Shown: one piece after another, positions 1 through 64,000 of the stretch | Position numbering within the stretch: position 1 is the stretch's first letter | Layout: each line of letters starts with the position of its first letter | Virus record (IMG/VR): IMGVR_UViG_3300032214_000715 | Span: 124,001 to 188,000 of that record | Length of the DNA stretch: 64,000 bases | Reading direction: 5' to 3' (one strand) | The notes under the pieces: model-generated | Database searches by the model: none | Seen by the model: the letters and a program-made list of their open reading frames with translations, nothing else | What the model was told of the DNA's origin: nothing | Translations under genes and position numbers: made by a program

Positions 1-60
1 ACGATCTTGCCTTTTATAACACTCAAAAGAATTTGAGTCAAACCACGATTCATCAATCAT
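1..60 (-). CDS. 5' part of a hypothetical protein running off the window (MIDESWFDSNSFECYKRQDR...)
   Basis: ATG at 58-60 (minus strand), preceded by AAGGAG at the end of the upstream gene; frame stays open to the window edge. Confidence 0.6.
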   Translation of the reverse strand, partial: MIDESWFDSNSFECYKRQDR

Positions 61-66
61 TTTACT

Positions 67-432
67 TTACTCCTTAACAAATAATTTAAGATTGGGTGGA
101 GTCCAACCTTCGGGCTTTAATACTTTGCCGTCATCACGCTTACGAACTTTTCCGGTGACGCTATCAATCTTGGCAAAGTTTGTACGCATTACTTCATTCC
201 ACGCACCATCTCCGTCTGCTCCAAGACTGTGAATAGCACCAGCAGTTACCACCATGATATCAATCAGTGCGTCTAAACACTCAACGCGATCACCGGCAGA
301 ATTTGCTTCCCACAATTCATCTACTTCTTCAGCAATCAACTTTGTATAAAGATTGAATTGACTCTCATTAAACGTGCCCACTGATTGGTCACACGCCGAC
401 ATAAATTTTTCTTGGTCTTTAAATACACTCAT
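67..432 (-). CDS. MazG-like / PRA-PH family all-alpha NTP pyrophosphohydrolase
   Basis: EEVDEL...DALIDIMVV acidic motif, EVMRTN, and C-terminal RxDGKVLKPEGW typical of this family. Confidence 0.8.
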   Translation of the reverse strand: MSVFKDQEKFMSACDQSVGTFNESQFNLYTKLIAEEVDELWEANSAGDRVECLDALIDIMVVTAGAIHSLGADGDGAWNEVMRTNFAKIDSVTGKVRKRDDGKVLKPEGWTPPNLKLFVKE

Positions 433-466
433 TTGGGTTCTTTCTTTGACTTAGTGTAGTACACTA

Positions 467-1648
467 TTAATTCGCTCGCAAGATGATTAGGTCATCATTG
501 GTCCGACCCTTAACTTGTGCCTGCACTGCGTTGATTTCCTTGAACAGCTTACGAGCAGCCGGCTTACCTACACCAAGCAACTTCTTAAGTTGGTCCCCAG
601 GCTTCCGAAGTGTCTTCATTCCACTTTGAGTAGAATCAAAGCCCACAATCGTAGTGCCCTTAACAGACAGAGTTCCAACATGCGAGTCGGCAATGTAGTA
701 GTGAAGCTTACGCTTGGCACTATCGTATGCCCACACTTCAGTGGCACCAACAATCTTGCTAGGATGAATGCTAACCAAATCAATCTTGGCAGCGTCATCC
801 TTAAATTGGCGCATGTACTTGATTTTGGAAACTTGCTTCTCAACGGGGACAGGCTTACGCTTGCGAACCGTTTTGGTTTGCTTCTTTACGCTTACATAGG
901 ATCCAACTGCGGCCAACACCGAATCGCAAAACTTAATCATATTGCGAATGGCAATTTTTCCGTACTGAGCATGGCCTTCCTTAAGATCGGCGTCACTGCC
1001 CTGTTGTACTTCTTCCAGTTCAGCGCGACGACGCTTCCACACTTCAACAATAATGCTGGTGTGTTGAGGAAGAATGTTGCGCTCGGAAAGAATACCAACC
1101 ACGTTTACATCGGCGGGTTGAGGTTCGCCATTCAACAGATATGAGTCAAAAAGACCCTCAATGTCGCCAGCAGCTTCACGTGCCTTGTCGCGCATAATCT
1201 CCTGAACGTTTGGGCGAGTAGAAATCTTTTCTACTTCAGGCTCAACTTCTTCTTGCTTAGCGGTTTTAGTCAACAGAGCCTTGAGATGATCGCCGATGCG
1301 AGCCAATTCTTGTTCGGTTAGAACAAGACCGCGCATTCCCATACGAGCAATCCATCCAAGAGAAATGTTATATTCACGCTCGTGTACACCGCGCAGACGC
1401 TTGATATCAGCAGCAGTGACTCCGCGATGAGCAGCAAATTCCAGAATCAATTCTTTGCTCATCTTACGATCAAAAAAGCGAGAGTACCAGTTCAGTGATT
1501 GAACCAGAATTCCCTTGCGAGACTCAGTGTCAGGCTGCTCAAAAAATACTGGTTCGGAACCAGCAAACTTTGTATCAGCGTCACGAGGATTCAATTCGGG
1601 TGCGATAACAACGTCACCGACCACTGTATTGCGAGATTTGCGAGCCAT
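467..1648 (-). CDS. Hypothetical early protein resembling a conserved T4-superfamily protein of unknown function
   Basis: 393-aa ORF directly downstream of a sigma70-consensus promoter; C-terminal LVSIHPSKIVGATEVWAYD segment. Confidence 0.7.
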   Translation of the reverse strand: MARKSRNTVVGDVVIAPELNPRDADTKFAGSEPVFFEQPDTESRKGILVQSLNWYSRFFDRKMSKELILEFAAHRGVTAADIKRLRGVHEREYNISLGWIARMGMRGLVLTEQELARIGDHLKALLTKTAKQEEVEPEVEKISTRPNVQEIMRDKAREAAGDIEGLFDSYLLNGEPQPADVNVVGILSERNILPQHTSIIVEVWKRRRAELEEVQQGSDADLKEGHAQYGKIAIRNMIKFCDSVLAAVGSYVSVKKQTKTVRKRKPVPVEKQVSKIKYMRQFKDDAAKIDLVSIHPSKIVGATEVWAYDSAKRKLHYYIADSHVGTLSVKGTTIVGFDSTQSGMKTLRKPGDQLKKLLGVGKPAARKLFKEINAVQAQVKGRTNDDLIILRAN

Positions 1649-1673
1649 GTGTATTTCCTACTGAACAGACTAT

Positions 1674-1702
1674 AGTATAGCACTGTATTGATTTATTGTC
1701 AA
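1674..1702 (-). promoter_or_regulatory. Early sigma70-type promoter
   Basis: TTGACA-ATAAATCAATACAGTGC (17 nt)-TATACT, with TGn extended -10. Confidence 0.85.
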
Positions 1703-1733
1703 ATTTTTGGTTAATCAAAAATATCGTTTATTG

Positions 1734-1762
1734 GTGCTAACACAGACTCTATTTATTGTCAA
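1734..1762 (-). promoter_or_regulatory. Second, tandem early promoter with a weaker -10
   Basis: TTGACAATAAAT repeated exactly 60 bp upstream of the first copy; 17-nt spacer then TAGCAC. Confidence 0.5.
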
Positions 1763-1770
1763 GTTTTTTG

Positions 1771-1777
1771 ATAAATA
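1771..1777 (+). promoter_or_regulatory. T4-like late promoter (ATAAATA)
   Basis: gATAAATAcaatATG immediately before the neck gene; the same motif precedes most structural genes in the window. Confidence 0.7.
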
Positions 1778-1781
1778 CAAT

Positions 1782-3641
1782 ATGCCACGTTTATCGCTAT
1801 ATCGCTCGGAAAAATCCAAAGACTATAAATTCTTTGACAGAATAATCAGTCAAATGTTTACTGCTGGGGCAACTGATTTGTATATTCACAAGTATATTGG
1901 AGTTAACAATAGCTCGACAAGTAAGGACTTAACTCAACCTCATTATGATAAGACAGACGTAACTAATATACAAGATTTGGTGTTTATGGAAAATCGGGAT
2001 CGTAAGTATGATAAGAATATTTACAGATTACGTGGACACTACAACGTTCAAAATCTTGATTTTGATTTAAGTCAATTTGGTTTATTTTTGACAAACGACA
2101 TTATATTCATTACTGTTCATTACAATGACATGATAGATGTAATTGGTCGTAAATTAATGGTCGGTGATGTATTTGAATTGCCACATCTTACTGATTATCA
2201 TCCACTAGATGAAACTATTCCTATCGGTCTACGTAGATATTATCAAATAACCGATGCTAATTTTGCTAGTGAAGGATTTAGTCAGACTTGGTGGCCGCAT
2301 TTGTGGAGAATTAAATGTGAGCCACTTGTTGACAGTCAGGAATTTTCAGACATACTTAGTCAACCAATTAACAAAGACAATTATATGGGCGACTATGATC
2401 CAGCAAAATCCTATCAGCCTGGATACACAGTTACGTATGATGGTAAGATTTATACTCCAAAACAAAATGCTCCCGCCGGAACTGATCCTTCAAATGAAGC
2501 ATACTGGGAGCTTGTAAATAATTCCAGTTTAGCGGATGTAATTAGCTCTTACAAGAAAAATATTGAGATAAACGACGCATTGATAGAAGAGGCCAGTAGG
2601 TTAGTTCCAAAAACAGGATATGATCGTAGTCAATTATATGTTGTGCCTACATTCACTAACGGTGAGCCTGGGCCTCCAGTGAATGTGACTATAGACGTAA
2701 CACAAGCCATTTCGGTTGGAAACATAGAAGTGCTTAGTACTGCTAATTACCCAGTTCCTAGTCCAGTACTGCGAATAAACAGACGATACTTAAACACGAC
2801 TGGAATAACGCCTGGATATAGTATAGTGTTGGGTACTGCCATGACCGTTCCAGAATTAACTGATACTAATAGTGGACCTATGGAAGGAACCGCAGTAGTC
2901 ACTGGATGTAATATAGGATATAGAGTTGGTCCATATGGAACCACCGACTCTTCTGATAGTAGAGCAGATCAGTATGTATCTTCGCTGATAACAACCAATA
3001 CTACAAAGATGAATGTATTGACCATAAACTGTGTTGATATCCCACCGGATGTAATACCCGGATTAAAAATAAGCGCCAGTATAATTAATCAAACTCAGCA
3101 ACAGATACAGGTGTTTTCAAGTGACACAGTAATTACTTCTGTAAATTACAATACAAAACAAATAGTAGTTAGTAATAAAACACTAATCTCTATGCCGGCT
3201 GGAACTAAGATATTAACCGCTAGCGATTTTGACGCAGTAGTGACTGAGCAAATGAATTTTCGCGCTGACTGTGATCCTAGATTTAGATTTATTAGAAGAG
3301 TGACTCCGCAATCATTTGGTTATATTACCGGCTATAATAGCGGAGACGGTACCGCTCCCAACGGAGAACCGGTGCGCTCTGGAATAGCGTTTCCTTCTAA
3401 TTCGGCGGTCGGAGATTATTATCTACGAATAGACTATTTGCCGCAAAAACTATACAGATACAGCGGAAATAGTTGGGTGGAAATTTCTCGTAATGTTAGA
3501 ACTGCGGTTGGATTCACGGTTGATGATGAGAGTCAATTAAGTAGCTTTATTAATAACAGCGCCGTTATCACTACCGCCAGTGGATTGACTATACCAAGTC
3601 GTCAAAGTCTAAGTCAGGCACTAAAGATAAAACCCGATTGA
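1782..3641 (+). CDS. Neck / head-closure protein (T4 gp14-like) with a C-terminal extension including a CBM5/12-like motif
   Basis: Start at MPRLSLY (ATG 1782) rather than 1707; DLVFMENRDRKY...FDLSQFGLFL...VGDVFELP...WxxxCEP resembles gp14; YDPAKSYQPGYTVTYDGKIY...YW resembles CBM5/12; adjacent to a gp15-like gene. Confidence 0.65.
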   Translation: MPRLSLYRSEKSKDYKFFDRIISQMFTAGATDLYIHKYIGVNNSSTSKDLTQPHYDKTDVTNIQDLVFMENRDRKYDKNIYRLRGHYNVQNLDFDLSQFGLFLTNDIIFITVHYNDMIDVIGRKLMVGDVFELPHLTDYHPLDETIPIGLRRYYQITDANFASEGFSQTWWPHLWRIKCEPLVDSQEFSDILSQPINKDNYMGDYDPAKSYQPGYTVTYDGKIYTPKQNAPAGTDPSNEAYWELVNNSSLADVISSYKKNIEINDALIEEASRLVPKTGYDRSQLYVVPTFTNGEPGPPVNVTIDVTQAISVGNIEVLSTANYPVPSPVLRINRRYLNTTGITPGYSIVLGTAMTVPELTDTNSGPMEGTAVVTGCNIGYRVGPYGTTDSSDSRADQYVSSLITTNTTKMNVLTINCVDIPPDVIPGLKISASIINQTQQQIQVFSSDTVITSVNYNTKQIVVSNKTLISMPAGTKILTASDFDAVVTEQMNFRADCDPRFRFIRRVTPQSFGYITGYNSGDGTAPNGEPVRSGIAFPSNSAVGDYYLRIDYLPQKLYRYSGNSWVEISRNVRTAVGFTVDDESQLSSFINNSAVITTASGLTIPSRQSLSQALKIKPD

Positions 3642-3652
3642 TATCGTAATCA

Positions 3653-3659
3653 ATAAATA
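3653..3659 (+). promoter_or_regulatory. T4-like late promoter
   Basis: ATAAATA in the intergenic gap, upstream of a GGAG RBS. Confidence 0.6.
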
Positions 3660-3685
3660 ATCTAAGATAATGATTTGGAGTAACA

Positions 3686-5074
3686 ATGGCTGAATATTTT
3701 TCGGACAATCAAATAAAACGCTTTCTAATTCAATTTGCCCGCATCTTCAGCAATTGGAATGTCTCTGCTGGAACTGATTCCAACGGGAATCCTATTTTAC
3801 ACCGAGTTCCAATTATGTACGGCGATAGTAGCAGACAAGCTGCCACCATTATTGCCAATAATAGCTCTAATAATTTGCCCAGCTCTCCGTTGTTGACTTA
3901 TTATATAAGTGGACTTGAGTACGATCAACGACGAACACAGGATCCATATTTTATAGATAAAGTACACGTTAGACAGCGAACCTTCAACGAAGATTCTAAT
4001 GAATGGGAGACTACTCAAGGTAATGCTTTTACAGTAGAAAGAGTTATGCCGGTTCCATACACACTTAGAATAACGCTTGACTTTTGGTCTACTAATTACA
4101 ATCAAAAGCTAGAAATAATTGAACAGTTGGGCGTGTTGTTTAATCCTAGTATGGAACTACAAAGCACCGATAATTTTATTGATTGGACTAGCTTAAGCGT
4201 AGTGTATCAGGACGGTATAAATTTCACTAGTAGGTCCATACCAATGGGAACTGGAAATCCAGTAGACGTACTTTCCTGGAAATTCTATATGCCAATTTGG
4301 ATTAGCGGTCCGATTAAGGTTAAGAAGTTAAATGTAATACACAAGATTATTGCTAGTATTTTTACTCGTAATTATAGAGACGATATCAAAGAAGATGATT
4401 TGCTGTTAGGCACTAGGCAAAAAATAACTCCGTATGGATATAAAGTATTGTTACTAGAAGACAAACTACAAATTGTAGGATCAAATCAACCGTTTAACCC
4501 TTCAAATTCTTCTATAGAGTCAGTTGTTAGTCCACATTCTTGTTTATCGTGGCGAGCAGTGTTAAATGCTTACGGAGTGATTCGTCCTGGTATAAGTATG
4601 ATAGCTCTTGAAAACCCATATTTAGAAACTGAAATTTTAGGAACTATATCATACTTGGATGATGACGATAATGTGTTAGTGTACAACATTGATTTAGACA
4701 CACTTCCACAAAATACTCTGGAACCAGTTAACAGTGTTATTGATCCCACTAAAAAGAGTCCTGATAATGGATTATCCTCTCCGGAAACAGGGCAAAGATA
4801 TTTAATAGTAGAAGACATACCATCACAAATACAATACACCACTCCCACAGTGGTTATTCCTGCTTGGCCTGGATTAACCAATGGAGCAGCAGCAAACGAC
4901 ATAATTGAATTTGACGGAGTAAATTGGTTTATTAGCTTTGATAGCACTGTTGCTCAAGACACACAGTTTGTAACCAATATCACTAGTGGAGTTCAGTATA
5001 GATTTTTTGAAAATTCTTGGGTAAAATCGTGGGAAGGATGGTACGGACAGGGAGACTGGAGAATCATTATATAA
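3686..5074 (+). CDS. Tail terminator / sheath stabiliser (T4 gp15-like) with C-terminal extension
   Basis: YF..QIKRF..QF..IFS, VPIMYG, YDxxR and PVPYxL...QxLEIIEQL..LFNP motifs; GGAG RBS. Confidence 0.75.
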   Translation: MAEYFSDNQIKRFLIQFARIFSNWNVSAGTDSNGNPILHRVPIMYGDSSRQAATIIANNSSNNLPSSPLLTYYISGLEYDQRRTQDPYFIDKVHVRQRTFNEDSNEWETTQGNAFTVERVMPVPYTLRITLDFWSTNYNQKLEIIEQLGVLFNPSMELQSTDNFIDWTSLSVVYQDGINFTSRSIPMGTGNPVDVLSWKFYMPIWISGPIKVKKLNVIHKIIASIFTRNYRDDIKEDDLLLGTRQKITPYGYKVLLLEDKLQIVGSNQPFNPSNSSIESVVSPHSCLSWRAVLNAYGVIRPGISMIALENPYLETEILGTISYLDDDDNVLVYNIDLDTLPQNTLEPVNSVIDPTKKSPDNGLSSPETGQRYLIVEDIPSQIQYTTPTVVIPAWPGLTNGAAANDIIEFDGVNWFISFDSTVAQDTQFVTNITSGVQYRFFENSWVKSWEGWYGQGDWRIII

Positions 5075-5499
5075 TGTCCAGAATGTGTAATTCAGTGGGA
5101 GTAATTTTCTACTCTCAGTCAACAGCTAGACACTTGTTTTTATTAAGAAACTCTAAGAGATATCCAGTGTGGGGTCTGCCGGGAGGTAAAATAGAACGTG
5201 GAGAAACACTGCTACAAGCACTAAAAAGAGAATGTGTAGAAGAGTTGGGATTTTTTCCAGAAGATTCAAAGCTATTTCCAATAGAAAAATTTACATCGGA
5301 TGACGGTAAATTTATCTATCACACGTTTTATTGTTTTGTGAATCAAGAATTCACTCCAATATTAAATAACGAGCATATTGGATATACGTGGTGCGCTGAA
5401 TATTACTATCCTCAGCCACTACACAGTGGACTATTTAACACTCTTAATTACGACATAATCAAGCAAAAGATAAGCATAATACAGCAGTCACTAAAGTAA
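5074..5499 (+). CDS. Nudix hydrolase
   Basis: Nudix box GGKIERGETLLQALKRECVEELG; TAATG stop/start overlap with the upstream gene. Confidence 0.9.
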   Translation: MSRMCNSVGVIFYSQSTARHLFLLRNSKRYPVWGLPGGKIERGETLLQALKRECVEELGFFPEDSKLFPIEKFTSDDGKFIYHTFYCFVNQEFTPILNNEHIGYTWCAEYYYPQPLHSGLFNTLNYDIIKQKISIIQQSLK

Positions 5500-5520
5500 A
5501 AAGGCCCATAAGGGCCTTTT
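5498..5520. terminator. Bidirectional intrinsic terminator
   Basis: AAAAAGGCCC-ATAA-GGGCCTTTT between convergent genes. Confidence 0.9.
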
Positions 5521-5539
5521 GTATTAGCGTAACTATTGC

Positions 5540-5965
5540 TTATAGCTTAGCAACTGATACTACTGTCATTGATGATCCAGCTGGCGCGGCGCCGGCGGAT
5601 CCGAATGTAAGTATGTATGAGTTTCCAGCAAAGTCTACACCAAACTTATTAGACAGATGAGCTAATCTAACAGTGGTGGTGTCTGCTTTTGTTACTGTGA
5701 TGGTCATTGTATCGTCAGCTAATGCGGTATCTGCGCTATCTGCCAATACACAAACTCCAGTGTTTGTACCGTCAGAAACTAGAAACTTTCTTGCTCCTTT
5801 TTGACGAACTATGTATCCAGCAGCTTCTGCGTTTGCTCCGATTTTAACTCTACAAAGAATTTGATCGCCAGAAATGCCAGTGTCTCCACCAACTACTCCG
5901 TATCCAGCTGGATTATCAAATCCTAAATCAACTCCAGTGTGTGATATTTTTAATGGACGTCCCAT
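5540..5965 (-). CDS. Putative virion structural protein (MGRPLK...)
   Basis: Late promoter, strong AAGGAG RBS, beta-rich Ala/Gly/Thr composition. Confidence 0.6.
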   Translation of the reverse strand: MGRPLKISHTGVDLGFDNPAGYGVVGGDTGISGDQILCRVKIGANAEAAGYIVRQKGARKFLVSDGTNTGVCVLADSADTALADDTMTITVTKADTTTVRLAHLSNKFGVDFAGNSYILTFGSAGAAPAGSSMTVVSVAKL

Positions 5966-5989
5966 TTTTTTCTCCTTTGATTACGTTGA

Positions 5990-6036
5990 CGTTCTAGGTC
6001 TACGCTGCGGGATTACAGCGTAAGTCGTTGAGAACG
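5990..6036 (-). promoter_or_regulatory. Structured 5' leader RNA (putative cis-regulatory element)
   Basis: Nested pairings CGUUCU/AGAACG and UACGCUG/CAGCGUA between the late promoter (6044-6050) and the RBS. Confidence 0.55.
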
Positions 6037-6043
6037 AACTAAG

Positions 6044-6050
6044 TATTTAT
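6044..6050 (-). promoter_or_regulatory. T4-like late promoter
   Basis: ATAAATA on the minus strand just after the stop of the upstream gene. Confidence 0.65.
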
Positions 6051-6052
6051 CG

Positions 6053-6433
6053 TTAGGAGTAAATTTCTACGTGCTGCTTACCGTACTCTCGCAGTAATCT
6101 ACCAGCCATAGCATTAGCAACATCTTCAATATTTTGTCGAGTTTCCTCGTCCATATCATTACTGGCCAAGTCTGTTTCAAATTGACGATGATGAACTAGT
6201 TCATGACAAAGTGTTCGCATAATGTCGGCTAGATTTCTTTCTCCAACATATACCCATATGTATCCATCACTGTATGTGCTGCCGAACGTTCTTTTTTCTT
6301 CAACCTCGTCTAAGTCATATCCGTAGCGAATTTCTGGCACTTTATTAATGCCCATTTTTTTACAAGACCACTTAACAAATTGTTGTAGTTGATTCTTTTT
6401 TTCTACCGATTCAAATATTTCTTTTGAGAACAT
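6053..6433 (-). CDS. Small HExxH zinc-metallopeptidase-like protein
   Basis: RTLCHELVHHRQ followed by a downstream E..AN motif; late promoter at 6438-6444. Confidence 0.65.
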   Translation of the reverse strand: MFSKEIFESVEKKNQLQQFVKWSCKKMGINKVPEIRYGYDLDEVEEKRTFGSTYSDGYIWVYVGERNLADIMRTLCHELVHHRQFETDLASNDMDEETRQNIEDVANAMAGRLLREYGKQHVEIYS

Positions 6434-6445
6434 ACAGTATTTATG

Positions 6446-6718
6446 CTACTTACACGATTGTAAGGCAGTCAATAGCTGTTCTTCGTATCCAAGATGTAGA
6501 TTTCTGTCTGATAGCAGAGATTTGACTTTTTCAAATAAATCACTATCTTCTTGTAGCTTAGGAAAAGAAAAATCTGGCTTATCTGGAGTGGGAGTCTGGC
6601 ACTTTACTGGTATAGGAACTTTAACTTCCTGTGTGACATATCGTATAGTTTCTTGCGGTTGAGTAGTGGCACACCCACCTATAAACATAGTAAGAATTAA
6701 AAATTTACTTCCGCGCAT
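6446..6718 (-). CDS. Outer-membrane spanin (Rz1-like lipoprotein)
   Basis: Signal peptide with lipobox (IGG-C), Pro-rich VKVPIPVKC, C-terminal Cys; overlaps the 3' end of the i-spanin gene. Confidence 0.75.
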   Translation of the reverse strand: MRGSKFLILTMFIGGCATTQPQETIRYVTQEVKVPIPVKCQTPTPDKPDFSFPKLQEDSDLFEKVKSLLSDRNLHLGYEEQLLTALQSCK

Positions 6719-7103
6719 TTTTTAACTCCTCATTAATTAAACGATTGGCATTATCACACGAGCTAACATTAGGCTGTGGTTTCCGATTTAACAAATCTTG
6801 CGCTTGAATTTTGTACTTATTAGCCACAGCAGCAGAACGTGATAATTCTGTTTTATGTTTTTCTAAGTTTTCTTGTGCCGTCAATTCTAGTTTAGTTATT
6901 GCTTCATTCTGTATATCAAAAGAAATTTTCATTTCCTTTAAGCTAATCTGTGATACTTCTAAATGCTTGTTGGCTAGTTCTAAATCGCCAGTTAATTTTA
7001 TAATCTTGGTATTTAACACAACTATTCTACCGTACAAACCAAGAATAACAAGCACTAGCAGCGCTGTCGCTATTGCTTTCCAGTAACGCAGAATCATAAA
7101 CAT
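6705..7103 (-). CDS. Inner-membrane spanin (Rz-like)
   Basis: N-terminal transmembrane helix, long coiled coil, Cys near the C-terminus; paired with the lipoprotein gene. Confidence 0.75.
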   Translation of the reverse strand: MFMILRYWKAIATALLVLVILGLYGRIVVLNTKIIKLTGDLELANKHLEVSQISLKEMKISFDIQNEAITKLELTAQENLEKHKTELSRSAAVANKYKIQAQDLLNRKPQPNVSSCDNANRLINEELKNARK

Positions 7104-7104
7104 A

Positions 7105-7401
7105 CTATGCCCATTTTAAGTTAAAGTAAATTAAATCACTTTCTTTTATTTTGGCAGTGATTATAAAGTGTCTAAGACACAACTCATAGTCTATATGTGA
7201 ATGACATTCTGGAACTTCGCAACAGTGACTAATTATCCACCTACCCTTTTCACTGTCTTTCCATTCTAAAAACGGTTTCCAATCAAATATATTTGCTGGA
7301 ATATTGTCGTACTCCATAGCGTCAATATTAAATGAATGTACGATTAGATTATGAATGACAATCGGAATGCCATCAATCATTTTTACAAAATGCTGACTCA
7401 T
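7105..7401 (-). CDS. Hypothetical protein
   Basis: 98-aa ORF, ATGA-coupled to the endonuclease gene. Confidence 0.65.
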   Translation of the reverse strand: MSQHFVKMIDGIPIVIHNLIVHSFNIDAMEYDNIPANIFDWKPFLEWKDSEKGRWIISHCCEVPECHSHIDYELCLRHFIITAKIKESDLIYFNLKWA

Positions 7402-8225
7402 ACTGCCATTTTCTTTATGTGATGTTGATAAAATATACTTCTCTTAGCGGGCATTGATTGTCTAGACATTCTTTCGATTGTCAATGACACATTCGCTATA
7501 GATGTCTTAAACTCATCCGCAATAGCTTTTAGACCATACACCGTTTTTGTGGAGGCATCTGGATAGATAATCTTATATTGTTTTGTATATGATTGGTCTT
7601 CTGGTTTTGCTCCTTTATTCCAAGGTGTTCTACCTCTGAGTTTGACGAGTGTTTCTTCAGAATGTGTTTTGCCGTAGAAGTAGTTTTTAGCCCCACTTCG
7701 ATCATAAGTTTGACAACTCATACATGTTTTTGCGCCTGCTGCAATTTTCACCGACTGACATAATGGACACATTTTTCTGGATATACCACCAAGCCATCTA
7801 CCATTTGATGATCCCTTAGAGTGCTCAAATCTTTTACATCTCTCTTCTTTCGTCAACATTGCCAATTTCTTCAACATGGTCTCAGTTCTTCTCTTTATAA
7901 TGAATTCTTTATATGGGTGATTAGATAAGTTATCTCCGCCACCCACAGAACCAATGTTGTATCCATCAATGTTGTTATCTATATACGTTTGTTCCAACGC
8001 ATACAATTCTTTTTTTGTTTGAAAGTTAGTTTCCTCGACAATGTAGAACTTGAATTTATCCAATCCATACTTGTTCACCGCTCGTTGTAGATAGATACAA
8101 TGATGACGATTATGTTTCAGTCCACGTTTATGAGTGGTGAATCTCTTCACGATGTTCATGGAACTACCGTAGTATTTTTTACCACTTTCTATGTGTTCAA
8201 TACAATAGATTCCTTGTTTTTTCAT
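7398..8225 (-). CDS. Free-standing GIY-YIG homing endonuclease (Zn finger plus NUMOD3-like segment)
   Basis: GIYCI...YYGSS..R...H, GYN, CPLC...CMSC, NYFYGKTHSEET; ATGA overlap with the thyA stop. Confidence 0.9.
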   Translation of the reverse strand: MKKQGIYCIEHIESGKKYYGSSMNIVKRFTTHKRGLKHNRHHCIYLQRAVNKYGLDKFKFYIVEETNFQTKKELYALEQTYIDNNIDGYNIGSVGGGDNLSNHPYKEFIIKRRTETMLKKLAMLTKEERCKRFEHSKGSSNGRWLGGISRKMCPLCQSVKIAAGAKTCMSCQTYDRSGAKNYFYGKTHSEETLVKLRGRTPWNKGAKPEDQSYTKQYKIIYPDASTKTVYGLKAIADEFKTSIANVSLTIERMSRQSMPAKRSIFYQHHIKKMAV

Positions 8226-9121
8226 ACAGACATCTTCATTTTTATTGGTGGATGAAATTGATAGTCGATCAACTTGATGTCATTCATCGTGAACTTGTCG
8301 ATGTCTTTGACCTTCGGGTTCAACCATAACTTTGGAAGTGGGTATGGTTCACGTGTAAGTTGCTCTTTCAACGAGTCTATGTGATCGTTATATATGTGAG
8401 TGTCACCCATAGAAATGATTAACTCACCAACATCAAGATCACATACTTGTGCTATCATGTGAGTCAGCAGAGAGTATGATGCTATATTGAAGGAAATTCC
8501 GAGTCCTACATCTACCGAACGTTGATACATATGACAACTTAATTCACGATTTTTACTAACGTAGAATTGACTCATCACATGACATGGTGGTAGTGCCATA
8601 TCATCTAATTCTGATACATTCCAAGCACTGATAATATGTCTGCGATCCCAGGGCTTATTTTTAATTCCTTCAATCAAATTTTTTACTTGATCTATCTCTG
8701 TGCGATTACTAGCGATGCGAACACCCTCTGGATGCCCTGGACCAAAGTCAATCAACTCAGAGTGCTTACGCCAGTTGCGCCACTGTACACCATACACGCG
8801 TCCAAGATCACCTTCAAACTTAGCCTTGGGTTTCCAATAGGGAGCAGTAGCGTTAGGAGACCAAATAGTAACTACACCATCACGTGTGCCGTGAGTAATT
8901 TCTGCTAATCGTCTTTCATCAGATGATCCTTCCAAAAACCAAAGTAGTTCACCAGTTACTGCCTTCCATGCTAATTTTTTGGTAGTAATCGCTGGAAATC
9001 CTTGTCTAAGATCAAACCTTAATTGTCGTCCAAATACGCTAATGGTTCCTATACCAGTACGATCATCTCGTACCTCGCCATTCTCTAAAATGTCTTTTAA
9101 TAAATTGTGATATTGTTCCAT
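8222..9121 (-). CDS. thyA: Thymidylate synthase
   Basis: DRTGIGT, ELLWFL, YGVQWR, MALPPCH, YQRSVD, FNIASY, GDTHIY; no intron. Confidence 0.97.
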   Translation of the reverse strand: MEQYHNLLKDILENGEVRDDRTGIGTISVFGRQLRFDLRQGFPAITTKKLAWKAVTGELLWFLEGSSDERRLAEITHGTRDGVVTIWSPNATAPYWKPKAKFEGDLGRVYGVQWRNWRKHSELIDFGPGHPEGVRIASNRTEIDQVKNLIEGIKNKPWDRRHIISAWNVSELDDMALPPCHVMSQFYVSKNRELSCHMYQRSVDVGLGISFNIASYSLLTHMIAQVCDLDVGELIISMGDTHIYNDHIDSLKEQLTREPYPLPKLWLNPKVKDIDKFTMNDIKLIDYQFHPPIKMKMSV

Positions 9122-9130
9122 AGGAATATA

Positions 9131-9595
9131 TTACACTAATCTTTCCCAGATTTCAAATCTGTGTTTAGCCGAAAGTTCTCCGCTAATTAACTCAAAATCT
9201 TTCAAGTACTGTTTTACATCTAATGTAACATCGCATTGTTCTACGCTATTAAATTTGGTCAAATACACTCTATTGATGTAGGGTAGCATAGTACATAACA
9301 GTTTTGCTCCGCCAATAACAAAAACTGATTCCTTTTCCGAAACATTCATCATCATATCTTCAACACTAGCATATACATCGCATCTTGAATCAATCAATGA
9401 TTTACTTATGACTATGTTACGACGATTGGGCAATGGTTTTGGCATATCACTAAGCCACGTACCACTGCCCATAACAACAGTGTGTCCAGTAGTAATAGTT
9501 TTGAATCGTTTAAGATCAACCGGTGATTTTGGCCACGGCAAAGAATTATTATGACCAAACCCACCAATGCTGTTTACGGCAAAAATAGCATTCAT
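9131..9595 (-). CDS. folA: Dihydrofolate reductase
   Basis: LPW...DLKRFK..T.GH.VVMG..TW...PLPNRRNIVIS...VIGGA; adjacent to thyA. Confidence 0.93.
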   Translation of the reverse strand: MNAIFAVNSIGGFGHNNSLPWPKSPVDLKRFKTITTGHTVVMGSGTWLSDMPKPLPNRRNIVISKSLIDSRCDVYASVEDMMMNVSEKESVFVIGGAKLLCTMLPYINRVYLTKFNSVEQCDVTLDVKQYLKDFELISGELSAKHRFEIWERLV

Positions 9596-9888
9596 AGATT
9601 TTTTAATAAATTATCAGTTTCTGGCTGTACCGTTTCGGCTATGCCTTCAATGTCCAGAATAAATTCTATGCCGATCATTTCGGAATCATACTCTTCTAAT
9701 TTTCTAGAAATTGCTTCCTCTATTTCTTCGCTATCAAATCCTTGATTCAACATAGACCTGATATTGATTGTTCTTTGTTTTCGCTTTTCTAGTTTTAGAA
9801 TAAGTTTTTTTATAAACTCAACGGGAATCTTAGTCTTGTCTACATCTTCAATGATGTTTTCCCAGCGTTGAAAAATTTCTGGAGACAC
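9592..9888 (-). CDS. Hypothetical protein
   Basis: 98-aa acidic ORF with GTG start, coupled to DHFR. Confidence 0.7.
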   Translation of the reverse strand: MSPEIFQRWENIIEDVDKTKIPVEFIKKLILKLEKRKQRTINIRSMLNQGFDSEEIEEAISRKLEEYDSEMIGIEFILDIEGIAETVQPETDNLLKNL

Positions 9889-9892
9889 TGTA

Positions 9893-10615
9893 TTATCCTG
9901 CTACTGCTGCCTTTTTAGGGCGGCCGGCCCTCTTTGTTACCGTGCCTGCTTCAGCAACTACAGATTCAACTACTGCTACTTTTTTTGTTCTAGTTTTCTT
10001 TTCAAGAACTTCAACCACTGCTGGTTTCTCTAGAGATTGTGCTTCGTTTAATAGACGCTCAGATTCAGCCAACAATCCACGTGCTTCTGCTGCCATTTTT
10101 TCTGCTTGTGCTCTTAGATTGTTTGCTATTAAAGAGTCATCTAGTGCTCCAGCTGCTGCCGCGGGCTGCGACTTTTCTCTCATTCTACGAGCTACGTCCT
10201 TTGGATCTTGTAATCCACGGCTTGAGTCTATCTCTTGTAGCTTCTTTACTGCTTCTTCTCCGCGACTCATCTCGTCTAGAATTTTATTTAATTCGTCCAA
10301 TTTAATTTGTTGCGATGGAGCAGGAGTCATTGTGACTAATGACGTTTGTACTTTCTTTAACATTCCCTCGCGGTGTAATACCTGAAGAATGATTTGTCCA
10401 TCTTTTGTATAGTTACGATTAAGAGCATCAGCCAAATTATCACTGCTTTGCCCAACATCACTTTCTATACACTTAATAAGCGGGTCGTGTACGTTTTGAT
10501 TAAGAATTTCAGTGTATACCACCAAGCACATATGTTCTTCACTTGGAATTTGCCTGAATATCACTGCTACTTTACGATCACCATGTTTGCCCACGTGTTT
10601 AATAAATTTTGCCAT
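9893..10615 (-). CDS. Hypothetical protein with coiled coil and basic AT-hook-like C-terminus
   Basis: AAGGAG RBS; late-type CTAAATA at 10640-10646; C-terminal KRAGRPKK. Confidence 0.75.
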   Translation of the reverse strand: MAKFIKHVGKHGDRKVAVIFRQIPSEEHMCLVVYTEILNQNVHDPLIKCIESDVGQSSDNLADALNRNYTKDGQIILQVLHREGMLKKVQTSLVTMTPAPSQQIKLDELNKILDEMSRGEEAVKKLQEIDSSRGLQDPKDVARRMREKSQPAAAAGALDDSLIANNLRAQAEKMAAEARGLLAESERLLNEAQSLEKPAVVEVLEKKTRTKKVAVVESVVAEAGTVTKRAGRPKKAAVAG

Positions 10616-10670
10616 TATGTTCTCCTTTAATGCTTCAAGTATTTAGATACTATTTGATAGATAGAAAAAT

Positions 10671-11012
10671 TTATGTGATCAGTGGAGTTTTAGTTTGCCT
10701 GTCGCTGTAAATTTTATTACCAATTTCACGAATAGTATTGGCTGCTACTTGTGGGCTACTACTGAATATTTCCACAATTTCTTTATAAGTCATGCTACTA
10801 GTGAACGAATAAATTTCATAACATCGTTGACTGTTAAACCTAGCACGAAGAATCATATACTGTAGAGGATTTCTCCAATTCACTGGTTCTCCTTTCAGCG
10901 TTTGAATAATAGCCTCTCGTTCTCCTTCTGATACGTTGATCAGTGATTCAAGTCCATGCATATCCCACATGACAATATAGGTATCAATTGTTGTGTTTTC
11001 TGATGAGTTCAT
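10671..11012 (-). CDS. Hypothetical protein
   Basis: 113-aa ORF in the operon orientation. Confidence 0.65.
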   Translation of the reverse strand: MNSSENTTIDTYIVMWDMHGLESLINVSEGEREAIIQTLKGEPVNWRNPLQYMILRARFNSQRCYEIYSFTSSMTYKEIVEIFSSSPQVAANTIREIGNKIYSDRQTKTPLIT

Positions 11013-11214
11013 ATATTACTTCCACTTGTTGTATAGCAGTTTCTAATGATTCATTGTTTTCTGCCGTGGATAAAATGTCTTTCCACTTCATCCATCGTTT
11101 CAAACTGGTTTGATTATTTGCTTCAATAAAGTCATTGTTATTTGCTCTCAAATATACAGACTTAGATCCGCTGTCAGTGGTATAGATTATTAATTCTTCA
11201 ATCTGTTGAATCAT
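10984..11214 (-). CDS. Hypothetical protein
   Basis: 76-aa ORF overlapping the downstream gene. Confidence 0.55.
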   Translation of the reverse strand: MIQQIEELIIYTTDSGSKSVYLRANNNDFIEANNQTSLKRWMKWKDILSTAENNESLETAIQQVEVIYELIRKHNN

Positions 11215-11219
11215 AATAG

Positions 11220-11243
11220 AAAAAGACCCGCCAATGCGGGTCT
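11220..11243 (-). terminator. Intrinsic terminator
   Basis: AGACCCGC-ATTG-GCGGGTCT followed by a T-run on the minus strand. Confidence 0.8.
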
Positions 11244-11260
11244 ATATTTCATCGAAACAC

Positions 11261-12547
11261 TTACTCTTTGAAGTAAGCCCAAGTGCCAAACGGGGGCTTA
11301 ATAGTATCGTTACCGTGAATGATCCAAGTAACATCGGTGAAATTCTCATCGCCCCATGAACCGAACGGATATCCGTCAGTAAACACGATCAGCCGCTTGG
11401 TGTCCTTGTCGCGAGTCTTTAGATGATCAAAGATAGCGTCAAAGTCAGTGCCGCCACCCCCAGTTGGCTCGTATGAATCAATGGAATCCAGATTGTCACT
11501 GTTGAAGTCTTGAGCGTTGTAAACCGCAGTATCAAAGCAAAATACATGTACACGATAGCTATCAAAAGACTCCATGATTCCACGAACCTCACCAAGAAAT
11601 TGTGCTGCCTGCTTATTGCTAATTGACCCACTCATGTCAATAGCGACGGCAATATCAATTTCTTCACCAGGAGTCATTCCAGGCATAATAGCGTCCATAT
11701 GCCAACCACGACGACTCGGGCGAATAAAAGAATAATCGCTGCGAATAGCACTGGTCAGATTAGTTTGAATCAGTTCTCGCCAAGGCATTTTTGGCTCAGT
11801 AATTTCCTGAATCATTCGCTGAACTCCAGCTGGAACGTTTCCTGCCCCGTCACAAGAACGAGCGGCAGCAATAATGTTTTGCTTGATTTCCTGACGCAAT
11901 TGCTCACGCTCAGACTCAGACATAGGAGTGGGACGCTTTCCGCGCTTGCCGTCCTTGTCACCATTGCCATCACCTTCACCGTCTTCGTCTCCGTCAATGT
12001 GATCGTCAAGCATTTGATCAATTAGATCGTCAATATTGATCTTCTTGGCGTTCTTCATCAAATCGTCATAAATTTCTTCGGCTGGCTTGCCGTCATACTT
12101 TGCTTCATACAAGCAAGGAACAGTCTTGATAAATTCGCCAACCTTATGACGCTTCAAGTCTGCGTTAACAGCATAGTCATCGGCAATGTTCCAAATTTGA
12201 GGATCACGAGATTCGCGACGGCCCATGTGATCGTAGCAAACGTGAAGTACTTCGTGACCGAACAAGAATTCTACTTCGCCGCGAGTCAGCATCATAATGA
12301 AGCGACTATTGTAGTAAAAATTACGACCGTCGGTGGCAGCAGTGGACAGCCACTCATCAGCGTTAACCAACTTCAATCGTGTAGCCAGATTGCCAAAGAA
12401 TGAATTCTTAAACAACAGTGACACTCGCGCGCCAATAAGACGCTCACGTGCCTGATTGTCAATACTAGACTCTGTTGGGCCAATGAGCTTATCCAGCTTA
12501 GTGTTGCGAGACTTCTTGCTCTTCGTGGGATTCAGTACTTCTGACAT
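11261..12547 (-). CDS. vWA-domain metallopeptidase (DUF2201-like)
   Basis: TAATDG, HEVLH, NIAxDxxVN in the N-terminal part; MIDAS DMSGS, GGGGTDF and FTDG in the C-terminal part. Confidence 0.88.
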   Translation of the reverse strand: MSEVLNPTKSKKSRNTKLDKLIGPTESSIDNQARERLIGARVSLLFKNSFFGNLATRLKLVNADEWLSTAATDGRNFYYNSRFIMMLTRGEVEFLFGHEVLHVCYDHMGRRESRDPQIWNIADDYAVNADLKRHKVGEFIKTVPCLYEAKYDGKPAEEIYDDLMKNAKKINIDDLIDQMLDDHIDGDEDGEGDGNGDKDGKRGKRPTPMSESEREQLRQEIKQNIIAAARSCDGAGNVPAGVQRMIQEITEPKMPWRELIQTNLTSAIRSDYSFIRPSRRGWHMDAIMPGMTPGEEIDIAVAIDMSGSISNKQAAQFLGEVRGIMESFDSYRVHVFCFDTAVYNAQDFNSDNLDSIDSYEPTGGGGTDFDAIFDHLKTRDKDTKRLIVFTDGYPFGSWGDENFTDVTWIIHGNDTIKPPFGTWAYFKE

Positions 12548-12569
12548 ATATATCTCCTATTGATGTTAT

Positions 12570-12598
12570 ATTCTAGCAGTATATGTATTTTCTGTCAA
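12570..12598 (-). promoter_or_regulatory. Early sigma70-type promoter
   Basis: TTGACA-N17-TAGAAT with TGn. Confidence 0.8.
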
Positions 12599-12601
12599 AT
12601 A

Positions 12602-12629
12602 AAAAATGGCGTCCGTAGACGCCATTTTT
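12602..12629. terminator. Intrinsic terminator with a cUACGg tetraloop (minus strand)
   Basis: AAAAATGGCGTC-CGTA-GACGCCATTTTT. Confidence 0.88.
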
Positions 12630-12640
12630 AATGGCTTTTA

Positions 12641-13744
12641 TCAGCTACGAGCAGCATCAAGAATGTACCTGCCGTACTTCTTGTGAAACTCATCAAAGCA
12701 GGCCAGCTTTGACGGCTCCAGAGGAACACCGTATTGCTTGATGGCGATACGAGAACCAAGAATAACCAACTCAGTCTCAAAATTGTTCATCATGAACATG
12801 ATAAAGTTGTTAGTCATCTCGGCCAACTTTTCACGCTTGAGTTCCTTCTTGTCCATCAATGCCTTGAGTTCGTAGCAAAGAGAAACAGTCAGAGAGTACA
12901 TAGCCGATACTTCCTTGACCTTGAGTTCCTTGACCTTACCAGTCAGAACGTCAATCGCCTCGGGCAGTTGAGAACTGAACTTGCGGTGAGCTTGAAACTT
13001 AGCAGCAAGACCCTCGCCGACAGCACCAGCCACCAGAGTGAACAGTGTTTCACCGTCCATGTCCTCGTCCTTCAGCAGTTCGCTAACGAATGTCCAAGAC
13101 CGCGGAGTAGCGAAAGCACGACTGGCAGACTTTGAATCAAAATCATACATATCTTGCTTGGCGAAACTCAGATAGCCAACCACATCACTGTGAATACCCT
13201 TGGCAGTGGCCCACTGCTGCCAGCTAGGGAAGTCAGGGCGCATTTCCACGTGAATGAAACGATTGGCAAGCGGCATAGGCATGCGGAAAGTCACACCCTT
13301 GTCAGTCTCGCGATTACCCGCAGCCACAATCACCACGTTCTTAGGCAACACATACTTGCCAACACGACGATTCAGAATCAGTTGATAACCAGCAGCCTGA
13401 ACAGCAGGAGCGGCAGAATTCATCTCGTCCAGAAACAGAACCACGATGGGATACTGGCTGGCAAATTCTTCGTCAGGAAGATCCACTGGAGGTGCCCAGT
13501 CCATCTTGCCGATTTCCTTGTTGAAGAATGGGATGCCACGAATATCAGTGGGCTCCATCTGCGCCATACGCAGGTCAATCATGAACCCACCCAGTTCCTG
13601 AGTAATTTCACTGACGACATCGGACTTGCCAATTCCAGGAGGGCCCCACAAAAACACGGGACGTTGAACTTGAAACGCCTTCAGCAGAGCCTTGCGGGCC
13701 TGAATAGAGGTTACGGTATAAGAATCAGAGACTTGAACTGCCAT
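12641..13744 (-). CDS. MoxR-like AAA+ ATPase
   Basis: Walker A GPPGIGKS, Walker B LFLDE, AAGN, LANRF; probable start MAVQVS (ATG 13744) with GGAG RBS and promoter. Confidence 0.88.
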   Translation of the reverse strand: MAVQVSDSYTVTSIQARKALLKAFQVQRPVFLWGPPGIGKSDVVSEITQELGGFMIDLRMAQMEPTDIRGIPFFNKEIGKMDWAPPVDLPDEEFASQYPIVVLFLDEMNSAAPAVQAAGYQLILNRRVGKYVLPKNVVIVAAGNRETDKGVTFRMPMPLANRFIHVEMRPDFPSWQQWATAKGIHSDVVGYLSFAKQDMYDFDSKSASRAFATPRSWTFVSELLKDEDMDGETLFTLVAGAVGEGLAAKFQAHRKFSSQLPEAIDVLTGKVKELKVKEVSAMYSLTVSLCYELKALMDKKELKREKLAEMTNNFIMFMMNNFETELVILGSRIAIKQYGVPLEPSKLACFDEFHKKYGRYILDAARS

Positions 13745-13772
13745 TTTTGGCTCCTTTTTTGATGATGAAAGA

Positions 13773-13801
13773 ATTATAAAAGAAAGACGATTTATTGTCA
13801 A
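13773..13801 (-). promoter_or_regulatory. Early promoter, perfect sigma70 consensus
   Basis: TTGACA-N17-TATAAT. Confidence 0.9.
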
Positions 13802-13806
13802 ACAAA

Positions 13807-14151
13807 TTAAACTGCGCCGGTCCAAGTGACGCGAGAGAAATCCCCAGTCAGAACATTTCCACGAGAAAAATTCTTGGCGGGGGCGGCCCAAGATGCGGCC
13901 TTCAAAATGTCGCCCACTTTGAACTTGGCATCAGCCTTGGCAACAATGAACGAATGTACTCCGCCATTGCTGACAATCTTGAGATACTTGCTACCACGCT
14001 CGGTGCTCAGATTGGCGTTGAATCGCTCAACCATTTCCTTGCGAACTTGAGCCTTGATGGGATCGGACATATCAGTCTTGCCCCACGCGAGATAATCAGC
14101 ACGAATGTGATTCAGATATTCAGCGATCTTTGCGTCAAATTCAGCGGTCAT
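13807..14151 (-). CDS. Small early phage protein (GDILKAASWxAPA.N.RGN motif)
   Basis: GGAG RBS, own promoter, C-ending codon usage. Confidence 0.8.
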   Translation of the reverse strand: MTAEFDAKIAEYLNHIRADYLAWGKTDMSDPIKAQVRKEMVERFNANLSTERGSKYLKIVSNGGVHSFIVAKADAKFKVGDILKAASWAAPAKNFSRGNVLTGDFSRVTWTGAV

Positions 14152-14165
14152 TTTTTGCTCCGTTG

Positions 14166-14211
14166 TCTAACTCAGTGAATACAGTATATCAAGAAACCGA
14201 TTTATTGTCAA
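14166..14211 (-). repeat. Promoter/leader repeat, copy 1 (TTGACA-N17-TATACT)
   Basis: 26 bp (14166-14191) identical to 14424-14449, plus shared GATTTATTGTCAA. Confidence 0.9.
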
Positions 14212-14405
14212 ATTTTGCGTTCAGTCATAGCGACATATTCATCGTAAGACAGATACATATCGGTGAGAGGATTCCAGTACTGACCAGCACGCGGGTCATA
14301 GTACAGTGCAATATTGCCATCGTAGAAAAACGGACCTTCCAAGCCATCACGCTCAGTGAATGAGGCACGAAATTCAGGGTCAATGTTCAGAACACGATAT
14401 CCCAT
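14208..14405 (-). CDS. Small early hypothetical protein
   Basis: AGGAG RBS, own promoter; LEGPF...LYYDPRAGQYW; its TGA stop lies inside the next TTGACA. Confidence 0.75.
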   Translation of the reverse strand: MGYRVLNIDPEFRASFTERDGLEGPFFYDGNIALYYDPRAGQYWNPLTDMYLSYDEYVAMTERKI

Positions 14406-14423
14406 TACCGACTCCTGTTGCTT

Positions 14424-14469
14424 TCTAACTCAGTGAATACAGTATATCAGGGAATGGATTTATTGTCAA
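14424..14469 (-). repeat. Promoter/leader repeat, copy 2 (TTGACA-N17-TATACT)
   Basis: Direct repeat of 14166-14211. Confidence 0.9.
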
Positions 14470-14717
14470 GAAATGAGAGAGCCATAGATTATCCATTTTT
14501 CAAGATGATCAATAGCTTCGTTGACTGTTTTTAATTCATTTAAATTTTGAGAATCTTTCCCACGAGAGCGATTTTTGACTTCGGCACCACTTAAAATAGT
14601 CACCATTCCGTCGATATTTGACAACATTTTATGTAAGTCGCGGTTGTAGGGCAAACTACGAATTTTTGATTGTAGCTCGTCTCTTCGAGTTGACCATTCT
14701 AAGCTTGAATTAATCAT
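14466..14717 (-). CDS. Small early hypothetical protein, probably leaderless
   Basis: 83-aa ORF; -10 box ends 7 nt before the ATG; its TGA stop lies inside the next TTGACA. Confidence 0.7.
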   Translation of the reverse strand: MINSSLEWSTRRDELQSKIRSLPYNRDLHKMLSNIDGMVTILSGAEVKNRSRGKDSQNLNELKTVNEAIDHLEKWIIYGSLIS

Positions 14718-14723
14718 ATGCGT

Positions 14724-14752
14724 AGTGTAAATGCTACACTATTTATTGTCAA
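14724..14752 (-). promoter_or_regulatory. Early promoter with an internal inverted repeat
   Basis: TTGACA-N17-TACACT; TAGTGTA-N5-TACACTA inverted repeat at 14723-14741. Confidence 0.75.
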
Positions 14753-16483
14753 TCAATAGTTCTGTCCTGCTACGAATCCTGACCAACTTGTCCCGCCATC
14801 ATATGTCATTATGGTAATGATATCGTATTTGTTAGCAGTTGCGGTTATTACTGGGGCCACTCCACTTGGCCATTTGATAGACGATGGCCACGCTAGTGAT
14901 CTTTCGCCAATAGCATCTTGTCTAATAATTAGTGCCAAGTAGAAAAGTCTACCACTGACTGGTACATTACTGAAAGTTAGACTGGTAATGTTTGAACTCA
15001 TTGTAATGACAAAATTATTTGACAGTGAACAATCAATATTGGTTGTTGCTGACGCTGTTACATTACTAGTAGACTCAGTATAAGCAGTTCCAAATGCTAA
15101 TGACGATGACAGGGTTACAGCGCTTGAAAATATTGTAGCGTTCGGTACTGTGCCGCCGGCAAAACCACCGCCTGCTACAACATCATCAACATATTTTTTT
15201 GTTGCTGCGTCTGTTTCTTGTGTAGGTGTAGCAAGACTTGTAATACGCTTACTAGAAACATCAACTGTTCCGGTTCCAATTGGCACTAAATTAACATTAG
15301 CATTAGATCCACCAGCAGTAAATGTTAGAGCTTCTGTTCCAGTAATACTACCGGTAGTAGTTCCAGTTCCACCATTTGCTACTACAAGAGTGCCCTCTAG
15401 TGTTATAGTTCCACTACTAGTTATTGGACTGTCTTTTACTGTTAATCCTGTAGTACCACCACTTAGTGCTACACTAGTAACGGTTCCAGTGGCAGCCGAT
15501 ATAGTTGTCCAAGTTGGTGCTCCACCGTTTCCGTTGCTGGTTAATACTTGACCCGTTGTGCCATAATTAGCGCCACTTAGACCCCACGCACCAGAGCTAA
15601 CTATACGCAGTCTCTCTGTTTGTGAACTGCCAGTCGTTACGATTACTGAACCAACTCCATCTGGTCCAACACCGCTCTGTAAATATACATTGCCACCAGT
15701 TCCGCTACCACCTGCTGCCCCCGGTCCCCCTCGTAGATATACATGACCTGGAAGACCTCCAATAATTGGAACTCCGCACGCTCCACCAATAATTAGTATA
15801 CTAGCTCCAGTAGCGGAGCCAGTCGCGGCGGCCGCAGCAGCAATAGTAAAAGTACTATCGGATGCTCCGACGCTAATAGTATTACTGCCATTATAGCTAA
15901 TTTGTGAGGTGGCAGAATACGCATTAGAACTCTTAAATATTAATTGTCCGTTACTTCCAGGAACTGCGGTTAATCCAGTACCACCATTAGCTATAGCTAA
16001 TGTCCCACCCAGAGTCAATGTTCCGGATGATGTTATTGGTCCTCCAGTAAGAGTTAATCCAGTAGTGCCTCCGCTACTGCTAATACTTGTTACTGTTCCA
16101 ACTGCTCCCGGAGCCCACGTTAATCCACTAGTGGAAGCTGAATCTGCCATCAACACTTGTCCATCAATGCCAACAGCTAATCTTATGTTGCTGGTACCAT
16201 TGTTGGCAATAATGTCTCCTTTAGTTGTGGCGGGAGATAACTCATTGAACGCAGCGGTTTTATTATTTTGACTGGTTCCCCCTTGAGCTACTGATAGTGG
16301 AGTTGTTAATCCGCTCAAGCTAGTAATGTCGCTATTAGCTCCGCTTTTCGCCGCTTCTAAATTACTACGAGAAATGCCAATGTCACTGTTCCCAGTGCCA
16401 CCTTGAGCAGTGGAAAGTATTCCTGTTATTTGTGCTGCTTGTATAGATTGTATTTGTGTTGACTGTATTTTATTTTGTGGCAT
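14753..16483 (-). CDS. Fibre protein (GGTG shaft repeats; C-terminal domain ending GFVAGQNY)
   Basis: Gly/Ser/Thr-rich, xxGGTG repeats, DAATKKYVD; C-terminal domain paralogous to that of 43363..46047. Confidence 0.8.
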   Translation of the reverse strand: MPQNKIQSTQIQSIQAAQITGILSTAQGGTGNSDIGISRSNLEAAKSGANSDITSLSGLTTPLSVAQGGTSQNNKTAAFNELSPATTKGDIIANNGTSNIRLAVGIDGQVLMADSASTSGLTWAPGAVGTVTSISSSGGTTGLTLTGGPITSSGTLTLGGTLAIANGGTGLTAVPGSNGQLIFKSSNAYSATSQISYNGSNTISVGASDSTFTIAAAAAATGSATGASILIIGGACGVPIIGGLPGHVYLRGGPGAAGGSGTGGNVYLQSGVGPDGVGSVIVTTGSSQTERLRIVSSGAWGLSGANYGTTGQVLTSNGNGGAPTWTTISAATGTVTSVALSGGTTGLTVKDSPITSSGTITLEGTLVVANGGTGTTTGSITGTEALTFTAGGSNANVNLVPIGTGTVDVSSKRITSLATPTQETDAATKKYVDDVVAGGGFAGGTVPNATIFSSAVTLSSSLAFGTAYTESTSNVTASATTNIDCSLSNNFVITMSSNITSLTFSNVPVSGRLFYLALIIRQDAIGERSLAWPSSIKWPSGVAPVITATANKYDIITIMTYDGGTSWSGFVAGQNY

Positions 16484-16491
16484 GTTCTTCC

Positions 16492-19400
16492 TTATACAAA
16501 GCTATATATTGTAATTTCGTCACTCGCTTGTAGTTCTTGATTAAAGGTTATTTCTTTTGTTCCAGTAACCATATAGGACTTAGTAGCTCCCTCTCGTTGT
16601 AATACACCATTTATGAAAACTTGAATATACACAGTGTCGTCGGTTTTTGCTACTGTTTTTACCGTAGTTGTTATCACTATTTGTCCAGCAGTAGCAGTTA
16701 TTTCTTGATATTTAGGCCCTGCTGATTTCCACTGTGGTGCTGCTCCTGTACCACTTGAAGTTAATACTTGACCAGCAGTACCTGATTGACCCTGAATATC
16801 CCACTGTCCACTGGAGTGTATTTTTAATTGACTATCAAAACCAGGAATATTGTCGTTAGTAAACGTTACTTCCTCGTCTTTTTGATAGTTTACTGTTTGC
16901 AAGTCTATTGATTTGCTTTTTATTACTAGATCAGTAGCATTATTACTTTCTATTGAATTTTCAATATCATCAAAAACTTTTTGATAACGAATACTTGAAA
17001 TGATAGTAGCTTCTTTAGTGGGCTGAATTTGTACGGAATACTCGTTATTCATTAGAATTTCGTTACCGTTATCATCGGGCTCTAGTCTGGTGTGTATTAC
17101 TTCTAAAGACGCTCTTGGATTTGAGTTATTACCAATCCAACCCTGATTTCCGGCTATTCTAAGTCCACCGTGAGGAAGAAAGTTATATTGATTTAAAAAT
17201 CGCAGTTCTTCTACATTTAATCTTTCAAGTTTACCAACCTGTTGAAGAGAACTGTGAGTTATCGTGCTTGGCAATGTAGATCCTACAAGCCCTCCAAGAT
17301 TTACACTTGGGAATTTCCAAAGAGCCGGCGTGTCAGCGCCACCGCTAGTAAGAACCATTCCTTCGGTCCCATATTCGCCGTTTATTCCTATTTTTCCGGA
17401 ATTATCTATTTCAACTATTTCTATTAGAGGGCTTGCTGGATCCTTTGCTGTTCTAAATATAATATTTCCGCCAGATCCAAGAGCTGAAGTGCCACCGTCA
17501 ATATAAACATTCCCACCAGTAGATTCTTCTCCCGACGCAGAACCTGCTTTTAAGAATATATCTGCTCCAAATCTATTTGAAAGATTACTCGCGCCTGATT
17601 GTAGTACTAAACTTACTGGCCCCGGTACATTGACTGATGTTTGCGTGATGGAAGTTCCATCAACGTTTGATGCTCCAAAAATAGTAAAGAAGTTGTTGTC
17701 GTCTTCATCACTCCAGGCACTACCTAATCTTAGAGCAGACTGAGCTACGTAGTTAATATCAGTGATTCCATCTATTACCCCATCTTTATTAAATAATAGA
17801 TTTTTATTTACACCCCGTGATATAACGGTAGTTGGATATATCCATTCTGCTGTTGAGCCGTCACTGACTAGGGATTTACCAGCAGTGCTACTGTCTTGAG
17901 TTGGTAGAAGTTTCTTAATTCCCGCTTCTGCCGTCGTCGCTCCTGTGCCACCGTGTTCTATTTTTAGAGTTCCCCCAAGCGTAAACGTTCCTCTATCAGT
18001 TATTGGTCCACCGAGCGTTGTAAGTCCTGTTGTCCCTCCACTCATCTCAACTGAGTTTACTGTTCCAACTACTCCGCCGGTAATTACACTAATAACCCCG
18101 TTATCGTCAGTTCTAGTAGTTATTCCGTCTGGCTTTACAAGTCCCAATCTACCTTCAGTAGCAGTTGGAACTAAACTATCACCTGATAGACTGGCCCAAA
18201 AAGCATTTGTTCCGTTACTTGCTAAAACATAGTTTTCTGCTAGCTCTTGATCTGGTAATAGATTAGTTAAAGCATCTACTTTGTTGGTTGCCGCTGTACC
18301 ACCGTACTCTATAGATAGAGTACCCCAATATGGAGTTGTATCCCCTCCGGCAGATAATAGAGGCTGTCCTGGCAATCCTATTTTTGGATCGCCTCCACCC
18401 TCTGAGTCCTGACCCATTTCTCCCAACTGCCACGCGCCAGTATTCCAGATGGTAAAGACTCTCTTAGCGTCTTCATATTTAGCGGTTTTAAATATTATCT
18501 GTCCGCCCTCTTGTTTATATGGGTTATTATTAGGGTCAAGTTCAGAACTTATATATCCCTCCCCGGCCTCAATATAAATATCTGCGCCTGGGCTCGATGG
18601 AGAAAAACCACCAGGAGATGGGGCGCCTGCGACCCCATCTCCCGCTTTTATAAATATGCTTCCAATCCCGATATCTTCAGGCTCCCACGTAGGTCTTTCA
18701 CGCCCACTGGCGTGACCTCCAACAATTGATATTGTTCCGGTGTGGTATCCATATCCCGGTCGTGAGCCTGAGTTAGATGTGTATATTCTAAGATTAGTCC
18801 ATGACTCGCTCGTAATTCCGAACTCATGCGTTACAGAATCGGTATTTCTAAAACGATCACCGAGTACTAAAGCACTATTGGGCACATATATGCGCGGGTC
18901 CAGTGATGGTTCATAACCGTTGTGTATATATTTAACTGTTCTAGCGTACTGTGTTTTTCGTGCGCCCCCGTCGGCATATATAAAAGAATTATAATCCTCT
19001 TGCTCTAGAGTATCAAGACTCAATGCTCTGGCACTAATTTGATCAGTGGCCGGGTCAATATACATAGAGTTAGAGTTCAAAGCAACTATACCCGGCTGAA
19101 TATAGTTAGCTATCGGTACAGGAGCACTTTCCCAAAAAAGATCGTATCCATTCCACAGCTCAGGTGTCGTCTCTTCATATGGTACATATCGATACTGTAG
19201 ATAATATGAATTACCGTCATTCGGGTGAGGTGGGAGCAAATTCCTTATATCAGTGCTTAATGTGCCATCATGTGCTACTTGTATTGTTGTTCCATCTGGT
19301 TTTACTACCCCAAGTCTATTAGTAGTGGCTATTTCTAACCCAGATGCCTGCACTGGCGCCCAACCAAGTTGTATTTTGCCGGAGTTATAATTGTATGTTA

Positions 19401-22400
19401 GATATTCACCGTGGCCTGACGTGGTGTTGCCCACCGGAAAAATTCCACCAATATCTACTTTTATTATTCCTTCTGTTTCAGTAATAATGGTTTCGCCGTC
19501 TAATCTAACTCCACCCAATTTACCTTCGGATCCAACTCCCGCTCTTGGAATGAATGCTTCCATCTCTGCCCAAAAAAGACTACCACCAGTGGTGCTTAAG
19601 ACTTTACCTTGATTTCCTTCTTGATTTGGAAAAAATTCATTGTAAAATAAATCACCGAAAAATTCATTGTTAAAGCCTAATTGCCCGTGAATATCCAGTA
19701 GTAGATGCTCTTGATTTATTTTAATGACACCAGGTCGTGAGGCCGCTCCGTATGTAGCTAGTGGAAGTTCTTCCCATCTAAGTGTTCCGGATTTTGTACC
19801 TTCTTCGGTAGAAACGCCGAATCCGTCAGTAGTTAAAAAGTGAAAATTTTTTCCTGATTGATCGGGAATTATTTGATTTCCAACATTTATAGTGTTTACC
19901 TTAATCATTCCACGACCCTCAGGGTCACGAAGAGTGTCATGATCAATCTCTGCTACTTTTGCCCTTAATGAAATACCCAATCCTGCCGGATGCCCGACCA
20001 GTTGTAGACCTCCGTATTGAACATCTCCTACCGGTGGGTGAATCAAAACCATTCCGCGTTTGCTATAACTAGCTATCATAGAATCCCACTTTGGAGATTG
20101 ACTTGTTCCTCTAGATATTAGTATATGATTTTGTTCACCAGTGTCAGTTTCTATCTTGTTAAAAGCCCAAGACCCCGACGAGTTTATTCTAAAAACTTCT
20201 TCCGACGGTTCCCCAGTACTAAAACTTATAAAGCCAGAATCTGCTAGTCCAAATCCACGACCTCCAGTTAAGTACAGATTCCCTGCCGGGGGAATAGTTA
20301 AACCCTCAATAGCGAATGAATCGCCGCCTTTTATTTCTACTGATGATCCTCCGTTAGTAATAGATTTTGCTTCTTGTCCTACTATTAAAAATAATTCGGA
20401 TAAGCCACTTCCGACTGTTAATTCTCCTCGACCGTCATATGATATGCGACTGGTACCACCTAAAAATCCTTCGTTATTGTACTGAAGCTGTCCGTTTAAT
20501 CCAACGGCGCCGGGCTTTGCTGTATCCCATCGTATGTTAGTGCCGTTTGTAGTAAGAACGAAATCTTTTTTGCCAGCTTGAGGAGGTAGAAATGAGTTTA
20601 TGGCAGCAGATGGGTCCGATGTTCCAGTTCCACCCTGTTCTATGCTTAATGGAGTTGTTAAACCACTAAGACTTGTGATATCACTATTTGCTCCGCTCTT
20701 TGCCGCCACCAAATTTATTCTGGCACTATCTGCTGTTGTCCCACCGGTGCCCCCAGCAAGAACAGGCAACACATCAGCCATTAATGTAAGCGCACTAGTA
20801 CTAAACAGTGCTCTATTTGGACCAATCAGAGTTGATAATCCAGTGCCGCCTTGATTTACACTAAGCGGTGTCGTCAGTCCACTCAAGCTAGTGATGTCGC
20901 TGTTATCACCACTTTTTGCTACTTCTAAATTAGCGCGAGCGCCCTCTGGTGTTTTACTACCAGTACCACCCTGATTTACACTAAGCGGAGTTGTTAGACC
21001 ACTTAAGCTAGTGATGTCACTGTTATCTCCGCTTTTTGCTGCGCCTAAGTTTGCCCTTGCGCCTGTCGGCGTTTTACTACCAGTGCCGCCTTGATCAACG
21101 CTAAGCGGTGTCGTCAGTCCACTCAAGCTAGTGATGTCACTGTTATCTCCGCTTTTTGCTGCTCCTAAGTTTGTTCTTGCGACAGAGGGCGTAGAAGCGT
21201 TGGTTCCTCCCTGCGCGATAGTAAGAGGAGTAGTCAGTGCTGATAATCTTGTAATATCATTGTTTACTCCACTCTTAGCCACTTCTAATTCTATTCTAGC
21301 TAGTGCTGGAGTTGACGCATTAGTTCCGCCCTGCGCCACACTAAGTGGAGTTGTTAATCCACTTAAGCTAGTAATGTCACTGTTATCACCACTTTTTGCT
21401 GCTTTCAAGGACTCTCTGGCTTCAGCCGCGTTTGTTGATCCAGTGCCGCCATTATTAACAGATAATACTCCGCCAAGAGTTATGATCCCGATTCCACCAT
21501 TTGCTCCCGTTACTGGTCCGCCAGTGGTAGTTAACCCAGTTGTGCCACCGTTAACATTTACGCTTTTTACAGAGGTCGCTAGTGGCTCTACCCAAGATAA
21601 TATTCCCCCGCCATCGGTAGTAAGAACTTTATTTTCGTTGCCAGTTTGATCGGGCAACATAGCAGTAATAGTTGAACTTAGATTATCGTAACCAGTGCCG
21701 CCAAATTGCGGTGATAGCACTTGAGTCAATCCAGAACTTTTTCCAGAAATGTCACCCGTTATACTTGCTCCACTTATAGCTGCTATAGTTGATAGTGCGT
21801 TCCCGTCGGATACAACAAATCCAGAGTCAAAACTGGTTCTTCCAGTTCCGCCCTTTGATATCGGCACAGTATTTAAACTAAGAGTAATAGTTCCTGATCT
21901 TGTTATTGGGTTAGTGCCTCCTACAGTTAAATCAGTAGAGGTTATGGTGACTGAATTTACTGAACCATACTGTGGAATATTAAGAACGTTATTATCAAAC
22001 GTAGCAGCACCACTGGTGCCAACAGTCTGTAGCGTGACTACACCCTGATACACGGGAATATTTAATACATTGTTCGTGAATGTAGCTGATCCTGTTACAT
22101 CATTCGTGGTTAAACTTACAGGCAGTTGATAATCAATATTGGGTTCCGCAGTTTGTAGACCGCCATTAACTCCCTTAGTTATTCCATTGATGTATGTGCC
22201 AATTGTTATGCTAGGGTAAGTACTTGCGGAAGACACTTCTCCAGTAAATCCATTGGATGAGTTAACCGAAACTGATTTAACTGTGCCTACTATACCGTCG
22301 GTAGTAACACTTATTCGTCCGGTTTGATTGACTACTATAGTACTATTGTCAACAGTGACTGAACCCAGTACCGACATAGTTGCTACTCTAGAGCTTACTG

Positions 22401-23211
22401 TTACTGCTCCAGTAGATGATGATAAACTAATGCCGGGACCAGCACTTAGCGACATTACCCAATTATTTTTAGTACTCAGTATTCCACTATCGTCTATATT
22501 TAACCCGTCTCCAATGATGACTCCACCCAAGCGACTGGTTGTTGAAGTTGGAAGTGTATAGGATATTACACCATCAACGCTTATTGCTATAGTAGTACCA
22601 TCAACTTTAACTCCACCCAGTGTATTTGATCCAGCTATTGGTAACACATAAGGTATAGCAGATAGTTTCCCTTCAGAATCAATAACAAGTCCTGCGCCTG
22701 TTTTGACTCCTCCCAACTCATTATTGTTTGCTATTGGCAATGTATATTGCTGAGCACTAATTATGCCGTCTTCAGTTATTGTTATTGTGCTGTTATCAAT
22801 CTTTACTCCACCAACGCTGCCACCACTAGCAATTGGTAGAGAATATGATCCAGCGCTTAGCACTCCATCACTGTCTATTGTTAGATTGTCTCCGATCTTG
22901 ACTCCACCTAGTGTATTGGCAGAGGCTGGACGAAGTATATAAGCGTCTCCAGTAGTGCTTGAAATTTCTCCAGTTATCGGATCTACTACTATAGTAGTGC
23001 CATCAACTTTAACTCCGCCCAACGTGCTAGCACTTGCTACAGGCAACTGATAGGGAGTGCCAGTGCCGACAAATATGCCGCCGACTGTTTTTCCATCGCC
23101 GACTCTAATAGAGTTAGTTATCGGGTCGTACCATAAGCGACCCTCTTGCCCTATTTTTTCTTCTGCCGACTGTGAATTTCTACTGGTAAAAAAATCCTGA
23201 GTGTAAGACAC
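16492..23211 (-). CDS. Very long mosaic fibre protein (2239 aa)
   Basis: GTG start, late promoter at 23235-23241; N-terminal GRLWY...IRVGDG, LPxAxxxxLGGVK repeats, 40-aa repeats, C-terminal VFINGVLQ domain. Confidence 0.8.
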   Translation of the reverse strand: MSYTQDFFTSRNSQSAEEKIGQEGRLWYDPITNSIRVGDGKTVGGIFVGTGTPYQLPVASASTLGGVKVDGTTIVVDPITGEISSTTGDAYILRPASANTLGGVKIGDNLTIDSDGVLSAGSYSLPIASGGSVGGVKIDNSTITITEDGIISAQQYTLPIANNNELGGVKTGAGLVIDSEGKLSAIPYVLPIAGSNTLGGVKVDGTTIAISVDGVISYTLPTSTTSRLGGVIIGDGLNIDDSGILSTKNNWVMSLSAGPGISLSSSTGAVTVSSRVATMSVLGSVTVDNSTIVVNQTGRISVTTDGIVGTVKSVSVNSSNGFTGEVSSASTYPSITIGTYINGITKGVNGGLQTAEPNIDYQLPVSLTTNDVTGSATFTNNVLNIPVYQGVVTLQTVGTSGAATFDNNVLNIPQYGSVNSVTITSTDLTVGGTNPITRSGTITLSLNTVPISKGGTGRTSFDSGFVVSDGNALSTIAAISGASITGDISGKSSGLTQVLSPQFGGTGYDNLSSTITAMLPDQTGNENKVLTTDGGGILSWVEPLATSVKSVNVNGGTTGLTTTGGPVTGANGGIGIITLGGVLSVNNGGTGSTNAAEARESLKAAKSGDNSDITSLSGLTTPLSVAQGGTNASTPALARIELEVAKSGVNNDITRLSALTTPLTIAQGGTNASTPSVARTNLGAAKSGDNSDITSLSGLTTPLSVDQGGTGSKTPTGARANLGAAKSGDNSDITSLSGLTTPLSVNQGGTGSKTPEGARANLEVAKSGDNSDITSLSGLTTPLSVNQGGTGLSTLIGPNRALFSTSALTLMADVLPVLAGGTGGTTADSARINLVAAKSGANSDITSLSGLTTPLSIEQGGTGTSDPSAAINSFLPPQAGKKDFVLTTNGTNIRWDTAKPGAVGLNGQLQYNNEGFLGGTSRISYDGRGELTVGSGLSELFLIVGQEAKSITNGGSSVEIKGGDSFAIEGLTIPPAGNLYLTGGRGFGLADSGFISFSTGEPSEEVFRINSSGSWAFNKIETDTGEQNHILISRGTSQSPKWDSMIASYSKRGMVLIHPPVGDVQYGGLQLVGHPAGLGISLRAKVAEIDHDTLRDPEGRGMIKVNTINVGNQIIPDQSGKNFHFLTTDGFGVSTEEGTKSGTLRWEELPLATYGAASRPGVIKINQEHLLLDIHGQLGFNNEFFGDLFYNEFFPNQEGNQGKVLSTTGGSLFWAEMEAFIPRAGVGSEGKLGGVRLDGETIITETEGIIKVDIGGIFPVGNTTSGHGEYLTYNYNSGKIQLGWAPVQASGLEIATTNRLGVVKPDGTTIQVAHDGTLSTDIRNLLPPHPNDGNSYYLQYRYVPYEETTPELWNGYDLFWESAPVPIANYIQPGIVALNSNSMYIDPATDQISARALSLDTLEQEDYNSFIYADGGARKTQYARTVKYIHNGYEPSLDPRIYVPNSALVLGDRFRNTDSVTHEFGITSESWTNLRIYTSNSGSRPGYGYHTGTISIVGGHASGRERPTWEPEDIGIGSIFIKAGDGVAGAPSPGGFSPSSPGADIYIEAGEGYISSELDPNNNPYKQEGGQIIFKTAKYEDAKRVFTIWNTGAWQLGEMGQDSEGGGDPKIGLPGQPLLSAGGDTTPYWGTLSIEYGGTAATNKVDALTNLLPDQELAENYVLASNGTNAFWASLSGDSLVPTATEGRLGLVKPDGITTRTDDNGVISVITGGVVGTVNSVEMSGGTTGLTTLGGPITDRGTFTLGGTLKIEHGGTGATTAEAGIKKLLPTQDSSTAGKSLVSDGSTAEWIYPTTVISRGVNKNLLFNKDGVIDGITDINYVAQSALRLGSAWSDEDDNNFFTIFGASNVDGTSITQTSVNVPGPVSLVLQSGASNLSNRFGADIFLKAGSASGEESTGGNVYIDGGTSALGSGGNIIFRTAKDPASPLIEIVEIDNSGKIGINGEYGTEGMVLTSGGADTPALWKFPSVNLGGLVGSTLPSTITHSSLQQVGKLERLNVEELRFLNQYNFLPHGGLRIAGNQGWIGNNSNPRASLEVIHTRLEPDDNGNEILMNNEYSVQIQPTKEATIISSIRYQKVFDDIENSIESNNATDLVIKSKSIDLQTVNYQKDEEVTFTNDNIPGFDSQLKIHSSGQWDIQGQSGTAGQVLTSSGTGAAPQWKSAGPKYQEITATAGQIVITTTVKTVAKTDDTVYIQVFINGVLQREGATKSYMVTGTKEITFNQELQASDEITIYSFV
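20840..21450 (-). repeat. Five tandem 120-bp (40-aa) in-frame repeats, AKSGDNSDITSLSGLTTPLSVxQGGT
   Basis: Sequence lines at 20881, 21001, 21121, 21241 and 21361 align with a 120-bp period; a sixth copy at about 20625-20710. Confidence 0.9.
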
Positions 23212-23263
23212 TTGATATCCTTAATGTTTAGTAGTATTTATTCTTACTGTGTCAGTAAAGATA

Positions 23264-26200
23264 TCAATTGCTGCTTTGTATTGATGGGCCGCTCGCGTCA
23301 GGGAAAGAACGTCCAGATCCAGAAATAACTCTAACTGCTCCCCAAGCACCTCCGCCCCCAGCATTATAATTTTTAATTCCGTTTCCAACTACTATTGGTA
23401 TTATTTGCCCGGGTGTAACCACAATGTTATTTTTCCACCCCAGACCACCACCGCCACCGCCTGCTGCTGGAGTACTGGCAAAATACCCTCCTGCGCCACC
23501 GCCAAACAGTCCGCCAAAACTATTTGTCCAGTACTGAGTTCCAAAGCTTCCTCCCCAGCTTCCGTACCCATTTTGAGTAAATGGTGAGCTACCGCCACCA
23601 CCTCCACCGCCCCCATCAGCGACAGCATTTCCGCTAGTAGAACCTATTCCGTATATGCCAACTCCCAATCCACCTAAAGGCGTCGTGATAATCGGATTTA
23701 AGCCTACACCTCCGTTCCCGCGATATCCGGCCGCACCACCACCGCTGCCGCCTCTCAAAACCGTTAAAACAGTATAAGTATCTCCTCCGTTTCCTCCATT
23801 GGCGCCGCCAGTTCCAACATAAGAACCTCCAACTGTTCCGTTTGCTCCGTATCCAATCACCTCAGTAGTTCCAAAAGTGCTATCGCCTGCTTTAACAGCC
23901 AGCCCTCTGCCTGATCCTGCGCCAACGCAAACAACACTAACATTGTATACACCATCTGGTACTACATAGTAATACGTACCTGGTTTATCAAATACTGTAT
24001 CTGTAATCTTACTCTTGTATCTGATAATTACTGTGCCCGATCCACCTAGTCCCCCGCCTCCTCCACCACCGCCTCCAGTGTTAGCTTGCCCATTGGTGGC
24101 CGCAACTGCTGGAACAGTATTTCTGTGTCCATTACCACCGCCTCCTATTCCGCCGAGTCCATTAAGTCCCACGGTGGCACTATAGCCATTGTCTGACGAC
24201 ACTCCACCTCCTCCGCCACCTCCATAGTACTTATTGGTAAATGAAACTAACCGTCCTAATCCACCGTCTCCAGCAGAACAGCTTAGTGTGTTGCCACCCA
24301 CAGCTCCAGCTCCACCGCCGCCGGCTCCTCTATGAACATAGCACGCGCTCCAGGGAGTAGCTGTGCCTCCACTATTTCCCTGCGTGGAGAACCCCGCTCC
24401 AGGACTAGTAGCACCATATCCTATACCAGTTGGCATATAGTATCCAACTGCTCCTCCTCCAGACGCGCCGCTCAGACCCGAGGTAGCACTGTTATAAGCT
24501 AGCCAATTTCCACCACTTCCTCCGCCATAAGCTTCAAATGTTGGGCTAGTCAGCACTTTTGATACTGGTCCCACTGTAGTTATAGTAGCGTTTGTGATAC
24601 TTCCATCTAAGAATGGATCCGGAGTGGCTGAACCAAATGGTCCTACTGTGACCACTGTTGGGTTGCTTACTTTAGTGATAGTTAAGTTATTATTGCTACC
24701 GTCAACTATCTGTTCTGCGTTGGCAGTTAGTAGCGTTGTATTTGCTATAGCAGTCAATGAACTAGTAGGGGCTATACTATCAATGTATAGTGCTCTTCCC
24801 TTGACTACTCTAAAATTACTTATATAACCTTTTAGTAAGTATGAAGTGCTATAGTACCCACCGATGGCAACACCTGTACAGCTATAATTTGTAGTATCAA
24901 TTCTACTTGCGGCCGGAACGCCATTTATATAAACTGTGGTTCTACCACTTCTGCGAATCAGAGCAAAATGTGTCCAAACGTTAATCACTGCTGTTGCTCC
25001 AGTGTTGGCGGCCGTACCCGCCCAGTACACGCTATACGGAGCCCCAGCCACGTTGTCTACGTACAATCCAATAGTATTACTAGCAGAAGCATTTAATCCA
25101 ATTGAATTTCCACTTAGTTGAAATATTCCGCGATTCTCAGTAGTAGTTAAGTATACCCATCCTTCAACAGTAAAATCTCCGGTGCCAAAGTTGAACGCAG
25201 TTGAATTACTAGTGCTCAGATAATCTCCGGTGCCATCAAAGAACACACTACGAGATTGAGTAGTAACAGCAGTTGATGTAAATGGACTAGAAAGAATTGG
25301 TCTAACATCAGCACGAGCGGTAAAACTGAGATTATTTGTACTGTTATCAACAAACAAAGCGCCCTGACAAGTTAATAGCGTAGTATTAACTGTAGCAGAC
25401 AGTGGAGTGGTGCTTGGCGTAAAGTTAGCGGTATAAACAGCGGTACTCTTTACTACGCGAAGATTAGAAAGATATCCACGAAATAAGTACGAGGTACTAT
25501 AATACCCGCCAATAGCTATATTTGTAGCAGTAATATCTTCGGCGGCCACTCTACTATCAACTGATGTCCCGTTTATATAAAGAGTAGCAGTACCGGAAAC
25601 ACGAGCAATCGCTACGTGATTCCAAGTATTAGCGGTCATGACCGCGATGGTGGGGCCCACCCAAGTGCCAGCAACATTAACTATTAACGACCCAGTAAGA
25701 TTACTTAACGTTCTGCTCAAGCCCTGTATTACAGTAATTCCAGTTCCATAGGAGGTCATTAATCCGCCGTTCGTAGTAGAAGTTTGTAGTATGCCTCGTT
25801 GCGTGGCTGAGCTAACATCAGCGCTATTTACCCAAAATTCTACAGTAAAATCTCCTGTACCGAAATTAAAAGCAGTATTACTTCCAGTACTCATATAGTC
25901 GCCGGCACCGTCAAAGTAAGTGCTCCAACGTTGAGTTTCGGTTCCATATGGAGTATTAACATCAACCGTGGCACTTCCATTTACTGTTAATGCTAGATTA
26001 TTTGTGCTACTATCAATTATAGATGTACCAGAACACGTTAACAGCGTAGTGTTTTCTATTGTGGTCAGTGCGCTTATGGGTGGAATGAAATTGGCGGAGT
26101 TAGCGCTATATAGTGCGGTTCCTTTTACTATTCTTATATTAGACATATATCCGTTGAATAGCCACACAAGAGTATCGGGATTAAGTCCTATAACTAGATG

Positions 26201-29200
26201 GCCCTGTGAAGTTATCGTTGATAGTTGATTACAAGTAACTTCCCCTAATATTCCATTTAAGAACATTCTAATTGTTGATCCGTCGCCCACTACAGCAAAG
26301 TGATTCCACGTATTAGGTAATATAGTAGTGTTTGAGTATGCTTGTCCTCCTCCAGTTTGATAGTAAGATATATATCCTGAGCTTAGTACTACACGCCAAC
26401 CTCCTCCGGCAACAGATTGAAAATTTCCTAAAATTCCCTGAACCGTACTTACATTAGGAGCATTTATCCAGCCCTCTACTGTGAATGGAGTGCTTCCGAA
26501 TTCGTGCGCTGGACCCTTTGGTATACTTAAATAACTTGAACCGTTAAAAAGAATACTGTAGTTTACTGGCTGCGGTATCGCAGTTAATTCCTGTGCGGTT
26601 AACAACACCGTGTTGTTTATTGTTGATAATCTCCCACCCGACGGTACAAAGTTTGCTGTATATAGAGCAGTTCCTTTTATTATTCTTAGACTTGAAATTA
26701 GTCCACTAAATGAAGTAGTACTTCCATTTATACCCTGTCCTATTAATACCGGCTTAGTAGTTCCCAGATCGCTAGCACTAGTGTGTGTGCCAGTTGCTTC
26801 AATTCCATTTAGAAATATTCTCCATACTCCTGATTGGCGAGTTAATGCCACGTGATTCCATACATTTGTCGTAAAGGCAGTTGAGCCATACACTAAATTA
26901 GCTGGACCGTTATAGTACTGTAGTGCTCCTCCGGTTGATAAAAATATAGCAGTTGATTCTGCCCCTACTGCTGCTCTTAAGTCTATGAACGTTCCGCCAT
27001 TCACAGCAGAAGTCGGCAATTTACCGTCCCATTTCGCCCAAAATTCAATAGTAAAGTCACCAGTTCCGAATCCAAAAGCACTATTAGTCGGAACACTTAA
27101 GTAACTATTGGATCCAACAAAAGATGCCCCGTAATATGGAGATAAATGTATGATTGAAGCTTTACCGTTTTCTCCAACTAGACCTCCGGCGCCTACATTA
27201 ATTATTTTTGTACCCGGAGTAACAGTTGTGGATCCAGTTATCACGCCTCCACCTCCACCTCCACCGCCAGCAACTCCAGATCCACCTCCACCTCCTCCTC
27301 CAACTATTACATAGTCAACATCTACCGTGGATGTAGTCTCAACATTAAAAGGAGAGAATTGAACTGGCAGTGGATTAGAATTAATTGTTATAGAAAACTT
27401 ATTAGAGCTAACATCTACTGGATACCCATTTTGACAAGTCAATAATGCTGTATTTGTTATAGCAGTTAATGGTGAGCTTGATGGTGTGAAATTACTTGTA
27501 TATACAGCAGTACCTTTTACTATTCTGAGATTACTTATATATCCATTTAAGAAAAAAGAAACGCCTCCGTTGGCAATAAATCTTCCAACATGTAGCGATG
27601 TAGAATTTACAGCAGTATAATTTGTATTATTTGATTGTGTTGTGCCTATCTGTGTACCATTAACAAATGCTCTTAAACTTGTTCCGCCGCGTGTCAAGCA
27701 AACATGATACCACTGATTGAGAGATGGATTCCATGAAAATGTTAGTCCAGCATAAGTCGGCGTGTATCTAGCAAAAACCAGTTGATTAGCACCGCCGTCA
27801 AAATAAAGAGACCATGCACAAAGTCGTTGAGTTGGTGTAGCATCCACGCCATCACCTAACATTGCAAACACAGGATAGCCAGTTTTTGTATTTAAATATA
27901 CCCAACACTCAATAGTAAAATCACCTGTATCAAAACTAAACGCAGCATTAGTTGGTATGGTTAAATAATCTCCATTACCATTAAAGTAAGTACTCCAATT
28001 TCTATAAAACGCAGCACTTGAAGTGGGAGAAAATACATCTGAACGAACAGTGTTATATGCCTGAACTATTGCGTTAGTAACGCTATTATCTACGGGTCTC
28101 CAAGGAGTTTGAAGAGTAAGTAATATCGTATTATTAATGGGTTGTAATCTAGTAGTGGGCGGAGTAAAGTTACTCACATATAAAGCAGTTCCCTTTAGTA
28201 TACGAACATCACTTATATACCCTACAAAATTACCAACTCCACTACTAGCCCATAATTTTTGTCCTATTCTTAATATTGAACCGGGTACTGTAAAAGTAGT
28301 GGTACCTGTAATGCCAGTGGTGTTATTAGAGCTAACTCCATTTACGTAAATTCTAATTTCATTGCCCGATCTAACTGCCGCTATGTGATTCCAGCAACTT
28401 AGATTAATTCGTTCGCTACTGGTTAATATAGTAGCGCCCCAACGATTTAAAGTAATTGTTCTATTAGAATTAGTATTTAATACATATCCGTTTGAGTTAC
28501 CAGTACGAGTATCAATTAAAATCATGCCCGACGATGGACTAGCATCAGTGTACATCCACAATTCAATAGTAAAATCGTTGGCTTCTAAATTAAACGTATA
28601 ATTTGAAACTGAGCCGGAAACTACGTCAACATACCCACTACTAAAAAAATAACTACTGCCATTATTAGTAGTGGTATTAATAAATGGACTAAGAACTGTA
28701 GCAGTTACTCCGCTGCTAGATTTATTAATAGTTAAATTATTTCCACTATTATCAATAAATGTTTGCTCTCCAGCAGAACCCTGACAAGTTAATATAGAAG
28801 TAATCGGATTCTCGGAACGTTCTCCAGTATGTGGGTATATAATATAGGGAGCATAAGTCAGTGACTGTCCCATAGGCGTAAAAGACGATGCCGTCGGTAA
28901 CACATTACCGTTTTTTACTACTCTTAAATTTGATATATGTCCGTCAAAAAATCCAGTAGCAGTAGAGTTTCCTCCAATAACAAATTTTGTACTATTAGTA
29001 GTACTAATAGCAGTATTACTAGACGCTATTAATTGTCCGCCCATATATAATCTAGTCGTGGGAGCGGTATATGTTAATGCCACGTGAACCCAAATATCAG
29101 CCGATAATTTTACTGTTGAGGTAATAGTAGTGTAATTACCATTTCCGGTATGTAATTTAGCGGTTAATAATCCGTTTAATAAGTATAGTGAGTATTGAGT

Positions 29201-29488
29201 TCTTCCGTCGCTACCGCCTAGATATGAGCATATTATTTTTTCATTTACACTGGAAATTCCCGTGCTACTGGGTCTTATCCAGCATTCAATTGTATAACTT
29301 ACTCCGCTAAGATTTAAATTAGTATCAGCAGTGTTTACCCATAATTCGCCGCCGGCGTCAAATTTCACGCTATTAAAATTTTGCGGTATTACTAATTCTG
29401 TAGTGCCAACAGTGTTAATTACATCGCCGACGAAAAACTCAGTTTCGGATACGTAATTTCCACTGGATGCCATTAATATTCCACTCAT
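23264..29488 (-). CDS. Giant adhesin with 7 LamG/concanavalin-like domains and Gly-rich domains
   Basis: Repeated FxGxxxYL...DFTIExW...WxH.A..R...GYISNLR..KG.A.Y..NFTP units; polyglycine tracts. Confidence 0.85.
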   Translation of the reverse strand: MSGILMASSGNYVSETEFFVGDVINTVGTTELVIPQNFNSVKFDAGGELWVNTADTNLNLSGVSYTIECWIRPSSTGISSVNEKIICSYLGGSDGRTQYSLYLLNGLLTAKLHTGNGNYTTITSTVKLSADIWVHVALTYTAPTTRLYMGGQLIASSNTAISTTNSTKFVIGGNSTATGFFDGHISNLRVVKNGNVLPTASSFTPMGQSLTYAPYIIYPHTGERSENPITSILTCQGSAGEQTFIDNSGNNLTINKSSSGVTATVLSPFINTTTNNGSSYFFSSGYVDVVSGSVSNYTFNLEANDFTIELWMYTDASPSSGMILIDTRTGNSNGYVLNTNSNRTITLNRWGATILTSSERINLSCWNHIAAVRSGNEIRIYVNGVSSNNTTGITGTTTFTVPGSILRIGQKLWASSGVGNFVGYISDVRILKGTALYVSNFTPPTTRLQPINNTILLTLQTPWRPVDNSVTNAIVQAYNTVRSDVFSPTSSAAFYRNWSTYFNGNGDYLTIPTNAAFSFDTGDFTIECWVYLNTKTGYPVFAMLGDGVDATPTQRLCAWSLYFDGGANQLVFARYTPTYAGLTFSWNPSLNQWYHVCLTRGGTSLRAFVNGTQIGTTQSNNTNYTAVNSTSLHVGRFIANGGVSFFLNGYISNLRIVKGTAVYTSNFTPSSSPLTAITNTALLTCQNGYPVDVSSNKFSITINSNPLPVQFSPFNVETTSTVDVDYVIVGGGGGGGSGVAGGGGGGGGVITGSTTVTPGTKIINVGAGGLVGENGKASIIHLSPYYGASFVGSNSYLSVPTNSAFGFGTGDFTIEFWAKWDGKLPTSAVNGGTFIDLRAAVGAESTAIFLSTGGALQYYNGPANLVYGSTAFTTNVWNHVALTRQSGVWRIFLNGIEATGTHTSASDLGTTKPVLIGQGINGSTTSFSGLISSLRIIKGTALYTANFVPSGGRLSTINNTVLLTAQELTAIPQPVNYSILFNGSSYLSIPKGPAHEFGSTPFTVEGWINAPNVSTVQGILGNFQSVAGGGWRVVLSSGYISYYQTGGGQAYSNTTILPNTWNHFAVVGDGSTIRMFLNGILGEVTCNQLSTITSQGHLVIGLNPDTLVWLFNGYMSNIRIVKGTALYSANSANFIPPISALTTIENTTLLTCSGTSIIDSSTNNLALTVNGSATVDVNTPYGTETQRWSTYFDGAGDYMSTGSNTAFNFGTGDFTVEFWVNSADVSSATQRGILQTSTTNGGLMTSYGTGITVIQGLSRTLSNLTGSLIVNVAGTWVGPTIAVMTANTWNHVAIARVSGTATLYINGTSVDSRVAAEDITATNIAIGGYYSTSYLFRGYLSNLRVVKSTAVYTANFTPSTTPLSATVNTTLLTCQGALFVDNSTNNLSFTARADVRPILSSPFTSTAVTTQSRSVFFDGTGDYLSTSNSTAFNFGTGDFTVEGWVYLTTTENRGIFQLSGNSIGLNASASNTIGLYVDNVAGAPYSVYWAGTAANTGATAVINVWTHFALIRRSGRTTVYINGVPAASRIDTTNYSCTGVAIGGYYSTSYLLKGYISNFRVVKGRALYIDSIAPTSSLTAIANTTLLTANAEQIVDGSNNNLTITKVSNPTVVTVGPFGSATPDPFLDGSITNATITTVGPVSKVLTSPTFEAYGGGSGGNWLAYNSATSGLSGASGGGAVGYYMPTGIGYGATSPGAGFSTQGNSGGTATPWSACYVHRGAGGGGAGAVGGNTLSCSAGDGGLGRLVSFTNKYYGGGGGGGVSSDNGYSATVGLNGLGGIGGGGNGHRNTVPAVAATNGQANTGGGGGGGGGLGGSGTVIIRYKSKITDTVFDKPGTYYYVVPDGVYNVSVVCVGAGSGRGLAVKAGDSTFGTTEVIGYGANGTVGGSYVGTGGANGGNGGDTYTVLTVLRGGSGGGAAGYRGNGGVGLNPIITTPLGGLGVGIYGIGSTSGNAVADGGGGGGGGSSPFTQNGYGSWGGSFGTQYWTNSFGGLFGGGAGGYFASTPAAGGGGGGLGWKNNIVVTPGQIIPIVVGNGIKNYNAGGGGAWGAVRVISGSGRSFPDASGPSIQSSN

Positions 29489-29497
29489 AATTTATTC

Positions 29498-31978
29498 CTA
29501 TATTTCTTTATTTCCAGAAGTAATTCGTACAAATCCACTCTTATTATTTGACGCTCCGACTACTATATTTAATTGTTGTCCTGGTTTAACCGTCATATTA
29601 TGCTTAGTAATTATTTCATCAGTTCTTGCGTAAACATAATCCTCAACACTAGTTGCTCCATTGGATAATACAAATCTATCTGGAGCACCCCTACATTCAA
29701 TATCTATAAAAAATACTCCATCGGGTACAACATACTTAAAATTTCCAGATTGATTGTAAATAGACTCGGTGATATTACTAATATATTTAACTGCTATCAC
29801 GTGATTATCATCTGATGATGCTAAGCACTTTATTGAATTTTTTGTTGCGTCGGCAATAGCGTCAGAGCCTACTGCTATATTATATGTGCCAGCTAAAAGC
29901 TTTAAATTTTTAGCTAATAACGAATTTTGATAGGTAGTGCTGTTTTGTAAAGCTACACTGTAATTATAATTACTAGTATTTTCTAATCTTAATATGTCAA
30001 CAGCGGTAGTTATTGAAAATGGAGATTTGTCGCTGTTCTGAGCGTTAACAATTTGTAAATTAGCGTTTTTAGAACTATTATTTTCAGTCACTGAATATTG
30101 AGCTATTAATAAACTAGTATTTAAAATTGGAGTCAAATGAGTGATTGGGCATTTAAAAACTGTGATGTTCCTTGCTACTCCGCGAGTAATTCTAACATCC
30201 TGTAAATACCCATTCCAATTTTTACCTATAATCAGTGATTCGCAATTACTGTAATTGGTATTATCTACACAGTATCTTGCCCATTTATTATTTCCAAATT
30301 GTCTTATTGATTGTTGTACTCCATTAATATAGCAAGTGAGTATTTTATTGCGTCTTTGAATGCTTATAAAATTCCAAGATTTGAACCAAGATTCAGAACG
30401 AACTAAATCAGTTAAATACACACTGGTATTTGAACCGTCGTTAATTACTATTCCGAATTGATTCCCGAATTCAGAATTATTAAGTCTTATCTCCAACGTT
30501 TTATTGTTTTGATAATGTGCGGTAAAAACACTGCGAGTTTTCAAGTCATTAATCGCTAAATATGCCCAGCACTCAATAGTATAATCTTCTGTACCAAAAT
30601 CAAATATAGATGAATTGAATGGATAAGTTATTGACGCAGATGTAATATTTCTAGTTATCTTGTTTTTTAAATCACTATTATCAACAAACAAATTAGGATG
30701 CTGAGCGGTTAATAATACAGTGTTAATAGTTTTTGGTAAAGGTTTGTCTAATGGAGTAAAATTTGAAGTGTATATAGCACTGTCTTTTATAACTCTTACA
30801 TTTGATACTTTTCCATTGAGTGCGTATAATATATTGCCCGCGGAATCTGAACCCAATTTACCAATGTGTTTTATGTAATTAATATCGTTATTAACAATTG
30901 ACCCATTAATTACGCCGTCAACAAATATGCGAATTGTGCCCGATGATCTAGTAACCGCTAAATGATACCATCTATCACTAACTATAACAGTGTTGCTAGA
31001 TAAACTAAGTCCATTACTGTAGTAGTGTAGCTCTCCTCCGACTATTGATATTAGTTGTTGATTAATGTTGTTGTGTAAATACCCTATAACACAGCAATTT
31101 GAATTTACATTTGATATATTTACCCAACACTCTACAGTGTAATCATTACTTAATTCAATTAAATCAAAGTCAATAGACGTATTTCCAAAGAAATTAGCAC
31201 TAGTGTTCTTTTTATTGTCAATTATTTTTAATTCAGAATTGTCGTTAAAGCTGGCACTACTATCGAAGAATTTATATTCAGCGCTGTATGAGCCGGTATT
31301 AGTATTCAGTACAGTATTAGCATATGGACTGATATCTACAAAATTAGCATCGTGCTCAGTTAAACTTAAATGTAACACAGTGTTATCATAATATGAATCT
31401 GATTCATTTGAAAACAAATTCTGTGGTATATCGTAATTGGGCGTGTAATATACGGCTGAATCAGTGATCAATCTTAAGTTACTTATATACCCACTAAAAC
31501 TGACGGGTTTATTACCGCTCACACGAATATTACACTGTGCTAGCTTAATAGTTTCTAAATAAACTAAATTCCCGACATCTACACCATCTACATATAGAGT
31601 TAATATATTATCGCAACGCTCTACTACAATGTGATGCCAGCTATTATTAGTAAATGACTCGTTCTGCTGAATTATCTCTTTAGTATTACTATCTTGTAAT
31701 CTTACTGCTAGTTTATTAAAATCTTTTACTTTATAAATTGTGAATTCGTTATTCGCAGAACTGATTATTTCATAACTGTCGACAGTTGATACGGTTGAAT
31801 ATACCCAGAATTCAAAAGTAAAATCGTTAGTTAGATTTTTTTCTAGTTCAGAAACTTCAATATATGAGTACTCATTCAAATATACACTATTTGTTCGTGA
31901 GGGTACAGTAAACTTATATAAAGTTGGAGTAGAGTATACTATACCGTCAAATTGATTATCAGTGATATTTGATTCCAT
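29498..31978 (-). CDS. Divergent LamG-domain protein (3 domains), AT- and Asn-rich paralogue of the neighbouring adhesin
   Basis: FTFEFW / YTVECW / YTIECW, WHH, GYISNLR motifs; late promoter at 31986-31992. Confidence 0.75.
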   Translation of the reverse strand: MESNITDNQFDGIVYSTPTLYKFTVPSRTNSVYLNEYSYIEVSELEKNLTNDFTFEFWVYSTVSTVDSYEIISSANNEFTIYKVKDFNKLAVRLQDSNTKEIIQQNESFTNNSWHHIVVERCDNILTLYVDGVDVGNLVYLETIKLAQCNIRVSGNKPVSFSGYISNLRLITDSAVYYTPNYDIPQNLFSNESDSYYDNTVLHLSLTEHDANFVDISPYANTVLNTNTGSYSAEYKFFDSSASFNDNSELKIIDNKKNTSANFFGNTSIDFDLIELSNDYTVECWVNISNVNSNCCVIGYLHNNINQQLISIVGGELHYYSNGLSLSSNTVIVSDRWYHLAVTRSSGTIRIFVDGVINGSIVNNDINYIKHIGKLGSDSAGNILYALNGKVSNVRVIKDSAIYTSNFTPLDKPLPKTINTVLLTAQHPNLFVDNSDLKNKITRNITSASITYPFNSSIFDFGTEDYTIECWAYLAINDLKTRSVFTAHYQNNKTLEIRLNNSEFGNQFGIVINDGSNTSVYLTDLVRSESWFKSWNFISIQRRNKILTCYINGVQQSIRQFGNNKWARYCVDNTNYSNCESLIIGKNWNGYLQDVRITRGVARNITVFKCPITHLTPILNTSLLIAQYSVTENNSSKNANLQIVNAQNSDKSPFSITTAVDILRLENTSNYNYSVALQNSTTYQNSLLAKNLKLLAGTYNIAVGSDAIADATKNSIKCLASSDDNHVIAVKYISNITESIYNQSGNFKYVVPDGVFFIDIECRGAPDRFVLSNGATSVEDYVYARTDEIITKHNMTVKPGQQLNIVVGASNNKSGFVRITSGNKEI

Positions 31979-31993
31979 ATAATAGTATTTATG

Positions 31994-32020
31994 AAAAATG
32001 GCGACTCAAGTCGCCATTTT
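31994..32020. terminator. Intrinsic terminator
   Basis: AAAAATGGCGACT-CA-AGTCGCCATTTT. Confidence 0.85.
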
Positions 32021-32038
32021 AATAAGTGTATTAAACTA

Positions 32039-35000
32039 TCAAGTAATACTACCAGTTAATATAGCCTCTGTTGCGCTATTAAACCACAAGAATGCGGTGC
32101 CACGTGCGGCCAATGTAAAGTTTCCAGTGTTAGCGGTGCCGTCTTTTCTTAAAGTCATACCAGAACCCTGCGTAAATGTAATCGCGACCGCGCTGTCGTT
32201 GTAGAAACTGAATGCGTCACCGGCAGCATATGTGTTGGATGGTATAGTTACGCCCGCTGTAACTGCTATGCGTTTTCCTTTAGCGTTGGCGTCAAACGTG
32301 GTGACTCTAGGAAGACCTAGATAGCCAATTTCTAAAGCCGATGCTCCGGACCCAATTCTTGGAATTTTACCAAAAGAAACTACGCCCGCTGTTGATCCAG
32401 TACTTAAATCAATAGTTAAATCATTGCTTCCGGTAAAGGTACTCGCGTTGGATCTAACTTGTACTACGCCAACGTTGGTAACCAGAGTTGGGCCGCCAGG
32501 TGTTGTAGTTGACGCTGGTCCCCATGCGGGAGCTCCGGAGATCACTGTTAATACTTGATCAGTTGATCCTATTCCAAGTTTTGTTAGCGTGTTGCTTGCG
32601 CCACCTATTAACAAATCACCCGTGGCATAAGTTCCGTGCCCAGTTCCGCCTTTGGTAGCAGTAATTGTACCAGATATATTACTGGCAGCAACTGATAGAG
32701 CAGACCACACAGCATCTGTGCCATTAGACGTTAAATAATTATTTTCTTTTCCAGATTGAGATGGTAATATATTACGAGCGGCTGCTGCTTGAGTGGTGGC
32801 GTTTGTGCCGCCCTTCTCAATAGATACAGTGCCGACTAATCCGCTAGCGCTAAGCGCCGGTGTCCCCCAACTAGCATTTGTACCGTCAGAAGTTAAAAAT
32901 AGACCGTTCGCCGCAGACTGCGGAGGTAATATATTACGAGCTGCGGCTGCTTGAGTGGTAGCATCGGTTCCCCCTCTAGTTATCGGTAATGTGCCAGTAG
33001 TGTCAGTTAGTGGAATTGACGCAACCGCCGTCATGGCATTTGACCCATTACCTTTTATATACCCAGATAGTGAGTTAGCTCCTGTTCCTCCATGTGGTAC
33101 GTTTAATACACCCGCAATAGTTACATCGGAGTTATTTACTAAATCGACACTTGAAGCATTGCCTACTGTTAGACCAGTTGTTCCTGTTTTAAGAGTAATC
33201 TTAGAAACTGCTGTGCCCCAGCTAGCATTTGTACCGTCGGTTGTAAGAAATCTATTCTCCTTGTTTGCCTGTGGAGGTAATATAGCTCTAGCTGCGCCTG
33301 CCTGATCATTAGCACCGGTTCCGCCATTAGCAAGCGATAATATATTTGAAACATCAGTATTTAATTGTATCTTAGACAGAGTTACGTTGCTTCCATTTGA
33401 ACGAAGAACTGTATTTGCCAACGTTGAAGAGTTTTGAGTCAACGCGTTTATGGCTGCTTGCTCGGTAGCTTGTCCTGTACCGCCTTTGGATATCTCAATT
33501 GTACCATCTATAAAACTAGAGTTAATTGCGGGCGTTCCCCAACTTACAGTCGTGCCATTTGTAGTTAAAAACTTTCCATCATTATCAGTTTGAGTTGGAA
33601 GAACATCGCTGGACGTAATGGTCTTCCATAATGGAGCGCTGCTTCCTCCAGCGCTGGTTAGAACTTGCCCACTAGTACCATAATTAGTTCCGCTTAGTCC
33701 CCAAGCACCGCTTTTGTTAATTCTAAATCTTTCTGTATTGGCATTATGTCTTACTATAAAATTACTGCCTGTTGATGGAGCCGATGATGATACTTGAAGT
33801 ATGATATTTTGACCAGTTCCGTTGGTTCCAGAACCGTCAAGTCCTGATTGTAATGTAATACTTCCGCCCGCATAGCCACTATAACTAGCGGATCCGTCGC
33901 CTGCTTTAATAAGTATACTTTGTCCGTCATTAGTACTATTAGGCAAAGAAATTTGAGTTAAGGCAGTCATACTGGTTATATCACCGTTTGTCCCACTTTT
34001 TGCCGCACCTAAATTAGTTCTAGCATTTTGTGCGTCCGTGGCGCCAGTTCCGCCATGTTCTACTTTTAATACTCCCCCTAACGTTACAACGTCGTTAATA
34101 ACGCTAGTAGATAACCCAGTATTTCCTCCGGAAATAGAAGCAGTAGGCACATTCTGCCAAATCGGAGGCAAATTAGGGCCTTTAGAAGTAAGTACTTGTC
34201 CTGATGTCCCGCTTGATGGATTAACGTCGCCTAATTGCCACGCCCCGTTGTTACTGATAGTTAAGCGATTAGTTATTGTATTATCGCTTGCTGTTTTAAA
34301 TGATACAGATGACCCTACTAAAGTTATTGACGAGAAACTGCCATCATTTCCATTAATAGCAGCAATACTTGATGAGTCACTTTCCGGAATAAATTGAAGT
34401 TCATTACCACTAATTACATCGGCAACTACTAATGGAGCCTGAGGAGTAGTTGTTCCTATACCAACGTATCCATCTACATTTAAAGACGTTAAAGTTCCAA
34501 CGGTAGTTAATGATGAGGTTGTTAGCGTTTCTGGCAAAGTGGTGCCTATAATATTTTCAGCACTAGCCGGCATTGCGCTCCAAATTGGAGAAGAATTATT
34601 GCCTTGTGATACTAGTACCTGTCCACTTACTCCTGTTTGACCGTCCACACTCCACGCTCCGCGATCAAGTATGGCCAATCTGTTTACTAATGCCGTGCCA
34701 GCGCCCCCGGTGGTTCTTATTATTACTGACCCGCCAATAGATTCACTAGCACTGCCGCCATCTATATACACTGCTCCTCCAGGCACTCCGGCCCCGGTGG
34801 CGGCGCCGCCTCGCAATAATATGTTTCCTGGCTGTCCGTTATTAATAGGCTGAACTCCGGGTCTAAGCATAATACTCAATGGGGCTTTAGAACTGCCCCC
34901 GTTAGCTACTCCTTGCGGAGTAGATAATTCAAATATATCAGAGCTTAATCCGGCTGATATATCACCTATGTTTATTTTACTAATACCATTAAATGTTAAT

Positions 35001-37966
35001 CTAGGTGATCCAGCAATTACTCCGTTGTTATTAAACAGTATTTCTCCGGGCTGTCCTGGTATAGGAATATCATCTAAGTCACTCCAAGAGGCGACTGCTC
35101 CGTCTGTGTGTAGAAATTTCCCATTCTTTCCTACTTGAGAAGGAAGCAACGCGTTGAGGGCACTAGCGGGATCGGAAGCTCCAGTTCCACCCTTGTTTAT
35201 GGCTAATACCCCATCAAAATTAATAGTTACCGCTCCAGTGGCTGATGTTACATTGATATTATTACCACCAATTAAAGAAGTTACTCCACTGTTAGTAATT
35301 GTGTTAGAAGTAATCGTAATTCCAGTTCCGCCAATTAAGGAACCTGGTCCGCCAAATTGAGTGAATACTATTGAACTAGTGCCAACATTAAGCGTTCCTG
35401 GAGTATTCATAATCCACTGAGTACCAGTCAATGTTCCTTCTCCAACAAAGAAGGCATCTCCAGCCTGAATACTAGCGCTGGTATTAAAATCAAAGGTTCT
35501 TGTTAAGATATAGGGATTAGCAGTAGCGGTCACCTCATACATTCCATTATGAGCAGTATTTGACTGATTTTTAACTAATACACGATCCCCAATAGCTAAA
35601 GTCACTCCGCCTATAATAGGAAGAGAGGTGGTTCCTACTAGGGTGGCGCCCTCTCCCTGAGTTCCATTTTGATAATTTGCTACTAGCGCTGTAGTAGTGG
35701 CGGTTCTGGCGGCAGTTTTAATAGTTAGCCCAGATGCTAAATTATCAACGTACTGCTTTGTGGCAGCGTGTAAAGACAGTGTAGGATCGGCATTAAGAAA
35801 CAGCGCTCCAGTCATAGTGTCTCCGCTCTTAGACACTCCACCTAAAGCAGTTAGTGCTTCACTCGGCTCTGTACTACCAGTTCCCCCATTAGCTATCGCT
35901 AGTGTGCCACCCAGAACAAATTCGCCAGCTCCAGTTATAGTTTTTGATGTAGCTTGAGGCAAACCTACTGTTAATCCAGTTGAGCCAGTATTAAATCCAA
36001 CACTGGTAACTGTTCCTTGTAAACTGGCGGCAACCCTAATTACTCCATTACCGTCTATTGTTATTGTATTGCCGTCTACTATAACTCCACCCAATCCTAG
36101 AGTTGACGCTGTTGGCAGAGAATAGGCGGGTGCGTTTACTACTCCATAATCATCAATGATAAGACTCTCGCCGATTCGCACACCGCCAAGAGTATTAATA
36201 GTCGCAATTGGAAGTTCATAATTATACTGAGGAATATTTAGAGTTCCATCTACGATGCTAGCTGACCCATAAGACCCTTCTGTGGTTAGCGTTAACTTTC
36301 TCTGATACTGCGGAATATTTAGAGTGGTGCCGTTTAAGACGGCGGCACCAGAGTCTCCTGCTGTAGTAAGCGAAATAGGAGATAGATAACTTATTACTGA
36401 TTTTAATTGTCCATTTTCGTTAAGAGCTATGGTAGTACCGTCAAATTTAACTAATCCAAGTTCAGTGTCTGACGCAACTTTTACGCTGATTTCTCCGTTA
36501 GAAACATCTATATTTTCTCCTACACTTACTACGCCAAGAATAGTGTTGGTGGCTTTATTAACACTAATGACTCCAGTATTGCTATCTAATGTTACATTAT
36601 CCCCGACTCTGACGCCACCTAGCGTGCCACTGCTCGTGCCGGCAACCGGCAAATTATAAGGTGGCGGAATCTCGGCCCACACTAATGTTTGCCCATTTGT
36701 TTTTAGATATAGGTCTTCATTTCCGTCTTGATTCGGAAGCAACTCGTTTACATCAGCTCTAATAGTACCATCGTTAGATATTTTTATTGTGGAATCATCT
36801 ACTTTAATTAATCCTAGAACTTCGTCAGTTGCTGGAGGAATAGTAGATTCTACCCAACTAACGGAGACTCCGTTAGTCATTAGAAATTTATTTTCGTTGT
36901 TAGTCTGATCCGGAAACGGAGTATCCCATCTTGTATAGAACCCGTTAGTAGTTAAAAACTTGTTAGTATTCCCGGCTTGCGGTGGTAAAATCTGTTCTGG
37001 TGTAGGATATGTCCAACTAAAATTGCCGGCGGTATCAACGTATAAAAACTTAGTTTTGTCTTCGTATTCAATCGGTAATAAATCGTATATACTAGTACTT
37101 AGTGTTCTATTATTTAGTTTAATAGATGTGCCATCAACTCCAGTGATGATAGAAAATAATTCTCCACTTTGTGAATTAATCTCTAGACCTGAATTATTTT
37201 GTATTTTTACCGCACCCAGTACAGTGTCCGAAGCGATAGGAAGTGCGCTCCATTGTGGAGATAACTGTGCTCCACGAGACATTAAAAAGTTTCCGCTAGC
37301 ACCAGAACTCAACCCATCATTTCCAATACTCCAAGATCCGGTACCAGTAATTCTAAAAACTTCGTCCTGTATTTTACCTATCTTAAATATTATGTTTCCC
37401 GGAGCTCCTTCTCCAAATCCTCCACCGCCCATAATAACTACATTTCCAGCTTGAGGGACAAAACTTGAATCAGTATTAGGAAAAGAATCTCCTCCTTTAA
37501 TTACTACGGTGCTTCCAGAATACGTCATATCAAACGCTTGTTCTCCGGAAATTTTAAATGTATCGGACTTGCCGTCTCCAACTGTTAATACGTCCAGTGT
37601 GTTATAAGATATCTTATTAGTGGCAGCTAGAATATTTTCGTAATTAAATTGTAGTTGCCCGGTTATTCCTGCTGGCTGTATTTTACTATAATCTAGTAAG
37701 TCCCATAATAAATTGGTTCCGTCCGTAGATAAAAAATATCCTGCTCCAGTTAAAGGAAATTCAGGTAAACTTGTTCCGCCTCCGGTATTGGTAGTCCAAG
37801 ATACGTTCGTTCCATCAGTGACTAGTATTTTGTTTTCATTTCCAGATTGATCTGGCAGCAAAGCATTAATAGCAGTTTCTCTGGTTGTCTTTCCAGTACC
37901 ACCTTGTGCTATAGGTACAACACCATTGGTTTCTATTGATCCGTTACCAGAAAATATTATAGACAT
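32039..37966 (-). CDS. Long mosaic fibre protein (1975 aa)
   Basis: LPxQxxxxxKFLxTxGxxxSW, LGGV, GGTG and HAATKQYVD...GDRVLVKNQ modules; late promoter at 37991-37997. Confidence 0.8.
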   Translation of the reverse strand: MSIIFSGNGSIETNGVVPIAQGGTGKTTRETAINALLPDQSGNENKILVTDGTNVSWTTNTGGGTSLPEFPLTGAGYFLSTDGTNLLWDLLDYSKIQPAGITGQLQFNYENILAATNKISYNTLDVLTVGDGKSDTFKISGEQAFDMTYSGSTVVIKGGDSFPNTDSSFVPQAGNVVIMGGGGFGEGAPGNIIFKIGKIQDEVFRITGTGSWSIGNDGLSSGASGNFLMSRGAQLSPQWSALPIASDTVLGAVKIQNNSGLEINSQSGELFSIITGVDGTSIKLNNRTLSTSIYDLLPIEYEDKTKFLYVDTAGNFSWTYPTPEQILPPQAGNTNKFLTTNGFYTRWDTPFPDQTNNENKFLMTNGVSVSWVESTIPPATDEVLGLIKVDDSTIKISNDGTIRADVNELLPNQDGNEDLYLKTNGQTLVWAEIPPPYNLPVAGTSSGTLGGVRVGDNVTLDSNTGVISVNKATNTILGVVSVGENIDVSNGEISVKVASDTELGLVKFDGTTIALNENGQLKSVISYLSPISLTTAGDSGAAVLNGTTLNIPQYQRKLTLTTEGSYGSASIVDGTLNIPQYNYELPIATINTLGGVRIGESLIIDDYGVVNAPAYSLPTASTLGLGGVIVDGNTITIDGNGVIRVAASLQGTVTSVGFNTGSTGLTVGLPQATSKTITGAGEFVLGGTLAIANGGTGSTEPSEALTALGGVSKSGDTMTGALFLNADPTLSLHAATKQYVDNLASGLTIKTAARTATTTALVANYQNGTQGEGATLVGTTSLPIIGGVTLAIGDRVLVKNQSNTAHNGMYEVTATANPYILTRTFDFNTSASIQAGDAFFVGEGTLTGTQWIMNTPGTLNVGTSSIVFTQFGGPGSLIGGTGITITSNTITNSGVTSLIGGNNINVTSATGAVTINFDGVLAINKGGTGASDPASALNALLPSQVGKNGKFLHTDGAVASWSDLDDIPIPGQPGEILFNNNGVIAGSPRLTFNGISKINIGDISAGLSSDIFELSTPQGVANGGSSKAPLSIMLRPGVQPINNGQPGNILLRGGAATGAGVPGGAVYIDGGSASESIGGSVIIRTTGGAGTALVNRLAILDRGAWSVDGQTGVSGQVLVSQGNNSSPIWSAMPASAENIIGTTLPETLTTSSLTTVGTLTSLNVDGYVGIGTTTPQAPLVVADVISGNELQFIPESDSSSIAAINGNDGSFSSITLVGSSVSFKTASDNTITNRLTISNNGAWQLGDVNPSSGTSGQVLTSKGPNLPPIWQNVPTASISGGNTGLSTSVINDVVTLGGVLKVEHGGTGATDAQNARTNLGAAKSGTNGDITSMTALTQISLPNSTNDGQSILIKAGDGSASYSGYAGGSITLQSGLDGSGTNGTGQNIILQVSSSAPSTGSNFIVRHNANTERFRINKSGAWGLSGTNYGTSGQVLTSAGGSSAPLWKTITSSDVLPTQTDNDGKFLTTNGTTVSWGTPAINSSFIDGTIEISKGGTGQATEQAAINALTQNSSTLANTVLRSNGSNVTLSKIQLNTDVSNILSLANGGTGANDQAGAARAILPPQANKENRFLTTDGTNASWGTAVSKITLKTGTTGLTVGNASSVDLVNNSDVTIAGVLNVPHGGTGANSLSGYIKGNGSNAMTAVASIPLTDTTGTLPITRGGTDATTQAAAARNILPPQSAANGLFLTSDGTNASWGTPALSASGLVGTVSIEKGGTNATTQAAAARNILPSQSGKENNYLTSNGTDAVWSALSVAASNISGTITATKGGTGHGTYATGDLLIGGASNTLTKLGIGSTDQVLTVISGAPAWGPASTTTPGGPTLVTNVGVVQVRSNASTFTGSNDLTIDLSTGSTAGVVSFGKIPRIGSGASALEIGYLGLPRVTTFDANAKGKRIAVTAGVTIPSNTYAAGDAFSFYNDSAVAITFTQGSGMTLRKDGTANTGNFTLAARGTAFLWFNSATEAILTGSIT

Positions 37967-38031
37967 TCAAAAACTCCAAAGTAATACTAGTATTTATGCT
38001 AGATACATAAACAATTAAGTATCTAGCAATA

Positions 38032-41000
38032 CTATGTTGGAGTAAAGTTAGCTGTGTACTTTGCGTAGCTATTAATTTGTAAATTGTCTAAATATCCACT
38101 GTACAAGTATGCCGAGCTATAGTAACCACCTATTGCTATGTTGGTAGCAGTTATACTTCCACTAGCGACTCTACTATCAACTGATGTTCCATTGATGTAC
38201 AGCGTGGCAGTACCGGAAACACGAGCAATCGCTACGTGAGTCCAAGTATTGGTTGTTACTACTGCTGAATTGGACCCAACGTTCACTCCCGCTACAATTA
38301 CAATTAATCCCCCGGTTAGTGCCCCGAAAGCACGATTAGAACCTTGAAGTATTGTTACTCCAGTTGTGTATCCAGTAGACAGTCCACCAGCGGTTGTAGA
38401 AGTTTGTAGCTGCCCGCGCTGCGACGCTCCGCTTACATCAGCGCTGTAAATCCAGAACTCAACAGTAAAGTCACCAGTACCCCAAGCAAGATTTGGATTC
38501 ACTGCTGTTAAGTAGTCTCCAGTGCCATCAAAGTACATAGAAGAGTTACCATTCTTTTTCTGTACGGTACTTAATGCTGAGTCACCGATAGTTTCAAAAA
38601 TATTATCACCGATACCATCATATATACCAGCATTTCTAAAGTTCAGCGTTAATGCTGAGCTTGCCAGTGTAGTAGTTGGCGTGGTTGGAGGAGCGAAGCT
38701 GTTACTGTACAATCCAGCGCCGCGAAGAATGCGAAGATTTGAGATATATCCATTAAGTGGATTAACTCCTCCGGGTCCTGCTCCGACAAGCATCGGATAC
38801 AGCACACTTCTGTACATTCCAGCAGTGCTACTTGCGATAGTGGTGGTAAGAACTCCGTTAGAGAACAATCTCAAACTACCAGCTCTTCTGGATATAGCAA
38901 TATGATACCAAACGTTTGGTTTTACGTTGGAAGCTATGATAGCGGCATTGGCAATATCCCACGCAGCATTGGCAGAAGATGCGTAAAGTACTAATCTGCT
39001 GTTAGTATTATCAAAATATACAACAAAAGCACCATATGTTATAGTTCCCCATCCAGAAGAAAGAACTGCCATGACAGAAGCAATAGAGGTTGGTCTCCAC
39101 CAGAAATCAATAGTAAAGTCTTCGTTTGCTACTGGTATAAAAGCATCGTTAGCCGGAACACTCAAGAAGTCACCAGTTCCATCAAAATAAGCAGTTCCAC
39201 CCAACAATGCTCCAGCAGTTGTTGTATTGGTAACACTTACTGTATTACTGAATGGAGTAAATGGATCAACTCTAGTGTCGCCGAATCTAGTAATATTCAG
39301 AGAATTACCACTAATATCATCCATAGTATTACTTTGGGCTACTAATAATCCAGTATTAGGTGTAGTTATTAATGGAGCGGTGCTGGGAGTAAAAGCGCTG
39401 TTATATAGTGACACACCCTTTAGTATTCTAGCATTTGATATCCATCCTTTGTACAACACAGTTGATGTAGCGGGAACTGCTCCCGCGCTTGTGAAATATG
39501 TGCCAAATGTAGTGTTTATTGACAAATAAGCCTTGGTAGTTGAAGAGGTTGCTGTAGCCACAGATACACCGTTTAACCACATTGTTAGCGCACTACCATT
39601 TCTAGTTACAGCAACATGATTCCAAGTGCCCATGTTCACGGCACTTGATGATGTTAATGTCGCAGTAAGACCGGGCGTTGCTCCTGCATGGAAAAATGTT
39701 ACTGTATTGTTAGATTCTAATCTTAGAATCCAACCTTCGCTGCCACTGGCCTGATTCCATTGAGCCATTAATGGTCTTATGCCAGAGGCAACTTCACTGT
39801 TAAACCAGCATTCTACAGTAAAGTTTCCACTCAATATATTAATAGCACTACTATGATTAACTGCTACATAGTCTCCGGTGCCATCAAAGTACCAAGAATA
39901 TAACCCATCAAATGGATCAAAGGAGTTGTTTATTGCTGGAGAACCAGATGTAGTTATAGCATATGCGTTACTACTATTGTCAATAAATCTGTTTGATTGA
40001 CATGTCAACAATGTTGTTCCTGAGATGGCAGTCAATGGTGATGTTGGCGGTGTAAAACTTGATCTATATACAGCGGTTCCTGTTACTATTCGTAAATTTG
40101 AAATATAACCATTAAAGTAACTTTGAAATCCGGTATACTGGGAAGAACCTATATTTGTTGTTCTTGCTGTTACGGTCTTAGTTATTGAAGTGACTGCTCC
40201 AGGAATACCATTGGTGTATATTATTACATTACCCGAATTACGAACCACCGCAACGTGAGTCCATGAATTTAGATTAACTGTACTTAACGTATTTGCGAAT
40301 GCCTGACTTGCGGTGTCACGTATTTGTACTTCTATTGTTCTATCAGTTTGTAAAGACACTGCCCAGTAATTATTGTCAGTATTGCCGGTGGCAGTAGATG
40401 CTATCATTTGAGTCGCCGCTACTGTTGTAGGATAAATCCAGCATTCAATAGTAAAATCACCAGTTCCAAATGTTGAGGCACCTGAAGGAGCAACCAAGTA
40501 AGCATTACTACTTAAAAACACACTATAATTACTAGCGTATGGACTTAATGGTAGTCCATTGTTGTTAGTGTGTATTGACGCATTGCTATTAGTCACAACT
40601 AAATTATTGCTACTGCTATCATTGAAATTATTTTCTCCTAAAATTAATAAACCAGTGTTAGAAATGTTAGTTAAATCAGTAGTTGGTGGTGTAAAATTGC
40701 TTGTGTATACAGCAGTACCTTTTACCACACGCACATTTAAAATATGCCCAATGAAAGGATAAAGTGAACCAGAATCTCTACCAACTCTGAAAATACTTGA
40801 TGGGTAATTTGCAGATGATGTTAATGTACTTCCAACTTGAGTTCCATTTACGAAAAATCTAATACTAGTTCCTGAACGAGTGACCGCCAAATGGTACCAT
40901 TGATTGATGGTAATAGTGTTTGAATTTATAAAATTGCCAGCAGTGCCCGTATACCAAAATTGAAAATTAGTTCCATATTGATACAATCTAAACGGTTGTT

Positions 41001-43308
41001 CAGCAGCATAATTATCTATACCAAATATCATTCTGTAAGATACAGTAGCACTTGTTGGATATGCCCAGCACTCGTATGTAAAATCACCTGTTAATGGGGC
41101 TAGAGAATCAGATGCTGGTACAGATAAAAACGAATTAGTGCCATTAAAACTCATGCTACCAGTCGTTAAGAACGGGCCAAACATGGTTGTCTTGGCATCT
41201 GCGGATACAGTTATTGAAGCATTATTAATACTATTGTCAATAAATCTAGAACTCTGACATGTCAATAAAGATGTTCCTGATATTGCGGTTAACGCGGATG
41301 TTGGAGGTGTGAAATTACTGGTGTACACTGCTGTACCTTTTACCACGCGAAGATTAGAAATATAACCATTAGTATAGGCACTAGTTGAGAAGTTTTGCCC
41401 GCCAATATACACGGTTGCTGATGGATTTAAAGCTACAGTAAGTACGGCACTGTAACCTTGAACACCATTTACAAATATTTTCAGCGTACCAGAGATTCTA
41501 ACAACTGCAATATGATTCCACTGATTATTCGTAATTGCAATTGACGATGCGTAAATTGTTCCATCGTAAAAATAAGGAAAGTTGCTCGCGTCAACATAAA
41601 ATGCATAAGGGGATGCTGAAGCAGCCCCTCTTGCATCTATTATAGGATTATTTCCGGCTGCTGGTTTATTTATCCAGCATTCAATAGTGAAATCTCCAGT
41701 ACCAAACTGAAATGCAGCATTTGTCGGCGTTGTTAAATAATCCCCATTACCGTCAAAGTATCCGCTCCAACTTTGTGTTACTGGTGTGATAGTTGTGGTT
41801 GTAGAAGTTAAACTGAAGGGACTATTTGCGGTGACTCTAGCATCACCAACTGTAGTTATTGTAAATGCGTTTGTACTGCTATCTGTCATCGCTGCGCCCT
41901 GACAGGTCAACAAACTAGTGTTTGAAATAGCAGTTAATTCAGATGTTGATGGCGTAAATGCTGAAGTATAAACGGCAGTTCCTTTTACTAAACGGAGATT
42001 ACTGATATATCCAGTATATGTCGCACCCCCATCATCAGCACCTATTCTAACCGCCGCTTGAGCAAAACTATAACTATTAGTTGCGGTGGCTACTTGTACT
42101 CCATTATAAAATAATCTCAGTGAATTTCCACTTCTTACTGCTGCTATATGAGTCCAAACATTTAACGTAGGCAACACATTGTATGCGATTTGATTATCAA
42201 CTCCATAAGCACGAATAACAAAGTCCGAATTTACTTTACCAACAAATAATCCTCCAGTGGCAGTGGTGGCATATACCGCGTGTACATTGTTACTCCAACT
42301 TGTTGGATATATCCAAGCCTCCCATGTGAAGTCGCCGGTTCCCATAGAAAATGCCGCATTACTTGACAAAGATAGATAATCTCCGTTGCCGTCAAAGAAC
42401 ACACTACGTGCTGGTAATTTAGTTATTTCAGTTGTTGTCGGAACGTCAAATGGTCCATAATGTCTAGATTGAGCGTCACCGTTAATTGTTAGCGCGAAAC
42501 TATTAGGACTGTTATCTACGAGATATGTATTCTGACAAGTCAATAATGACGTTCCTGATATTGCGGTTAGTACGGATGTAGATGGAGTGAAGTTACTGGT
42601 GTATAATGCGGTACCTTTTACCATTCTTAGATTAGAAAGATACGCATTTAATTTAGAATATGTGGCCGTTTGATTGGCTCCAGACGAAAAGTTACCAATA
42701 CATGTTTGAATATTAGCACCTGCCCAGGGAGCATTTGCTGAAGAGGCTACCGCATTTCCGTTTAAGTATAAAGTAACAGTAGTAGTTGCTGAATTATAAA
42801 CTACTGCCAAATGAGACCACGTGTTTAACTGTAAAAGCGCAGAGCTTGTAAGTACTATCGCATTTGCTCTGTTTGAAGTAGTAAAGTAAACAAAATTTGG
42901 AGCCCCAGTTGAAGAAATTCTAAGCGCAAAGTTCTGGGAATTACTTCCACCATCGTCTTGAACTAAAATATAGTTATAACTGTTGACATCAAATGATACT
43001 GGATTTATCCAAGTTTCTATGGTAAAACTTCCACCAAATACATTTAATACTGTATTGGCAGGGATTGTTAAATAATCACCAGTACCGTCAAAAAACCAAC
43101 TACAATTAGTTGAATAGGGATTCAATGTTCCTTGTGTGACGTTTCCATTAGCAGTTATAGGGCCAAAGTAGTTGTTAGACTCATCAAGAAATACGTTGTT
43201 TTTTTCTCGGTTATATCCTTCGCCGGATAATTTCATTATGAGATACTTTGACAATGTACTAATTGCCGCTGATACCTTTGACGCTGACATGCTAAAAAAT
43301 CCGAACAT
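38032..43308 (-). CDS. Adhesin with 8 tandem LamG/concanavalin-like domains
   Basis: Eight units of FDGxGDYL...FTxExW...GYISNLR type; late promoter at 43330-43336. Confidence 0.85.
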   Translation of the reverse strand: MFGFFSMSASKVSAAISTLSKYLIMKLSGEGYNREKNNVFLDESNNYFGPITANGNVTQGTLNPYSTNCSWFFDGTGDYLTIPANTVLNVFGGSFTIETWINPVSFDVNSYNYILVQDDGGSNSQNFALRISSTGAPNFVYFTTSNRANAIVLTSSALLQLNTWSHLAVVYNSATTTVTLYLNGNAVASSANAPWAGANIQTCIGNFSSGANQTATYSKLNAYLSNLRMVKGTALYTSNFTPSTSVLTAISGTSLLTCQNTYLVDNSPNSFALTINGDAQSRHYGPFDVPTTTEITKLPARSVFFDGNGDYLSLSSNAAFSMGTGDFTWEAWIYPTSWSNNVHAVYATTATGGLFVGKVNSDFVIRAYGVDNQIAYNVLPTLNVWTHIAAVRSGNSLRLFYNGVQVATATNSYSFAQAAVRIGADDGGATYTGYISNLRLVKGTAVYTSAFTPSTSELTAISNTSLLTCQGAAMTDSSTNAFTITTVGDARVTANSPFSLTSTTTTITPVTQSWSGYFDGNGDYLTTPTNAAFQFGTGDFTIECWINKPAAGNNPIIDARGAASASPYAFYVDASNFPYFYDGTIYASSIAITNNQWNHIAVVRISGTLKIFVNGVQGYSAVLTVALNPSATVYIGGQNFSTSAYTNGYISNLRVVKGTAVYTSNFTPPTSALTAISGTSLLTCQSSRFIDNSINNASITVSADAKTTMFGPFLTTGSMSFNGTNSFLSVPASDSLAPLTGDFTYECWAYPTSATVSYRMIFGIDNYAAEQPFRLYQYGTNFQFWYTGTAGNFINSNTITINQWYHLAVTRSGTSIRFFVNGTQVGSTLTSSANYPSSIFRVGRDSGSLYPFIGHILNVRVVKGTAVYTSNFTPPTTDLTNISNTGLLILGENNFNDSSSNNLVVTNSNASIHTNNNGLPLSPYASNYSVFLSSNAYLVAPSGASTFGTGDFTIECWIYPTTVAATQMIASTATGNTDNNYWAVSLQTDRTIEVQIRDTASQAFANTLSTVNLNSWTHVAVVRNSGNVIIYTNGIPGAVTSITKTVTARTTNIGSSQYTGFQSYFNGYISNLRIVTGTAVYRSSFTPPTSPLTAISGTTLLTCQSNRFIDNSSNAYAITTSGSPAINNSFDPFDGLYSWYFDGTGDYVAVNHSSAINILSGNFTVECWFNSEVASGIRPLMAQWNQASGSEGWILRLESNNTVTFFHAGATPGLTATLTSSSAVNMGTWNHVAVTRNGSALTMWLNGVSVATATSSTTKAYLSINTTFGTYFTSAGAVPATSTVLYKGWISNARILKGVSLYNSAFTPSTAPLITTPNTGLLVAQSNTMDDISGNSLNITRFGDTRVDPFTPFSNTVSVTNTTTAGALLGGTAYFDGTGDFLSVPANDAFIPVANEDFTIDFWWRPTSIASVMAVLSSGWGTITYGAFVVYFDNTNSRLVLYASSANAAWDIANAAIIASNVKPNVWYHIAISRRAGSLRLFSNGVLTTTIASSTAGMYRSVLYPMLVGAGPGGVNPLNGYISNLRILRGAGLYSNSFAPPTTPTTTLASSALTLNFRNAGIYDGIGDNIFETIGDSALSTVQKKNGNSSMYFDGTGDYLTAVNPNLAWGTGDFTVEFWIYSADVSGASQRGQLQTSTTAGGLSTGYTTGVTILQGSNRAFGALTGGLIVIVAGVNVGSNSAVVTTNTWTHVAIARVSGTATLYINGTSVDSRVASGSITATNIAIGGYYSSAYLYSGYLDNLQINSYAKYTANFTPT

Positions 43309-43362
43309 AATAATTCCTATCCTTTGTAATATTTATCAGGGCTTATTCAGCCCCGATATGTA

Positions 43363-46047
43363 TTAATAATTTTGCCCAGCGACAAATCCGTACCAGGTAG
43401 TTCCGCCATCGTGAGTTACTAAGTTAAGAATATCAGTTTTACTGCCTGTAGTTGTTAATGTAGGAGCAGTTCCACTAGGCCATTTAACTGCTGCTGGCCA
43501 AGTAATTGTTCTACTACCAGTAGCATCCTGATTTAAGAATAATGTCATGTTATACGCACGACCAGCTACTGGTACATTACTGAATGCTAGAGTAGTAATA
43601 CTAGCATTCATAGTAACGTTAAATATGTTGCCTGCTGAGCAATCTATTGTTGTACTTGACGCTGATGTTACATTGGTACGAGTTTCAGTGTAGTTAGTTC
43701 CGAATGTCGTTGAACCACTAACTGTTAGACTACTTAATGTACCTACGCTTGTTAGTGAACTACTGACAACATTACTTGCTAGAGTTGTTCCAGTTAGTGT
43801 TCCGGCGTCACTAGAACCACCGCCAGAGACTGCTGCCCAAGTAGGAACTCCACCAACAACTGTTAGCACTTGATTGGTAGTACCAATAGCTAATTTGCTT
43901 AGTGTATTTGAGTCACTAGCATATAGTAAGTCACCAGTAGTCCAAGTAGATTGTGCGGTACCACCGTTAGTAGCAGCAAGAGTTCCGGATAGAGTAATTG
44001 TACCGCTACTTGTTATTGGGCCATCACTAGTAGTTAAACCAGTTGTTCCGCCACTGACAGCGACGGATGTAACTCTGGACATTGTTTGCCAGGTAGGAGC
44101 AGCATTTCCGTTACTTGTCAATACTTGTCCGCTAGTACCAACGTCAGAACCAGTTGATCCTACGCTCCAAGCTCCACTGGAGGTAATTCTTAATCTTTCT
44201 ACTAGTGAGGTAGAGTTAGAATATGTCTGTATAGCAACATATCCAGGGAAACTGCCGGCGCTGCCGCCGTTTAGAATAACATTACCGCCTGTTGTAACAC
44301 CGCCGCCACTTGATGTGCCACCCTGTAACGTTACATCTCCGGCAGTTGAGTTTGTTAGACTTTGTGTTCCGCCCACAATAACAATATTTCCGGGGAAAGG
44401 AGTAGGAGTGGATACAGATGAATTTCCAGTAATTGTGGTGGTAGCTGCCGCATAGGTAGCTCCAACGGCTCCAATACTTATACTAGTTACTCCGCTTAGT
44501 AAGCTGTTTATTGCGACACTAGCGGTTGTACCTCCAGTACCACCAGCAGCGATGGGTAGAGTTCCAGCAGTAATAGCACTAGCACTGGTTGAATATAATG
44601 CTCTGTTAGCTGCTCCAAAAGTAGATAATCCTGTGCCACCAACTGATGTTGGAACGGCACTGATGATATCAGTTCCAGCGACTTCGCCCTGCATGTTAAA
44701 AGTCGTTACTGAAGCTCCGATTCCAGAGTTAGTTCCAGGAATATAGTAATTTCCGCCACGAACATATACCGCTCCAGCAGATCCATTTACTGCCTTTCCA
44801 GTTCCAGCGACTACATTATAGGTAACGGCAGTAGCTATTACTGTGGCGCCGGCGGCGATATTAATACCGTTTCCATTGGCTTTAGTGGTAGTGACGGCAC
44901 TGTAACCTAAGCTAACGGTTCCGGTGGCAACATTTATTACATTGGTGGCACTAGTGGTTGCTATTTGAACTAAACTTAGTGTAATAGTACCAGATAGATT
45001 CACTGCGTTAGTTGTGCTACCTGAGCTTAGTGTCATATAACTAATAATACAGTTAGTTGTATTAGTGACATTTAACGTCACTGCTGTTCCAACTGTTGTA
45101 ATATCTGTGTTATACAAACGAATTCTGTTTCCACCGCTAGCGGTGCTAGTAGTTGTAAATCCAGCGCCGGAATCGCTGTACAGATAGCAATTATTCACAT
45201 CTAAACTACATTGTACTGTTCCAGCTAGAGTTAGTGCAGATGAAGCTCCTCCTGTAATAAACAGATTATTTAAACTGATATTAGTCTGAAAAATGCCCTG
45301 ATATGACTGTGTAGGTTCAACCGTTACAGAGCCATTTAAGAATGTACTTTTTAATTTGCCCTCAGCGCCAAACAAATGCGTGGTTGCTCGGTTTATAGTA
45401 ATGTTTTCTGCGTAGTTTCCTGGACCTATGAATATAGCTATGTGCGTGGCACTGCTGACAGTTACTGGGTATTGAGTATTTGCGTAACTTAGTGCTGCCC
45501 CGATGGTCAAGAATGGTTTCGAAATAGAGCCATCAGCGTTGCTATCATTACCGCCCTTAGTTACATACAAGCGATTAGCGATGTCTACTGTACTCCAGCT
45601 AGCACTGGTTCCATTGGTAACTAACACTTTACCATTATTATTAGCTTGACTTGGTAAAGAATCTAGAGTAGCCCAACTAGTATCTGTGCCGTCAGTAGTT
45701 AAAAATTTTCCAGTATTTCCGGTTTGACTTGGAGCAAGTGCGTTGAACGCAGAGTTTGCGGTGGTCTGTCCGGTTCCGCCGTTTGTAACCGCTAGTGTGC
45801 CAGCAAGTGTAATTGTACCGCTATCAGTGACTGGCCCACCCGTCGCTGATAATCCCGTTGTACCTCCACTAATATCTACACTAGTTACAGTGCCAGAATT
45901 TTGTCCTCCTATTACTATTCCACCGGCAGTGCTGCCGTCTCCAACATATAGTCGTTGAGTGTCTGTAGTAAATATTAATTCTCCCGCTGCTGGAGTTATA
46001 TTTGTTCTATTTGCTGCTAAGCCTCTTCTTAATTGTAATGATGGCAT
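43363..46047 (-). CDS. Fibre/spike protein: Mtd_N-like N-terminus, beta-helix-like middle, C-terminus ending GFVAGQNY
   Basis: LQLRRG...PAAGEL...LYVGDG; YVTKGGNDSNADGSISKPFLTIGAA...IFIGPGNYAE resembles a beta-helix cap. Confidence 0.8.
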   Translation of the reverse strand: MPSLQLRRGLAANRTNITPAAGELIFTTDTQRLYVGDGSTAGGIVIGGQNSGTVTSVDISGGTTGLSATGGPVTDSGTITLAGTLAVTNGGTGQTTANSAFNALAPSQTGNTGKFLTTDGTDTSWATLDSLPSQANNNGKVLVTNGTSASWSTVDIANRLYVTKGGNDSNADGSISKPFLTIGAALSYANTQYPVTVSSATHIAIFIGPGNYAENITINRATTHLFGAEGKLKSTFLNGSVTVEPTQSYQGIFQTNISLNNLFITGGASSALTLAGTVQCSLDVNNCYLYSDSGAGFTTTSTASGGNRIRLYNTDITTVGTAVTLNVTNTTNCIISYMTLSSGSTTNAVNLSGTITLSLVQIATTSATNVINVATGTVSLGYSAVTTTKANGNGINIAAGATVIATAVTYNVVAGTGKAVNGSAGAVYVRGGNYYIPGTNSGIGASVTTFNMQGEVAGTDIISAVPTSVGGTGLSTFGAANRALYSTSASAITAGTLPIAAGGTGGTTASVAINSLLSGVTSISIGAVGATYAAATTTITGNSSVSTPTPFPGNIVIVGGTQSLTNSTAGDVTLQGGTSSGGGVTTGGNVILNGGSAGSFPGYVAIQTYSNSTSLVERLRITSSGAWSVGSTGSDVGTSGQVLTSNGNAAPTWQTMSRVTSVAVSGGTTGLTTSDGPITSSGTITLSGTLAATNGGTAQSTWTTGDLLYASDSNTLSKLAIGTTNQVLTVVGGVPTWAAVSGGGSSDAGTLTGTTLASNVVSSSLTSVGTLSSLTVSGSTTFGTNYTETRTNVTSASSTTIDCSAGNIFNVTMNASITTLAFSNVPVAGRAYNMTLFLNQDATGSRTITWPAAVKWPSGTAPTLTTTGSKTDILNLVTHDGGTTWYGFVAGQNY

Positions 46048-46060
46048 TGTGTTCTCCTAA

Positions 46061-47293
46061 TTAAAATGTTCCCATATCTAAATAAAAACCAGCGGGCTGT
46101 TCAAAAGTACCAAAATCAAGACCTCCGGCAGTAGCAATTGCGGCCCAAGTCAATACTCCTGCTCCGTCGGTCGTTAAATATTTTCCATTATTACCAGTTT
46201 GCGATGGTAATAAATTAGCGGCTGCTTCTGCTGCGCTTGTAGCTCCAGTACCACCATTTGCTACAGCTACTGTTCCTGTTACATTTGCTGCGCTACCTGA
46301 TATGTTTCCACTTATATCTTCACCACTAACTGTAGCGCTACTACTTAACTCTGTGCCGTCACTCTTAAGATACCCGGAGCTAAAGCTTGTCTTACCAGTA
46401 CCGCCGTTAGCTACTGCTAATGTTCCGTCAAGTGTTATTGTTCCGCTATCAGTAATTGGTCCACCAGTAGTAGTAAGTCCTGTAGTACCGCCGCTAATAT
46501 CAATACTAGTGACAGTTCCATTTGTAGTAGTGATTGTAGTCCAAGTAGGAGAACTACCATTTCCATTACTAGTCAATACTTGACCGCTTGTTCCATAATT
46601 TGCTCCACTTAATCCCCAAGCGCCAGATGAAGTGAATCTAACTCTCTCTGTTTGTGAACTGCCAGTTGTTATTATTACTGATCCAACTCCATCCGGGCCG
46701 ACACCACTCTGTAAATATACATTACCACCAGTACCATTGTTAATTCCACCTGGTCCGCCTCTTAGATATACATGCCCTGGGCTACCCCCTGAAATTGGAT
46801 TACCAGAGATACCTCCAACGATAACTATACTAGCCCCAGAATTAGCACTACTTGCGGCGCCGGCACCAGAGATAGTAAATGTAGTATCACTTGATCCTAT
46901 AGTTAAAGTAGATCCGCTATAACTAATACTACTGGTGGCAGAGTAAGCGCCGCTACTATTAAATAGTATTTGCCCATTGCTACCAGGAACACTGGTTAAT
47001 CCAGTTCCACCCTGCGCTACGCTCAATGCGGTTGTTAATCCGCTAAGACTTGTTATGTCACTGTTGGACCCGCTTTTTGCTGCTCCGATGTTGACTAGAA
47101 TATCTTCAATAGTGGTTGATCCAGTACCGCCATATTCTATAGCAAGAACGCCTTTTGTAATGTTGCTAGCATTTTCACTAAAGTTTTTAGTAGCAGCATC
47201 TTGAAGATTTACTGGCTCACCAACATTAATAATCGGAGCATCCGATAGGCTAATGCCAGTTGTTGTAACGAATGGAATTTGAACACTACTCAT
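46061..47293 (-). CDS. Fibre protein ending LDFGTF...LDMGTF
   Basis: GGTG repeats; closely similar to part of 14753..16483; late promoter at 47316-47322. Confidence 0.8.
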   Translation of the reverse strand: MSSVQIPFVTTTGISLSDAPIINVGEPVNLQDAATKNFSENASNITKGVLAIEYGGTGSTTIEDILVNIGAAKSGSNSDITSLSGLTTALSVAQGGTGLTSVPGSNGQILFNSSGAYSATSSISYSGSTLTIGSSDTTFTISGAGAASSANSGASIVIVGGISGNPISGGSPGHVYLRGGPGGINNGTGGNVYLQSGVGPDGVGSVIITTGSSQTERVRFTSSGAWGLSGANYGTSGQVLTSNGNGSSPTWTTITTTNGTVTSIDISGGTTGLTTTGGPITDSGTITLDGTLAVANGGTGKTSFSSGYLKSDGTELSSSATVSGEDISGNISGSAANVTGTVAVANGGTGATSAAEAAANLLPSQTGNNGKYLTTDGAGVLTWAAIATAGGLDFGTFEQPAGFYLDMGTF

Positions 47294-47326
47294 ATATTTT
47301 CCTTGTCCATACTAGTATTTATGTTA

Positions 47327-48316
47327 TTACACAACAATACAAGTGCGGATAGCACGAATAGTAGTTACTGAGTTAGTGGGTGTTACTCTTAGTTGAAGAT
47401 TTCCAGACACATAATTGGCATCAAACGATGCTATTGTTGAGCCTGTTGCTATCATAGCAAACTCTGTATAGTAAGCGGTGGATCCATCGTGCGTGACTAA
47501 CAACTCACTGGTTTGATATGAGCTTCCGCTAGTTACTTGAATTACATATTTCACTGTTCTATAAACAGAGCCGTCAACGCTATCAACTATTTGATCGCTG
47601 TTCGTGTTGGTCGTAATTAAGGTAACAGTTGAAATAGTACCTTGATTGATGTTTAATGTTCCGACAGATAAATTATCTGTGCCAGGATTATATTTTAGTC
47701 CACTAGCAGTGTTTATTGCCTGTGCGGTACTAGTATTGCTAGAAACAAACGGAATATAGTAATTGCTGTTAGTAGTGACAGAGCCGGTATTGGCCAATGT
47801 AGATGCTGCCCCTACAGATCCAGTAATATCTGCTGCATCTATAGTTCCGGTACTGCTTAGTGCTGTACCATTGCTCTTTAAATATCCACTAGTGAATGAT
47901 GTTACTCCAGTACCGCCCTGCGCGACACTCAGTGCTGTAGTTAATCCGCTTAAGCTAGTAATGTCGCTATTAGCACCGCTCTTAGCGGCGCTTAAATTAG
48001 TTCTTGCTTCGGTAGCATCAGTCGCTCCAGTGCCGCCCTTAGCTACAGAAACTGTATTAAGACTCAGTGATATTGTTCCGCTTTGAGTAATCGGACTGTC
48101 TGTTACAGACAACGCTCCGTCAGTAGAAGAAATGGCTACACTGGTTACGGTACCGCTAGTGTTATTTCCTGTTAATTCGCCTACAGTGTTATCACTTTTT
48201 TTGTAGAATAATTTTCCGTCTGTATAGTTTATGGCTAGTTCGCCATAGTCTAAATCTTGCGCCTGTGGCATTTTTCCAGACACAGACGATCTTTTTAATT
48301 TAATGTTGCTGCTCAT
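47327..48316 (-). CDS. Short fibre protein with Mtd_N-like N-terminus
   Basis: IKLKRSS...LDYGELAINYTDGKLFY; one AKSGANSDITSL unit; late promoter at 48369-48375. Confidence 0.8.
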   Translation of the reverse strand: MSSNIKLKRSSVSGKMPQAQDLDYGELAINYTDGKLFYKKSDNTVGELTGNNTSGTVTSVAISSTDGALSVTDSPITQSGTISLSLNTVSVAKGGTGATDATEARTNLSAAKSGANSDITSLSGLTTALSVAQGGTGVTSFTSGYLKSNGTALSSTGTIDAADITGSVGAASTLANTGSVTTNSNYYIPFVSSNTSTAQAINTASGLKYNPGTDNLSVGTLNINQGTISTVTLITTNTNSDQIVDSVDGSVYRTVKYVIQVTSGSSYQTSELLVTHDGSTAYYTEFAMIATGSTIASFDANYVSGNLQLRVTPTNSVTTIRAIRTCIVV

Positions 48317-48411
48317 TTTTGTCCTAATAAGGTAAGAGGTGTTGAAGAATAAAAATTCTTCATAACATTATTTATCTATGAAAAACAAAACACAATAATA
48401 ATTTATATACA

Positions 48412-48439
48412 AAAAAAGCGCGACTAGTCGCGCTTTTTT
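48412..48439. terminator. Intrinsic terminator (perfect 28-bp palindrome)
   Basis: AAAAAAGCGCGACTAGTCGCGCTTTTTT. Confidence 0.85.
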
Positions 48440-48458
48440 GATCAATATCTCACTACAA

Positions 48459-49958
48459 TCAAGTAGTAATAGGAGAGAATGATGATATTGATGCGTTTCC
48501 GTAAGTGGTAATAGCAAAATTATTATCACTGCGATCAATAAATGTCCCATCACGGAAAGTCAACAATGATGTGTTTGATACCACAGCCAGTGCTGATGTG
48601 GACGGGGTAAAGTTACTCGTATAGAGAGCTGTTCCCTTTACTATACGAAGATTGGAAATGTATCCGTTCATCCAGTAACTGGCTCCGCCGCCAGCTATAA
48701 ATCTACCAACTGTTAGTGGTGTAGAGTTTACAGCGGTGTAGTTAACCCCATTAGAAAGTGTAGTTCCTAGTTGAGTGCCGTTAACGAATGCTCTGAGACT
48801 TGTTCCACTTCTAGATATGACAATGTGATACCATTGATTGGCCGTTGGAGTCCAAGCCCACGTTGCTCCTGAAAACCCAGGAGTATATCTATTAAGATTG
48901 AGACCTCCGTCACCCAAGTACATAGCCCAAGAACACAAGCGTTGAACAGGAACGGCGTCTATACCATCTCCTAACATAGCTAGCATTTGATAGCCGCCAG
49001 TACTTCTGAAGTACGCCCAGCACTCAATAGTAAAGTCTCCTGTACCAAAGGCAAACGCAGAATTAGAGGGTACAGTTAAATAGTCTCCATTTCCATCAAA
49101 GAAAGCACTGTGTGAGCCACTTGGGCTGACAGTTATCATATTTGTTTTTACTTCAGTGTCAGATCCTCCAGAATTGGTTGCTATTAGCTTAACGCTATAT
49201 GTTCCTGAAGTATTATATGTCGTGGTTGGATTCTGTGCTGTACTGTCAGTAGTTCCGTCATCGTTGAAATCCCACGCCCAGCTAGAAGGACTATTTGTTG
49301 ATGTATCAGTAAAAGTAACAGTTAGCGGAGCAGTGCCGGACGTTAAATTCGCAGAAAAGTCGGCTACTGGAGCTGACTGTGCGACTGTTATCAAATTTAG
49401 CTTAATTACTTGACCTGATCCACCTGAATTTGTTGCTGTCAATTTGGCACTGTATGTTCCAGGAGTGCTATAAGAGTATGATGGACTTTGAACAGTGCTG
49501 TCAGTAGTTCCGTCATTATTGAAGTCCCATGCCCAGGATGTCGGTGAATTGGTTGAAGTGTCAGTAAAGTTTACTGTTAGTGGGGCCGGCCCGGATACAG
49601 TATCGGTGGAGAAGTCAGCGACCGGAACTGGTTGAGTGACAGTTATGACGCTGGTTTTTACTACTTCGCCAGAGCCACTTGAGTTTGTTGCTACTAGCTT
49701 AACAGTATATGTACCAGGTGTATTGTATGTGGTACTTGGATTTTGAACGGTGCTGTCAACAAACCCATTATTGTTGAAGTCCCACGCCCACTCAGTGGGT
49801 GAGTTGGTGGATGTATCAGTAAAGTTTACTGTTAGTGGAGCAGTTCCAGATACTACGTTAGTAGAGAAATCAGCCACTGGCGGCACAATGGTGGCCGCCG
49901 CTCTACTTCCACTAGTTCTGCCGCTGATGAAAACGTTTCTAAAAGATAGTTGTCCCAT
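48459..49958 (-). CDS. Adhesin with 3 PKD domains and 1 LamG domain
   Basis: Three PVADFS...GxAPLTVxFTDTS..P..WAWDF...PGTY.VKL units, then a LamG-like domain; late promoter at 49999-50005. Confidence 0.88.
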   Translation of the reverse strand: MGQLSFRNVFISGRTSGSRAAATIVPPVADFSTNVVSGTAPLTVNFTDTSTNSPTEWAWDFNNNGFVDSTVQNPSTTYNTPGTYTVKLVATNSSGSGEVVKTSVITVTQPVPVADFSTDTVSGPAPLTVNFTDTSTNSPTSWAWDFNNDGTTDSTVQSPSYSYSTPGTYSAKLTATNSGGSGQVIKLNLITVAQSAPVADFSANLTSGTAPLTVTFTDTSTNSPSSWAWDFNDDGTTDSTAQNPTTTYNTSGTYSVKLIATNSGGSDTEVKTNMITVSPSGSHSAFFDGNGDYLTVPSNSAFAFGTGDFTIECWAYFRSTGGYQMLAMLGDGIDAVPVQRLCSWAMYLGDGGLNLNRYTPGFSGATWAWTPTANQWYHIVISRSGTSLRAFVNGTQLGTTLSNGVNYTAVNSTPLTVGRFIAGGGASYWMNGYISNLRIVKGTALYTSNFTPSTSALAVVSNTSLLTFRDGTFIDRSDNNFAITTYGNASISSFSPITT

Positions 49959-50009
49959 AATATTATTTTCCTAACTTGTGTTTAAAAGATGTTGATGATA
50001 TTTATGAAA

Positions 50010-50042
50010 AAAATAGAGAAATTTATTAAATTTCTCTATTTT
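50010..50042. terminator. AT-rich hairpin / terminator
   Basis: AAAATAGAGAAATTT-ATT-AAATTTCTCTATTTT. Confidence 0.7.
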
Positions 50043-50074
50043 GTACAGTACATTACTACATTGTAAGCACTGAA

Positions 50075-51841
50075 TTAATAAACACCTCCATCCAAGTCGG
50101 CATTTTGTACCCAGTTTGCTGTTACTAAATCATTATCAGCAAGATTGGTAGAGTACTGAGCCGGTGTTGGACCGCTTATTGAAACCTTAGATGTTGTTCC
50201 AGCAGGTAGAACCATACTAATACCGTTAGTAGTAGATTCTAGAATCAACCCGGCATCACCGCGAATAGTCATAGTATCGCCGGCTGCTGACTCAACTATG
50301 CCGTCACCGTCAGAATCAAAAATGATGCTGTTGGTAGAAAGAGTTACTGAACCAGTACCATTTGGAGCGATGACAATATCAGCGTTCGCTGTTGAAGTAC
50401 TGAGTGTAACTGTTCCATCATTACCAGTGGCTAGTGTTGCTCCGCCTACGGTTAGAGTCTCAGTTCCAGAATTCCAACTTAGACCAGAATCAGTAGTAAC
50501 TGGATCTGTTCCAGAACCAATTAGTAGATTTCCAGCAGTAAATGTAGTTGCTCCAGTACCACCATTGCTGACTGGTAGTGTACCTGTAACTGTATCAGTG
50601 TCTAGCTCAACTGATCCAGCTGCCATCTTGACAGCGGTTACAGCACCATCAGCAATCTTACTGGTTGTAACGGCACTGTTTGTTAGTGTTACTGCTAAGT
50701 CAACATTTCCAGAACCATTGAATGAAACAGCGCTAGCAGTAGTAACATCACCAGATACACTGAAGTCACGAGCAGTTTCAAGTGTAGTAGCAGTGTCAGC
50801 ATTACCAGTTAGATCACCAGTTATGTTAGCTTCAACTTGCTTGTTGAATGCCCACTTGTCTCCCGAAGAAACATAAGTTAGTGTAGCACCAGCACCAGCA
50901 ACTGTTAGACCGGCTCCATTTGCCTGAGCAGCAGTAGTTGCGTCCTTAGCTAGAGTTAGATTGATGTCACTGATAGCAACAGCGGTTGAATTTACAGTTG
51001 TTGTGGTGCCTTGTACTGTTAAATCACCAGTAATTACGGCGTTACCAGTTACAGTAACACTAGCAGCAGTAATATCGTCTGAACTTAGTGTTCCATTTAC
51101 GGTTACATTGTTGAATGTTACGTTGTCGGTTGTGCCGACTGACTGACCGATAGCTACTACGCCGTCAGTGATTGATACGCCTGTACCACCACTGAAGTGA
51201 GCACGAACTTCACTAGCGCTTGGGCCAGTGTAGGTGAATACGCCAGTAGCAGAGTCGTATGAGAATGAACCATCACCGCCAGCATCTGTAGCGCTGAATA
51301 GACTTCTTACAGAAGATGTATCAGTTGTAGCAGCGATTGTTAATGTACCAGCTACATCATCGTATGTCTTGGTGATGTTTGAACCAGCTACGATTAAATC
51401 AGCAACACGGTCGTCTACACGCTCGTTTGTGAAATATAGATTTGTTGTGCCTTCAGAAACACTGTCTGTACCGAAACTAATATTTGAAGTTCCGTCAAAG
51501 CTTTCGCCGTTGATTGTACGAGCGGTTTCTAGAGCGGTTGCTGTACTAGCATTGCCGGTCAAAGCACCGACAAAACTTGAAGCTGATACTGTGCCTAAAC
51601 CAGATATTCCATTGCTGGAATCCAGAATAACTGCCTTACTAGCAGTAGCTGTGCCTGCTGTAACTTTTAGTAGGTCAGCGTAATATGCTCCGCCGACTTC
51701 AGAAATGGTAACAGCAGTTCCGTCCGTGCTACTACCGAAATATAATTTACCAGAGCCAGATGAATATGCTAACTCACCGAACGCTAGATTGGTTGGGACG
51801 GCACTCCCAGTAGAACGTTTGATTTTAATTGTTGATGCCAC
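50075..51841 (-). CDS. Fibre protein (Mtd_N-like N-terminus, ends LDGGVY); paralogue of 51970..53796
   Basis: GTG start with AAGGAG; TIKIKRSTG...FGELAY; EGxxNLYFT; late promoter at 51899-51905. Confidence 0.85.
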   Translation of the reverse strand: MASTIKIKRSTGSAVPTNLAFGELAYSSGSGKLYFGSSTDGTAVTISEVGGAYYADLLKVTAGTATASKAVILDSSNGISGLGTVSASSFVGALTGNASTATALETARTINGESFDGTSNISFGTDSVSEGTTNLYFTNERVDDRVADLIVAGSNITKTYDDVAGTLTIAATTDTSSVRSLFSATDAGGDGSFSYDSATGVFTYTGPSASEVRAHFSGGTGVSITDGVVAIGQSVGTTDNVTFNNVTVNGTLSSDDITAASVTVTGNAVITGDLTVQGTTTTVNSTAVAISDINLTLAKDATTAAQANGAGLTVAGAGATLTYVSSGDKWAFNKQVEANITGDLTGNADTATTLETARDFSVSGDVTTASAVSFNGSGNVDLAVTLTNSAVTTSKIADGAVTAVKMAAGSVELDTDTVTGTLPVSNGGTGATTFTAGNLLIGSGTDPVTTDSGLSWNSGTETLTVGGATLATGNDGTVTLSTSTANADIVIAPNGTGSVTLSTNSIIFDSDGDGIVESAAGDTMTIRGDAGLILESTTNGISMVLPAGTTSKVSISGPTPAQYSTNLADNDLVTANWVQNADLDGGVY

Positions 51842-51914
51842 GAATAATCTCCTTAATTTAGTCTAGCAAAGTTGCTAGATAGTCTATAGTCCTAGATATA
51901 TTTATCCAATCAAG

Positions 51915-51947
51915 AAAAAAGAGAGAATTAATTTCTTAATTCTCTCT
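51915..51947 (-). terminator. AT-rich hairpin / terminator
   Basis: AGAGAGAATTAA-TTTC-TTAATTCTCTCT next to an A-run (T-run on the minus strand). Confidence 0.7.
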
Positions 51948-51969
51948 CGTTCTATTCACTCACGAGTGA

Positions 51970-53796
51970 TTAGTATGTACCGCCATCTAGTAGATCAGGA
52001 TCGATAGATACTACGCCGTCAACTACGTCAAAGTGATTTGCGTTGTAGCTGGCAACACCCTTTGTACCTGTGTCGGTTGCTACGGCAACACTTACGGTTA
52101 CTTCGTTAGCAGTAACGGCAGTGCTGATAGCGCCTGTTCCGGAAATCGCTAGAGACTCGCCTAGAGCAACAGCGTCAGAACCAGAACCACCAGTTAGAGT
52201 GATTGAACTGTTAGCTAGCTTAGCGTTGGTAACAGCACCGTCAGCGATCTTGGCAGTTGTAACTGCGTCAGCAGCGATCTTGGCTTCTGTTACAGCGGCA
52301 GCAGCTAGTTCAGCAGTGTCAACTCCAGCAGCCTTGATGGCTACGGCGCCAGCGGTTACAGCGAAATTGCCAGAAGCGAAGCTAGCAACACCCTGAACGG
52401 TGTCAGAAGCTACATCAACACTTACGGTTACTGTGTTAGCAGTAACGGCAGCACTGATAGCGCCAGAACCAGCGAATGTTAGAGTTTCAGTAGCTAAGTC
52501 TACTGTGTCTGTGCCACTGTCACCAGCGATATCTAGTGAGGTGGTGATAGAAGCGGTTGTAACTGATGTTACACGACCCTTAGCGTCAACTGTTACTACT
52601 GGAATTTCTGAAGAAGAACCGTAGGCACCAGCTGTTACGCCAGAGTTTGCTAGTGTTAGAACTAGGTCAACGTTACCTGTGCCATCAAATGATACGGCAG
52701 AAGCAGTAGCATCGCCGCTAGCACTGAAGTCACGAGCTGTTTCTAGAGCAGTTGCTGTGTCAGCGTTACCAGTTAGATCACCAGTTACGTTAGCTTCTAC
52801 TTGCTTGTTGAATACCCACTTGTCGCCAGCTGAAGCGTATGTCAATGTGGCTGAAGCACCAGCTACTGTTAGACCAGCGCCGTTAGCTTGAGCAGCAGTG
52901 GTAGCGTCTTTAGCTAGAGTGAGGTTGATGTCACTGATAGCAACAGCAGTTGAGTTAACTGTTGTGGTTGTACCCTGTACAGTTAGGTCGCCTGTGATTA
53001 CAGCGTTACCAGTTACGGTTACGTTGGTAGCGGTGATGTCGTCAGAACTTAGTGTTCCGTCAACTGTTACGTTGTTGAATGTAACGTTGTCGGTTGTACC
53101 AACAGCCTGACCGATGGAAACTTGACCGTCGGTGATTGATACGCCTGTACCAGCACTGAAGTGAGCGCGAACTTCACTAGCGCTTGGGCCGGTGTAAGTT
53201 AGAACGCCAGTTACGTTGTCGTAAGATAGTGAGCCGTCACCGCCAGCGTCTGTTACGCTGATTGAATCACGAGCGCGAGTTTCTGTGAAGTATAGATTGG
53301 TAGAGCCTTCAGCGATGTCGTCTGTGGTTAGATCAGCAGCGATGTCGCCTGTGTCTAAAGAGAAAACGCCAGTAGCGCTGTCGTATGTTAGAGCACCTGA
53401 TGGATCGCTAGCACTTACTGAACCACGAGCACGAGCTTGTGTGAAGTATTGATTGGTTGCGCCTTCTGCTAGAGCATCGGTGTCATGATTGCTGATGTCA
53501 CTAACTTGACCAGTTAGATCGCCAACGAACTCGGTAGCAGTAACAGTGGCTAGATTGCCAATATTACGACTAGCGTCAACGACAAGAGACTTGCTGGCAG
53601 CAGCAGTACCTGGGGTAGCTGTTAGTAGATCAGCATAGTAAGCGCCACCGACTTCGGTGATGTTTACGGTAGTACCGTTTGTGCTACTACCAAAATATAG
53701 CTTGCCTGAGCCAGATGAATATGCTAACTCACCAAAAGCTAGATTGGTTGGGGCTGCTGAGCCCGTTGAACGTTTGATTTTGATTGTATTTGCCAC
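51970..53796 (-). CDS. Putative major (abundant) fibre subunit (Mtd_N-like N-terminus, ends LDGGTY)
   Basis: GTG start with AGGAG; perfect TATAAATA at 53866-53873; strong GAC/AAC/ATC/TTC/GCT/GGT codon preference. Confidence 0.85.
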   Translation of the reverse strand: MANTIKIKRSTGSAAPTNLAFGELAYSSGSGKLYFGSSTNGTTVNITEVGGAYYADLLTATPGTAAASKSLVVDASRNIGNLATVTATEFVGDLTGQVSDISNHDTDALAEGATNQYFTQARARGSVSASDPSGALTYDSATGVFSLDTGDIAADLTTDDIAEGSTNLYFTETRARDSISVTDAGGDGSLSYDNVTGVLTYTGPSASEVRAHFSAGTGVSITDGQVSIGQAVGTTDNVTFNNVTVDGTLSSDDITATNVTVTGNAVITGDLTVQGTTTTVNSTAVAISDINLTLAKDATTAAQANGAGLTVAGASATLTYASAGDKWVFNKQVEANVTGDLTGNADTATALETARDFSASGDATASAVSFDGTGNVDLVLTLANSGVTAGAYGSSSEIPVVTVDAKGRVTSVTTASITTSLDIAGDSGTDTVDLATETLTFAGSGAISAAVTANTVTVSVDVASDTVQGVASFASGNFAVTAGAVAIKAAGVDTAELAAAAVTEAKIAADAVTTAKIADGAVTNAKLANSSITLTGGSGSDAVALGESLAISGTGAISTAVTANEVTVSVAVATDTGTKGVASYNANHFDVVDGVVSIDPDLLDGGTY

Positions 53797-53865
53797 TTTG
53801 TTTTTCTCCTAGGTTAAAGTGTATTATGTATCTTAGTATGGGTACTACGAAAGTACTCATACATA

Positions 53866-53873
53866 TATTTATA
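53866..53873 (-). promoter_or_regulatory. T4-type late promoter, full consensus TATAAATA
   Basis: Exact T4 gp55-dependent consensus, followed by a 5' leader hairpin (53836-53862). Confidence 0.8.
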
Positions 53874-53910
53874 CAAGACGTTTATTTTTTGAATAAAAAC
53901 TTGTATTTCC

Positions 53911-54372
53911 TTAAAATGCGCCGCCGTCTAACTCAGAAGACGCATCCCATTTTCCAGTAACACTATTGTACTTCAATAGTGCGTCCTGAGCAATTGGGTC
54001 GGCGGCATTTACATCTCCTATGTCTGATAATTTATCAATCTTTGCGCTGACGGTAAATTTAGTCCAATTTTCTTCCGCATTTGGCATTTCACCCGTGATG
54101 GAATCACGACTTTGCCCTGAAAGAAGAGAGTATTTATAGTATGAATCACCAGTTCTGGTGAACCCGCCCGCAGTGTATTCAGTTTTTACATAGACCAACA
54201 TACCCTCAGTTAATCGTTGACCTGTGATATTGGTTAATCTATTTCCAAATGATCCAGTGACGCTTTGTAACGAGCCACGAATTTCCGTATCCAGTACGAT
54301 TGGATGATTGCCAGTAGGGCTCCAAGTACCAGTCCAAGTGTTTCTTGTTAAACCATCGTAATTTGTGCTCAT
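53911..54372 (-). CDS. Small fibre adaptor protein ending LDGGAF
   Basis: ATGA-coupled to the upstream gene; RLTEGMLVYV and LSDIGDV...LKY...W motifs. Confidence 0.75.
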   Translation of the reverse strand: MSTNYDGLTRNTWTGTWSPTGNHPIVLDTEIRGSLQSVTGSFGNRLTNITGQRLTEGMLVYVKTEYTAGGFTRTGDSYYKYSLLSGQSRDSITGEMPNAEENWTKFTVSAKIDKLSDIGDVNAADPIAQDALLKYNSVTGKWDASSELDGGAF

Positions 54373-57300
54373 GATATACTCACATATGTTGTTCCAGGCT
54401 GTAAGGTTATTCCATACAGCGTGTATCCTTCAGCAACATATCCTGCTGGCGGCGTAGTTGGTTGTAAACTAACAGTGTTTCCAGTTGTCACGCTTACATC
54501 AGATAACAACGACGATGTTGGACCAGTTTTGAATGATGTTGGCTGACTAGCACTAGTGCGAACGGCGAACCAAAATGCTCTTGGAGTGCTTTCAGTATTG
54601 TTTACATTCCCGGCAAATACTTTAACTTGACTTCCAAGCGCGGTGACTCCCGCGGCAAAAGCAGTTTCGTTTACTATGTTAGAAGCTGTTGGTGGAACAC
54701 TTGTAGCTGTAGTAAATAGCCAGAAACTAGGGTATGTAAATGTAGCACTGGCGCTAGCGGTAGTAGCACTTAGATTTGCCGTGTACGAAGTTCCAGTGAC
54801 GCTTGCTGGTCGTGTAAATGTGGTAGAAACACTTACAGTTCTTGTTGTCGCCGTGTTATTTTTGTGTATAGGATCAGTAAATGTAAATGTTCCACTTGCT
54901 GTAGCACTACTTGTAGTACCACCCACTGCTGTAACACTATTAGCATAATTTGAAGTACTTGACATTCCAGTTACAGTAACTGTATATGCCACTGAATTGT
55001 AACTCTGTAAGAATGTGTTGCCAGTTAAACTGGAAAGTGCTACTCCAAGAGTAGGTGTCGCCCAGTTTACTGATATACTAGCCGTAGAGGTCATGTACTC
55101 AGCGGTACTAGTTCCATTATAGAAATTGAATGCTATTGTCCCAGCGGCATTTCCACCTGCTATTGTAGTACTTGTTGGTCTGATAAATGAATCGGCGTCT
55201 GTAGTAAACGTCTGAGTCCAATCTACAGTTCCTGCTGGAGTGGCAGATTGTACTCCAGCACTAAATGTATTCAATGCGCTTATTGAACCGCTTGTAGCAG
55301 TTATACTTCTAACGGCGGAAATATATTGATCAGTAATGTCATCTGGATTTACAACACTTACAGCAAATGATGTAATTGGTTGATCCCAGCTTGGAGATGC
55401 GGGAGATATAGTAGCACTGATTGTTGGTGTAAATGTGGCCAGTGTTAAACGAAGCTTGTTTCCAAAGAATTCAGCCACGCGAACTGGTGATGTGGACCCA
55501 TTCTCTTGGTATCCAGTAAGAGTTCTATAAGAGCCACTAGTAGTAAATACCAGCGGGCCAGATTGCTCAGATATACTAGTCCAACTAACATTTCCAGCAC
55601 CGTCTGTACTCAATACTTGTCCACTGGTTCCTCCACCAATGCTTATATTGTCTGTGCTTTCAAATGCTACTTTATCGGCAGTGGCAGTTACACCAGAAAC
55701 GCCGGCAAAAGACCCATTGTTGTTATATTGTAGCTGCCCGTCAGTTCCACCAGGAATTCCAGCCGCGTCATCAACTGGAATCCACTTATCCATTACTGAG
55801 TTATAACCCAGTAACTGTCCATCGGTTGGTGGAACTGTAGTCAAGTCAACATTAACTAAATCATCAAGACTTCCAGTTGTAGCTACTGTGGCAAAATCTG
55901 GCTTGTCGGTGATGTTATTCCACGTTAGTGAAGTTGTTGTAATGTATCCAGCGGCGTTCCCAAAGATACCAACATCTGGAACGGTGCCGTTAAGATTTTC
56001 CCAAGTGAAGTTTGATTGAGTTACATACTGCGCGTCGTTCGTGAATTCACTTACGTTTGTTGGGCGATTAATTACGTTTTCCCACGTTATATCAGTTTTT
56101 AACGCATAATTTATATCGTTTTGAAAGTAACTAAGACCAGTTGGAGTACCGCTAATAGAACTCCATGCTAATTCTGAAAATTTTACAAATCCAACATCAT
56201 TTGTAAAGTCACTTACTTTAGTTGGAGCATTAGTCAAGTCTGTGTAGTTTCCACCGAATGGAGCTGCTACACTTATAGTTCCATCCTCGGCGACTGTAAC
56301 GTTATCACCTATCTTAACTCCACCCAAAATAGTGCTAGTTGCTACCGCTATTGGGGTAGTATTTGACCAAGATACGTCACTACCGTCAGTAATTAAAACT
56401 TTGTTTGCGTTTCCGTTCTGACTTGGTAATAGCGCTGCTCGTGCTGCCGCTGGGGTTTCTGCTCCTGTGCCGCCGCTCTCTACTGGTAGTACGCCGCTAA
56501 ATCCAACTGTTATGTTTCCAGTTGATCCAGTAATTGATATGTTTTGTCCAGCAGTAGCAGATAAAACTCCGGTATTGCTGATAGTATTTTCTACTATACT
56601 GATTCCGTTGCCAGCAATGTAGTTACCTACGGATCCAAACTGAGACCACTCTATAGCACTTGTTCCCAGAGATATAGTTCCGGGAGTAATCATAATCCAT
56701 TGAGTGCCAGCTAATGTAGTTCCATTCTGTATAAATGTGAAATCACCAGCAGACACTTCACCAGCAAAGCTGTTATCAAAATCAGTGGCTCGCATCAGTA
56801 CCCAATTTGGGTTATTAGCTGATAGCACATATATGCCGTTTTGTTTCTTGTCGGTTTGATTCTTAAGTAAGATTCTATCGCCAACTATTAATGTGTGACC
56901 ATCTAGTTGTGTAAGTTGTCCTACGCCAGTTAGGGTTGCTCCTATACCGTTTGATCCATTGTTATAAGTTCCGTTTAGATTAGCGGTAGAAGCAACCGCA
57001 CAAGCAAGGTGTACGTTAAGACCACTAGCTAAATTATCTACGTATTGTTTTGTGGCAGCATCTAACGCACTTACTGGGTCCGCGTGTAGCGTTAGTGTGC
57101 CCTGCATAGTGTCGCCGGCTCGATTTACAGGAGTATATCCAAGACCACTGATTACATCAGACCCGCTGAACGCTTTCCAAACTATATTAGTTCCATCAGT
57201 TGATAGTACTCGACCAGAAAATGATGCCTGCGACGGCAATAAATTATTAATAGCATCAGTTGGATTACTTGCCCCAGTACCGCCGTTAAATACTCCTAAA

Positions 57301-57569
57301 GTTCCGCCTACTGTAAATGTGCCAGAAGTCGTTATTGGGTTTCCGTCTCCAGTAGTAAAGGTTAGTCCGGTACCACCCGGATCAATATTTACAGACTTTA
57401 CCGAACCAAAATCAGGGTTAGCGTTAAAATATTTAATAGTAGAGGTGCCGTCTTTATAAAACAGACGACCGTCAGCATAGTTAATCGCAATTTCACCAAA
57501 CGATAAGTCAGATATTAATGGACTTGTTCCAGTCGTACCCGAATTTTTAATAATAATCGTTGTTGCCAT
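54369..57569 (-). CDS. Fibre protein (1066 aa) with Mtd_N-like N-terminus
   Basis: TIIIKNS...FGEIAINYADGRLFY; DAATKQYVD...GDRILLKNQ; repeated W..I...P..VS.F.ND units. Confidence 0.8.
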   Translation of the reverse strand: MATTIIIKNSGTTGTSPLISDLSFGEIAINYADGRLFYKDGTSTIKYFNANPDFGSVKSVNIDPGGTGLTFTTGDGNPITTSGTFTVGGTLGVFNGGTGASNPTDAINNLLPSQASFSGRVLSTDGTNIVWKAFSGSDVISGLGYTPVNRAGDTMQGTLTLHADPVSALDAATKQYVDNLASGLNVHLACAVASTANLNGTYNNGSNGIGATLTGVGQLTQLDGHTLIVGDRILLKNQTDKKQNGIYVLSANNPNWVLMRATDFDNSFAGEVSAGDFTFIQNGTTLAGTQWIMITPGTISLGTSAIEWSQFGSVGNYIAGNGISIVENTISNTGVLSATAGQNISITGSTGNITVGFSGVLPVESGGTGAETPAAARAALLPSQNGNANKVLITDGSDVSWSNTTPIAVATSTILGGVKIGDNVTVAEDGTISVAAPFGGNYTDLTNAPTKVSDFTNDVGFVKFSELAWSSISGTPTGLSYFQNDINYALKTDITWENVINRPTNVSEFTNDAQYVTQSNFTWENLNGTVPDVGIFGNAAGYITTTSLTWNNITDKPDFATVATTGSLDDLVNVDLTTVPPTDGQLLGYNSVMDKWIPVDDAAGIPGGTDGQLQYNNNGSFAGVSGVTATADKVAFESTDNISIGGGTSGQVLSTDGAGNVSWTSISEQSGPLVFTTSGSYRTLTGYQENGSTSPVRVAEFFGNKLRLTLATFTPTISATISPASPSWDQPITSFAVSVVNPDDITDQYISAVRSITATSGSISALNTFSAGVQSATPAGTVDWTQTFTTDADSFIRPTSTTIAGGNAAGTIAFNFYNGTSTAEYMTSTASISVNWATPTLGVALSSLTGNTFLQSYNSVAYTVTVTGMSSTSNYANSVTAVGGTTSSATASGTFTFTDPIHKNNTATTRTVSVSTTFTRPASVTGTSYTANLSATTASASATFTYPSFWLFTTATSVPPTASNIVNETAFAAGVTALGSQVKVFAGNVNNTESTPRAFWFAVRTSASQPTSFKTGPTSSLLSDVSVTTGNTVSLQPTTPPAGYVAEGYTLYGITLQPGTTYVSIS

Positions 57570-57583
57570 TTATTTTTCCTTGT

Positions 57584-58552
57584 TTAACCGAAACTTCCGC
57601 CGTTTATTATGCCTACTAAATTGTCAACGTAATACTTGTTAACTAGATCGTTATCAGCTAGACCTTGTGAGTACAGTTGAGCAGTGGGGCCTTGTACTGT
57701 AACTTTATTAGCATTATTGTTGGGTAGTATCATTGTAGTGTCTCCTGACTGAGACTCCAAAAATAAATTAGATGTTCTGGCGCGCAGTGTTAGAGTTTCA
57801 CCTGAATTAGTCTGTATTACTGAATTTCCAGTTCCAGTTACAACTACACTTCCACTTCCATTTGGTAACAACACTAGATCAGAATTAGTTGCCGTGGCAG
57901 AAATACTTGAGTTGGCACCGTTTATTACAACTGGATAAGCTGATCCAACGCTCAGTGTGCTTTGTGTGTTATCAAAACTAAGTTTATCCGATTGAGCTAC
58001 TGCGTCTGTGCCGTTTCCGTACAGTATTTGATTTGGCATTAACTCAGTGAGTCCAGTACCGCCGCTACTTACTGGTACTGTATCAAGTGATATAGTAAGC
58101 GTGTCGCCGTTTAACTCAACCGTAATCGGGCTATCGCCAGTAGTAGTTACTGTTTTTCCAACAACCTTCCAGGCAGCTCCGTCATAGTATTCCGCTACAG
58201 GGCTGGATCCGCTAGTGTTAATTCTCAACATTCCAACTGTCGGGGACTCTGGTCGTTCTTCAGTAGTACCAACTGGTATACTTACGGCTGAGGTTCCATC
58301 AAATTTAACGACACCCTGTTGTTGTAAACTAACTGTAGTTCCAGCAAAGCTTAATTTCCCAGTGTCGGAAGATATATTTACGTCGGTGTCTAATGCGGTA
58401 ATAGACGAAGCCACCATTGGAATATGGGTGGATTCGTTTGTTGCTCTTACGCTAAAGGAATTAGTAATTACATCGTAATAAACTACGCCGCCATTTTTCC
58501 CGTACTGTACCGAGTTTGATGTTCCTGCTAATCCGTAATTTTTTGTAACCAT
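57584..58552 (-). CDS. Fibre/connector protein ending INGGSFG
   Basis: IPVGTTEERP...GMLRIN...EYYDG.W; C-terminal region paralogous to the end of 50075..51841; TATAAATA at 58572-58579. Confidence 0.75.
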   Translation of the reverse strand: MVTKNYGLAGTSNSVQYGKNGGVVYYDVITNSFSVRATNESTHIPMVASSITALDTDVNISSDTGKLSFAGTTVSLQQQGVVKFDGTSAVSIPVGTTEERPESPTVGMLRINTSGSSPVAEYYDGAAWKVVGKTVTTTGDSPITVELNGDTLTISLDTVPVSSGGTGLTELMPNQILYGNGTDAVAQSDKLSFDNTQSTLSVGSAYPVVINGANSSISATATNSDLVLLPNGSGSVVVTGTGNSVIQTNSGETLTLRARTSNLFLESQSGDTTMILPNNNANKVTVQGPTAQLYSQGLADNDLVNKYYVDNLVGIINGGSFG

Positions 58553-58591
58553 ATTTAATTCCTAACTTAAATATTTATATCACGATCATCA

Positions 58592-60634
58592 TCAAACATA
58601 TGTGATGATTATAGTGGCCGCACCTTGAGTTGATCCACCATCATTAAAAGTACCAGTTACTGTTACATCTCCATCAACATTAACTCCTGGTGTGCCACCA
58701 ACTCCAAATTTAAGCCCAGTATCAGCGGTGTATATACCAACGGCATTTAAGTTGTTTAGATTTATCGCCATTAGTCCATTGATGGAAGTCACTGGAGTTT
58801 CTGAATTATTGATTAAGTAACCAAGCGCAAGTGTGGCCAATCCGTTAAATGGAACAGACACATTTACTGCTACCGATGCTATTCTGCGACCAGTTGTTAG
58901 TGTTCCAATATTAAATTCAAGCGGAGAATTATTGGTTAATGTGTAGGATAGTGTCTTGCTGTCTACACTTGCTGAACTTTGTCTAGCAATTAAGACCCAA
59001 TCAGATCCGTCCCACAACCAATTACTCCATTGATTTACATAATTATTATTTCCATCATTGCTGTCAATTACATAGGCTTGATCTCCTATTAATGGAGTAA
59101 GTGAGTCTCTGAAGGCCAAGTCAGTTACTACCATTGCGCCTGCTTGACGCACTCCGCCCTGTATATAAAGACCAGCGGCCTTTGTTCCATTTTCAACACT
59201 TACTAAACCAAAGTCTAGAGTGACACTTCCCTGTACATCTAAGAAATTAATTGCTCTGGCATCAATGGCAGTAAATTTGACAATATTCTGTGTAGATGCT
59301 GAAGTACTTAACGAGATACCAGATCCTGAGTTTGGTCCAGCAAAGGGAACACCATTGGTATCACTGTTAACATTACTAATAGTAATTATTCCGCCGCTGT
59401 CATTAATAATTTTCAATCCTGTTCCAGAGTTTATTACCTCGGCAGATATATTGGGTATGTTCGCATTGTTAATATCCTTTGCCATTTGCGTTGGTAGTGA
59501 GTAATCTTCGTATCCAGGAACAGATGATCTGCTAGAAAACGTCACCAATACTCCATTTATGCTGGCGCTGACCGGATTAGAGGCGGCGAATAGCGCAGGC
59601 TCACCATAGATTGTTGATATATTAGATGATATCGTTTGCGCCGATGATGGACTTAAACTTAGCTCCGCATTTACTCCAGTGTCTTCAGTCGCCGAGTTAA
59701 TAGCAGATACTAAATCCTCTGCGGACCCAGTTCCACCAACAGTGATATTTACTGAATTCAGAGAAATTATACTTCCAGAAGTTGTCGGGCCAGTAGAAGT
59801 CCCAGACACCTTAGATACGGTCTGATTTCTTAATTTAATGTAGATAGGAGACCCGGCTGAATCCAACGATAGTTCCCCTGGAACATCAGTTGAACTGTAT
59901 ATTTGATCGCCTACGTCACCTGGAAGAGAGTCTAGAAAATCAACTATCTTGTTGATGGGATTTATAGTAAACCATCCAGGGATAGCATCAGACACAGACG
60001 TTACTCGTCCAATTACAATTTTATAAAATTCATCGGCTAATACATATCTATGTGTTTCGTTATCTACGGCTATGACATCATTGATAGCAAACGTATTGTC
60101 TGCTTGATATAGTGCGTAATCGTACTGTAGATTATTGTACGTAAATCTACTAATTAAATTTTGAGTGAAGTTAGAAGAAATTCCTGATGGGGGAACTGGG
60201 TCTATTTGCGGTATTCCGTCTCCACTTAGATTAAAAATGACATATACACCGAGACTTAGACCACCATTTCCAACTTGAGAGGTATCTCTAAAGGTATTGT
60301 ATCTATAAATATCCTGAACAGTGGCAACTACGCTATTTGCTGATTTGGACTCTATGGATATTATTTGCCACGCTTGCCCAGTAGTGGCGTTGGCAATCCA
60401 CTGCCCTATAGTTACATCATATCCATTATACAATCCGGGATTTCTAGTCAGATAAGAGCTTTGATTTTGAGATGCCACTGACATCTCAATTTTCCAGCGA
60501 TATGCTTTTGCCGACGGCGCTGGAGAGCCCGTAGATGGGAAATTTAAAGGATTGTACCAGGGTAAAAACTCTGTGCCCAATACGCTAGTAACGTTAGCCT
60601 CTAATGTTTTTACGGGTTTATTTAAAAATGACAT
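58592..60634 (-). CDS. Virion structural protein (680 aa), possible fibre anchor
   Basis: Non-repetitive beta-rich ORF inside the late fibre cluster; GAGG RBS. Confidence 0.7.
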   Translation of the reverse strand: MSFLNKPVKTLEANVTSVLGTEFLPWYNPLNFPSTGSPAPSAKAYRWKIEMSVASQNQSSYLTRNPGLYNGYDVTIGQWIANATTGQAWQIISIESKSANSVVATVQDIYRYNTFRDTSQVGNGGLSLGVYVIFNLSGDGIPQIDPVPPSGISSNFTQNLISRFTYNNLQYDYALYQADNTFAINDVIAVDNETHRYVLADEFYKIVIGRVTSVSDAIPGWFTINPINKIVDFLDSLPGDVGDQIYSSTDVPGELSLDSAGSPIYIKLRNQTVSKVSGTSTGPTTSGSIISLNSVNITVGGTGSAEDLVSAINSATEDTGVNAELSLSPSSAQTISSNISTIYGEPALFAASNPVSASINGVLVTFSSRSSVPGYEDYSLPTQMAKDINNANIPNISAEVINSGTGLKIINDSGGIITISNVNSDTNGVPFAGPNSGSGISLSTSASTQNIVKFTAIDARAINFLDVQGSVTLDFGLVSVENGTKAAGLYIQGGVRQAGAMVVTDLAFRDSLTPLIGDQAYVIDSNDGNNNYVNQWSNWLWDGSDWVLIARQSSASVDSKTLSYTLTNNSPLEFNIGTLTTGRRIASVAVNVSVPFNGLATLALGYLINNSETPVTSINGLMAINLNNLNAVGIYTADTGLKFGVGGTPGVNVDGDVTVTGTFNDGGSTQGAATIIITYV

Positions 60635-60653
60635 TTATCTGCCCTCGGATGCG

Positions 60654-63600
60654 TTAGAATCCAAATACAACGACCAAATGCGCTCGTTGTCCTAAACCTG
60701 CGGATGCTCCAGCATCACTCATTCTAGTTTGTAGAGTTATTGTGCTATTAAATACACTAGAGGCAATATTAGAGACGAACGCCGGATTTGCTAAGTCAGT
60801 TCCTCCGTCCAAGCTGGCTTGACCTAAACTAGTAATATCTCTTACGGCAAATCTCTGTGCGCTACCGTTAGCGGCACAAATTTGTCCGTACACAGTTATT
60901 GACTTTGGAGGATTAGTTTTTCCTGTAAATGCGTAATTTACGATTGCGTTTGCTCCATCCGAAATAGTAGCTGATACTCCAGATGTTTGAGATACCTTTG
61001 AATCGGAGCCAGATAAATTTCCACCGCTTCCAGTGGTGTATTTAAATACTACTATTTCTGGAGAACTAGTTCCGCCACCTCCGCCACCTGAACTAGCAAT
61101 AGTAATAGTATTAGCGTCAGTTCTAGTAATCGTAACATTAGATCCAGCAGCTAAAGTAACATTATCGGTAGAAGAATCGCTACCTGTAAGTCTTAAATTA
61201 GCACCGCCTGTTACTGTTTCTGCACTAATACTATAGGTTGTTCCTGCGCCACCGCCACCTGAATATTGTGGAATGTTCAATGTGCCATTTGTAAACGTAG
61301 CAGCCCCGCTAGTTCCAGTTGTTGTTAGAGTAATTGGTGCTTGATAATCTGTTCCAGCGGAAGCAGCTACAAACCCACTTCCGTTTCCTTTTAATAGACC
61401 GTTTAGTGTAGTAGTTACCGCTAGTGTTCCAGATGCTGTTACTGGACTTCCGGTTACCGTAAATCCAGTTGGCATTGTCAGTCCTACACTTGTTACTGTT
61501 CCAGAACCACCTCCACTTCCACCAGAAGCAGCAATAGTAATTTCGTTAGCTGCGGATCCCGTACCTTTAGTTAAAGTAACATTAGTTCCAGCTACTAGCG
61601 TAACAGATGTAGTTCCAGTTCCACTTCCTCCGGCAGTTAATGTAATATTTTTCTTTGTAGCTTGTCCAGATACATCTGCTGCGCTTATGCTGTATGTAGT
61701 ATCTGTGTTTGCTACTACATCAGTAAGCTTTGCTATGGCATTCCAAGCTCCGCCCTGAGCAAAGTAGGGTCTTGTATCAGCATTACTAACTGCTAGAGCG
61801 CCTTGATAAGTAGTGGCATTAGGAAAAGCAGCTTGATTTGTAAAATAGAAAGGAATAACACTGCCCACCGCCGGAGCTGTAATTAGTCCAGTGTCGGAAA
61901 TTGTTACTAAGCTGTTTTGAATTAGCTTGCCTGTGTTGGAGTCAAATCTAGCAATAGCGTTGTCAGTAGCGGACGCTGGTCCAACTACATCTCCGCTTCC
62001 TCCTCCGCTAGAAACAGTTGCCCATTCTAGACCGCTAGCTGCGGAATTCACACGCAATACTTGAAGAGCAGTTCCTATACTTGTTAAACCTGTGCCGCCG
62101 GCGGTTGTTGGAACAGTAGACTGTGTAAATCCAAGTGTTACAGCACCATTAGTTGTGGAAGCAGTAACTCCACCGCCACCAGTTACACTTAGTACTCCAG
62201 TATTAGCAATAGCATTGTTAGTTATTGATATACCAGTGCCGGCGGTCAATGAATTGGGTCCACCAAACTGCGTGAATACAATGTTTGTAGTCCCGAGAGT
62301 TATTGTGCCCGAGGTAGTCATTACCCACTGAGTGGTGGCAAGTGTTCCTTCACCAACGAAAAATGCGTCTCCGGAATTAATATTTGATGAACTATTAAAA
62401 TCACTTACTCTAGTCAACACAAACGGATTTAACGTAGTAAGCTCATACATACCATTTTGCGTTTGTGTTGTCTGATTTTTAACTAATATACGATCACCTA
62501 GCGATAAAGTTACTCCATTTATTGACCCTAATGATCCAGATCCAGTTAACGTAGCTCCAGTTCCTGCTGTACCATTGTTGTATGTAGCAGTGATATTAGA
62601 TGCAGTAGCGGTACGAGCTGACTCTTTTACTACTAATCCAGACGCTAAATTGTCCACGTATTGTTTAGTTGCGGCGTGAAGAGCAGTTGTGGGATTGCCA
62701 CTAAGAGACAGCGCTCCAGTCATAGTACCGCCAGCAAGAGGAACAAATCCGACAGCACTGATAACGTCATTGTCAATAGTAATAGTTGTGCCGTCTACTT
62801 TTACTCCACCGCGGACCGTAGTAGACGCTGCTGGTAAAGTGTAACTACTACCCCCAGTAGAATCGGTGCCGTTTACCCAATTAGTACCATTATACTTTAG
62901 CACTTCTCCAGTGGTTGGAGTGGTAATAACTACGTCCGTTAGATCATCTAAATTAGTGGCGCCACCACCGCCACCACCACTCACAGCGCTTATTATTCCG
63001 TCTTCTATGGTAATTGTTGTTCCGTCTATCTTTACTAAACCCAAGACATTTACTGAAGCAGTGGGTATAGCTGCGTATTCTAGTGCGGTTCCAAGAGAGT
63101 TTACTTTTAGATAGCTGTTTGCTTCACCCTTAGAACTTAAACCAGTTCCGCCGTTATCGATGTCTAATGTTCCCGCTAGAGTAAATGTACCAGAGCTGGT
63201 TATAGGATTTTCAGAGGAAGAACTAACGGTTAGTCCAGTATTGCCAGTAGAAAAACCAATACTAGTTACAGTTCCAGTACCAGATGTGTTACCCCAGCTT
63301 AACTTGCCAGACCCGTCTGTAATCAACACTTGTCCAGTAGATCCGCCGCCTATGCTAAGTTTGTTTACATCGGTAAATGTGGCGCCCTGAGCTACTTCTA
63401 TGGAATCAACTGATAGTATCTTGGTATTGGGATTGAAGGAAAATGAGCTTACTCCGTCCAAATCACCGCCGTTGTTAAACTGAACTTGATAGTTAGAACC
63501 ACCGGGCTCATCGACATACACAAATTGCTGTACAGTGCTTTGATCTATTCCGGTAACGTATATATCTTTGTCCGTGTTTATAACACTAACGGCATCTGCG

Positions 63601-63830
63601 CCGGCAAACAATAGCGTATTGTTGGTGGCGTTGTTAAATGTTATTCTGCCATCAGTTAAAGAAGGTTGACGAGAAACTGATGTAATAGAACTTGAAGTAG
63701 TATTTCCAATAGCATCTACTTGTGTTATATTTGTTGCTATCGGTGGACCACTTAGGGCTGTTGATACAGTCTGCGCTACTACAGGATCGTCTCCTGAAAT
63801 TATCGTTGCTGAGGGTGTTTTGATTGCCAT
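60654..63830 (-). CDS. Mosaic fibre protein (1058 aa)
   Basis: LDDLTDV...LKYNG..W, HAATKQYVD...GDRILVKNQ, GTVTS and poly-Gly linkers; CTAAATA at 63877-63883. Confidence 0.8.
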   Translation of the reverse strand: MAIKTPSATIISGDDPVVAQTVSTALSGPPIATNITQVDAIGNTTSSSITSVSRQPSLTDGRITFNNATNNTLLFAGADAVSVINTDKDIYVTGIDQSTVQQFVYVDEPGGSNYQVQFNNGGDLDGVSSFSFNPNTKILSVDSIEVAQGATFTDVNKLSIGGGSTGQVLITDGSGKLSWGNTSGTGTVTSIGFSTGNTGLTVSSSSENPITSSGTFTLAGTLDIDNGGTGLSSKGEANSYLKVNSLGTALEYAAIPTASVNVLGLVKIDGTTITIEDGIISAVSGGGGGGATNLDDLTDVVITTPTTGEVLKYNGTNWVNGTDSTGGSSYTLPAASTTVRGGVKVDGTTITIDNDVISAVGFVPLAGGTMTGALSLSGNPTTALHAATKQYVDNLASGLVVKESARTATASNITATYNNGTAGTGATLTGSGSLGSINGVTLSLGDRILVKNQTTQTQNGMYELTTLNPFVLTRVSDFNSSSNINSGDAFFVGEGTLATTQWVMTTSGTITLGTTNIVFTQFGGPNSLTAGTGISITNNAIANTGVLSVTGGGGVTASTTNGAVTLGFTQSTVPTTAGGTGLTSIGTALQVLRVNSAASGLEWATVSSGGGSGDVVGPASATDNAIARFDSNTGKLIQNSLVTISDTGLITAPAVGSVIPFYFTNQAAFPNATTYQGALAVSNADTRPYFAQGGAWNAIAKLTDVVANTDTTYSISAADVSGQATKKNITLTAGGSGTGTTSVTLVAGTNVTLTKGTGSAANEITIAASGGSGGGSGTVTSVGLTMPTGFTVTGSPVTASGTLAVTTTLNGLLKGNGSGFVAASAGTDYQAPITLTTTGTSGAATFTNGTLNIPQYSGGGGAGTTYSISAETVTGGANLRLTGSDSSTDNVTLAAGSNVTITRTDANTITIASSGGGGGGTSSPEIVVFKYTTGSGGNLSGSDSKVSQTSGVSATISDGANAIVNYAFTGKTNPPKSITVYGQICAANGSAQRFAVRDITSLGQASLDGGTDLANPAFVSNIASSVFNSTITLQTRMSDAGASAGLGQRAHLVVVFGF

Positions 63831-63926
63831 TATAATTTCCTTTTAACCGCCTTTGTGCGAATTAATCTTTATAATGTATTTAGCACACCGTGTGTTTTTA
63901 ATTCTATGAATATTGTAAAAGAAATA

Positions 63927-63952
63927 AAAAAGACCGCACGTGCGGTCTTTTT
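63927..63952. terminator. Intrinsic terminator (perfect 26-bp palindrome)
   Basis: AAAAAGACCGCACGTGCGGTCTTTTT. Confidence 0.85.
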
Positions 63953-64000
63953 AGAGCGAGTCTATAGCTCAATCAAGCACTGGCGGTCTCAATCAATTGA

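What the first reader, a model, noticed from the sequence alone, without database searches (positions are those of the whole stretch)
24520..27325. Nested domain insertion: three LamG domains inside a LamG domain, inside a Gly-rich domain
Seen in sequence: in the 2074-aa adhesin the Gly-rich domain starts at VDYVIVGGGGGGG...VGAGG...NGKAS (~27150-27320), breaks off, and resumes ~2.6 kb later at TFEAYGGGSGG (~24520-24545). The first LamG in the gap stops at LLTAQ without its usual F.D.S.N..IT..G....SP tail. That tail (PFLDGSITNATITTVGPVSKVLTSP) appears only after three more complete LamG units. The 826-aa neighbour also appears to have one LamG inserted in another, between SASFNDNSELKI and IFDFGTEDYTIECW. 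Inference: lectin-like modules are inserted into loops rather than just appended, giving a branched adhesin.
Basis: partly seen in the sequence, partly recalled or inferred. Interest (0 to 1): 0.62.

Follow-up and report, generated by a model that had tools for sequence, protein, structure and literature searches.

The report
Lectin domains nested inside phage adhesin
A giant tail protein of an uncultured jumbo phage is built like a Russian doll, with three lectin-like modules spliced into a fourth that is itself spliced into a glycine-rich domain; related phage proteins repeat this up to four levels deep, which suggests how such adhesins gain binding modules without breaking existing folds.

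Summary
In the 2074-aa protein (window 23264-29488, minus strand), Pfam Gly_rich_2 matches aa 722-777 (profile 15-75) and aa 1606-1825 (profile 55-226). Joining the halves in silico gives one full-length match to my own profile (133 bits, against 43 and 88). LamG A stops after LLTAQ. Its terminal beta-hairpin lies 660 residues downstream (aa 1625-1649), after three complete LamG units. Positional orthologues carry one, two or four LamG units at this site, and the one-unit form has LLTAQ directly followed by the hairpin. AlphaFold2 models and fold comparison show that LLTxQ plus hairpin are the last strands of the preceding jelly roll. A split-chain prediction docks the distal hairpin onto LamG A (ipSAE 0.76; best control 0.02). 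However, the monomer model left that hairpin undocked, and the glycine-rich fold could not be modelled. The second claim, a LamG inside a LamG in the 826-aa neighbour, has only weak support. About 20 of 119 metagenomic homologues show runs of n LamG bodies followed by n connectors (n = 2-4). A model of one such run folds as one domain nested inside another. This is a new variant of known domain insertion, of moderate to high interest.

The parts
23264..29488 (-). Gene for the 2074-aa protein P0001. Order of parts: 3 LamG units, Gly-rich N half, LamG A, LamG B-C-D, distal hairpin, Gly-rich C half, second Gly-rich domain.
   Evidence: ORF list, translation, Pfam, own body and connector profiles
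27341..29371 (-). N-terminal array of three LamG units (aa 40-716), each a body followed by its connector
27149..27331 (-). Gly-rich domain, N half (aa 720-780; profile columns 4-65), ending ...GENGKASII
   Evidence: Pfam PF21722 positions 15-75, 36 bits; own profile
26588..27142 (-). LamG A body plus FTP..LLTAQ (aa 783-967). This is the outer LamG; it lacks its terminal hairpin at this position.
   Evidence: body profile columns 3-166 and connector columns 1-21 only; AF2 pLDDT 70-95
25940..26560 (-). LamG B body plus complete connector (aa 977-1183), first inner unit
   Evidence: 4dqa aligns to model 191..401, Z 20.6
25271..25927 (-). LamG C body plus complete connector (aa 1188-1406), second inner unit; absent from orthologue P0045
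24629..25252 (-). LamG D body plus complete connector (aa 1413-1620), third inner unit; absent from orthologue P0045
   Evidence: The connector has pLDDT 90-94 with no LamG after it. Whole pentraxin 3flp_A aligns to model 626..838.
24542..24616 (-). Displaced terminal beta-hairpin of LamG A (aa 1625-1649, PFLDGSITNATITTVGPVSKVLTSP)
   Evidence: connector profile columns 24-48; contiguous with LLTAQ in orthologue P0123; docks on LamG A in the split-chain prediction, ipSAE 0.76 vs 0.02; 76% identical to P0045; NOT docked in the monomer model
23996..24541 (-). Gly-rich domain, C half (aa 1650-1831; profile columns 69-236), TFEAYGGGSGG...GSGTVIIRYKS
23267..23995 (-). Second, uninterrupted glycine-rich domain (aa 1832-2074). 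No Pfam hit, but it resembles viral Gly_rich_2 clusters.
   Evidence: Pfam blank; ESM Atlas feature score 0.95 to clusters carrying PF21722
29498..31978 (-). Gene for the 826-aa neighbour P0002: three LamG units and a glycine-depleted remnant of the Gly-rich domains
31223..31258 (-). P0002 aa 241-252 (SASFNDNSELKI), candidate displaced first strand of the third LamG
   Evidence: Rejoining extends the body-profile match from column 13 to column 2, for +3.5 bits only. The same arrangement occurs in orthologue P0124.
30629..31222 (-). P0002 second LamG body plus connector (aa 253-450), candidate inserted unit
30014..30628 (-). P0002 third LamG from its second strand onward, plus connector (aa 451-655)
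   Evidence: body profile columns 13-158
38032..43308 (-). Comparator in the same operon: the 1758-aa protein P0003, a plain tandem array of 8 LamG units. It starts with an orphan LLTxQ-like strand and hairpin, and its last body ends at FTPT* without a connector.

Best explanation
P0001 is a virion tail (fibre or baseplate) adhesion protein of an uncultured contractile-tailed jumbo phage. It is built from LamG/pentraxin-type jelly-roll modules and two glycine-rich domains. The self-contained LamG module here is [body + FTP..LLTxQ strand + beta-hairpin]. The hairpin packs against the first strands of the body, so the chain enters and leaves the module at almost the same point. That geometry lets a whole module, or a tandem run of modules, be spliced into a turn of another domain without breaking the host fold. 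In P0001 this happened twice. LamG A sits in the beta-turn between profile columns 66 and 67 of the first Gly-rich domain (...GKASII | ... | TFEAYGGG...). A run of three modules (B, C, D) sits inside LamG A, between its LLTAQ strand and its terminal hairpin. The architecture is therefore Gly[ A[ B C D ] ]. The number of inner modules changes by unequal recombination in the conserved repeat motifs, and orthologues have 1, 2 or 4 modules. Shown: the complementary profile halves, the orthologue series, the tail assignment in the models, and the predicted docking. Inferred: that the halves assemble in the real protein, that the modules bind host-surface glycans, and that nesting gives a compact branched display of binding modules near the glycine-rich tip.
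For: The Gly-rich split is supported by Pfam halves 15-75 and 55-226, both above cut-off. My own profile gives 4-65 plus 69-236, and 133.0 bits when rejoined against 43.1 and 88.3 apart. The LamG A split is supported by connector columns 1-21 at aa 947-967 and 24-48 at aa 1626-1650. Rejoining raises the unit score from 140.8 to 160.9 bits and the connector score from 17.7 to 40.1 bits. Three proteins form a series at this site. P0123 reads GlyN-LamG A-ILTAQ..FADFSNLQATITTVGNVTKLSTS-GlyC, with no inner insert. P0045 has A plus B. P0001 has A plus B, C and D, and the indel boundary lies inside the IRIVKG|TA.YT motif. P0045 is a positional orthologue: the gene order around P0124/P0045 mirrors that around P0002/P0001. 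P0123 shares the same N-terminal architecture, but its genomic context was not examined. Independent Gly_rich_2 proteins (P0166 twice, P0183) carry one LamG [body+LLTxQ+hairpin] at the same loop, with no N-terminal hairpin. In the AF2 model of aa 783-1652 (mean pLDDT 83.7), LamG D's connector is confident (90-94) with nothing after it. Whole pentraxin and LamG chains align over body plus following connector, for example 3flp_A residues 1-217 to model 626..838, Z 19.1. In the split-chain prediction of LamG A with the distal hairpin, ipSAE is 0.76 (runs 0.76, 0.80, 0.60) and the best of 3 controls is 0.02. The calibration mark was reached by 58 of 80 solved complexes and 2 of 110 mismatched pairs. 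Runs agree in at least 76% of contacts and partner pLDDT is at least 62. Contacts fall on aa 784-800 and 960-965 of LamG A. A homologue with 'B B c c' order (P0031 aa 580-1024) folds with pTM 0.78. A 205-aa pentraxin (6ype_A) aligns 187 residues (rmsd 3.0, Z 17.8) across model 1..440, which is the outer body plus the distal connector. The inner unit is 189..403. Genomic context: tail sheath, tail-fibre and baseplate-like PHROG families flank the gene.
Against: The AF2 monomer model of aa 783-1652 left the distal hairpin unplaced (pLDDT below 50), although the alignment had no rows covering it. The hairpin alone matches the connector profile weakly (8.4 bits, i-E 0.033). The split-chain pass cannot separate this hairpin from any LamG hairpin, because close cousins of a true partner also pass, and my own alignments were used, so the calibration holds only roughly. 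The nested-topology readout for the homologue rests on one of 50 listed rows. LamG A's body is only 32% identical between P0001 and P0045, while the hairpin is 76% identical. The hairpin may therefore be constrained by the Gly-rich domain rather than by LamG A. No model of the Gly-rich domain, split or whole, could be made, so assembly of its halves rests on sequence profiles and comparison. No binding, expression or virion data were obtained.
Confidence: 0.78

Rival explanations
1. This is linear beads on a string with no nesting. The LLTxQ+hairpin element would be the N-terminal head of the following LamG, as the canonical LLLHFDG...D.S.N..IT..G motif suggests. LamG A and B would then simply lack heads, and the two hairpins after LamG D would be leftovers or linkers.
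For: Canonical arrays, including P0003 in this window, start with such a hairpin and end with a body that has none. Among the homologues, 117 of 119 end in a connector-less body and 74 start with an orphan hairpin. The monomer model did not dock the distal hairpin.
Against: LamG D's connector is confident with no LamG after it, and whole pentraxin chains align to body plus the following connector. Single LamG units inserted in Gly-rich domains have the connector only at their C-terminus. Runs of n bodies followed by n connectors cannot be read as head-body units without circular permutation. The P0031 model gives an outer domain made of the first body and the last connector.
Confidence: 0.07
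2. The Gly-rich halves are remnants of a domain broken by recombination. They would persist as linkers or independent small elements and would not reassemble.
For: No structural model of the assembled domain was obtained. The neighbour P0002 shows that a Gly-rich domain in this gene family can decay: its N half has lost its glycines and most of the rest is deleted.
Against: The halves are exactly complementary, with no missing or duplicated profile columns. They are the best-conserved parts between P0001 and P0045 (72% and 62%, against 32% for LamG A). The same break point is used in P0123 and P0045, and independently in P0166 (twice) and P0183. All glycine motifs are retained.
Confidence: 0.08
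3. The distal hairpin (aa 1625-1649) belongs to the Gly-rich domain or to an interface with it, not to LamG A. In that case only a single-level insertion exists: four tandem LamG units inside the Gly-rich domain, the first with a truncated C-terminus.
For: The hairpin is 76% conserved between P0001 and P0045 while the LamG A body is only 32% conserved. The Pfam and own-profile envelopes of the C half begin upstream of TFEAYGGG, at aa 1606-1611, although with low posterior confidence. The monomer model did not dock the hairpin.
Against: Uninterrupted Gly-rich domains have no such segment, and columns 66 and 67 are adjacent in them. The segment fits the LamG hairpin consensus and aligns with 110 canonical hairpins. 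In P0123, P0166 and P0183 it directly follows LLTxQ of the inserted LamG. It docks on LamG A's first strands and on the LLTAQ strand at ipSAE 0.76 against 0.02.
Confidence: 0.1
4. The arrangement is an assembly or gene-calling artefact, such as a chimeric contig or a collapsed repeat.
For: The gene is repetitive and comes from a metagenomic virus record estimated to be 68% complete.
Against: It is one uninterrupted 6.2-kb frame. An identical gene is present on a second IMG/VR record. The same architecture is present in an independent read-archive assembly at 56% identity with conserved gene order. The repeats are only 67-81% identical at the DNA level, too diverged to collapse.
Confidence: 0.02

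Closest known systems
'Evolved' Dit and Tal proteins of siphophages infecting lactic acid bacteria, which have carbohydrate-binding modules inserted into loops of baseplate proteins (PMC7533335, PMC7291167, PMC10688798)
   Same: These are phage adhesion-device proteins in which lectin-like modules are inserted into a loop of a host domain rather than appended. The presumed role is extra saccharide binding.
   Different: The host domains differ (Dit galectin-like or Tal, against a Gly-rich domain and a LamG). Those insertions are single-level. Here the insert is itself the host of a further tandem insert, and homologues go four levels deep. The phage here is a jumbo myovirus from a metagenome.
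Laminin-G / pentraxin jelly-roll domains (Pfam Laminin_G_3 PF13385; e.g. PDB 3flp, 4dqa, 7zl1, 6ype)
   Same: The fold matches, with Z 17-22, rmsd 2.4-3.0 A and 180-200 aligned residues per unit. Pfam scores reach E 1e-116. The N- and C-termini are adjacent.
   Different: Pfam's PF13385 model ends before the LLTxQ strand and hairpin. Here those last strands can be separated from the body by up to about 660 residues (P0001) or by whole nested units.
Glycine-rich receptor-binding tips of phage fibres: Pam3 gp24 TNF-like plus glycine-rich domain, S16 gp38 (PDB 6F45), and the ALK extracellular TG domain (PDB 7LIR) (PMC9608196)
   Same: Beta-strands alternate with GGGGxGG-type motifs, about a dozen glycine-rich motifs are present, the domain sits at the distal end of phage tail proteins, and the first and last motifs are the most conserved.
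   Different: No sequence-level match to any solved structure was found, even with a profile. No model could be made, so the fold relationship is untested. None of the described proteins carries a domain inserted in the strand-to-strand turn.
Discontinuous LamG-like domains in solved multidomain proteins (PAPP-A, dimethylformamidase, N-acetyl-beta-phenylalanine acylase)
   Same: In the fold search, these chains align to one LamG unit over chain ranges such as 13..764 or 75..580 with about 200 aligned residues. This suggests that a jelly roll completed by a distant segment has precedents.
   Different: I inferred this from alignment ranges only and did not inspect those structures. They are not phage proteins and are not tandem or recursive.

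Membership tests
Laminin_G_3 (PF13385), concanavalin-like lectin/glucanase superfamily | Profile match above the curated cut-off | tested here: met
   P0001 scores 386.4 bits with 7 stretches against a 27.6-bit cut-off. P0002 scores 135.6 bits with 3 stretches.
Laminin_G_3 (PF13385), concanavalin-like lectin/glucanase superfamily | Two-sheet jelly-roll fold superposable on solved LamG or pentraxin domains | tested here: met
   The AF2 model has mean pLDDT 83.7. Z is 17-22 and rmsd 2.4-3.0 A against pentraxins, neurexin and laminin LG domains, and 4dqa.
Laminin_G_3 (PF13385), concanavalin-like lectin/glucanase superfamily | Carbohydrate or other ligand binding | not testable with these tools
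Gly_rich_2 (PF21722) | Profile match above the curated cut-off over the whole profile | tested here: met
   There are two stretches, 15-75 (36.0 bits) and 55-226 (33.2 bits), each above 24.3 bits and together covering the profile. The rejoined sequence matches my own profile at columns 4-236 with 133 bits.
Gly_rich_2 (PF21722) | The two halves fold as a single domain | not tested
Mixed alignments could not be built properly with MAFFT.
TNF-like plus polyglycine-lattice receptor-binding domain (Pam3 gp24 / S16 gp38 / ALK type) | Sequence or structural similarity to the solved members | tested here: not met
   Neither the single sequence nor the profile gave a PDB hit at E up to 1. Structural similarity was not testable. 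The resemblance rests on motif pattern only (PMC9608196).
Domain insertion (discontinuous host domain with a continuous guest) | Host halves are complementary, without loss or duplication, and relatives exist with an uninterrupted host | tested here: met
   The Gly-rich halves cover columns 4-65 and 69-236. Uninterrupted relatives include P0124, P0005, P0035 and 261 uninterrupted domain hits across the fetched proteins. For LamG A, the connector halves cover 1-21 and 24-48, and the un-nested form is P0123.
Domain insertion (discontinuous host domain with a continuous guest) | Host segments are in contact in three dimensions | tested here: inconclusive
   The split-chain prediction passes (0.76 against 0.02), and homologue P0031 models as nested. 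However, the monomer model of P0001 did not dock the hairpin, and the Gly-rich halves were not modelled.

The most novel reading that the evidence does not exclude
LamG modules in this phage protein family may follow a recursive 'splice-in' grammar. Any [body+connector] unit can host further units between its body and its closing strands, giving domains nested up to four deep (BBBBcccc). Plain arrays may work the same way: nearly all start with an orphan LLTxQ+hairpin and end with a LamG that lacks exactly that element. The first hairpin might therefore close the last LamG, either within the chain (the whole array nested in a circularly permuted outer LamG, forming a closed loop) or between chains. 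The between-chain case would be donor-strand complementation, as in chaperone-usher pili, linking tail proteins head to tail.
Probability: 0.2. Interest if true: 0.85.

Novelty: new variant of a known kind. Interest (0 to 1): 0.62.

Why it matters
Phage host range depends on how tail proteins gain and reshuffle binding modules. Loop insertion of single carbohydrate-binding modules is known in siphophage baseplates. This case shows a modular rule that allows repeated and nested insertion of lectin-like units, and it occurs in many uncultured phages. It would explain how very large adhesins grow without misfolding. It gives domain annotators a concrete reason why linear domain calls mis-describe these proteins. 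It also offers a natural template for engineering multivalent binders in which guest domains are displayed from a rigid host. In addition, it flags the LamG 'connector' (LLTxQ strand plus hairpin) as part of the fold that current Pfam boundaries omit.

Tried and rejected
1. Mean-field DCA on 450 extended LamG units, to ask whether the hairpin co-varies with the preceding or the following body. Gap artefacts dominated and the effective number of sequences was about 400. I abandoned it.

2. Four attempts to build one alignment mixing Gly-only, LamG-only and bridging rows, for a model of the whole aa 670-1835 region or of P0123 aa 733-1200. MAFFT aligned unrelated fragments to each other (A3, A6, A7, A8). 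None was used.

I did not send those rows to any other remote tool. The Gly-rich fold therefore remains unmodelled.

4. AF2 monomer model of aa 783-1652. The distal hairpin was not docked (pLDDT below 50). I report this as no support, not as evidence against.

5. Searches for closer relatives. IMG/VR returned only a 100% identical record. One metagenome scan found none. A word search on the C-terminal region found 5 relatives. tblastn of the Gly-rich part against cultured phages found nothing, and megablast of the window found nothing.

6. PDB sequence and profile searches for the Gly-rich domain found no hit. For a LamG unit the only hit was 4qvs, covering the body alone.

7. Recent gene conversion between LamG C and the last LamG of P0003. 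DNA identity is only 80.6% over 160 nt, so it is not recent.

8. I considered the 'head' model, in which the hairpin belongs to the following LamG, and rejected it (see rival explanations).

9. The large representative-protein search, the reads tools and alternative genetic codes were not needed and were not used.

Full report
WHERE THE WINDOW LIES. The window is bases 124001-188000 of a single 239,163-bp virus record, which CheckV estimates to be 68% complete. Most of it (14.7-63.8 kb) is one minus-strand run of very large genes. PHROG families in and around the run are tail sheath, tail fibre, baseplate wedge and virion structural proteins. The phage is therefore an uncultured contractile-tailed jumbo phage. 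The closest cultured matches are LamG-rich structural proteins of cyanomyoviruses, at 25-34% identity. Nothing similar was found at the DNA level.

THE OBSERVATION. Pfam finds seven Laminin_G_3 stretches and two Gly_rich_2 stretches in P0001. Scanned separately, aa 722-777 match Gly_rich_2 positions 15-75 and aa 1606-1825 match positions 55-226. Each exceeds the curated cut-off.

THE GLY-RICH DOMAIN IS SPLIT BY AN INSERTION. I built a profile from uninterrupted domains found here; 261 uninterrupted domain hits were detected.
- The N half of P0001 matches columns 4-65 and the C half matches columns 69-236.
- After cutting out aa 781-1649 in silico, the rejoined sequence gives one match over columns 4-236 at 133.0 bits. 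That is the sum of the parts, 43.1 and 88.3 bits.
- The break lies in the turn between the '..nssf' strand and the 'ltaiGGG' strand.
- The same turn holds a single LamG in unrelated Gly_rich_2 proteins: P0166 (twice in one protein) and P0183.

THE LAMG UNIT AND ITS CONNECTOR. I made separate profiles for the LamG body (166 columns, from the YFDG strand to FTP) and for the connector (51 columns, FTP..LLTxQ..hairpin..SPF).
- P0001 then reads: B c B c B c, Gly N half, B c[1-21], B c B c B c, c[24-48], Gly C half. LamG A's connector is thus cut into complementary halves at aa 947-967 and aa 1626-1650, around three complete units.
- Rejoining raises the unit score from 140.8 to 160.9 bits and the connector score from 17.7 to 40.1 bits.
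- The distal hairpin alone is a weak hit (8.4 bits, i-E 0.033).

ORTHOLOGUES. Word searches found two relatives with the same N-terminal architecture.
- P0123 has the Gly N half, one LamG, then 'ILTAQ DSLSSGA FADFSNLQATITTVGNVTKLSTS', then the Gly C half. This is the un-nested form. Its genomic context was not examined.
- P0045 has LamG A and B.
- P0001 has A, B, C and D.
- The P0001/P0045 indel boundary lies inside the repeated IRIVKG|TA.YT motif. This fits unequal recombination between repeats.
- The P0045 contig has the same gene order as the window. P0124, the orthologue of P0002, lies upstream, and a gene of about 2000 aa with the same faint Pfam hits lies downstream.
- P0124 carries an uninterrupted Gly-rich domain.

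IS THE HAIRPIN A TAIL OR A HEAD? Plain arrays such as P0003 in this window begin with a hairpin and end with a body that has none. Three results favour the tail reading.
- LamG units inserted singly in Gly-rich domains carry LLTxQ plus hairpin at their C-terminus and nothing at their N-terminus.
- In the AF2 model of aa 783-1652 (92-row alignment, mean pLDDT 83.7), LamG D's connector has pLDDT 90-94 although no LamG follows it.
- Whole solved pentraxin and LamG chains superpose on body plus following connector. Examples are 3flp_A residues 1-217 on model 626..838 (Z 19.1), 4dqa on 191..401 (Z 20.6) and 7zl1_A on 403..617 (Z 19.7).

DOES THE DISTAL HAIRPIN CLOSE LAMG A? In the monomer model it does not: aa 1628-1652 have pLDDT below 50. 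The alignment had no rows covering that segment. I then ran a split-chain prediction of LamG A body plus LLTAQ (aa 783-968) with the hairpin (aa 1618-1652), each with an alignment of about 110 rows.
- ipSAE was 0.76 (runs 0.76, 0.80, 0.60) and the best of three controls was 0.02.
- The calibration mark was reached by 58 of 80 solved complexes and 2 of 110 mismatched pairs. The counts hold only roughly, because my own alignments were used.
- The runs agree in at least 76% of contacts, and partner pLDDT is at least 62.
- The hairpin touches the first strands of LamG A (aa 788-790 and 796-799) and the LLTAQ strand (aa 960-965). The chain therefore enters and leaves LamG A side by side, which insertion into a beta-turn requires.
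- The test supports compatibility, not specificity. Other LamG hairpins might dock equally well.

A WIDER PATTERN. I applied the two profiles to 119 metagenomic homologues. Runs of n bodies followed by n connectors appear as follows: 17 with n = 2, 4 with n = 3 and 4 with n = 4, for example P0080 aa 1342-2210. Many apparent 'BB' pairs followed by a single connector are divergent connectors that the profile missed.
- I folded one n = 2 case, P0031 aa 580-1024, using 17 rows of the same architecture.
- Mean pLDDT was 82.3. pTM was 0.78, against 0.45 for the beads-on-a-string P0001 segment. The distal connector was confident (78-85).
- In the fold search, the inner unit is model 189..403. One 205-aa pentraxin (6ype_A) aligns 187 residues (rmsd 3.0 A, Z 17.8) across model 1..440, which is the first body plus the last connector.
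- That is a nested topology, although it rests on one listed row.

THE 826-AA NEIGHBOUR. In P0002 the third LamG body starts at profile column 13, and a strand fitting columns 2-12 (SASFNDNSELKI) lies upstream of the second LamG. Rejoining extends coverage but adds only 3.5 bits, or 2.2 bits in P0124. The arrangement is conserved in the orthologue. I rate it plausible but weakly supported.

WHAT IT IS LIKE. Loop insertion of carbohydrate-binding modules is known in the 'evolved' Dit and Tal proteins of siphophages (PMC7533335, PMC7291167, PMC10688798). Glycine-rich receptor-binding tips are known from Pam3 gp24, S16 gp38 and ALK (PMC9608196). I found no sequence link from Gly_rich_2 to these structures and could not model the domain. 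Literature searches for nested or recursive LamG insertion in phage proteins returned nothing relevant, though the library is incomplete.

VERDICT.
- Gly-rich domain split: about 0.9.
- Nesting in LamG A: about 0.75.
- LamG-in-LamG in P0002: about 0.5.
Function as a branched adhesin is inferred from context. The phenomenon is a new variant of domain insertion, and its recursion across a large family of uncultured phage proteins is the most interesting part.

Noticed in passing
window 38032-43308 (P0003) and 119 homologues P0003-P0122: Plain LamG arrays almost always end with a body that lacks its LLTxQ+hairpin (117 of 119). Most start with an orphan LLTxQ-like strand plus hairpin (74 of 119 detected). 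The numbers of bodies and hairpins therefore match but are offset by one. The first hairpin might complete the last LamG within the chain (ring closure) or between chains (donor-strand complementation). P0001, P0002 and their orthologues do not end in a bare body and have no profile-detectable leading hairpin.
   Followed up: partly
window 29498-30020 (P0002 aa 655-826); GC 0.31-0.35 over 28-32 kb: P0002 keeps the strand-like parts of the Gly-rich domains of its orthologue P0124 but has lost the glycines. For example, VDILRLENTSNYNYS aligns with IDYLVVGGGGGGGSG. About 165 residues of the first domain and most of the second domain's glycine loops are missing. The gene lies in the most AT-rich part of the window.
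   Followed up: partly
window 26588-27142 (LamG A) versus 24542-24616 (its hairpin): Between P0001 and orthologue P0045, the LamG A body is by far the most diverged segment (32% identity). Its displaced hairpin (76%) and the Gly-rich halves (72% and 62%) are the most conserved. LamG A may be the specificity-determining module, or the hairpin may be constrained by contact with the Gly-rich domain.
   Followed up: partly
homologues P0080 aa 1342-2210, P0023, P0028, P0054, P0075: Three or four LamG bodies are joined by a conserved short linker (..FT.PT.PLAVTQSSSANTAAL..PTNG.) and followed by the same number of LLTxQ+hairpin elements in tandem. This implies nesting three to four levels deep.
   Followed up: partly
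homologue P0239 aa 419-1248: A Gly_rich_2 domain is interrupted at a different place (profile columns about 158/163) by a 609-residue insert in which the body profile detects one LamG. The Gly-rich scaffold therefore tolerates insertion at more than one turn.
   Followed up: no
window 23267-23995 (P0001 aa 1832-2074): A second glycine-rich domain (TDTVFDKPGTYYYVVPDGV...GAVRVISG) has no Pfam hit, but its closest ESM Atlas clusters are viral and carry Gly_rich_2. Pfam's model probably misses a subfamily.
   Followed up: partly
window 7398-8225 and 11261-12547: GIY-YIG-type and HNH-type homing endonuclease genes lie next to a thymidylate synthase gene (8222-9121), upstream of the structural operon.
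   Followed up: no
fold-search rows for PAPP-A, dimethylformamidase and N-acetyl-beta-phenylalanine acylase: Several solved proteins align to a single LamG unit over very wide chain ranges (for example 13..764) with only about 200 aligned residues. This hints that LamG-like domains completed by a distant strand also occur in solved non-phage proteins.
   Followed up: no

Follow-up and report, generated by a model that had tools for sequence, protein, structure and literature searches.

The window is a stretch of 64,000 nucleotides of viral DNA that carries a cluster of fibre genes on its minus strand, listed below in order of transcription and named by their lower coordinate. A C-terminal peptide, [DN]-[GM]-G-x-[FY], here called the plug, closes five of them (57584, 53911, 51970, 50075 and 46061), and a related N-terminal domain of about 50 aa, here called the socket, heads 54369, 51970, 50075, 47327 and 43363. 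Scanning about 50 genes of the window revealed exactly these five plugs and five sockets, all at 43.3-58.6 kb.

57584..58552, minus strand: plug-bearing fibre segment of 322 aa in a gp36-like position; plug INGGSFG encoded at 57587-57607
54369..57569, minus strand: socket-bearing fibre of 1066 aa; socket in residues 1 to about 50 (57420-57569), IIIKNS...SFGEIAINYADGRLFYK
53911..54372, minus strand: small adaptor of 153 aa; N-terminal DGLTRNTWTGTW domain (residues 1 to about 108), short hairpin, plug LDGGAF (53914-53931)
51970..53796, minus strand: fibre segment with socket (53647-53796, IKIKRSTGSA.PTNLAFGELAYSS) and plug LDGGTY (51973-51990)
50075..51841, minus strand: tandem paralogue of 51970; socket (51692-51841) and plug LDGGVY (50078-50095)
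48459..49958, minus strand: protein of 499 aa with three PKD domains and LamG; neither plug nor socket
47327..48316, minus strand: socket-bearing terminal protein of 329 aa; socket 48167-48316, IKLKRSSVSGKMPQAQDLDYGELAINYTDGKLFYK; no plug, end ...IRAIRTCIVV
46061..47293, minus strand: plug-bearing fibre segment of 410 aa; duplicated end LDFGTF...LDMGTF (46064-46120)
43363..46047, minus strand: socket-bearing distal fibre of 894 aa; classical Mtd_N socket at 45898-46047, C-terminal tip domain phrog_9017

The plug genes ended in ...GIINGGSFG (57584), ...SELDGGAF (53911), ...DLLDGGTY (51970), ...ADLDGGVY (50075) and ...LDFGTFEQPAGFYLDMGTF (46061), and all five peptides named in the original prediction were thus recovered. 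Two of them, NGGSFG and DMGTF, are variants that also occur elsewhere: the orthologue of 57584 in the related phage L003 ends in INGGTFG, and T4-like gp36 proteins end in DFGYY, DYGTF or DFGAY, the end of 46061 belonging to this T4-gp36-like variant D-[FYM]-G-x-[FY]. The plug consensus is hydrophobic-D-[G/F/Y/M]-G-x-[Y/F]-COOH and that of the socket h-x-h-[KR]-[KR]-[SG]...P...L..GE[LI]...L[FY]; the alignment of the five socket N-termini runs from Met1. The pattern [DN]GG.[FY] was absent internally from 12 fibre-region proteins (8,365 aa).

A plug gene is directly followed by a socket gene in four cases, as had been predicted, with gaps of 14, 114, 128 and 13 nt. The single gene said to intervene in the fifth case is 48459 (Pfam PKD_4, E 1.9e-40; Laminin_G_3, E 8e-17), which sits between plug gene 50075 and socket gene 47327. 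Hairpin/T-run spacers flank it on both sides, and L003 has the same arrangement but a different gene, of 376 aa, in this slot; 48459 looks like an inserted cassette.

The start of 53911 overlaps the stop of 54369 (ATGA). The C-end of 54369, YGITLQPGTTYVSIS (54372-54416), belongs to a second junction type as its upstream half; in this type an end ...YGITLQPGxTYVSIS is followed by a start DGLTRNxWxGTW. It was present in 63/63 loci and may link 54369 to 53911. The N-domain of 53911 heads, in most relatives, fibres of 450-1395 aa with no plug and no socket gene behind; the short plug-ended versions (window, L003 and L008-10) have a socket gene next. The paralogues 51970 and 50075 share 65% identity over about 420 aa and differ in their C-terminal 180 aa or so. 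A TATAAATA motif lies at 53866-53873, inside the 114-nt spacer upstream of 51970, and a terminator-like hairpin with a T-run at 51948-51919, downstream of that gene in the spacer towards 50075.

Shuffling of the nine cluster genes gave at least four plug-to-socket adjacencies by chance with p=0.116, and one adjacency stems from the tandem duplication 51970/50075; the gene order of the window alone is not significant for these two reasons. Taken alone the window is weak evidence, and the comparison across phages is decisive.

Socket domains and predicted structures

The N-domains had been described as Mtd_N-like. This stood for 43363, which matched Pfam Mtd_N (PF18454, gathering threshold 26.3 bits) with 51.5 bits (E 9e-14) and phrog_9017 with E 7.9e-24, but not for the other four: 47327, 50075, 51970 and 54369, searched as 60-mers, gave no match to Pfam Mtd_N even at E<=10. 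Profile-profile comparison of these four sockets with classical Mtd_N gave a probability of 82-90% (81.6%, 89.5%). The window socket class (A2, class K) aligned with residues 1-60 of T4 gp37 at 97.3% (E 2e-11, hhalign), and the class R and class K profiles with each other at 97.4%. By tblastn, the first 60 aa of 47327 matched 209 phage records, at the N-termini of genes annotated as “long tail fiber distal subunit” (gp37); PHROG LTF-distal families matched residues 3-58 of this protein. The A1 HMM matched 54369 with E 1.9e-19, this protein being itself among the sequences that built the model. On these profiles four of the five N-domains are assigned to the gp37-N type, not to Pfam Mtd_N, and the window socket to a gp37-N/Mtd_N superfamily.

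The AF2 monomer model of the 47327 N-domain contained four strands (pLDDT 80.8). A Foldseek search with this socket model found no significant structural neighbour, and Mtd (1YU0), whose beta-prism comprises residues 1-48, was outside the top 50; Mtd_N-related phage hyaluronidases (6x3m, 2dp5 and 2c3f) appeared at E 0.6-1.5, and collagen XV/XVIII NC1 at a TMq of 0.46-0.50, not significant. In the AF2 model of 53911 the core (residues 35-108) reached pLDDT 85-92, and the plug (residues 146-153, pLDDT <50) was left unpacked at low confidence; the model thus shows no folding of the peptide back onto its own chain, and such fold-back is what the original prediction had named as contrary to docking.

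Plug and socket in other phages

In a socket-first census of 80 viral loci, selected by the N-domain only, the upstream ORF ended in [IVLM]DGG[TSVA][YFW]-stop in about 72/80, at a distance of 12-125 nt. Among the motif-ended ORFs of this sample the socket gene was found within 300 nt in 71/73 and one ORF further on in 2/73 (odds ratio 205, p 4e-47, in a sample biased towards sockets). In a plug-first census, 81 matches to an IDGGTY-stop DNA pattern were obtained, every one at the end of an ORF of at least 60 aa, and a socket followed within 400 nt in 48/74 evaluable matches (median 61 nt). Adjacency was missing in 35% of this sample, one podovirus family accounting for 20 of the 26 misses. Of 19 loci of at least 15 kb from this family, 17 have a socket gene, with 5-7.5 kb between it and the small plug gene downstream; four of these 17 also have a second plug-bearing gene directly ahead of the socket gene. 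Gene adjacency is common, not obligatory (65% in the plug-first sample). The enrichment of adjacency expected across phages was found in both censuses, and in unrelated phages plug and socket are coupled almost deterministically in samples drawn on either element. Upstream of the P-SSM2 socket gene no plug gene was found, and Vibrio phage 1.208.B has three plugs and two sockets.

Both elements keep to the ends of their proteins. DGG.[FYW] occurred 73 times C-terminally and nine times internally in 216,461 aa, a C-terminal enrichment of about 2,900-fold; the socket begins at residue 40 or earlier in 188/190 matches; among 22,181 cluster representatives, the best 150 include 148 in which it begins at residue 1-2. 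The motif codons are free to vary at their synonymous positions, which places the selection on the protein. The spacers between plug and socket genes differ in length and sequence. Small adaptors of 76-160 aa contain little beyond an anchor or socket, plus the plug. In four natural fusion proteins (P0001-P0004) an internal socket follows TIDGE-DN, YIDGNE-PN, TISGN-SN or TIDAN-TS, a plug remnant standing 2-3 residues ahead of it.

Where the socket lacks the second basic residue, the plug lacks Asp/Glu in 5/6 pairs (p 7e-5 to 1e-3, by lineage counting scheme). This is a hint of Asp/basic covariation between plug and socket; the presumed pair of the podovirus family (VDGGTY with TKNSS) goes against it.

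The pair was also detected in other morphotypes, namely siphovirus S-CBS2, Colwellia 9A, a Zobellviridae Vibrio phage and the Ralstonia jumbo phage RsoM2USA. More than 22,000 protein clusters contain the socket, and plug-socket pairing recurs in thousands of phages as a reusable connector by which fibres would be built from separate proteins. Some phages iterate the joint in chains of three to five gene products.

The proposed joint and its alternatives

We consider that a marine myovirus of the T4 type encodes its tail-fibre module in the window, and that a conserved connector of two parts joins the segments end to end (probability about 0.8). The fibre segments would be separately translated and presumably trimeric; the upstream segment would end in a short exposed plug, and the downstream one would start at Met1 with the socket as a four-stranded beta domain of about 50 residues. 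The plug Asp, together with the terminal carboxylate and aromatic residue, may latch onto the dibasic start of the socket. The joints would be 57584 to 54369, 53911 to 51970, 51970 to 50075 (or both paralogues alternatively onto 53911), 46061 to 43363 and, more conditionally because one gene intervenes, 50075 to 47327. From the sequences we infer that plug and socket would touch directly, that the joints of the window would be trimer on trimer and that the segments in the phage itself may follow this topology, either as linear chains or as alternative or branched fibres. The original prediction had the peptide docking into the next N-domain or completing it by beta-strand addition. Strand addition may be one way of docking, but the socket model does not point to an incomplete Ig fold of the pilus kind. 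As an end-to-end joint this is supported by the coupling across phages, the strict terminal position, the gp37 homology, the T4 joint and the natural fusions; as a novelty it did not hold.

Gene end and next start might be kept mainly for recombinational swapping of distal cassettes and not for contact. The proteins behind the socket measure 81-2044 aa and have many C-ends unrelated to one another, which is the pattern expected from cassette exchange at a conserved boundary, and a variety of fibres begin with the anchor domain of 53911. However, DNA homology at the junction is short, because synonymous positions are free and spacers differ; plug and socket are both conserved even when about 5-7 kb apart, fusions retain the plug remnant beside the socket, and the two ends physically join in T4 (PMC9603124). 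We regard this explanation as unlikely on its own, and boundary homology is compatible with docking as its consequence, rather than as an alternative.

Slightly less probable still is that the peptide is the usual terminus of trimeric beta-fibres and the N-domain a trimerisation starter, the two being adjacent only through clustering of fibre genes. The AF2 socket model has a weak, not significant likeness to small trimerisation units, the order within the window is not significant, and some plugs and sockets are unpaired, all of which suits independent caps; but the peptide is missing from chain-ending fibre proteins (54369, 47327, 43363 and most post-socket proteins), tiny adaptors carry the plug without a fibre shaft, and the census counts (71/73 and 48/74), the fusions and the Asp/basic covariation speak for a pair. 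Very improbable, in our view, is that a chaperone or assembly factor recognises the peptide, or that it is processed, so that the next structural protein is not its reader. T4 fibres do require the chaperones gp57A and gp38 (PMC9603124), but in the loci examined no conserved chaperone-like gene stands beside the pairs, the co-occurring partner is the socket gene, and in the fusions the peptide runs straight into the socket.

The end-to-end joint has consequences for annotation, by which many “hypothetical” proteins of 76-160 aa become fibre adaptors, and ORFs with a socket can be named as distal receptor-binding modules. It also accounts for the way in which phages can exchange distal parts of their fibres while the attachment stays the same. 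A wider reading, which we hold tentatively and at somewhat less than even odds, is that D-G-G-x-Tyr/Phe-COOH together with the gp37-N/Mtd_N domain makes up a sequence-defined, non-covalent connector, universal and portable, for all tailed-phage morphotypes, giving combinatorial fibres from separately encoded trimers. The sub-types DGGxY/F, DFGxY/F and D-x-G-x-I/L-A would then be a pairing code, and the aromatic/carboxylate/Asp latch on the dibasic first strand would replace the peptide bond of the fused forms. If true, a single mechanism would account for both the T4 gp36-gp37 joint and the attachment of Mtd to Bbp9.

Comparison with known systems

Chaperone-usher pili resemble the window in concept only, a terminal peptide completing or locking the next subunit in a non-covalent chain. 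There, aided by chaperone and usher, an N-terminal extension fills the preceding subunit, a monomer whose Ig fold is incomplete, whereas the window peptide is C-terminal, its partners are presumably trimers, and the socket is modelled as a small four-stranded unit instead of an incomplete Ig fold. The socket model gave no pilin match and was not Ig-like (AF2 and Foldseek), and neither chaperone nor usher genes were detected in the fibre cluster with Pfam and PHROG.

In the anchor-branch RBP systems (G7C gp63.1/gp66, CBA120 tailspikes and Klebsiella KP32-type phages; PMC6872550), separately encoded proteins likewise attach via conserved N-terminal adaptors and their distal parts are exchangeable. 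These proteins dock side by side on T4 gp10-like branching domains, whereas the window joint runs from C-end to N-end and is, judging from the fusions, apparently collinear. The ten fibre-cluster proteins had no gp10-like Pfam or PHROG match.

Mtd presumably contacts the tail fibre through its N-terminal beta-prism (PMC10743442). In Bordetella phage BPP-1, the tail-fibre protein Bbp9 ends in ...ADLGGIA-stop directly before Mtd, a D-x-G-x-hydrophobic end of the kind seen upstream of classical Mtd_N genes, and 43363 is a bona fide Mtd_N protein; the BPP-1-type plug lacks the terminal aromatic residue, and the window has no DGR and no C-type lectin tip. For classical Mtd_N in bacterial genomes, the upstream ORF ended in D-x-G-x(2-5)-stop in 24/50, versus 11/503 other ORFs (p 5e-20); in about half of these genes a recognisable plug upstream was not seen.

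That T4 builds its fibres from several proteins placed end to end is textbook knowledge; its long tail fibre consists of gp34-35-36-37, with gene order equal to assembly order. T4 gp36 ends in ...QDFGYY-stop, 8 nt ahead of gp37, and gp36/gp37-like pairs also occur in Yersinia TG1 (DFGAY), Acinetobacter ZZ1 (DYGTF) and Aeromonas PS49 (DFGTY). As in the window, a protein ending in D-x-G-x-aromatic-stop precedes one with the gp37 N-domain, and the C-end of gp36 was reported to bind the N-end of gp37, trimer on trimer (PMC9603124). The joint had been put forward as undescribed for phage appendages, which the T4 fibre and the presumed attachment of Mtd (PMC10743442) contradict. The window plugs are mostly DGGx[YF], unlike the T4 type DFGx[YF], and the window uses the joint five times in one cluster, including proteins with both socket and plug. 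Homology of the window plug proteins to gp36 was undetectable outside short motifs: PF03903 (Phage_T4_gp36), which spans gp36 residues 56-195 and not the plug, matched none of 57584, 53911, 51970, 50075 and 46061, and BLASTP of 57584 against T4 gp36 gave only a 16-aa ADNDLxxKxYVD match (E 0.06). No gp35-like or gp38-like genes were recognised in the window cluster, neither gp36 nor the gp37 N-terminus had a chain in the PDB copy searched, and the T4-fibre literature searched gave no sequence rule for the gp36-gp37 joint. We assign the window joint, by its sequence, to the same kind as the T4 gp36-to-gp37 joint. This kind of joint is already known from T4; the sequence rule for it is new and also covers Mtd-type proteins, and the old structural question of how gp36 holds gp37 is now testable with short peptides and small domains.

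Fibre genes and their surroundings in the window

The window is from a marine T4-like myovirus; cyanomyoviruses, Methylophilales phage Melnitz and similar phages were found as relatives by tblastn, and a gp15-like tail-sheath stabiliser gene is located at 3686-5074. Two IMG/VR contigs (L001 and L002) showed 100% identical matches to the 53911 protein with the same flanking genes, and no isolate genome matched the region in a near-identity DNA search of the isolate phage collection.

All plug and socket genes are located on the minus strand at 43363-58552. The five C-terminal peptides ("plugs") of the original prediction are exact: INGGSFG (57584), LDGGAF (53911), LDGGTY (51970), LDGGVY (50075) and LDFGTF...LDMGTF (46061). 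Five proteins (54369, 51970, 50075, 47327 and 43363) start with a "socket", an N-terminal domain of about 50 aa with the pattern h-x-h-[KR]-[KRN]-[SG]...P...L..GE[LI]...L[FY]. Exactly five plug ends and five socket domains were found among the about 50 genes of the window, all inside the cluster, and [DN]GG.[FY] is absent elsewhere in the twelve fibre-region proteins (8,365 residues). A plug gene is directly followed by a socket gene in four cases, as predicted, and 50075 and 47327 are split by the PKD/LamG gene 48459, whose slot is occupied by another gene in the related phage L003. At least four such adjacencies arose in 11.6% of permuted orders of the nine cluster genes, and the 51970/50075 adjacency gives no independent evidence because the two are tandem paralogues (65% identity over about 420 aa).

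A longer end module, 'LP...KV.I.GPT.AQYS..LADNDLV..[YW]V......GG..', is common to the C-terminal about 45 aa of 57584 and 50075 (57587-57730 and 50078-50220); its ADNDLxxKxYVD stretch recurs in the middle of T4 gp36, and PHROG 13853 likewise connects the ends of small adaptors. The shared module and the PHROG link suggest that the plug may be part of a module of about 45 aa, not a bare pentapeptide.

Other features of the window
7398-9121, minus strand, homing endonuclease (GIY-YIG/NUMOD3) overlapping the end of the thymidylate synthase gene
11261-13891, minus strand, AAA ATPase paired with a DUF2201 metallopeptidase-like/VWA protein, near the homing endonuclease
14753-16483, minus strand, fibre-like protein of 576 aa outside the cluster
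23264-29488, minus strand, giant structural protein of 2074 aa
29498-31978, minus strand, giant structural protein of 826 aa
38032-43308, minus strand, giant structural protein of 1758 aa

The 576-aa protein has neither socket nor plug; it carries the C-terminal tip domain of 43363 (phrog_9017) and ends in ...GFVAGQNY. The three giant proteins are composed of up to eight LamG-type repeats, and these repeats match PHROG families annotated as "baseplate wedge subunit" or "virion structural protein". 48459 combines a single LamG-type unit with three PKD domains.

Spacers of more than 100 nt in the window contain hairpins with T-runs and ATAAATA-like motifs, from which separate expression of the segments is predicted, counting against coupling. 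Translational coupling or read-through was rejected because the genes are -4 to 128 nt apart, hairpins and T-runs lie between them, and the codons vary. Exact TATAAATA was not enriched in the window (6 found vs 7 expected), and sigma-70 and terminator scans stayed at background level. In the loci L065-L144 the plug-to-socket spacers (50-70 nt, e.g. L084:5938-5994) are conserved in layout: a GC stem (loop TTTTTA) and a T-run, together terminator-like, come first, and the small palindrome CCTTTT(T)(T)AAGG follows immediately ahead of the ATG. Such an arrangement could control how the distal module is expressed, by attenuation together with a hairpin at the start site.

Pairing of plugs and sockets across phages

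The predicted enrichment of plug genes beside socket genes was borne out across phages from both directions. An alignment of the 60-aa N-termini gave more than 600 viral-contig matches, and in about 72 of the best 80 loci examined the upstream ORF ends in [IVLM]DGG[TSVA][YFW]-stop, 12-125 nt ahead of the socket gene. After 71 of the 73 plug-ended ORFs in these loci a socket gene follows within 300 nt, and in the remaining two it lies one ORF further. Searching DNA for IDGGTY-TAA with a degenerate pattern yielded 81 matches, all at the ends of ORFs of at least 60 aa; a socket was present within 400 nt in 48 of the 74 evaluable matches (median distance 61 nt). Twenty of the 26 exceptions belong to one T7-like podovirus family. 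Of the 19 loci of this family that were long enough, 17 have a socket-bearing fibre gene 5-7.5 kb upstream of the plug gene, and in four of the 17 another, larger plug gene stands immediately before the socket gene. Adjacency is therefore frequent, not obligatory, and co-occurrence holds. The podovirus plug protein (L224-L303 subset and L344-L422) has 76 aa (MSNYTK.T.FA.KDSL...EFD...) and ends in T[IV]DGGTY; its gene is located after a tail-tubular-B-like gene and before Gly-rich internal-virion-like genes. The two genes, at L351:10001-10231 and L351:2581-4341 in one such locus, resemble a tail fibre divided into an anchor and a distal part that are encoded apart from each other.

Both elements are almost confined to chain ends. 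The plug motif occurred 73 times at the C-terminus vs 9 times internally in 216,461 residues, an enrichment of about 2,900-fold. Of 190 socket matches, 188 began within the first 40 residues. A search of 1.84 billion proteins returned 22,181 cluster representatives (7,091 at E<=1e-10), among the best 150 of which 148 had the socket at residue 1-2.

Many loci carry runs of three to five genes linked plug-to-socket. In one type, a first protein of 80-95 aa ending in [E/N][S/G/A]G[QHEN][YF]-stop is followed by a second of 450-990 aa, which starts with 'MASIIRIKRS...GELAYS' and ends in IDGGTY, and by a variable third starting with 'KKSSV...DLDYGELALNY.DGKLYYK'. Other series comprise proteins of 83, 869, 224 and 1107 aa (L075) or 212+, 221, 125, 907 and 180 aa (L008). 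In Vibrio phage 1.208.B (MG592578, L148:3040-6546), two paralogous plug proteins (...INGGVY and ...IDGGAF) precede two socket proteins, and the first socket protein has a plug end of its own, IDGGSF; with three plugs for two sockets, gene order need not reflect a strict one-to-one pairing.

Evidence on the proposed direct joint and its alternatives

Five natural proteins with two socket domains (P0001-P0005) were found. No plug-socket fusion was found in the retrieved loci, and those described here came only from the 1.84-billion-protein search. In P0001-P0004, TIDGE-DN, YIDGNE-PN, TISGN-SN or TIDAN-TS stands ahead of the internal socket; this is a plug minus its aromatic end, two to three residues away from the first socket strand. 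Plug and socket can therefore be contiguous in one chain, and the aromatic residue and the free carboxylate are, as judged from these remnants, specific to the split form.

The plug lacks Asp/Glu in five of six pairs whose socket lacks the second basic residue (KN, KS, KY, KA), namely INGGSFG-'IKNS' in the window, the L003 pair, IKGGSF-'LKNS' (L135), IIGGSF-'KTKYS' (L085) and SSGGTF-'SLKAS' (L423). At L423:565-2139 the genes ahead of this 'SLKAS' socket end in ...LSGGSF and ...SSGGTF. The p-value of the covariation varied from 7e-5 to 1e-3 with the way of counting lineages. With few lineages and a possible counterexample in one family, an Asp-to-Lys/Arg contact is hinted at and no more. The last plug residue (Y or F) also shared mutual information with socket columns, which looked lineage-driven and was dropped as evidence.

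AF2 modelled the socket as a confident four-stranded unit (pLDDT 80.8), and 53911 with a confident core (35-108), a hairpin (132-145) and the plug unpacked at low confidence. Neither model had a significant Foldseek match; the best, non-significant ones for the socket were phage hyaluronidase tail fibres and collagen XV/XVIII trimerisation domains.

End-to-end docking of plug onto socket is well supported by these comparisons, and the peptide and N-domain pattern of the original prediction generalises strongly across phages. If the conserved boundary served purely as a recombination site, neither the synonymous variation of the motif codons, by which constraint acts on the protein, nor the retention of the pair with genes 5-7 kb apart would be expected, and the fusions contradict it as well; cassette exchange is likely a consequence of a standard connector. 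Plug and socket might also be independent caps, unrelated ends of their chains. This explanation fails, since the peptide is missing from proteins that end a chain and present in tiny adaptors that have no fibre shaft at all. A role of the peptide as a chaperone signal finds no support from any co-occurring gene. The donor-strand mechanism proposed for the docking is kept as a hypothesis.

On the simplest reading for this phage, 57584, in a gp36-like position, would hold 54369, whose conserved end YGITLQPGTTYVSIS would meet the 'DGLTRNTWTGTW' domain of 53911 at an ATGA overlap of the genes. This second junction type was found in 63 of 63 related loci (L001-L063).

Second junction in the window
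54369-54416, minus strand, C-terminal end of 54369
54049-54372, minus strand, N-terminal domain of 53911

Here a gene end [LI][YW]G[IF]TLQPGxTYVxIx lies -4 to +8 nt before the start M..(N)Y(D)GLTRNxWxGTW. The first 33 residues of 53911 are highly conserved yet of low confidence in AF2, as expected if the segment depends on a partner. In most relatives the 53911 N-terminal domain tops long plugless fibres, and the short 53911-type proteins (window, L003, L008-10) have a plug end followed by a socket gene. Further along, 53911 would hold 51970 and/or its paralogue 50075, the sockets of which are nearly identical; 51970, 50075 or both would offer plugs to 47327, and 46061 would hold 43363. The segments may form one long chain, alternative fibres or branches.

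Relation to T4 gp36/gp37 and to Mtd

The original prediction considered such a joint undescribed for phage appendages, but one of this kind is already known from T4, where, according to a review, trimeric gp36 attaches by its C-terminus to the N-terminus of gp37, also a trimer (PMC9603124). T4 gp36 ends in ...IKDSVQDFGYY-stop and gp37 starts eight nucleotides on; gp36 orthologues of T4-like phages end in DFGAY, DYGTF or DFGTY, and 46061 is alike. The window socket class matched the gp37 start by hhalign (probability 97.3%, E 2e-11), and by tblastn the first 60 residues of 47327 matched the starts of annotated "long tail fiber distal subunit" genes of many T4-like phages. The whole T4 fibre is without an atomic structure (PMC9603124), and its distal rod was modelled at low resolution only (2026 preprint 10.64898/2026.03.06.709160). 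Sequence searches of the PDB with socket alignments, T4 gp36 and the gp37 N-terminus gave nothing relevant: neither gp36 nor the start of gp37 is represented by a chain there, and a 55-sequence socket profile found nothing matching. No Pfam model covers the gp36 C-end or gp37 N-end.

The sockets had been labelled Mtd_N-like, which is right in part: 43363 was the only 60-aa N-terminus matched by Pfam at E<=10 and the only protein passing Pfam Mtd_N. Class profiles of the gp37-N types aligned with classical Mtd_N in collinear fashion from Met1, with probabilities of 82-90%. In bacterial genomes, D-[YLFWM]-G-x(2-5)-stop was found in 24 of 50 ORFs upstream of classical Mtd_N genes vs 11 of 503 other ORFs, with ends such as DYGSIV, DLGSIA and DMGGLA. 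Bbp9 of phage BPP-1 itself ends in ADLGGIA directly ahead of mtd, and attachment of Mtd to the tail fibre through its N-terminal prism has already been presumed (PMC10743442). The "chain-like fibres" of phage A1002 were rejected as a precedent, as they use another mechanism, dimers augmenting a rope protein.

Literature searches on motif strings, "Mtd_N" and the gp36-gp37 junction did not turn up any account of the motif. Judged by the literature searched, four things are new: a definition of the joint in sequence terms, its wide occurrence among phages, its iteration within a single phage, and the unification of the gp36/gp37 and Bbp9/Mtd attachments.

What the first reader, a model, noticed from the sequence alone, without database searches (positions are those of the whole stretch)
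50075..53873. Two tandem paralogues carry both plug and socket: candidate self-polymerising filament, one with high-expression codon usage
Seen in sequence: both genes begin with near-identical TIKIKRSTGS.(A/V)PTNLAFGELAYSSGSGKLYFG and end in LDGG(T/V)Y. Gene 51970..53796 strongly prefers GAC, AAC, ATC, TTC, GCT and GGT codons, unlike neighbouring fibre genes (GAT/AAT/ATA). It also has a perfect TATAAATA promoter, an AGGAG RBS, a 5' hairpin and its own terminator. Inference: a protein with both connector ends could polymerise head-to-tail into long hair-like filaments. On that model 51970 is the abundant subunit, 50075 a minor or spacer variant, 53911 a primer (plug only) and 47327 a cap (socket only).
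Basis: partly seen in the sequence, partly recalled or inferred. Interest (0 to 1): 0.8.

Follow-up and report, generated by a model that had tools for sequence, protein, structure and literature searches.

The report
Serially joined phage fibre segments
Two neighbouring genes of a giant freshwater phage encode fibre segments that carry a T4-like "socket" at one end and a short "plug" at the other, so they can be joined end to end; one is built for much higher expression, which leaves open, but does not prove, that it repeats along the fibre.

Summary
Genes 51970..53796 (A, 608 aa) and 50075..51841 (B, 588 aa) share 37 of their first 40 residues. Both end in LDGG(T/V)Y. A has a strong, conserved codon bias: NNC/(NNC+NNT) is 0.75 against 0.31 in 15 neighbouring fibre genes, p=4e-24. 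A also has its own promoter-like motif, RBS, 5' hairpin and terminator.

The N-terminus aligns with the T4 gp37 N-terminus, the region that binds gp36, and is probably related to Mtd_N. The C-terminal D-x-G-x-Y/F matches the conserved end of the T4 gp36 family.

In about 60 related loci, 78% of genes ending in this motif are directly followed by a gene starting with the N-terminal motif, against 2.3% otherwise.

The window holds five plugs and five sockets. Four plug-socket pairs are directly adjacent; the fifth has one gene between.

Best reading: a modular, serially joined fibre, anchor 53911, then A, then B, then tip 47327. B is a mosaic of an A-like front and a 57584-like rear.

Open-ended self-polymerisation of A is not shown. 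Three things keep it alive at about 0.2: A's conserved excess-expression signature, the indistinguishable A and B sockets, and the similar anchor and A plugs.

The parts
53911..54372 (-). Anchor protein (153 aa). It has a conserved N-terminal docking domain and a C-terminal plug ...KWDASSELDGGAF. Its start overlaps the stop of 54369..57569.
   Evidence: The family has an invariant N-terminal 110 residues and variable C-terminal parts: plug, collagen repeats or tip domains. AF2 gives pLDDT 73, and residues 1-37 are not folded in isolation. No PDB fold match.
53866..53873 (-). Late-promoter-like TATAAATA in front of A. It is one instance of the window-wide ATAAATA motif.
53836..53862 (-). 5' leader hairpin of the A transcript.
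   Evidence: -10.7 kcal/mol, z=-2.06.
53806..53810 (-). AGGAG ribosome-binding site, 9 nt before the GTG start.
   Evidence: The same sequence is present in the orthologue L080.
51970..53796 (-). Paralogue A (608 aa), a fibre shaft segment. It carries a gp37-N-like socket (about aa 1-45) and the plug LDGGTY. Its codon usage indicates high expression.
51919..51948 (-). Intrinsic terminator after A.
   Evidence: -20.9 kcal/mol, z=-3.65.
51899..51907 (-). GGATAAATA promoter-like motif in front of B, followed by a weak leader hairpin.
50075..51841 (-). Paralogue B (588 aa), a mosaic. Residues 1 to about 400 are A-like. The last roughly 175 aa are homologous to the C-terminal half of 57584..58552. 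The plug is LDGGVY.
   Evidence: 38% identity, E=6e-33.
50005..50043 (-). Intrinsic terminator after B.
   Evidence: -22.4 kcal/mol, z=-6.0.
48459..49958 (-). Intervening gene with three PKD domains and one LamG domain, and neither plug nor socket. LamG or PKD genes sit at a similar place in L079.
47327..48316 (-). Tip protein (329 aa). It has a socket (NIKLKRSSVSGKMPQAQDLDYGELAINYTDGKLFYK) and no plug. Its distal domain is shared with tips that follow NC genes in other phages.
   Evidence: E=2e-11.
57584..58552 (-). A second plug-bearing protein (...INGGSFG). Its C-terminal module is the source type of B's rear part.
54369..57569 (-). Socket-bearing 1066-aa fibre directly downstream of 57584.
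46061..47293 (-). A third plug-bearing protein, with a doubled motif ...LDFGTF...LDMGTF at its end.
43363..46047 (-). Fibre with an Mtd_N-type socket (LQLRRGL...GELIFTTDTQRLYVGDG) directly downstream of 46061.
   Evidence: The Mtd profile gives E=3e-23 against PDB 1YU0.

Best explanation
A and B are trimeric shaft segments of a modular fibre whose parts are separate gene products joined end to end. This part is inferred from comparative evidence.

**The joint.** Each joint pairs a short C-terminal tail (hydrophobic-D-G/x-G-x-Y/F-COOH, the plug) of the upstream protein with the roughly 45-residue N-terminal domain (the socket) of the next protein. The socket belongs to the T4 gp37 N-terminus family and is probably related to Mtd_N. 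This is the arrangement of the T4 gp36-gp37 junction.

**Wiring.** In this phage the most likely wiring follows gene order: anchor 53911 (docks on the virion, plug LDGGAF), then A, then B, then tip 47327 (socket only, distal domain). Two further two-part fibres, 57584+54369 and 46061+43363, use the same joint.

**A and B.** A is transcribed as its own late unit and is translated at a much higher level than its partners. B arose from an A-like copy that acquired the plug module of a 57584-like protein. How many A trimers sit in one fibre is not determined.

**Status of the steps.**
- Shown: the motifs, their strict terminal position, gene adjacency, co-variation of plug and socket types, the codon bias and its conservation.
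- Inferred: physical contact of plug and socket, the order of segments, and trimeric state.
For: **1. Socket.**
- It aligns with the T4 gp37 N-terminus; K, S, P, L, G-E and A are invariant.
- gp36 binds the N-terminal region of gp37 (PMC3004832).
- The profile comparison with Mtd_N-type N-termini runs in register, E=1.7e-4, probability 49%.
- The Mtd_N-type profile hits PDB 1YU0 at 3e-23. That beta-prism is presumed to attach Mtd to the tail fibre (PMC10743442).
- The socket profile finds 21,814 clusters at 50% identity. In 149 of the 150 best hits it starts within the first 10 residues. It was never internal in the fetched loci.

**2. Plug.**
- [DE][GAS]G.[YF] lies in the last 8 residues of 81 of 703 distinct genes, against 0.43 expected from its internal rate.
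- T4 gp36 relatives end in DFGYY, DFGSY, DYGIF or DYGEF.

**3. Adjacency.** 75 of 96 plug-ending genes are directly followed by a socket-starting gene, against 13 of 566 otherwise (odds ratio 152).

**4. Types co-vary.**
- E[SA]GQ[YF] adaptors pair with 'RIKRSEVSGNP..GGDRLYIG' sockets.
- DGGTY pairs with 'LKKSSV.GKVP..DLDYGELALNY.DGKLFYK' sockets.
- LDMG[AT]F pairs with Mtd-type sockets.

**5. Minimal and fused forms.**
- Connectors of 67 and 116 aa consist of little more than socket plus plug.
- Rare proteins have an internal socket preceded by a degenerate plug.

**6. Same layout elsewhere.** The small adaptor, then a both-ended (NC) shaft gene, then a tip, occurs in siphovirus-like and T4-like loci and in cultured Prochlorococcus phage P-HM1.

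**7. Balance in the window.** Five plugs and five sockets. Four pairs are directly adjacent; the fifth, B to tip, has one gene between.

**8. Synteny and bias recur.** In two other jumbo-phage contigs, A has NNC 0.71 and 0.58, B 0.41 and 0.29, and neighbours 0.24-0.41.

**9. Both paralogues are maintained.** The conserved core is about 90% identical in protein but only about 50% of its codons are identical.
Against: - No structure or experiment shows the plug touching the socket. The T4 gp36-gp37 junction is not in the PDB copy searched.
- The plug is only 5-6 residues, and the same DGGx[YF] type precedes several socket types. Pairing specificity, and hence the order A then B then tip, cannot be read from sequence.
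- B and the tip are separated by an unrelated PKD/LamG gene.
- A strict 1:1:1:1 chain does not explain why A alone is codon-optimised.
- The loci were found through homology to A and are not phylogenetically independent, so the p-values overstate the evidence.
- Neither A, B nor the anchor matches Pfam gp36 (PF03903) or Mtd_N at E<=0.1.
- The AF2 monomer model of A is poor: pLDDT 59.6, pTM 0.30.
Confidence: 0.65

Rival explanations
1. A polymerises head-to-tail (A-A-A...) into long hair-like filaments. The anchor 53911 primes the chain, B is occasionally incorporated or acts as an adaptor, and the socket-only tip 47327 caps it. Filament length would be set by the ratio of A to tip.
For: - A carries both ends.
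- The anchor plug (LDGGAF) and A's own plug (LDGGTY) are of the same type.
- A and B sockets cannot be told apart and co-vary within genomes: LEYGELAYS in both paralogues of L079, LAFGELAYS in the window and L080. So a plug that fits B's socket should fit A's.
- Only A is codon-optimised. Pooled over three genomes, the anchor has NNC 0.40, while tips have 0.27-0.34 and B's own rear part 0.27. This implies a molar excess of A over its partners.
- A is a monocistronic unit with a structured leader and a terminator.
- Across lineages, NC genes whose adaptor plug is of their own type have higher relative bias than those with a distinct E.GQ[YF] adaptor plug: median log odds ratio 0.73 against 0.28, Mann-Whitney p=0.004.
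- Relatives of this phage group (CBB, phAPEC6, Atu_ph07) carry hair-like appendages. The CBB paper states that the gene products could not be pinpointed, and none is named in the passages read from the other two (PMC5259590, PMC7247149, PMC6102473).
Against: - There is no direct evidence of any A-A contact.
- The five-to-five balance of plugs and sockets suggests defined pairs.
- T4, the only characterised example, has fixed stoichiometry.
- The cross-lineage comparison rests on roughly four independent lineages per class.
- The GTG start is conserved in A, which is unusual for a maximally expressed gene.
- Excess A could serve other ends, such as more attachment sites or driving assembly.
- Relatedness to the hairy phages rests on one neck or tail protein at 32-36% identity.
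Confidence: 0.2
2. A and B are alternative shafts used in parallel, not in series. Each binds the same anchor plug through identical sockets and each carries its own distal partner. The virion would then bear two fibre kinds, the A kind being the more numerous.
For: - The sockets are identical.
- By homology both C-terminal modules pair with 'AINY.DGKLFYK'-type sockets elsewhere. A-type ends precede tips in siphovirus-like loci. B's 57584-type end precedes 54369.
Against: - The anchor and tip would then need at least A's abundance, but they show background codon usage.
- The gene order A then B is conserved in three genomes.
- The five-to-five balance of plugs and sockets would be broken.
Confidence: 0.1
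3. The shared termini are not an intermolecular joint. The N-terminal domain would be a generic trimerisation or virion-docking cap. The C-terminal tail would be a folding, chaperone-recognition or stability signal.
For: - The plug is very short.
- No complex structure exists.
- Several plug-ending genes (21 of 96) have no socket gene directly downstream.
Against: - Adjacency (odds ratio 152) and co-variation of types.
- The T4 gp36-gp37 precedent.
- Mini-connectors made only of the two motifs.
- The equal count of plugs and sockets in the window.
Confidence: 0.05

Closest known systems
Phage T4 long tail fibre distal half: gp36 (hinge connector) joined to gp37 (distal subunit)
   Same: - Separate trimeric gene products are joined end to end, and the genes lie in the order of assembly.
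- The N-terminus of gp37 aligns with the sockets of A, B, 47327 and 54369.
- The gp36 family ends in D-[FY]-G-x-[YF], like the plugs.
- gp36 binds the N-terminal region of gp37 (PMC3004832).
   Different: - T4 has one such joint and no protein that carries both ends.
- A, B and the anchor are not homologous to gp36 outside the last residues (no PF03903 hit).
- Here the joint is used five times in one genome, and a both-ended segment is duplicated and unequally expressed.
Bordetella phage BPP-1 Mtd (major tropism determinant) on the tail-fibre ends; Pfam Mtd_N, PDB 1YU0
   Same: - An N-terminal domain of about 50 residues, a beta-prism in Mtd, is presumed to attach a trimer to the end of the preceding fibre protein (PMC10743442).
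- 43363's N-terminus belongs to this type.
- The gp37-type socket aligns with it in register.
- The upstream gene bbp9 ends in ...ADLGGIA, a plug-like tail without the aromatic residue.
   Different: - Homology of the A and B socket to Mtd_N is only probable (hhalign probability 49%).
- Mtd is a terminal receptor-binding protein, not a through-segment.
Adaptor-NC-tip side fibres of uncultured marine and freshwater siphovirus-like and T4-like phages, and of Prochlorococcus phage P-HM1 (PHM1_091 to PHM1_095)
   Same: - The same three-part layout and the same protein family as A (40-50% identity).
- A p132-like gene (phrog_1084/3304), then a 70-120 aa adaptor with a plug, then an NC shaft, then a socket-bearing protein.
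   Different: - These phages have a single NC gene.
- In most of them the adaptor plug (E.GQ[YF]) differs from the NC plug, and the NC gene is not clearly codon-biased.
- None has been characterised experimentally as far as the searches here show.
Hair-like appendages of Rak2-like and related jumbo phages (vB_PcaM_CBB, phAPEC6, Atu_ph07)
   Same: - A jumbo myovirus with a very large fibre-gene array.
- Thin appendages of about 120 nm. For CBB the authors could not pinpoint the gene products, and none is named in the passages read for phAPEC6 and Atu_ph07.
- On a T4-based length-per-residue estimate of my own (inference, not a tool result), an anchor+A+B+tip chain of 1,678 residues would be roughly 90-100 nm.
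   Different: - No homologue of A covering at least 80% of its length exists in any cultured phage record (0 of 108 matching records), and no Rak2-like phage is among the organisms listed.
- The link to this group rests on one protein at 32-36% identity.
- The morphology of this uncultured phage is unknown.

Membership tests
T4 gp37-type N-terminal attachment domain (the socket) | A domain of about 45 residues at the extreme N-terminus with the pattern h-x-h-[KR]-[KRN]-[SG] ... P ... L..GE[LI]A ... [LF][YF] | tested here: met
   Alignment A4 includes T4 gp37; K8, S10, P16, L19, G22, E23 and A25 are invariant. The profile finds 21,814 clusters, and 149 of the 150 best hits start within the first 10 residues.
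T4 gp37-type N-terminal attachment domain (the socket) | Binds the C-terminal end of the preceding fibre protein | not testable with these tools
   Supported only indirectly, by gene adjacency and the T4 literature.
Pfam Mtd_N (PF18454) | Significant match to the family profile | tested here: inconclusive
   No Pfam hit for A or B at E<=0.1. hhalign against Mtd-type N-termini gives E=1.7e-4 and probability 49%, in register. The Atlas's nearest cluster is auto-named Mtd_N-containing. 43363's group matches Mtd itself at 3e-23.
T4 gp36 hinge connector (Pfam PF03903) | Sequence homology to gp36 over the domain | tested here: not met
   No PF03903 hit in A, B, 53911, 57584 or 46061.
T4 gp36 hinge connector (Pfam PF03903) | C-terminal D-x-G-x-[YF]-COOH tail next to a gp37-type N-terminus encoded by the following gene | tested here: met
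   gp36 relatives end in DFGYY, DFGSY, DYGIF or DYGEF. A ends in LDGGTY, B in LDGGVY and the anchor in LDGGAF.
Self-polymerising filament protein | Homotypic head-to-tail contacts giving oligomers beyond one trimer | not testable with these tools
   Only monomer AF2 was available, and the model is poor.
Bactofilin (PF04519) | Pfam match above the gathering score | tested here: not met
   15.3 and 15.9 bits against a cut-off of 27.9. The weak match most likely reflects beta-helix-like repeats.
Highly expressed late phage gene | Codon usage shifted to NNC, GGT and GCT with avoidance of ATA and GGA, relative to genes of the same genome, and conserved in orthologues | tested here: met
   Comparison with the major capsid gene was not possible, because that gene is not in the window and could not be fetched.

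The most novel reading that the evidence does not exclude
A is the repeating subunit of a capped, linear protein polymer on the virion, of the form anchor-(A)n-B-tip. Its length would be set by expression ratios. It would be the first phage fibre built by open-ended head-to-tail addition of one trimer, and a candidate for the unexplained hairs of jumbo phages. More broadly, the D-x-G-x-Y/F tail with the gp37/Mtd_N-like domain would be a universal connector that lets phages concatenate fibre modules.
Probability: 0.2. Interest if true: 0.85.

Novelty: new variant of a known kind. Interest (0 to 1): 0.6.

Why it matters
If the joint is real, it gives a simple sequence rule for wiring multi-part phage fibres from genome data alone: a gene ending in D-x-G-x-Y/F is followed by a gene starting with a gp37/Mtd_N-like domain. 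The socket occurs in more than 20,000 protein clusters, so the rule would apply widely.

It would explain how fibre modules are swapped between very different phages. It also identifies the likely contact residues of the still unsolved T4 gp36-gp37 junction.

The both-ended, highly expressed segment is a concrete candidate for the hair-like appendages of jumbo phages, whose gene products could not be pinpointed in CBB. It is also a candidate building block for engineered fibres of chosen length.

Cultured phages that carry the same layout make the rule testable: Prochlorococcus P-HM1 and P-HM2. Cultured phages with an A-like socket, whose layout was not inspected here, are further candidates: Pelagibacter phage Mosig, Methylophilales phage Melnitz and Limnohabitans phage DC31.

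Tried and rejected
- **Megablast of the region against cultured phages:** no match.
- **tblastn of A:** only partial module matches, none covering the full length.
- **Pfam:** only sub-threshold bactofilin hits, rejected as a family assignment.
- **tRNA scan:** none found.
- **PDB by sequence, for A and for T4 gp36:** nothing found, so the junction cannot be read from a solved structure.
- **AF2 of the anchor:** a moderate model, but no significant PDB fold match; the best hits were SH3-like at E>1.
- **AF2 monomer of A:** pLDDT 59.6 and pTM 0.30. This is too poor for a fold search, which was therefore not run.
- **Expression data:** no RNA run could be listed. DNA contigs of related strains show the same arrangement and no copy-number change; the joints seen are probably cross-mapping between the paralogues and other phages.
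- **Reference to a known highly expressed gene:** the Atu_ph07 tail sheath was used to look for the sheath locus of this phage, but the scan only found close relatives of Atu_ph07. The major capsid comparison is therefore still open.
- **Horizontal transfer as the cause of A's bias:** rejected. The shift is NNC/GGT/GCT with only a modest GC3 change. It is strongest in the core shared with B, and it recurs in orthologues.
- **TATAAATA as a special signal:** rejected in favour of a general ATAAATA late motif.

Full report
**Observation.** Both start with GTG.
- A (51970..53796, 608 aa) and B (50075..51841, 588 aa) share 37 of their first 40 residues. They are 65% identical over residues 1 to about 420.
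- A central core (about aa 180-380) is about 90% identical in protein, but only about half of its codons are the same. The duplication is therefore old and both copies are under purifying selection.
- The last roughly 190 residues are unrelated except for the final LDGGTY and LDGGVY.
- The expression signals are all present: TATAAATA at 53866..53873, AGGAG at 53806..53810, a leader hairpin (-10.7 kcal/mol, z=-2.1) and strong terminators after A and after B.
- One correction is needed. TATAAATA as such is no more frequent than chance. Its core ATAAATA occurs 16 times on the coding strand, and 13 of those are in the 6% of the window that is intergenic (p=8e-14). They lie 5-80 nt before about a dozen genes, so this is the phage's general late-promoter-like motif and not a peculiarity of A.
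- A, B and the small gene 5540..5965 do stand out by long, structured leaders.

**Codon usage.**
- At two-fold codons plus Ile, A uses the C-ending codon 101 of 135 times (0.75). B uses it 62 of 129 times (0.48). Fifteen other fibre-array genes use it 1054 of 3378 times (0.31). Fisher tests give A against the others p=4e-24 and A against B p=9e-6.
- A has no ATA among 25 Ile, 3 GGA among 65 Gly and 74 GCT among 100 Ala.
- GC3 barely changes (0.34 against 0.22-0.36). The pattern is therefore the classical translational-selection pattern and not a foreign base composition.
- Along A, the bias is weakest in the first 90 codons (0.42) and strongest in the shared core (0.91).
- In B, the A-like core still shows 0.65, but B's own rear third is at background (0.27).
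- The bias is conserved. In two other jumbo-phage contigs with the same synteny (L079 from a 356-kb contig, L080 from a 141-kb contig), the first paralogue has 0.71 and 0.58 with no ATA. The second has 0.41 and 0.29, and the neighbours 0.24-0.41. All four genes start with GTG.

**Context.**
- The window comes from an uncultured freshwater or riverine phage. The contigs are 239 and 341 kb.
- Its tail-sheath-stabiliser-like protein is 32-36% identical to those of Atu_ph07, PA5oct and their relatives.
- From 14.7 to 63.8 kb the minus strand is one array of fibre genes, five of them encoding 1758-2239 residues.

**What the termini are: the socket.**
- The N-terminal motif aligns with the N-terminus of T4 gp37. 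T4 gp36 binds that region of gp37 (PMC3004832).
- The motif also aligns in register with Mtd_N-type N-termini, at E=1.7e-4 and probability 49%.
- The Mtd_N-type group, which includes 43363 in this window, matches Bordetella phage Mtd in the PDB at 3e-23.
- Mtd's N-terminal beta-prism is presumed to attach it to the tail fibre (PMC10743442).
- A profile of the socket finds 21,814 clusters at 50% identity. In 149 of the 150 best hits the match begins within the first 10 residues. It was never internal in the fetched loci.

**What the termini are: the plug.**
- The C-terminal motif matches the end of T4 gp36...QDFGYY. Diverged gp36 relatives keep D-[FY]-G-x-[YF] as the end.
- In the fetched loci, [DE][GAS]G.[YF] lies in the last eight residues of 81 of 703 distinct genes, against 0.43 expected from its internal frequency.

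**Comparative evidence for a joint.**
- Among distinct adjacent gene pairs in about 60 related loci, 75 of 96 plug-ending genes are directly followed by a socket-starting gene, against 13 of 566 otherwise (odds ratio 152). The loci were found through homology to A and are not independent, so the p-value is inflated. The pattern nonetheless holds in siphovirus-like, T4-like and jumbo contexts.
- Plug and socket types co-vary. Adaptors of 80-120 aa ending in E[SA]GQ[YF] precede 'RIKRSEVSGNP...GGDRLYIG' sockets. NC proteins ending in DGGTY precede 'LKKSSV.GKVP...DLDYGELALNY.DGKLFYK' sockets. LDMG[AT]F precedes Mtd-type sockets.
- Proteins of 67 and 116 residues exist that are little more than a socket and a plug.
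- Rare proteins carry an internal socket preceded by a degenerate plug. These look like gene fusions across the joint.
- In BPP-1, the fibre gene upstream of mtd ends in ...ADLGGIA.
- Cultured Prochlorococcus phage P-HM1 has a p132-like gene, a 74-aa adaptor (...VNGGSF), a 560-aa NC protein (...IDGGTF) and then, after a 69-aa gene, a giant protein annotated gp7 that starts with a socket.

**Wiring in the window.**
- Five proteins end in a plug: 57584, 53911, A, B and 46061. Five start with a socket: 54369, A, B, 47327 and 43363.
- In gene order the pairs are 57584 to 54369; 53911 to A to B, then past one PKD/LamG gene to 47327; and 46061 to 43363.
- 53911 belongs to a family with an invariant N-terminal domain of about 110 residues. 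That domain is followed in different phages by a plug, collagen repeats or a tip domain. It therefore looks like the virion-docking anchor.
- In P0022 the same domain is fused directly to a fibre.
- 47327's distal domain is homologous to the tips that follow NC genes elsewhere. An orthologous tip follows the paralogue pair in L080.
- B's rear 175 residues are 38% identical (E=6e-33) to the rear of 57584. B is thus a mosaic of an A-like front and a 57584-type plug module.

**Is A a self-polymerising subunit?**
- *In favour.*
  - The anchor's plug and A's plug are of one type.
  - A and B sockets cannot be distinguished and change together between genomes.
  - Only A shows the excess-expression signature. 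The anchor (pooled 0.40), the tips (0.27-0.34) and B's own part (0.27) do not.
  - Across lineages, NC genes whose adaptor has their own plug type show more relative bias than those with a distinct adaptor plug: median log odds ratio 0.73 against 0.28, p=0.004, but on few independent lineages.
- *Against.*
  - There is no direct evidence of an A-A contact.
  - Plugs and sockets balance five to five.
  - The only characterised precedent, T4, has fixed stoichiometry.
  - The GTG start is conserved in A.
  - Excess A has other possible explanations.
- I rate the serial-joint fibre at 0.65, open-ended polymerisation at 0.2, parallel alternative shafts at 0.1 and no intermolecular joint at 0.05.

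**Relation to known systems.**
- The system works like the T4 gp36-gp37 junction and like Mtd on BPP-1 fibres. However, A, B and the anchor are not members of the gp36 family (no PF03903 hit), and their link to Mtd_N is only probable.
- Hair-like appendages of jumbo phages CBB, phAPEC6 and Atu_ph07 lack an identified gene product in what was read: the CBB authors say so explicitly, and none is named in the passages read for the other two.
- No homologue of A covering at least 80% of its length exists in any cultured phage record, and no Rak2-like phage is among the organisms listed.
- I found no paper describing the C-terminal tail as the partner of the gp37/Mtd_N-type domain. The library is incomplete, so this is absence in what was searched.

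**Limits.**
- No RNA run was listed.
- The major capsid gene could not be reached for comparison.
- The AF2 monomer models are moderate for the anchor and poor for A. No multimer prediction was available.

Noticed in passing
window 5..64000, minus strand (e.g. 58572-58578, 47316-47322, 43330-43336, 37991-37997, 31986-31992, 23235-23241, 6438-6444): ATAAATA, usually followed by C or T, sits 5-80 nt before about a dozen genes. Of 16 occurrences on the coding strand, 13 are intergenic (p=8e-14). It looks like a T4-late-like promoter motif for this uncultured jumbo phage.
   Followed up: partly
window 5540..5965 (-) and its leader up to about 6050: A 141-aa gene with no family match has the same kind of long structured leader, ATAAATA motif and AGGAG-type RBS as A. 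It may be another abundantly made late protein.
   Followed up: partly
window 7398..8225 (-), 8222..9121 (-), 9131..9595 (-): A GIY-YIG-type homing endonuclease gene overlaps the end of a thymidylate synthase gene by 4 nt. A DHFR gene lies just upstream.
   Followed up: no
window 11261..12547 (-) and 12641..13891 (-): A gene pair encodes a MoxR-like AAA ATPase and a DUF2201 metallopeptidase-like/VWA protein. It lies between the nucleotide-metabolism genes and the fibre array.
   Followed up: no
window 46061..47293 (-), C-terminus; L020 101-aa ORF: Plugs that precede Mtd-type sockets are doubled: ...LDFGTF-(9-10 aa)-LDMG[TA]F. The first copy resembles T4 gp36's DFGYY.
   Followed up: partly
L062:9211-9561, L062:9531-9767; L031:2559-2912, L031:2896-3117: Mini-connector proteins of 116 and 67 aa consist essentially of a socket followed by a plug. 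They lie in series before a 456-aa Mtd-type fibre, and the whole cluster sits directly upstream of gp13-, gp14- and gp15-like neck genes, the position of wac in T4.
   Followed up: partly
P0306 (residues about 215-260), P0309 (about 115-165), P0308 (about 125-170): Rare proteins have a second, internal socket. In P0306 and P0309 it is preceded by a degenerate plug (YIDGNEP, TIDANTS). These are likely gene fusions across the joint.
   Followed up: partly
L088 (Prochlorococcus phage P-HM1) 6844..10186: The giant protein annotated 'baseplate wedge subunit gp7' begins with a gp37-type socket (MATRIKLKRSTVAATVPTTSNLVDGEIALNIADKKLYARNG). It follows an adaptor, an NC protein and a 69-aa gene. Socket-bearing proteins may therefore not all be distal fibres.
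   Followed up: no
L085 (Bordetella phage BPP-1) 4599..6125: Bbp9, the putative tail fibre encoded directly upstream of mtd, ends in ...NIGLADLGGIA. This is a plug-like D-x-G-G-hydrophobic tail that lacks the aromatic residue.
   Followed up: partly
window 51970..53796 and 50075..51841; L079 and L080 orthologues: GTG start codons are conserved in both paralogues in all three genomes, although A is otherwise optimised for high expression.
   Followed up: partly
window 50957-51258 and 53071-53523: In riverine and aquatic metagenome contigs, the conserved core of A and B attracts many fragments at 80-90% identity and higher depth than the flanks. This core module is shared by many other phages in those communities.
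   Followed up: no
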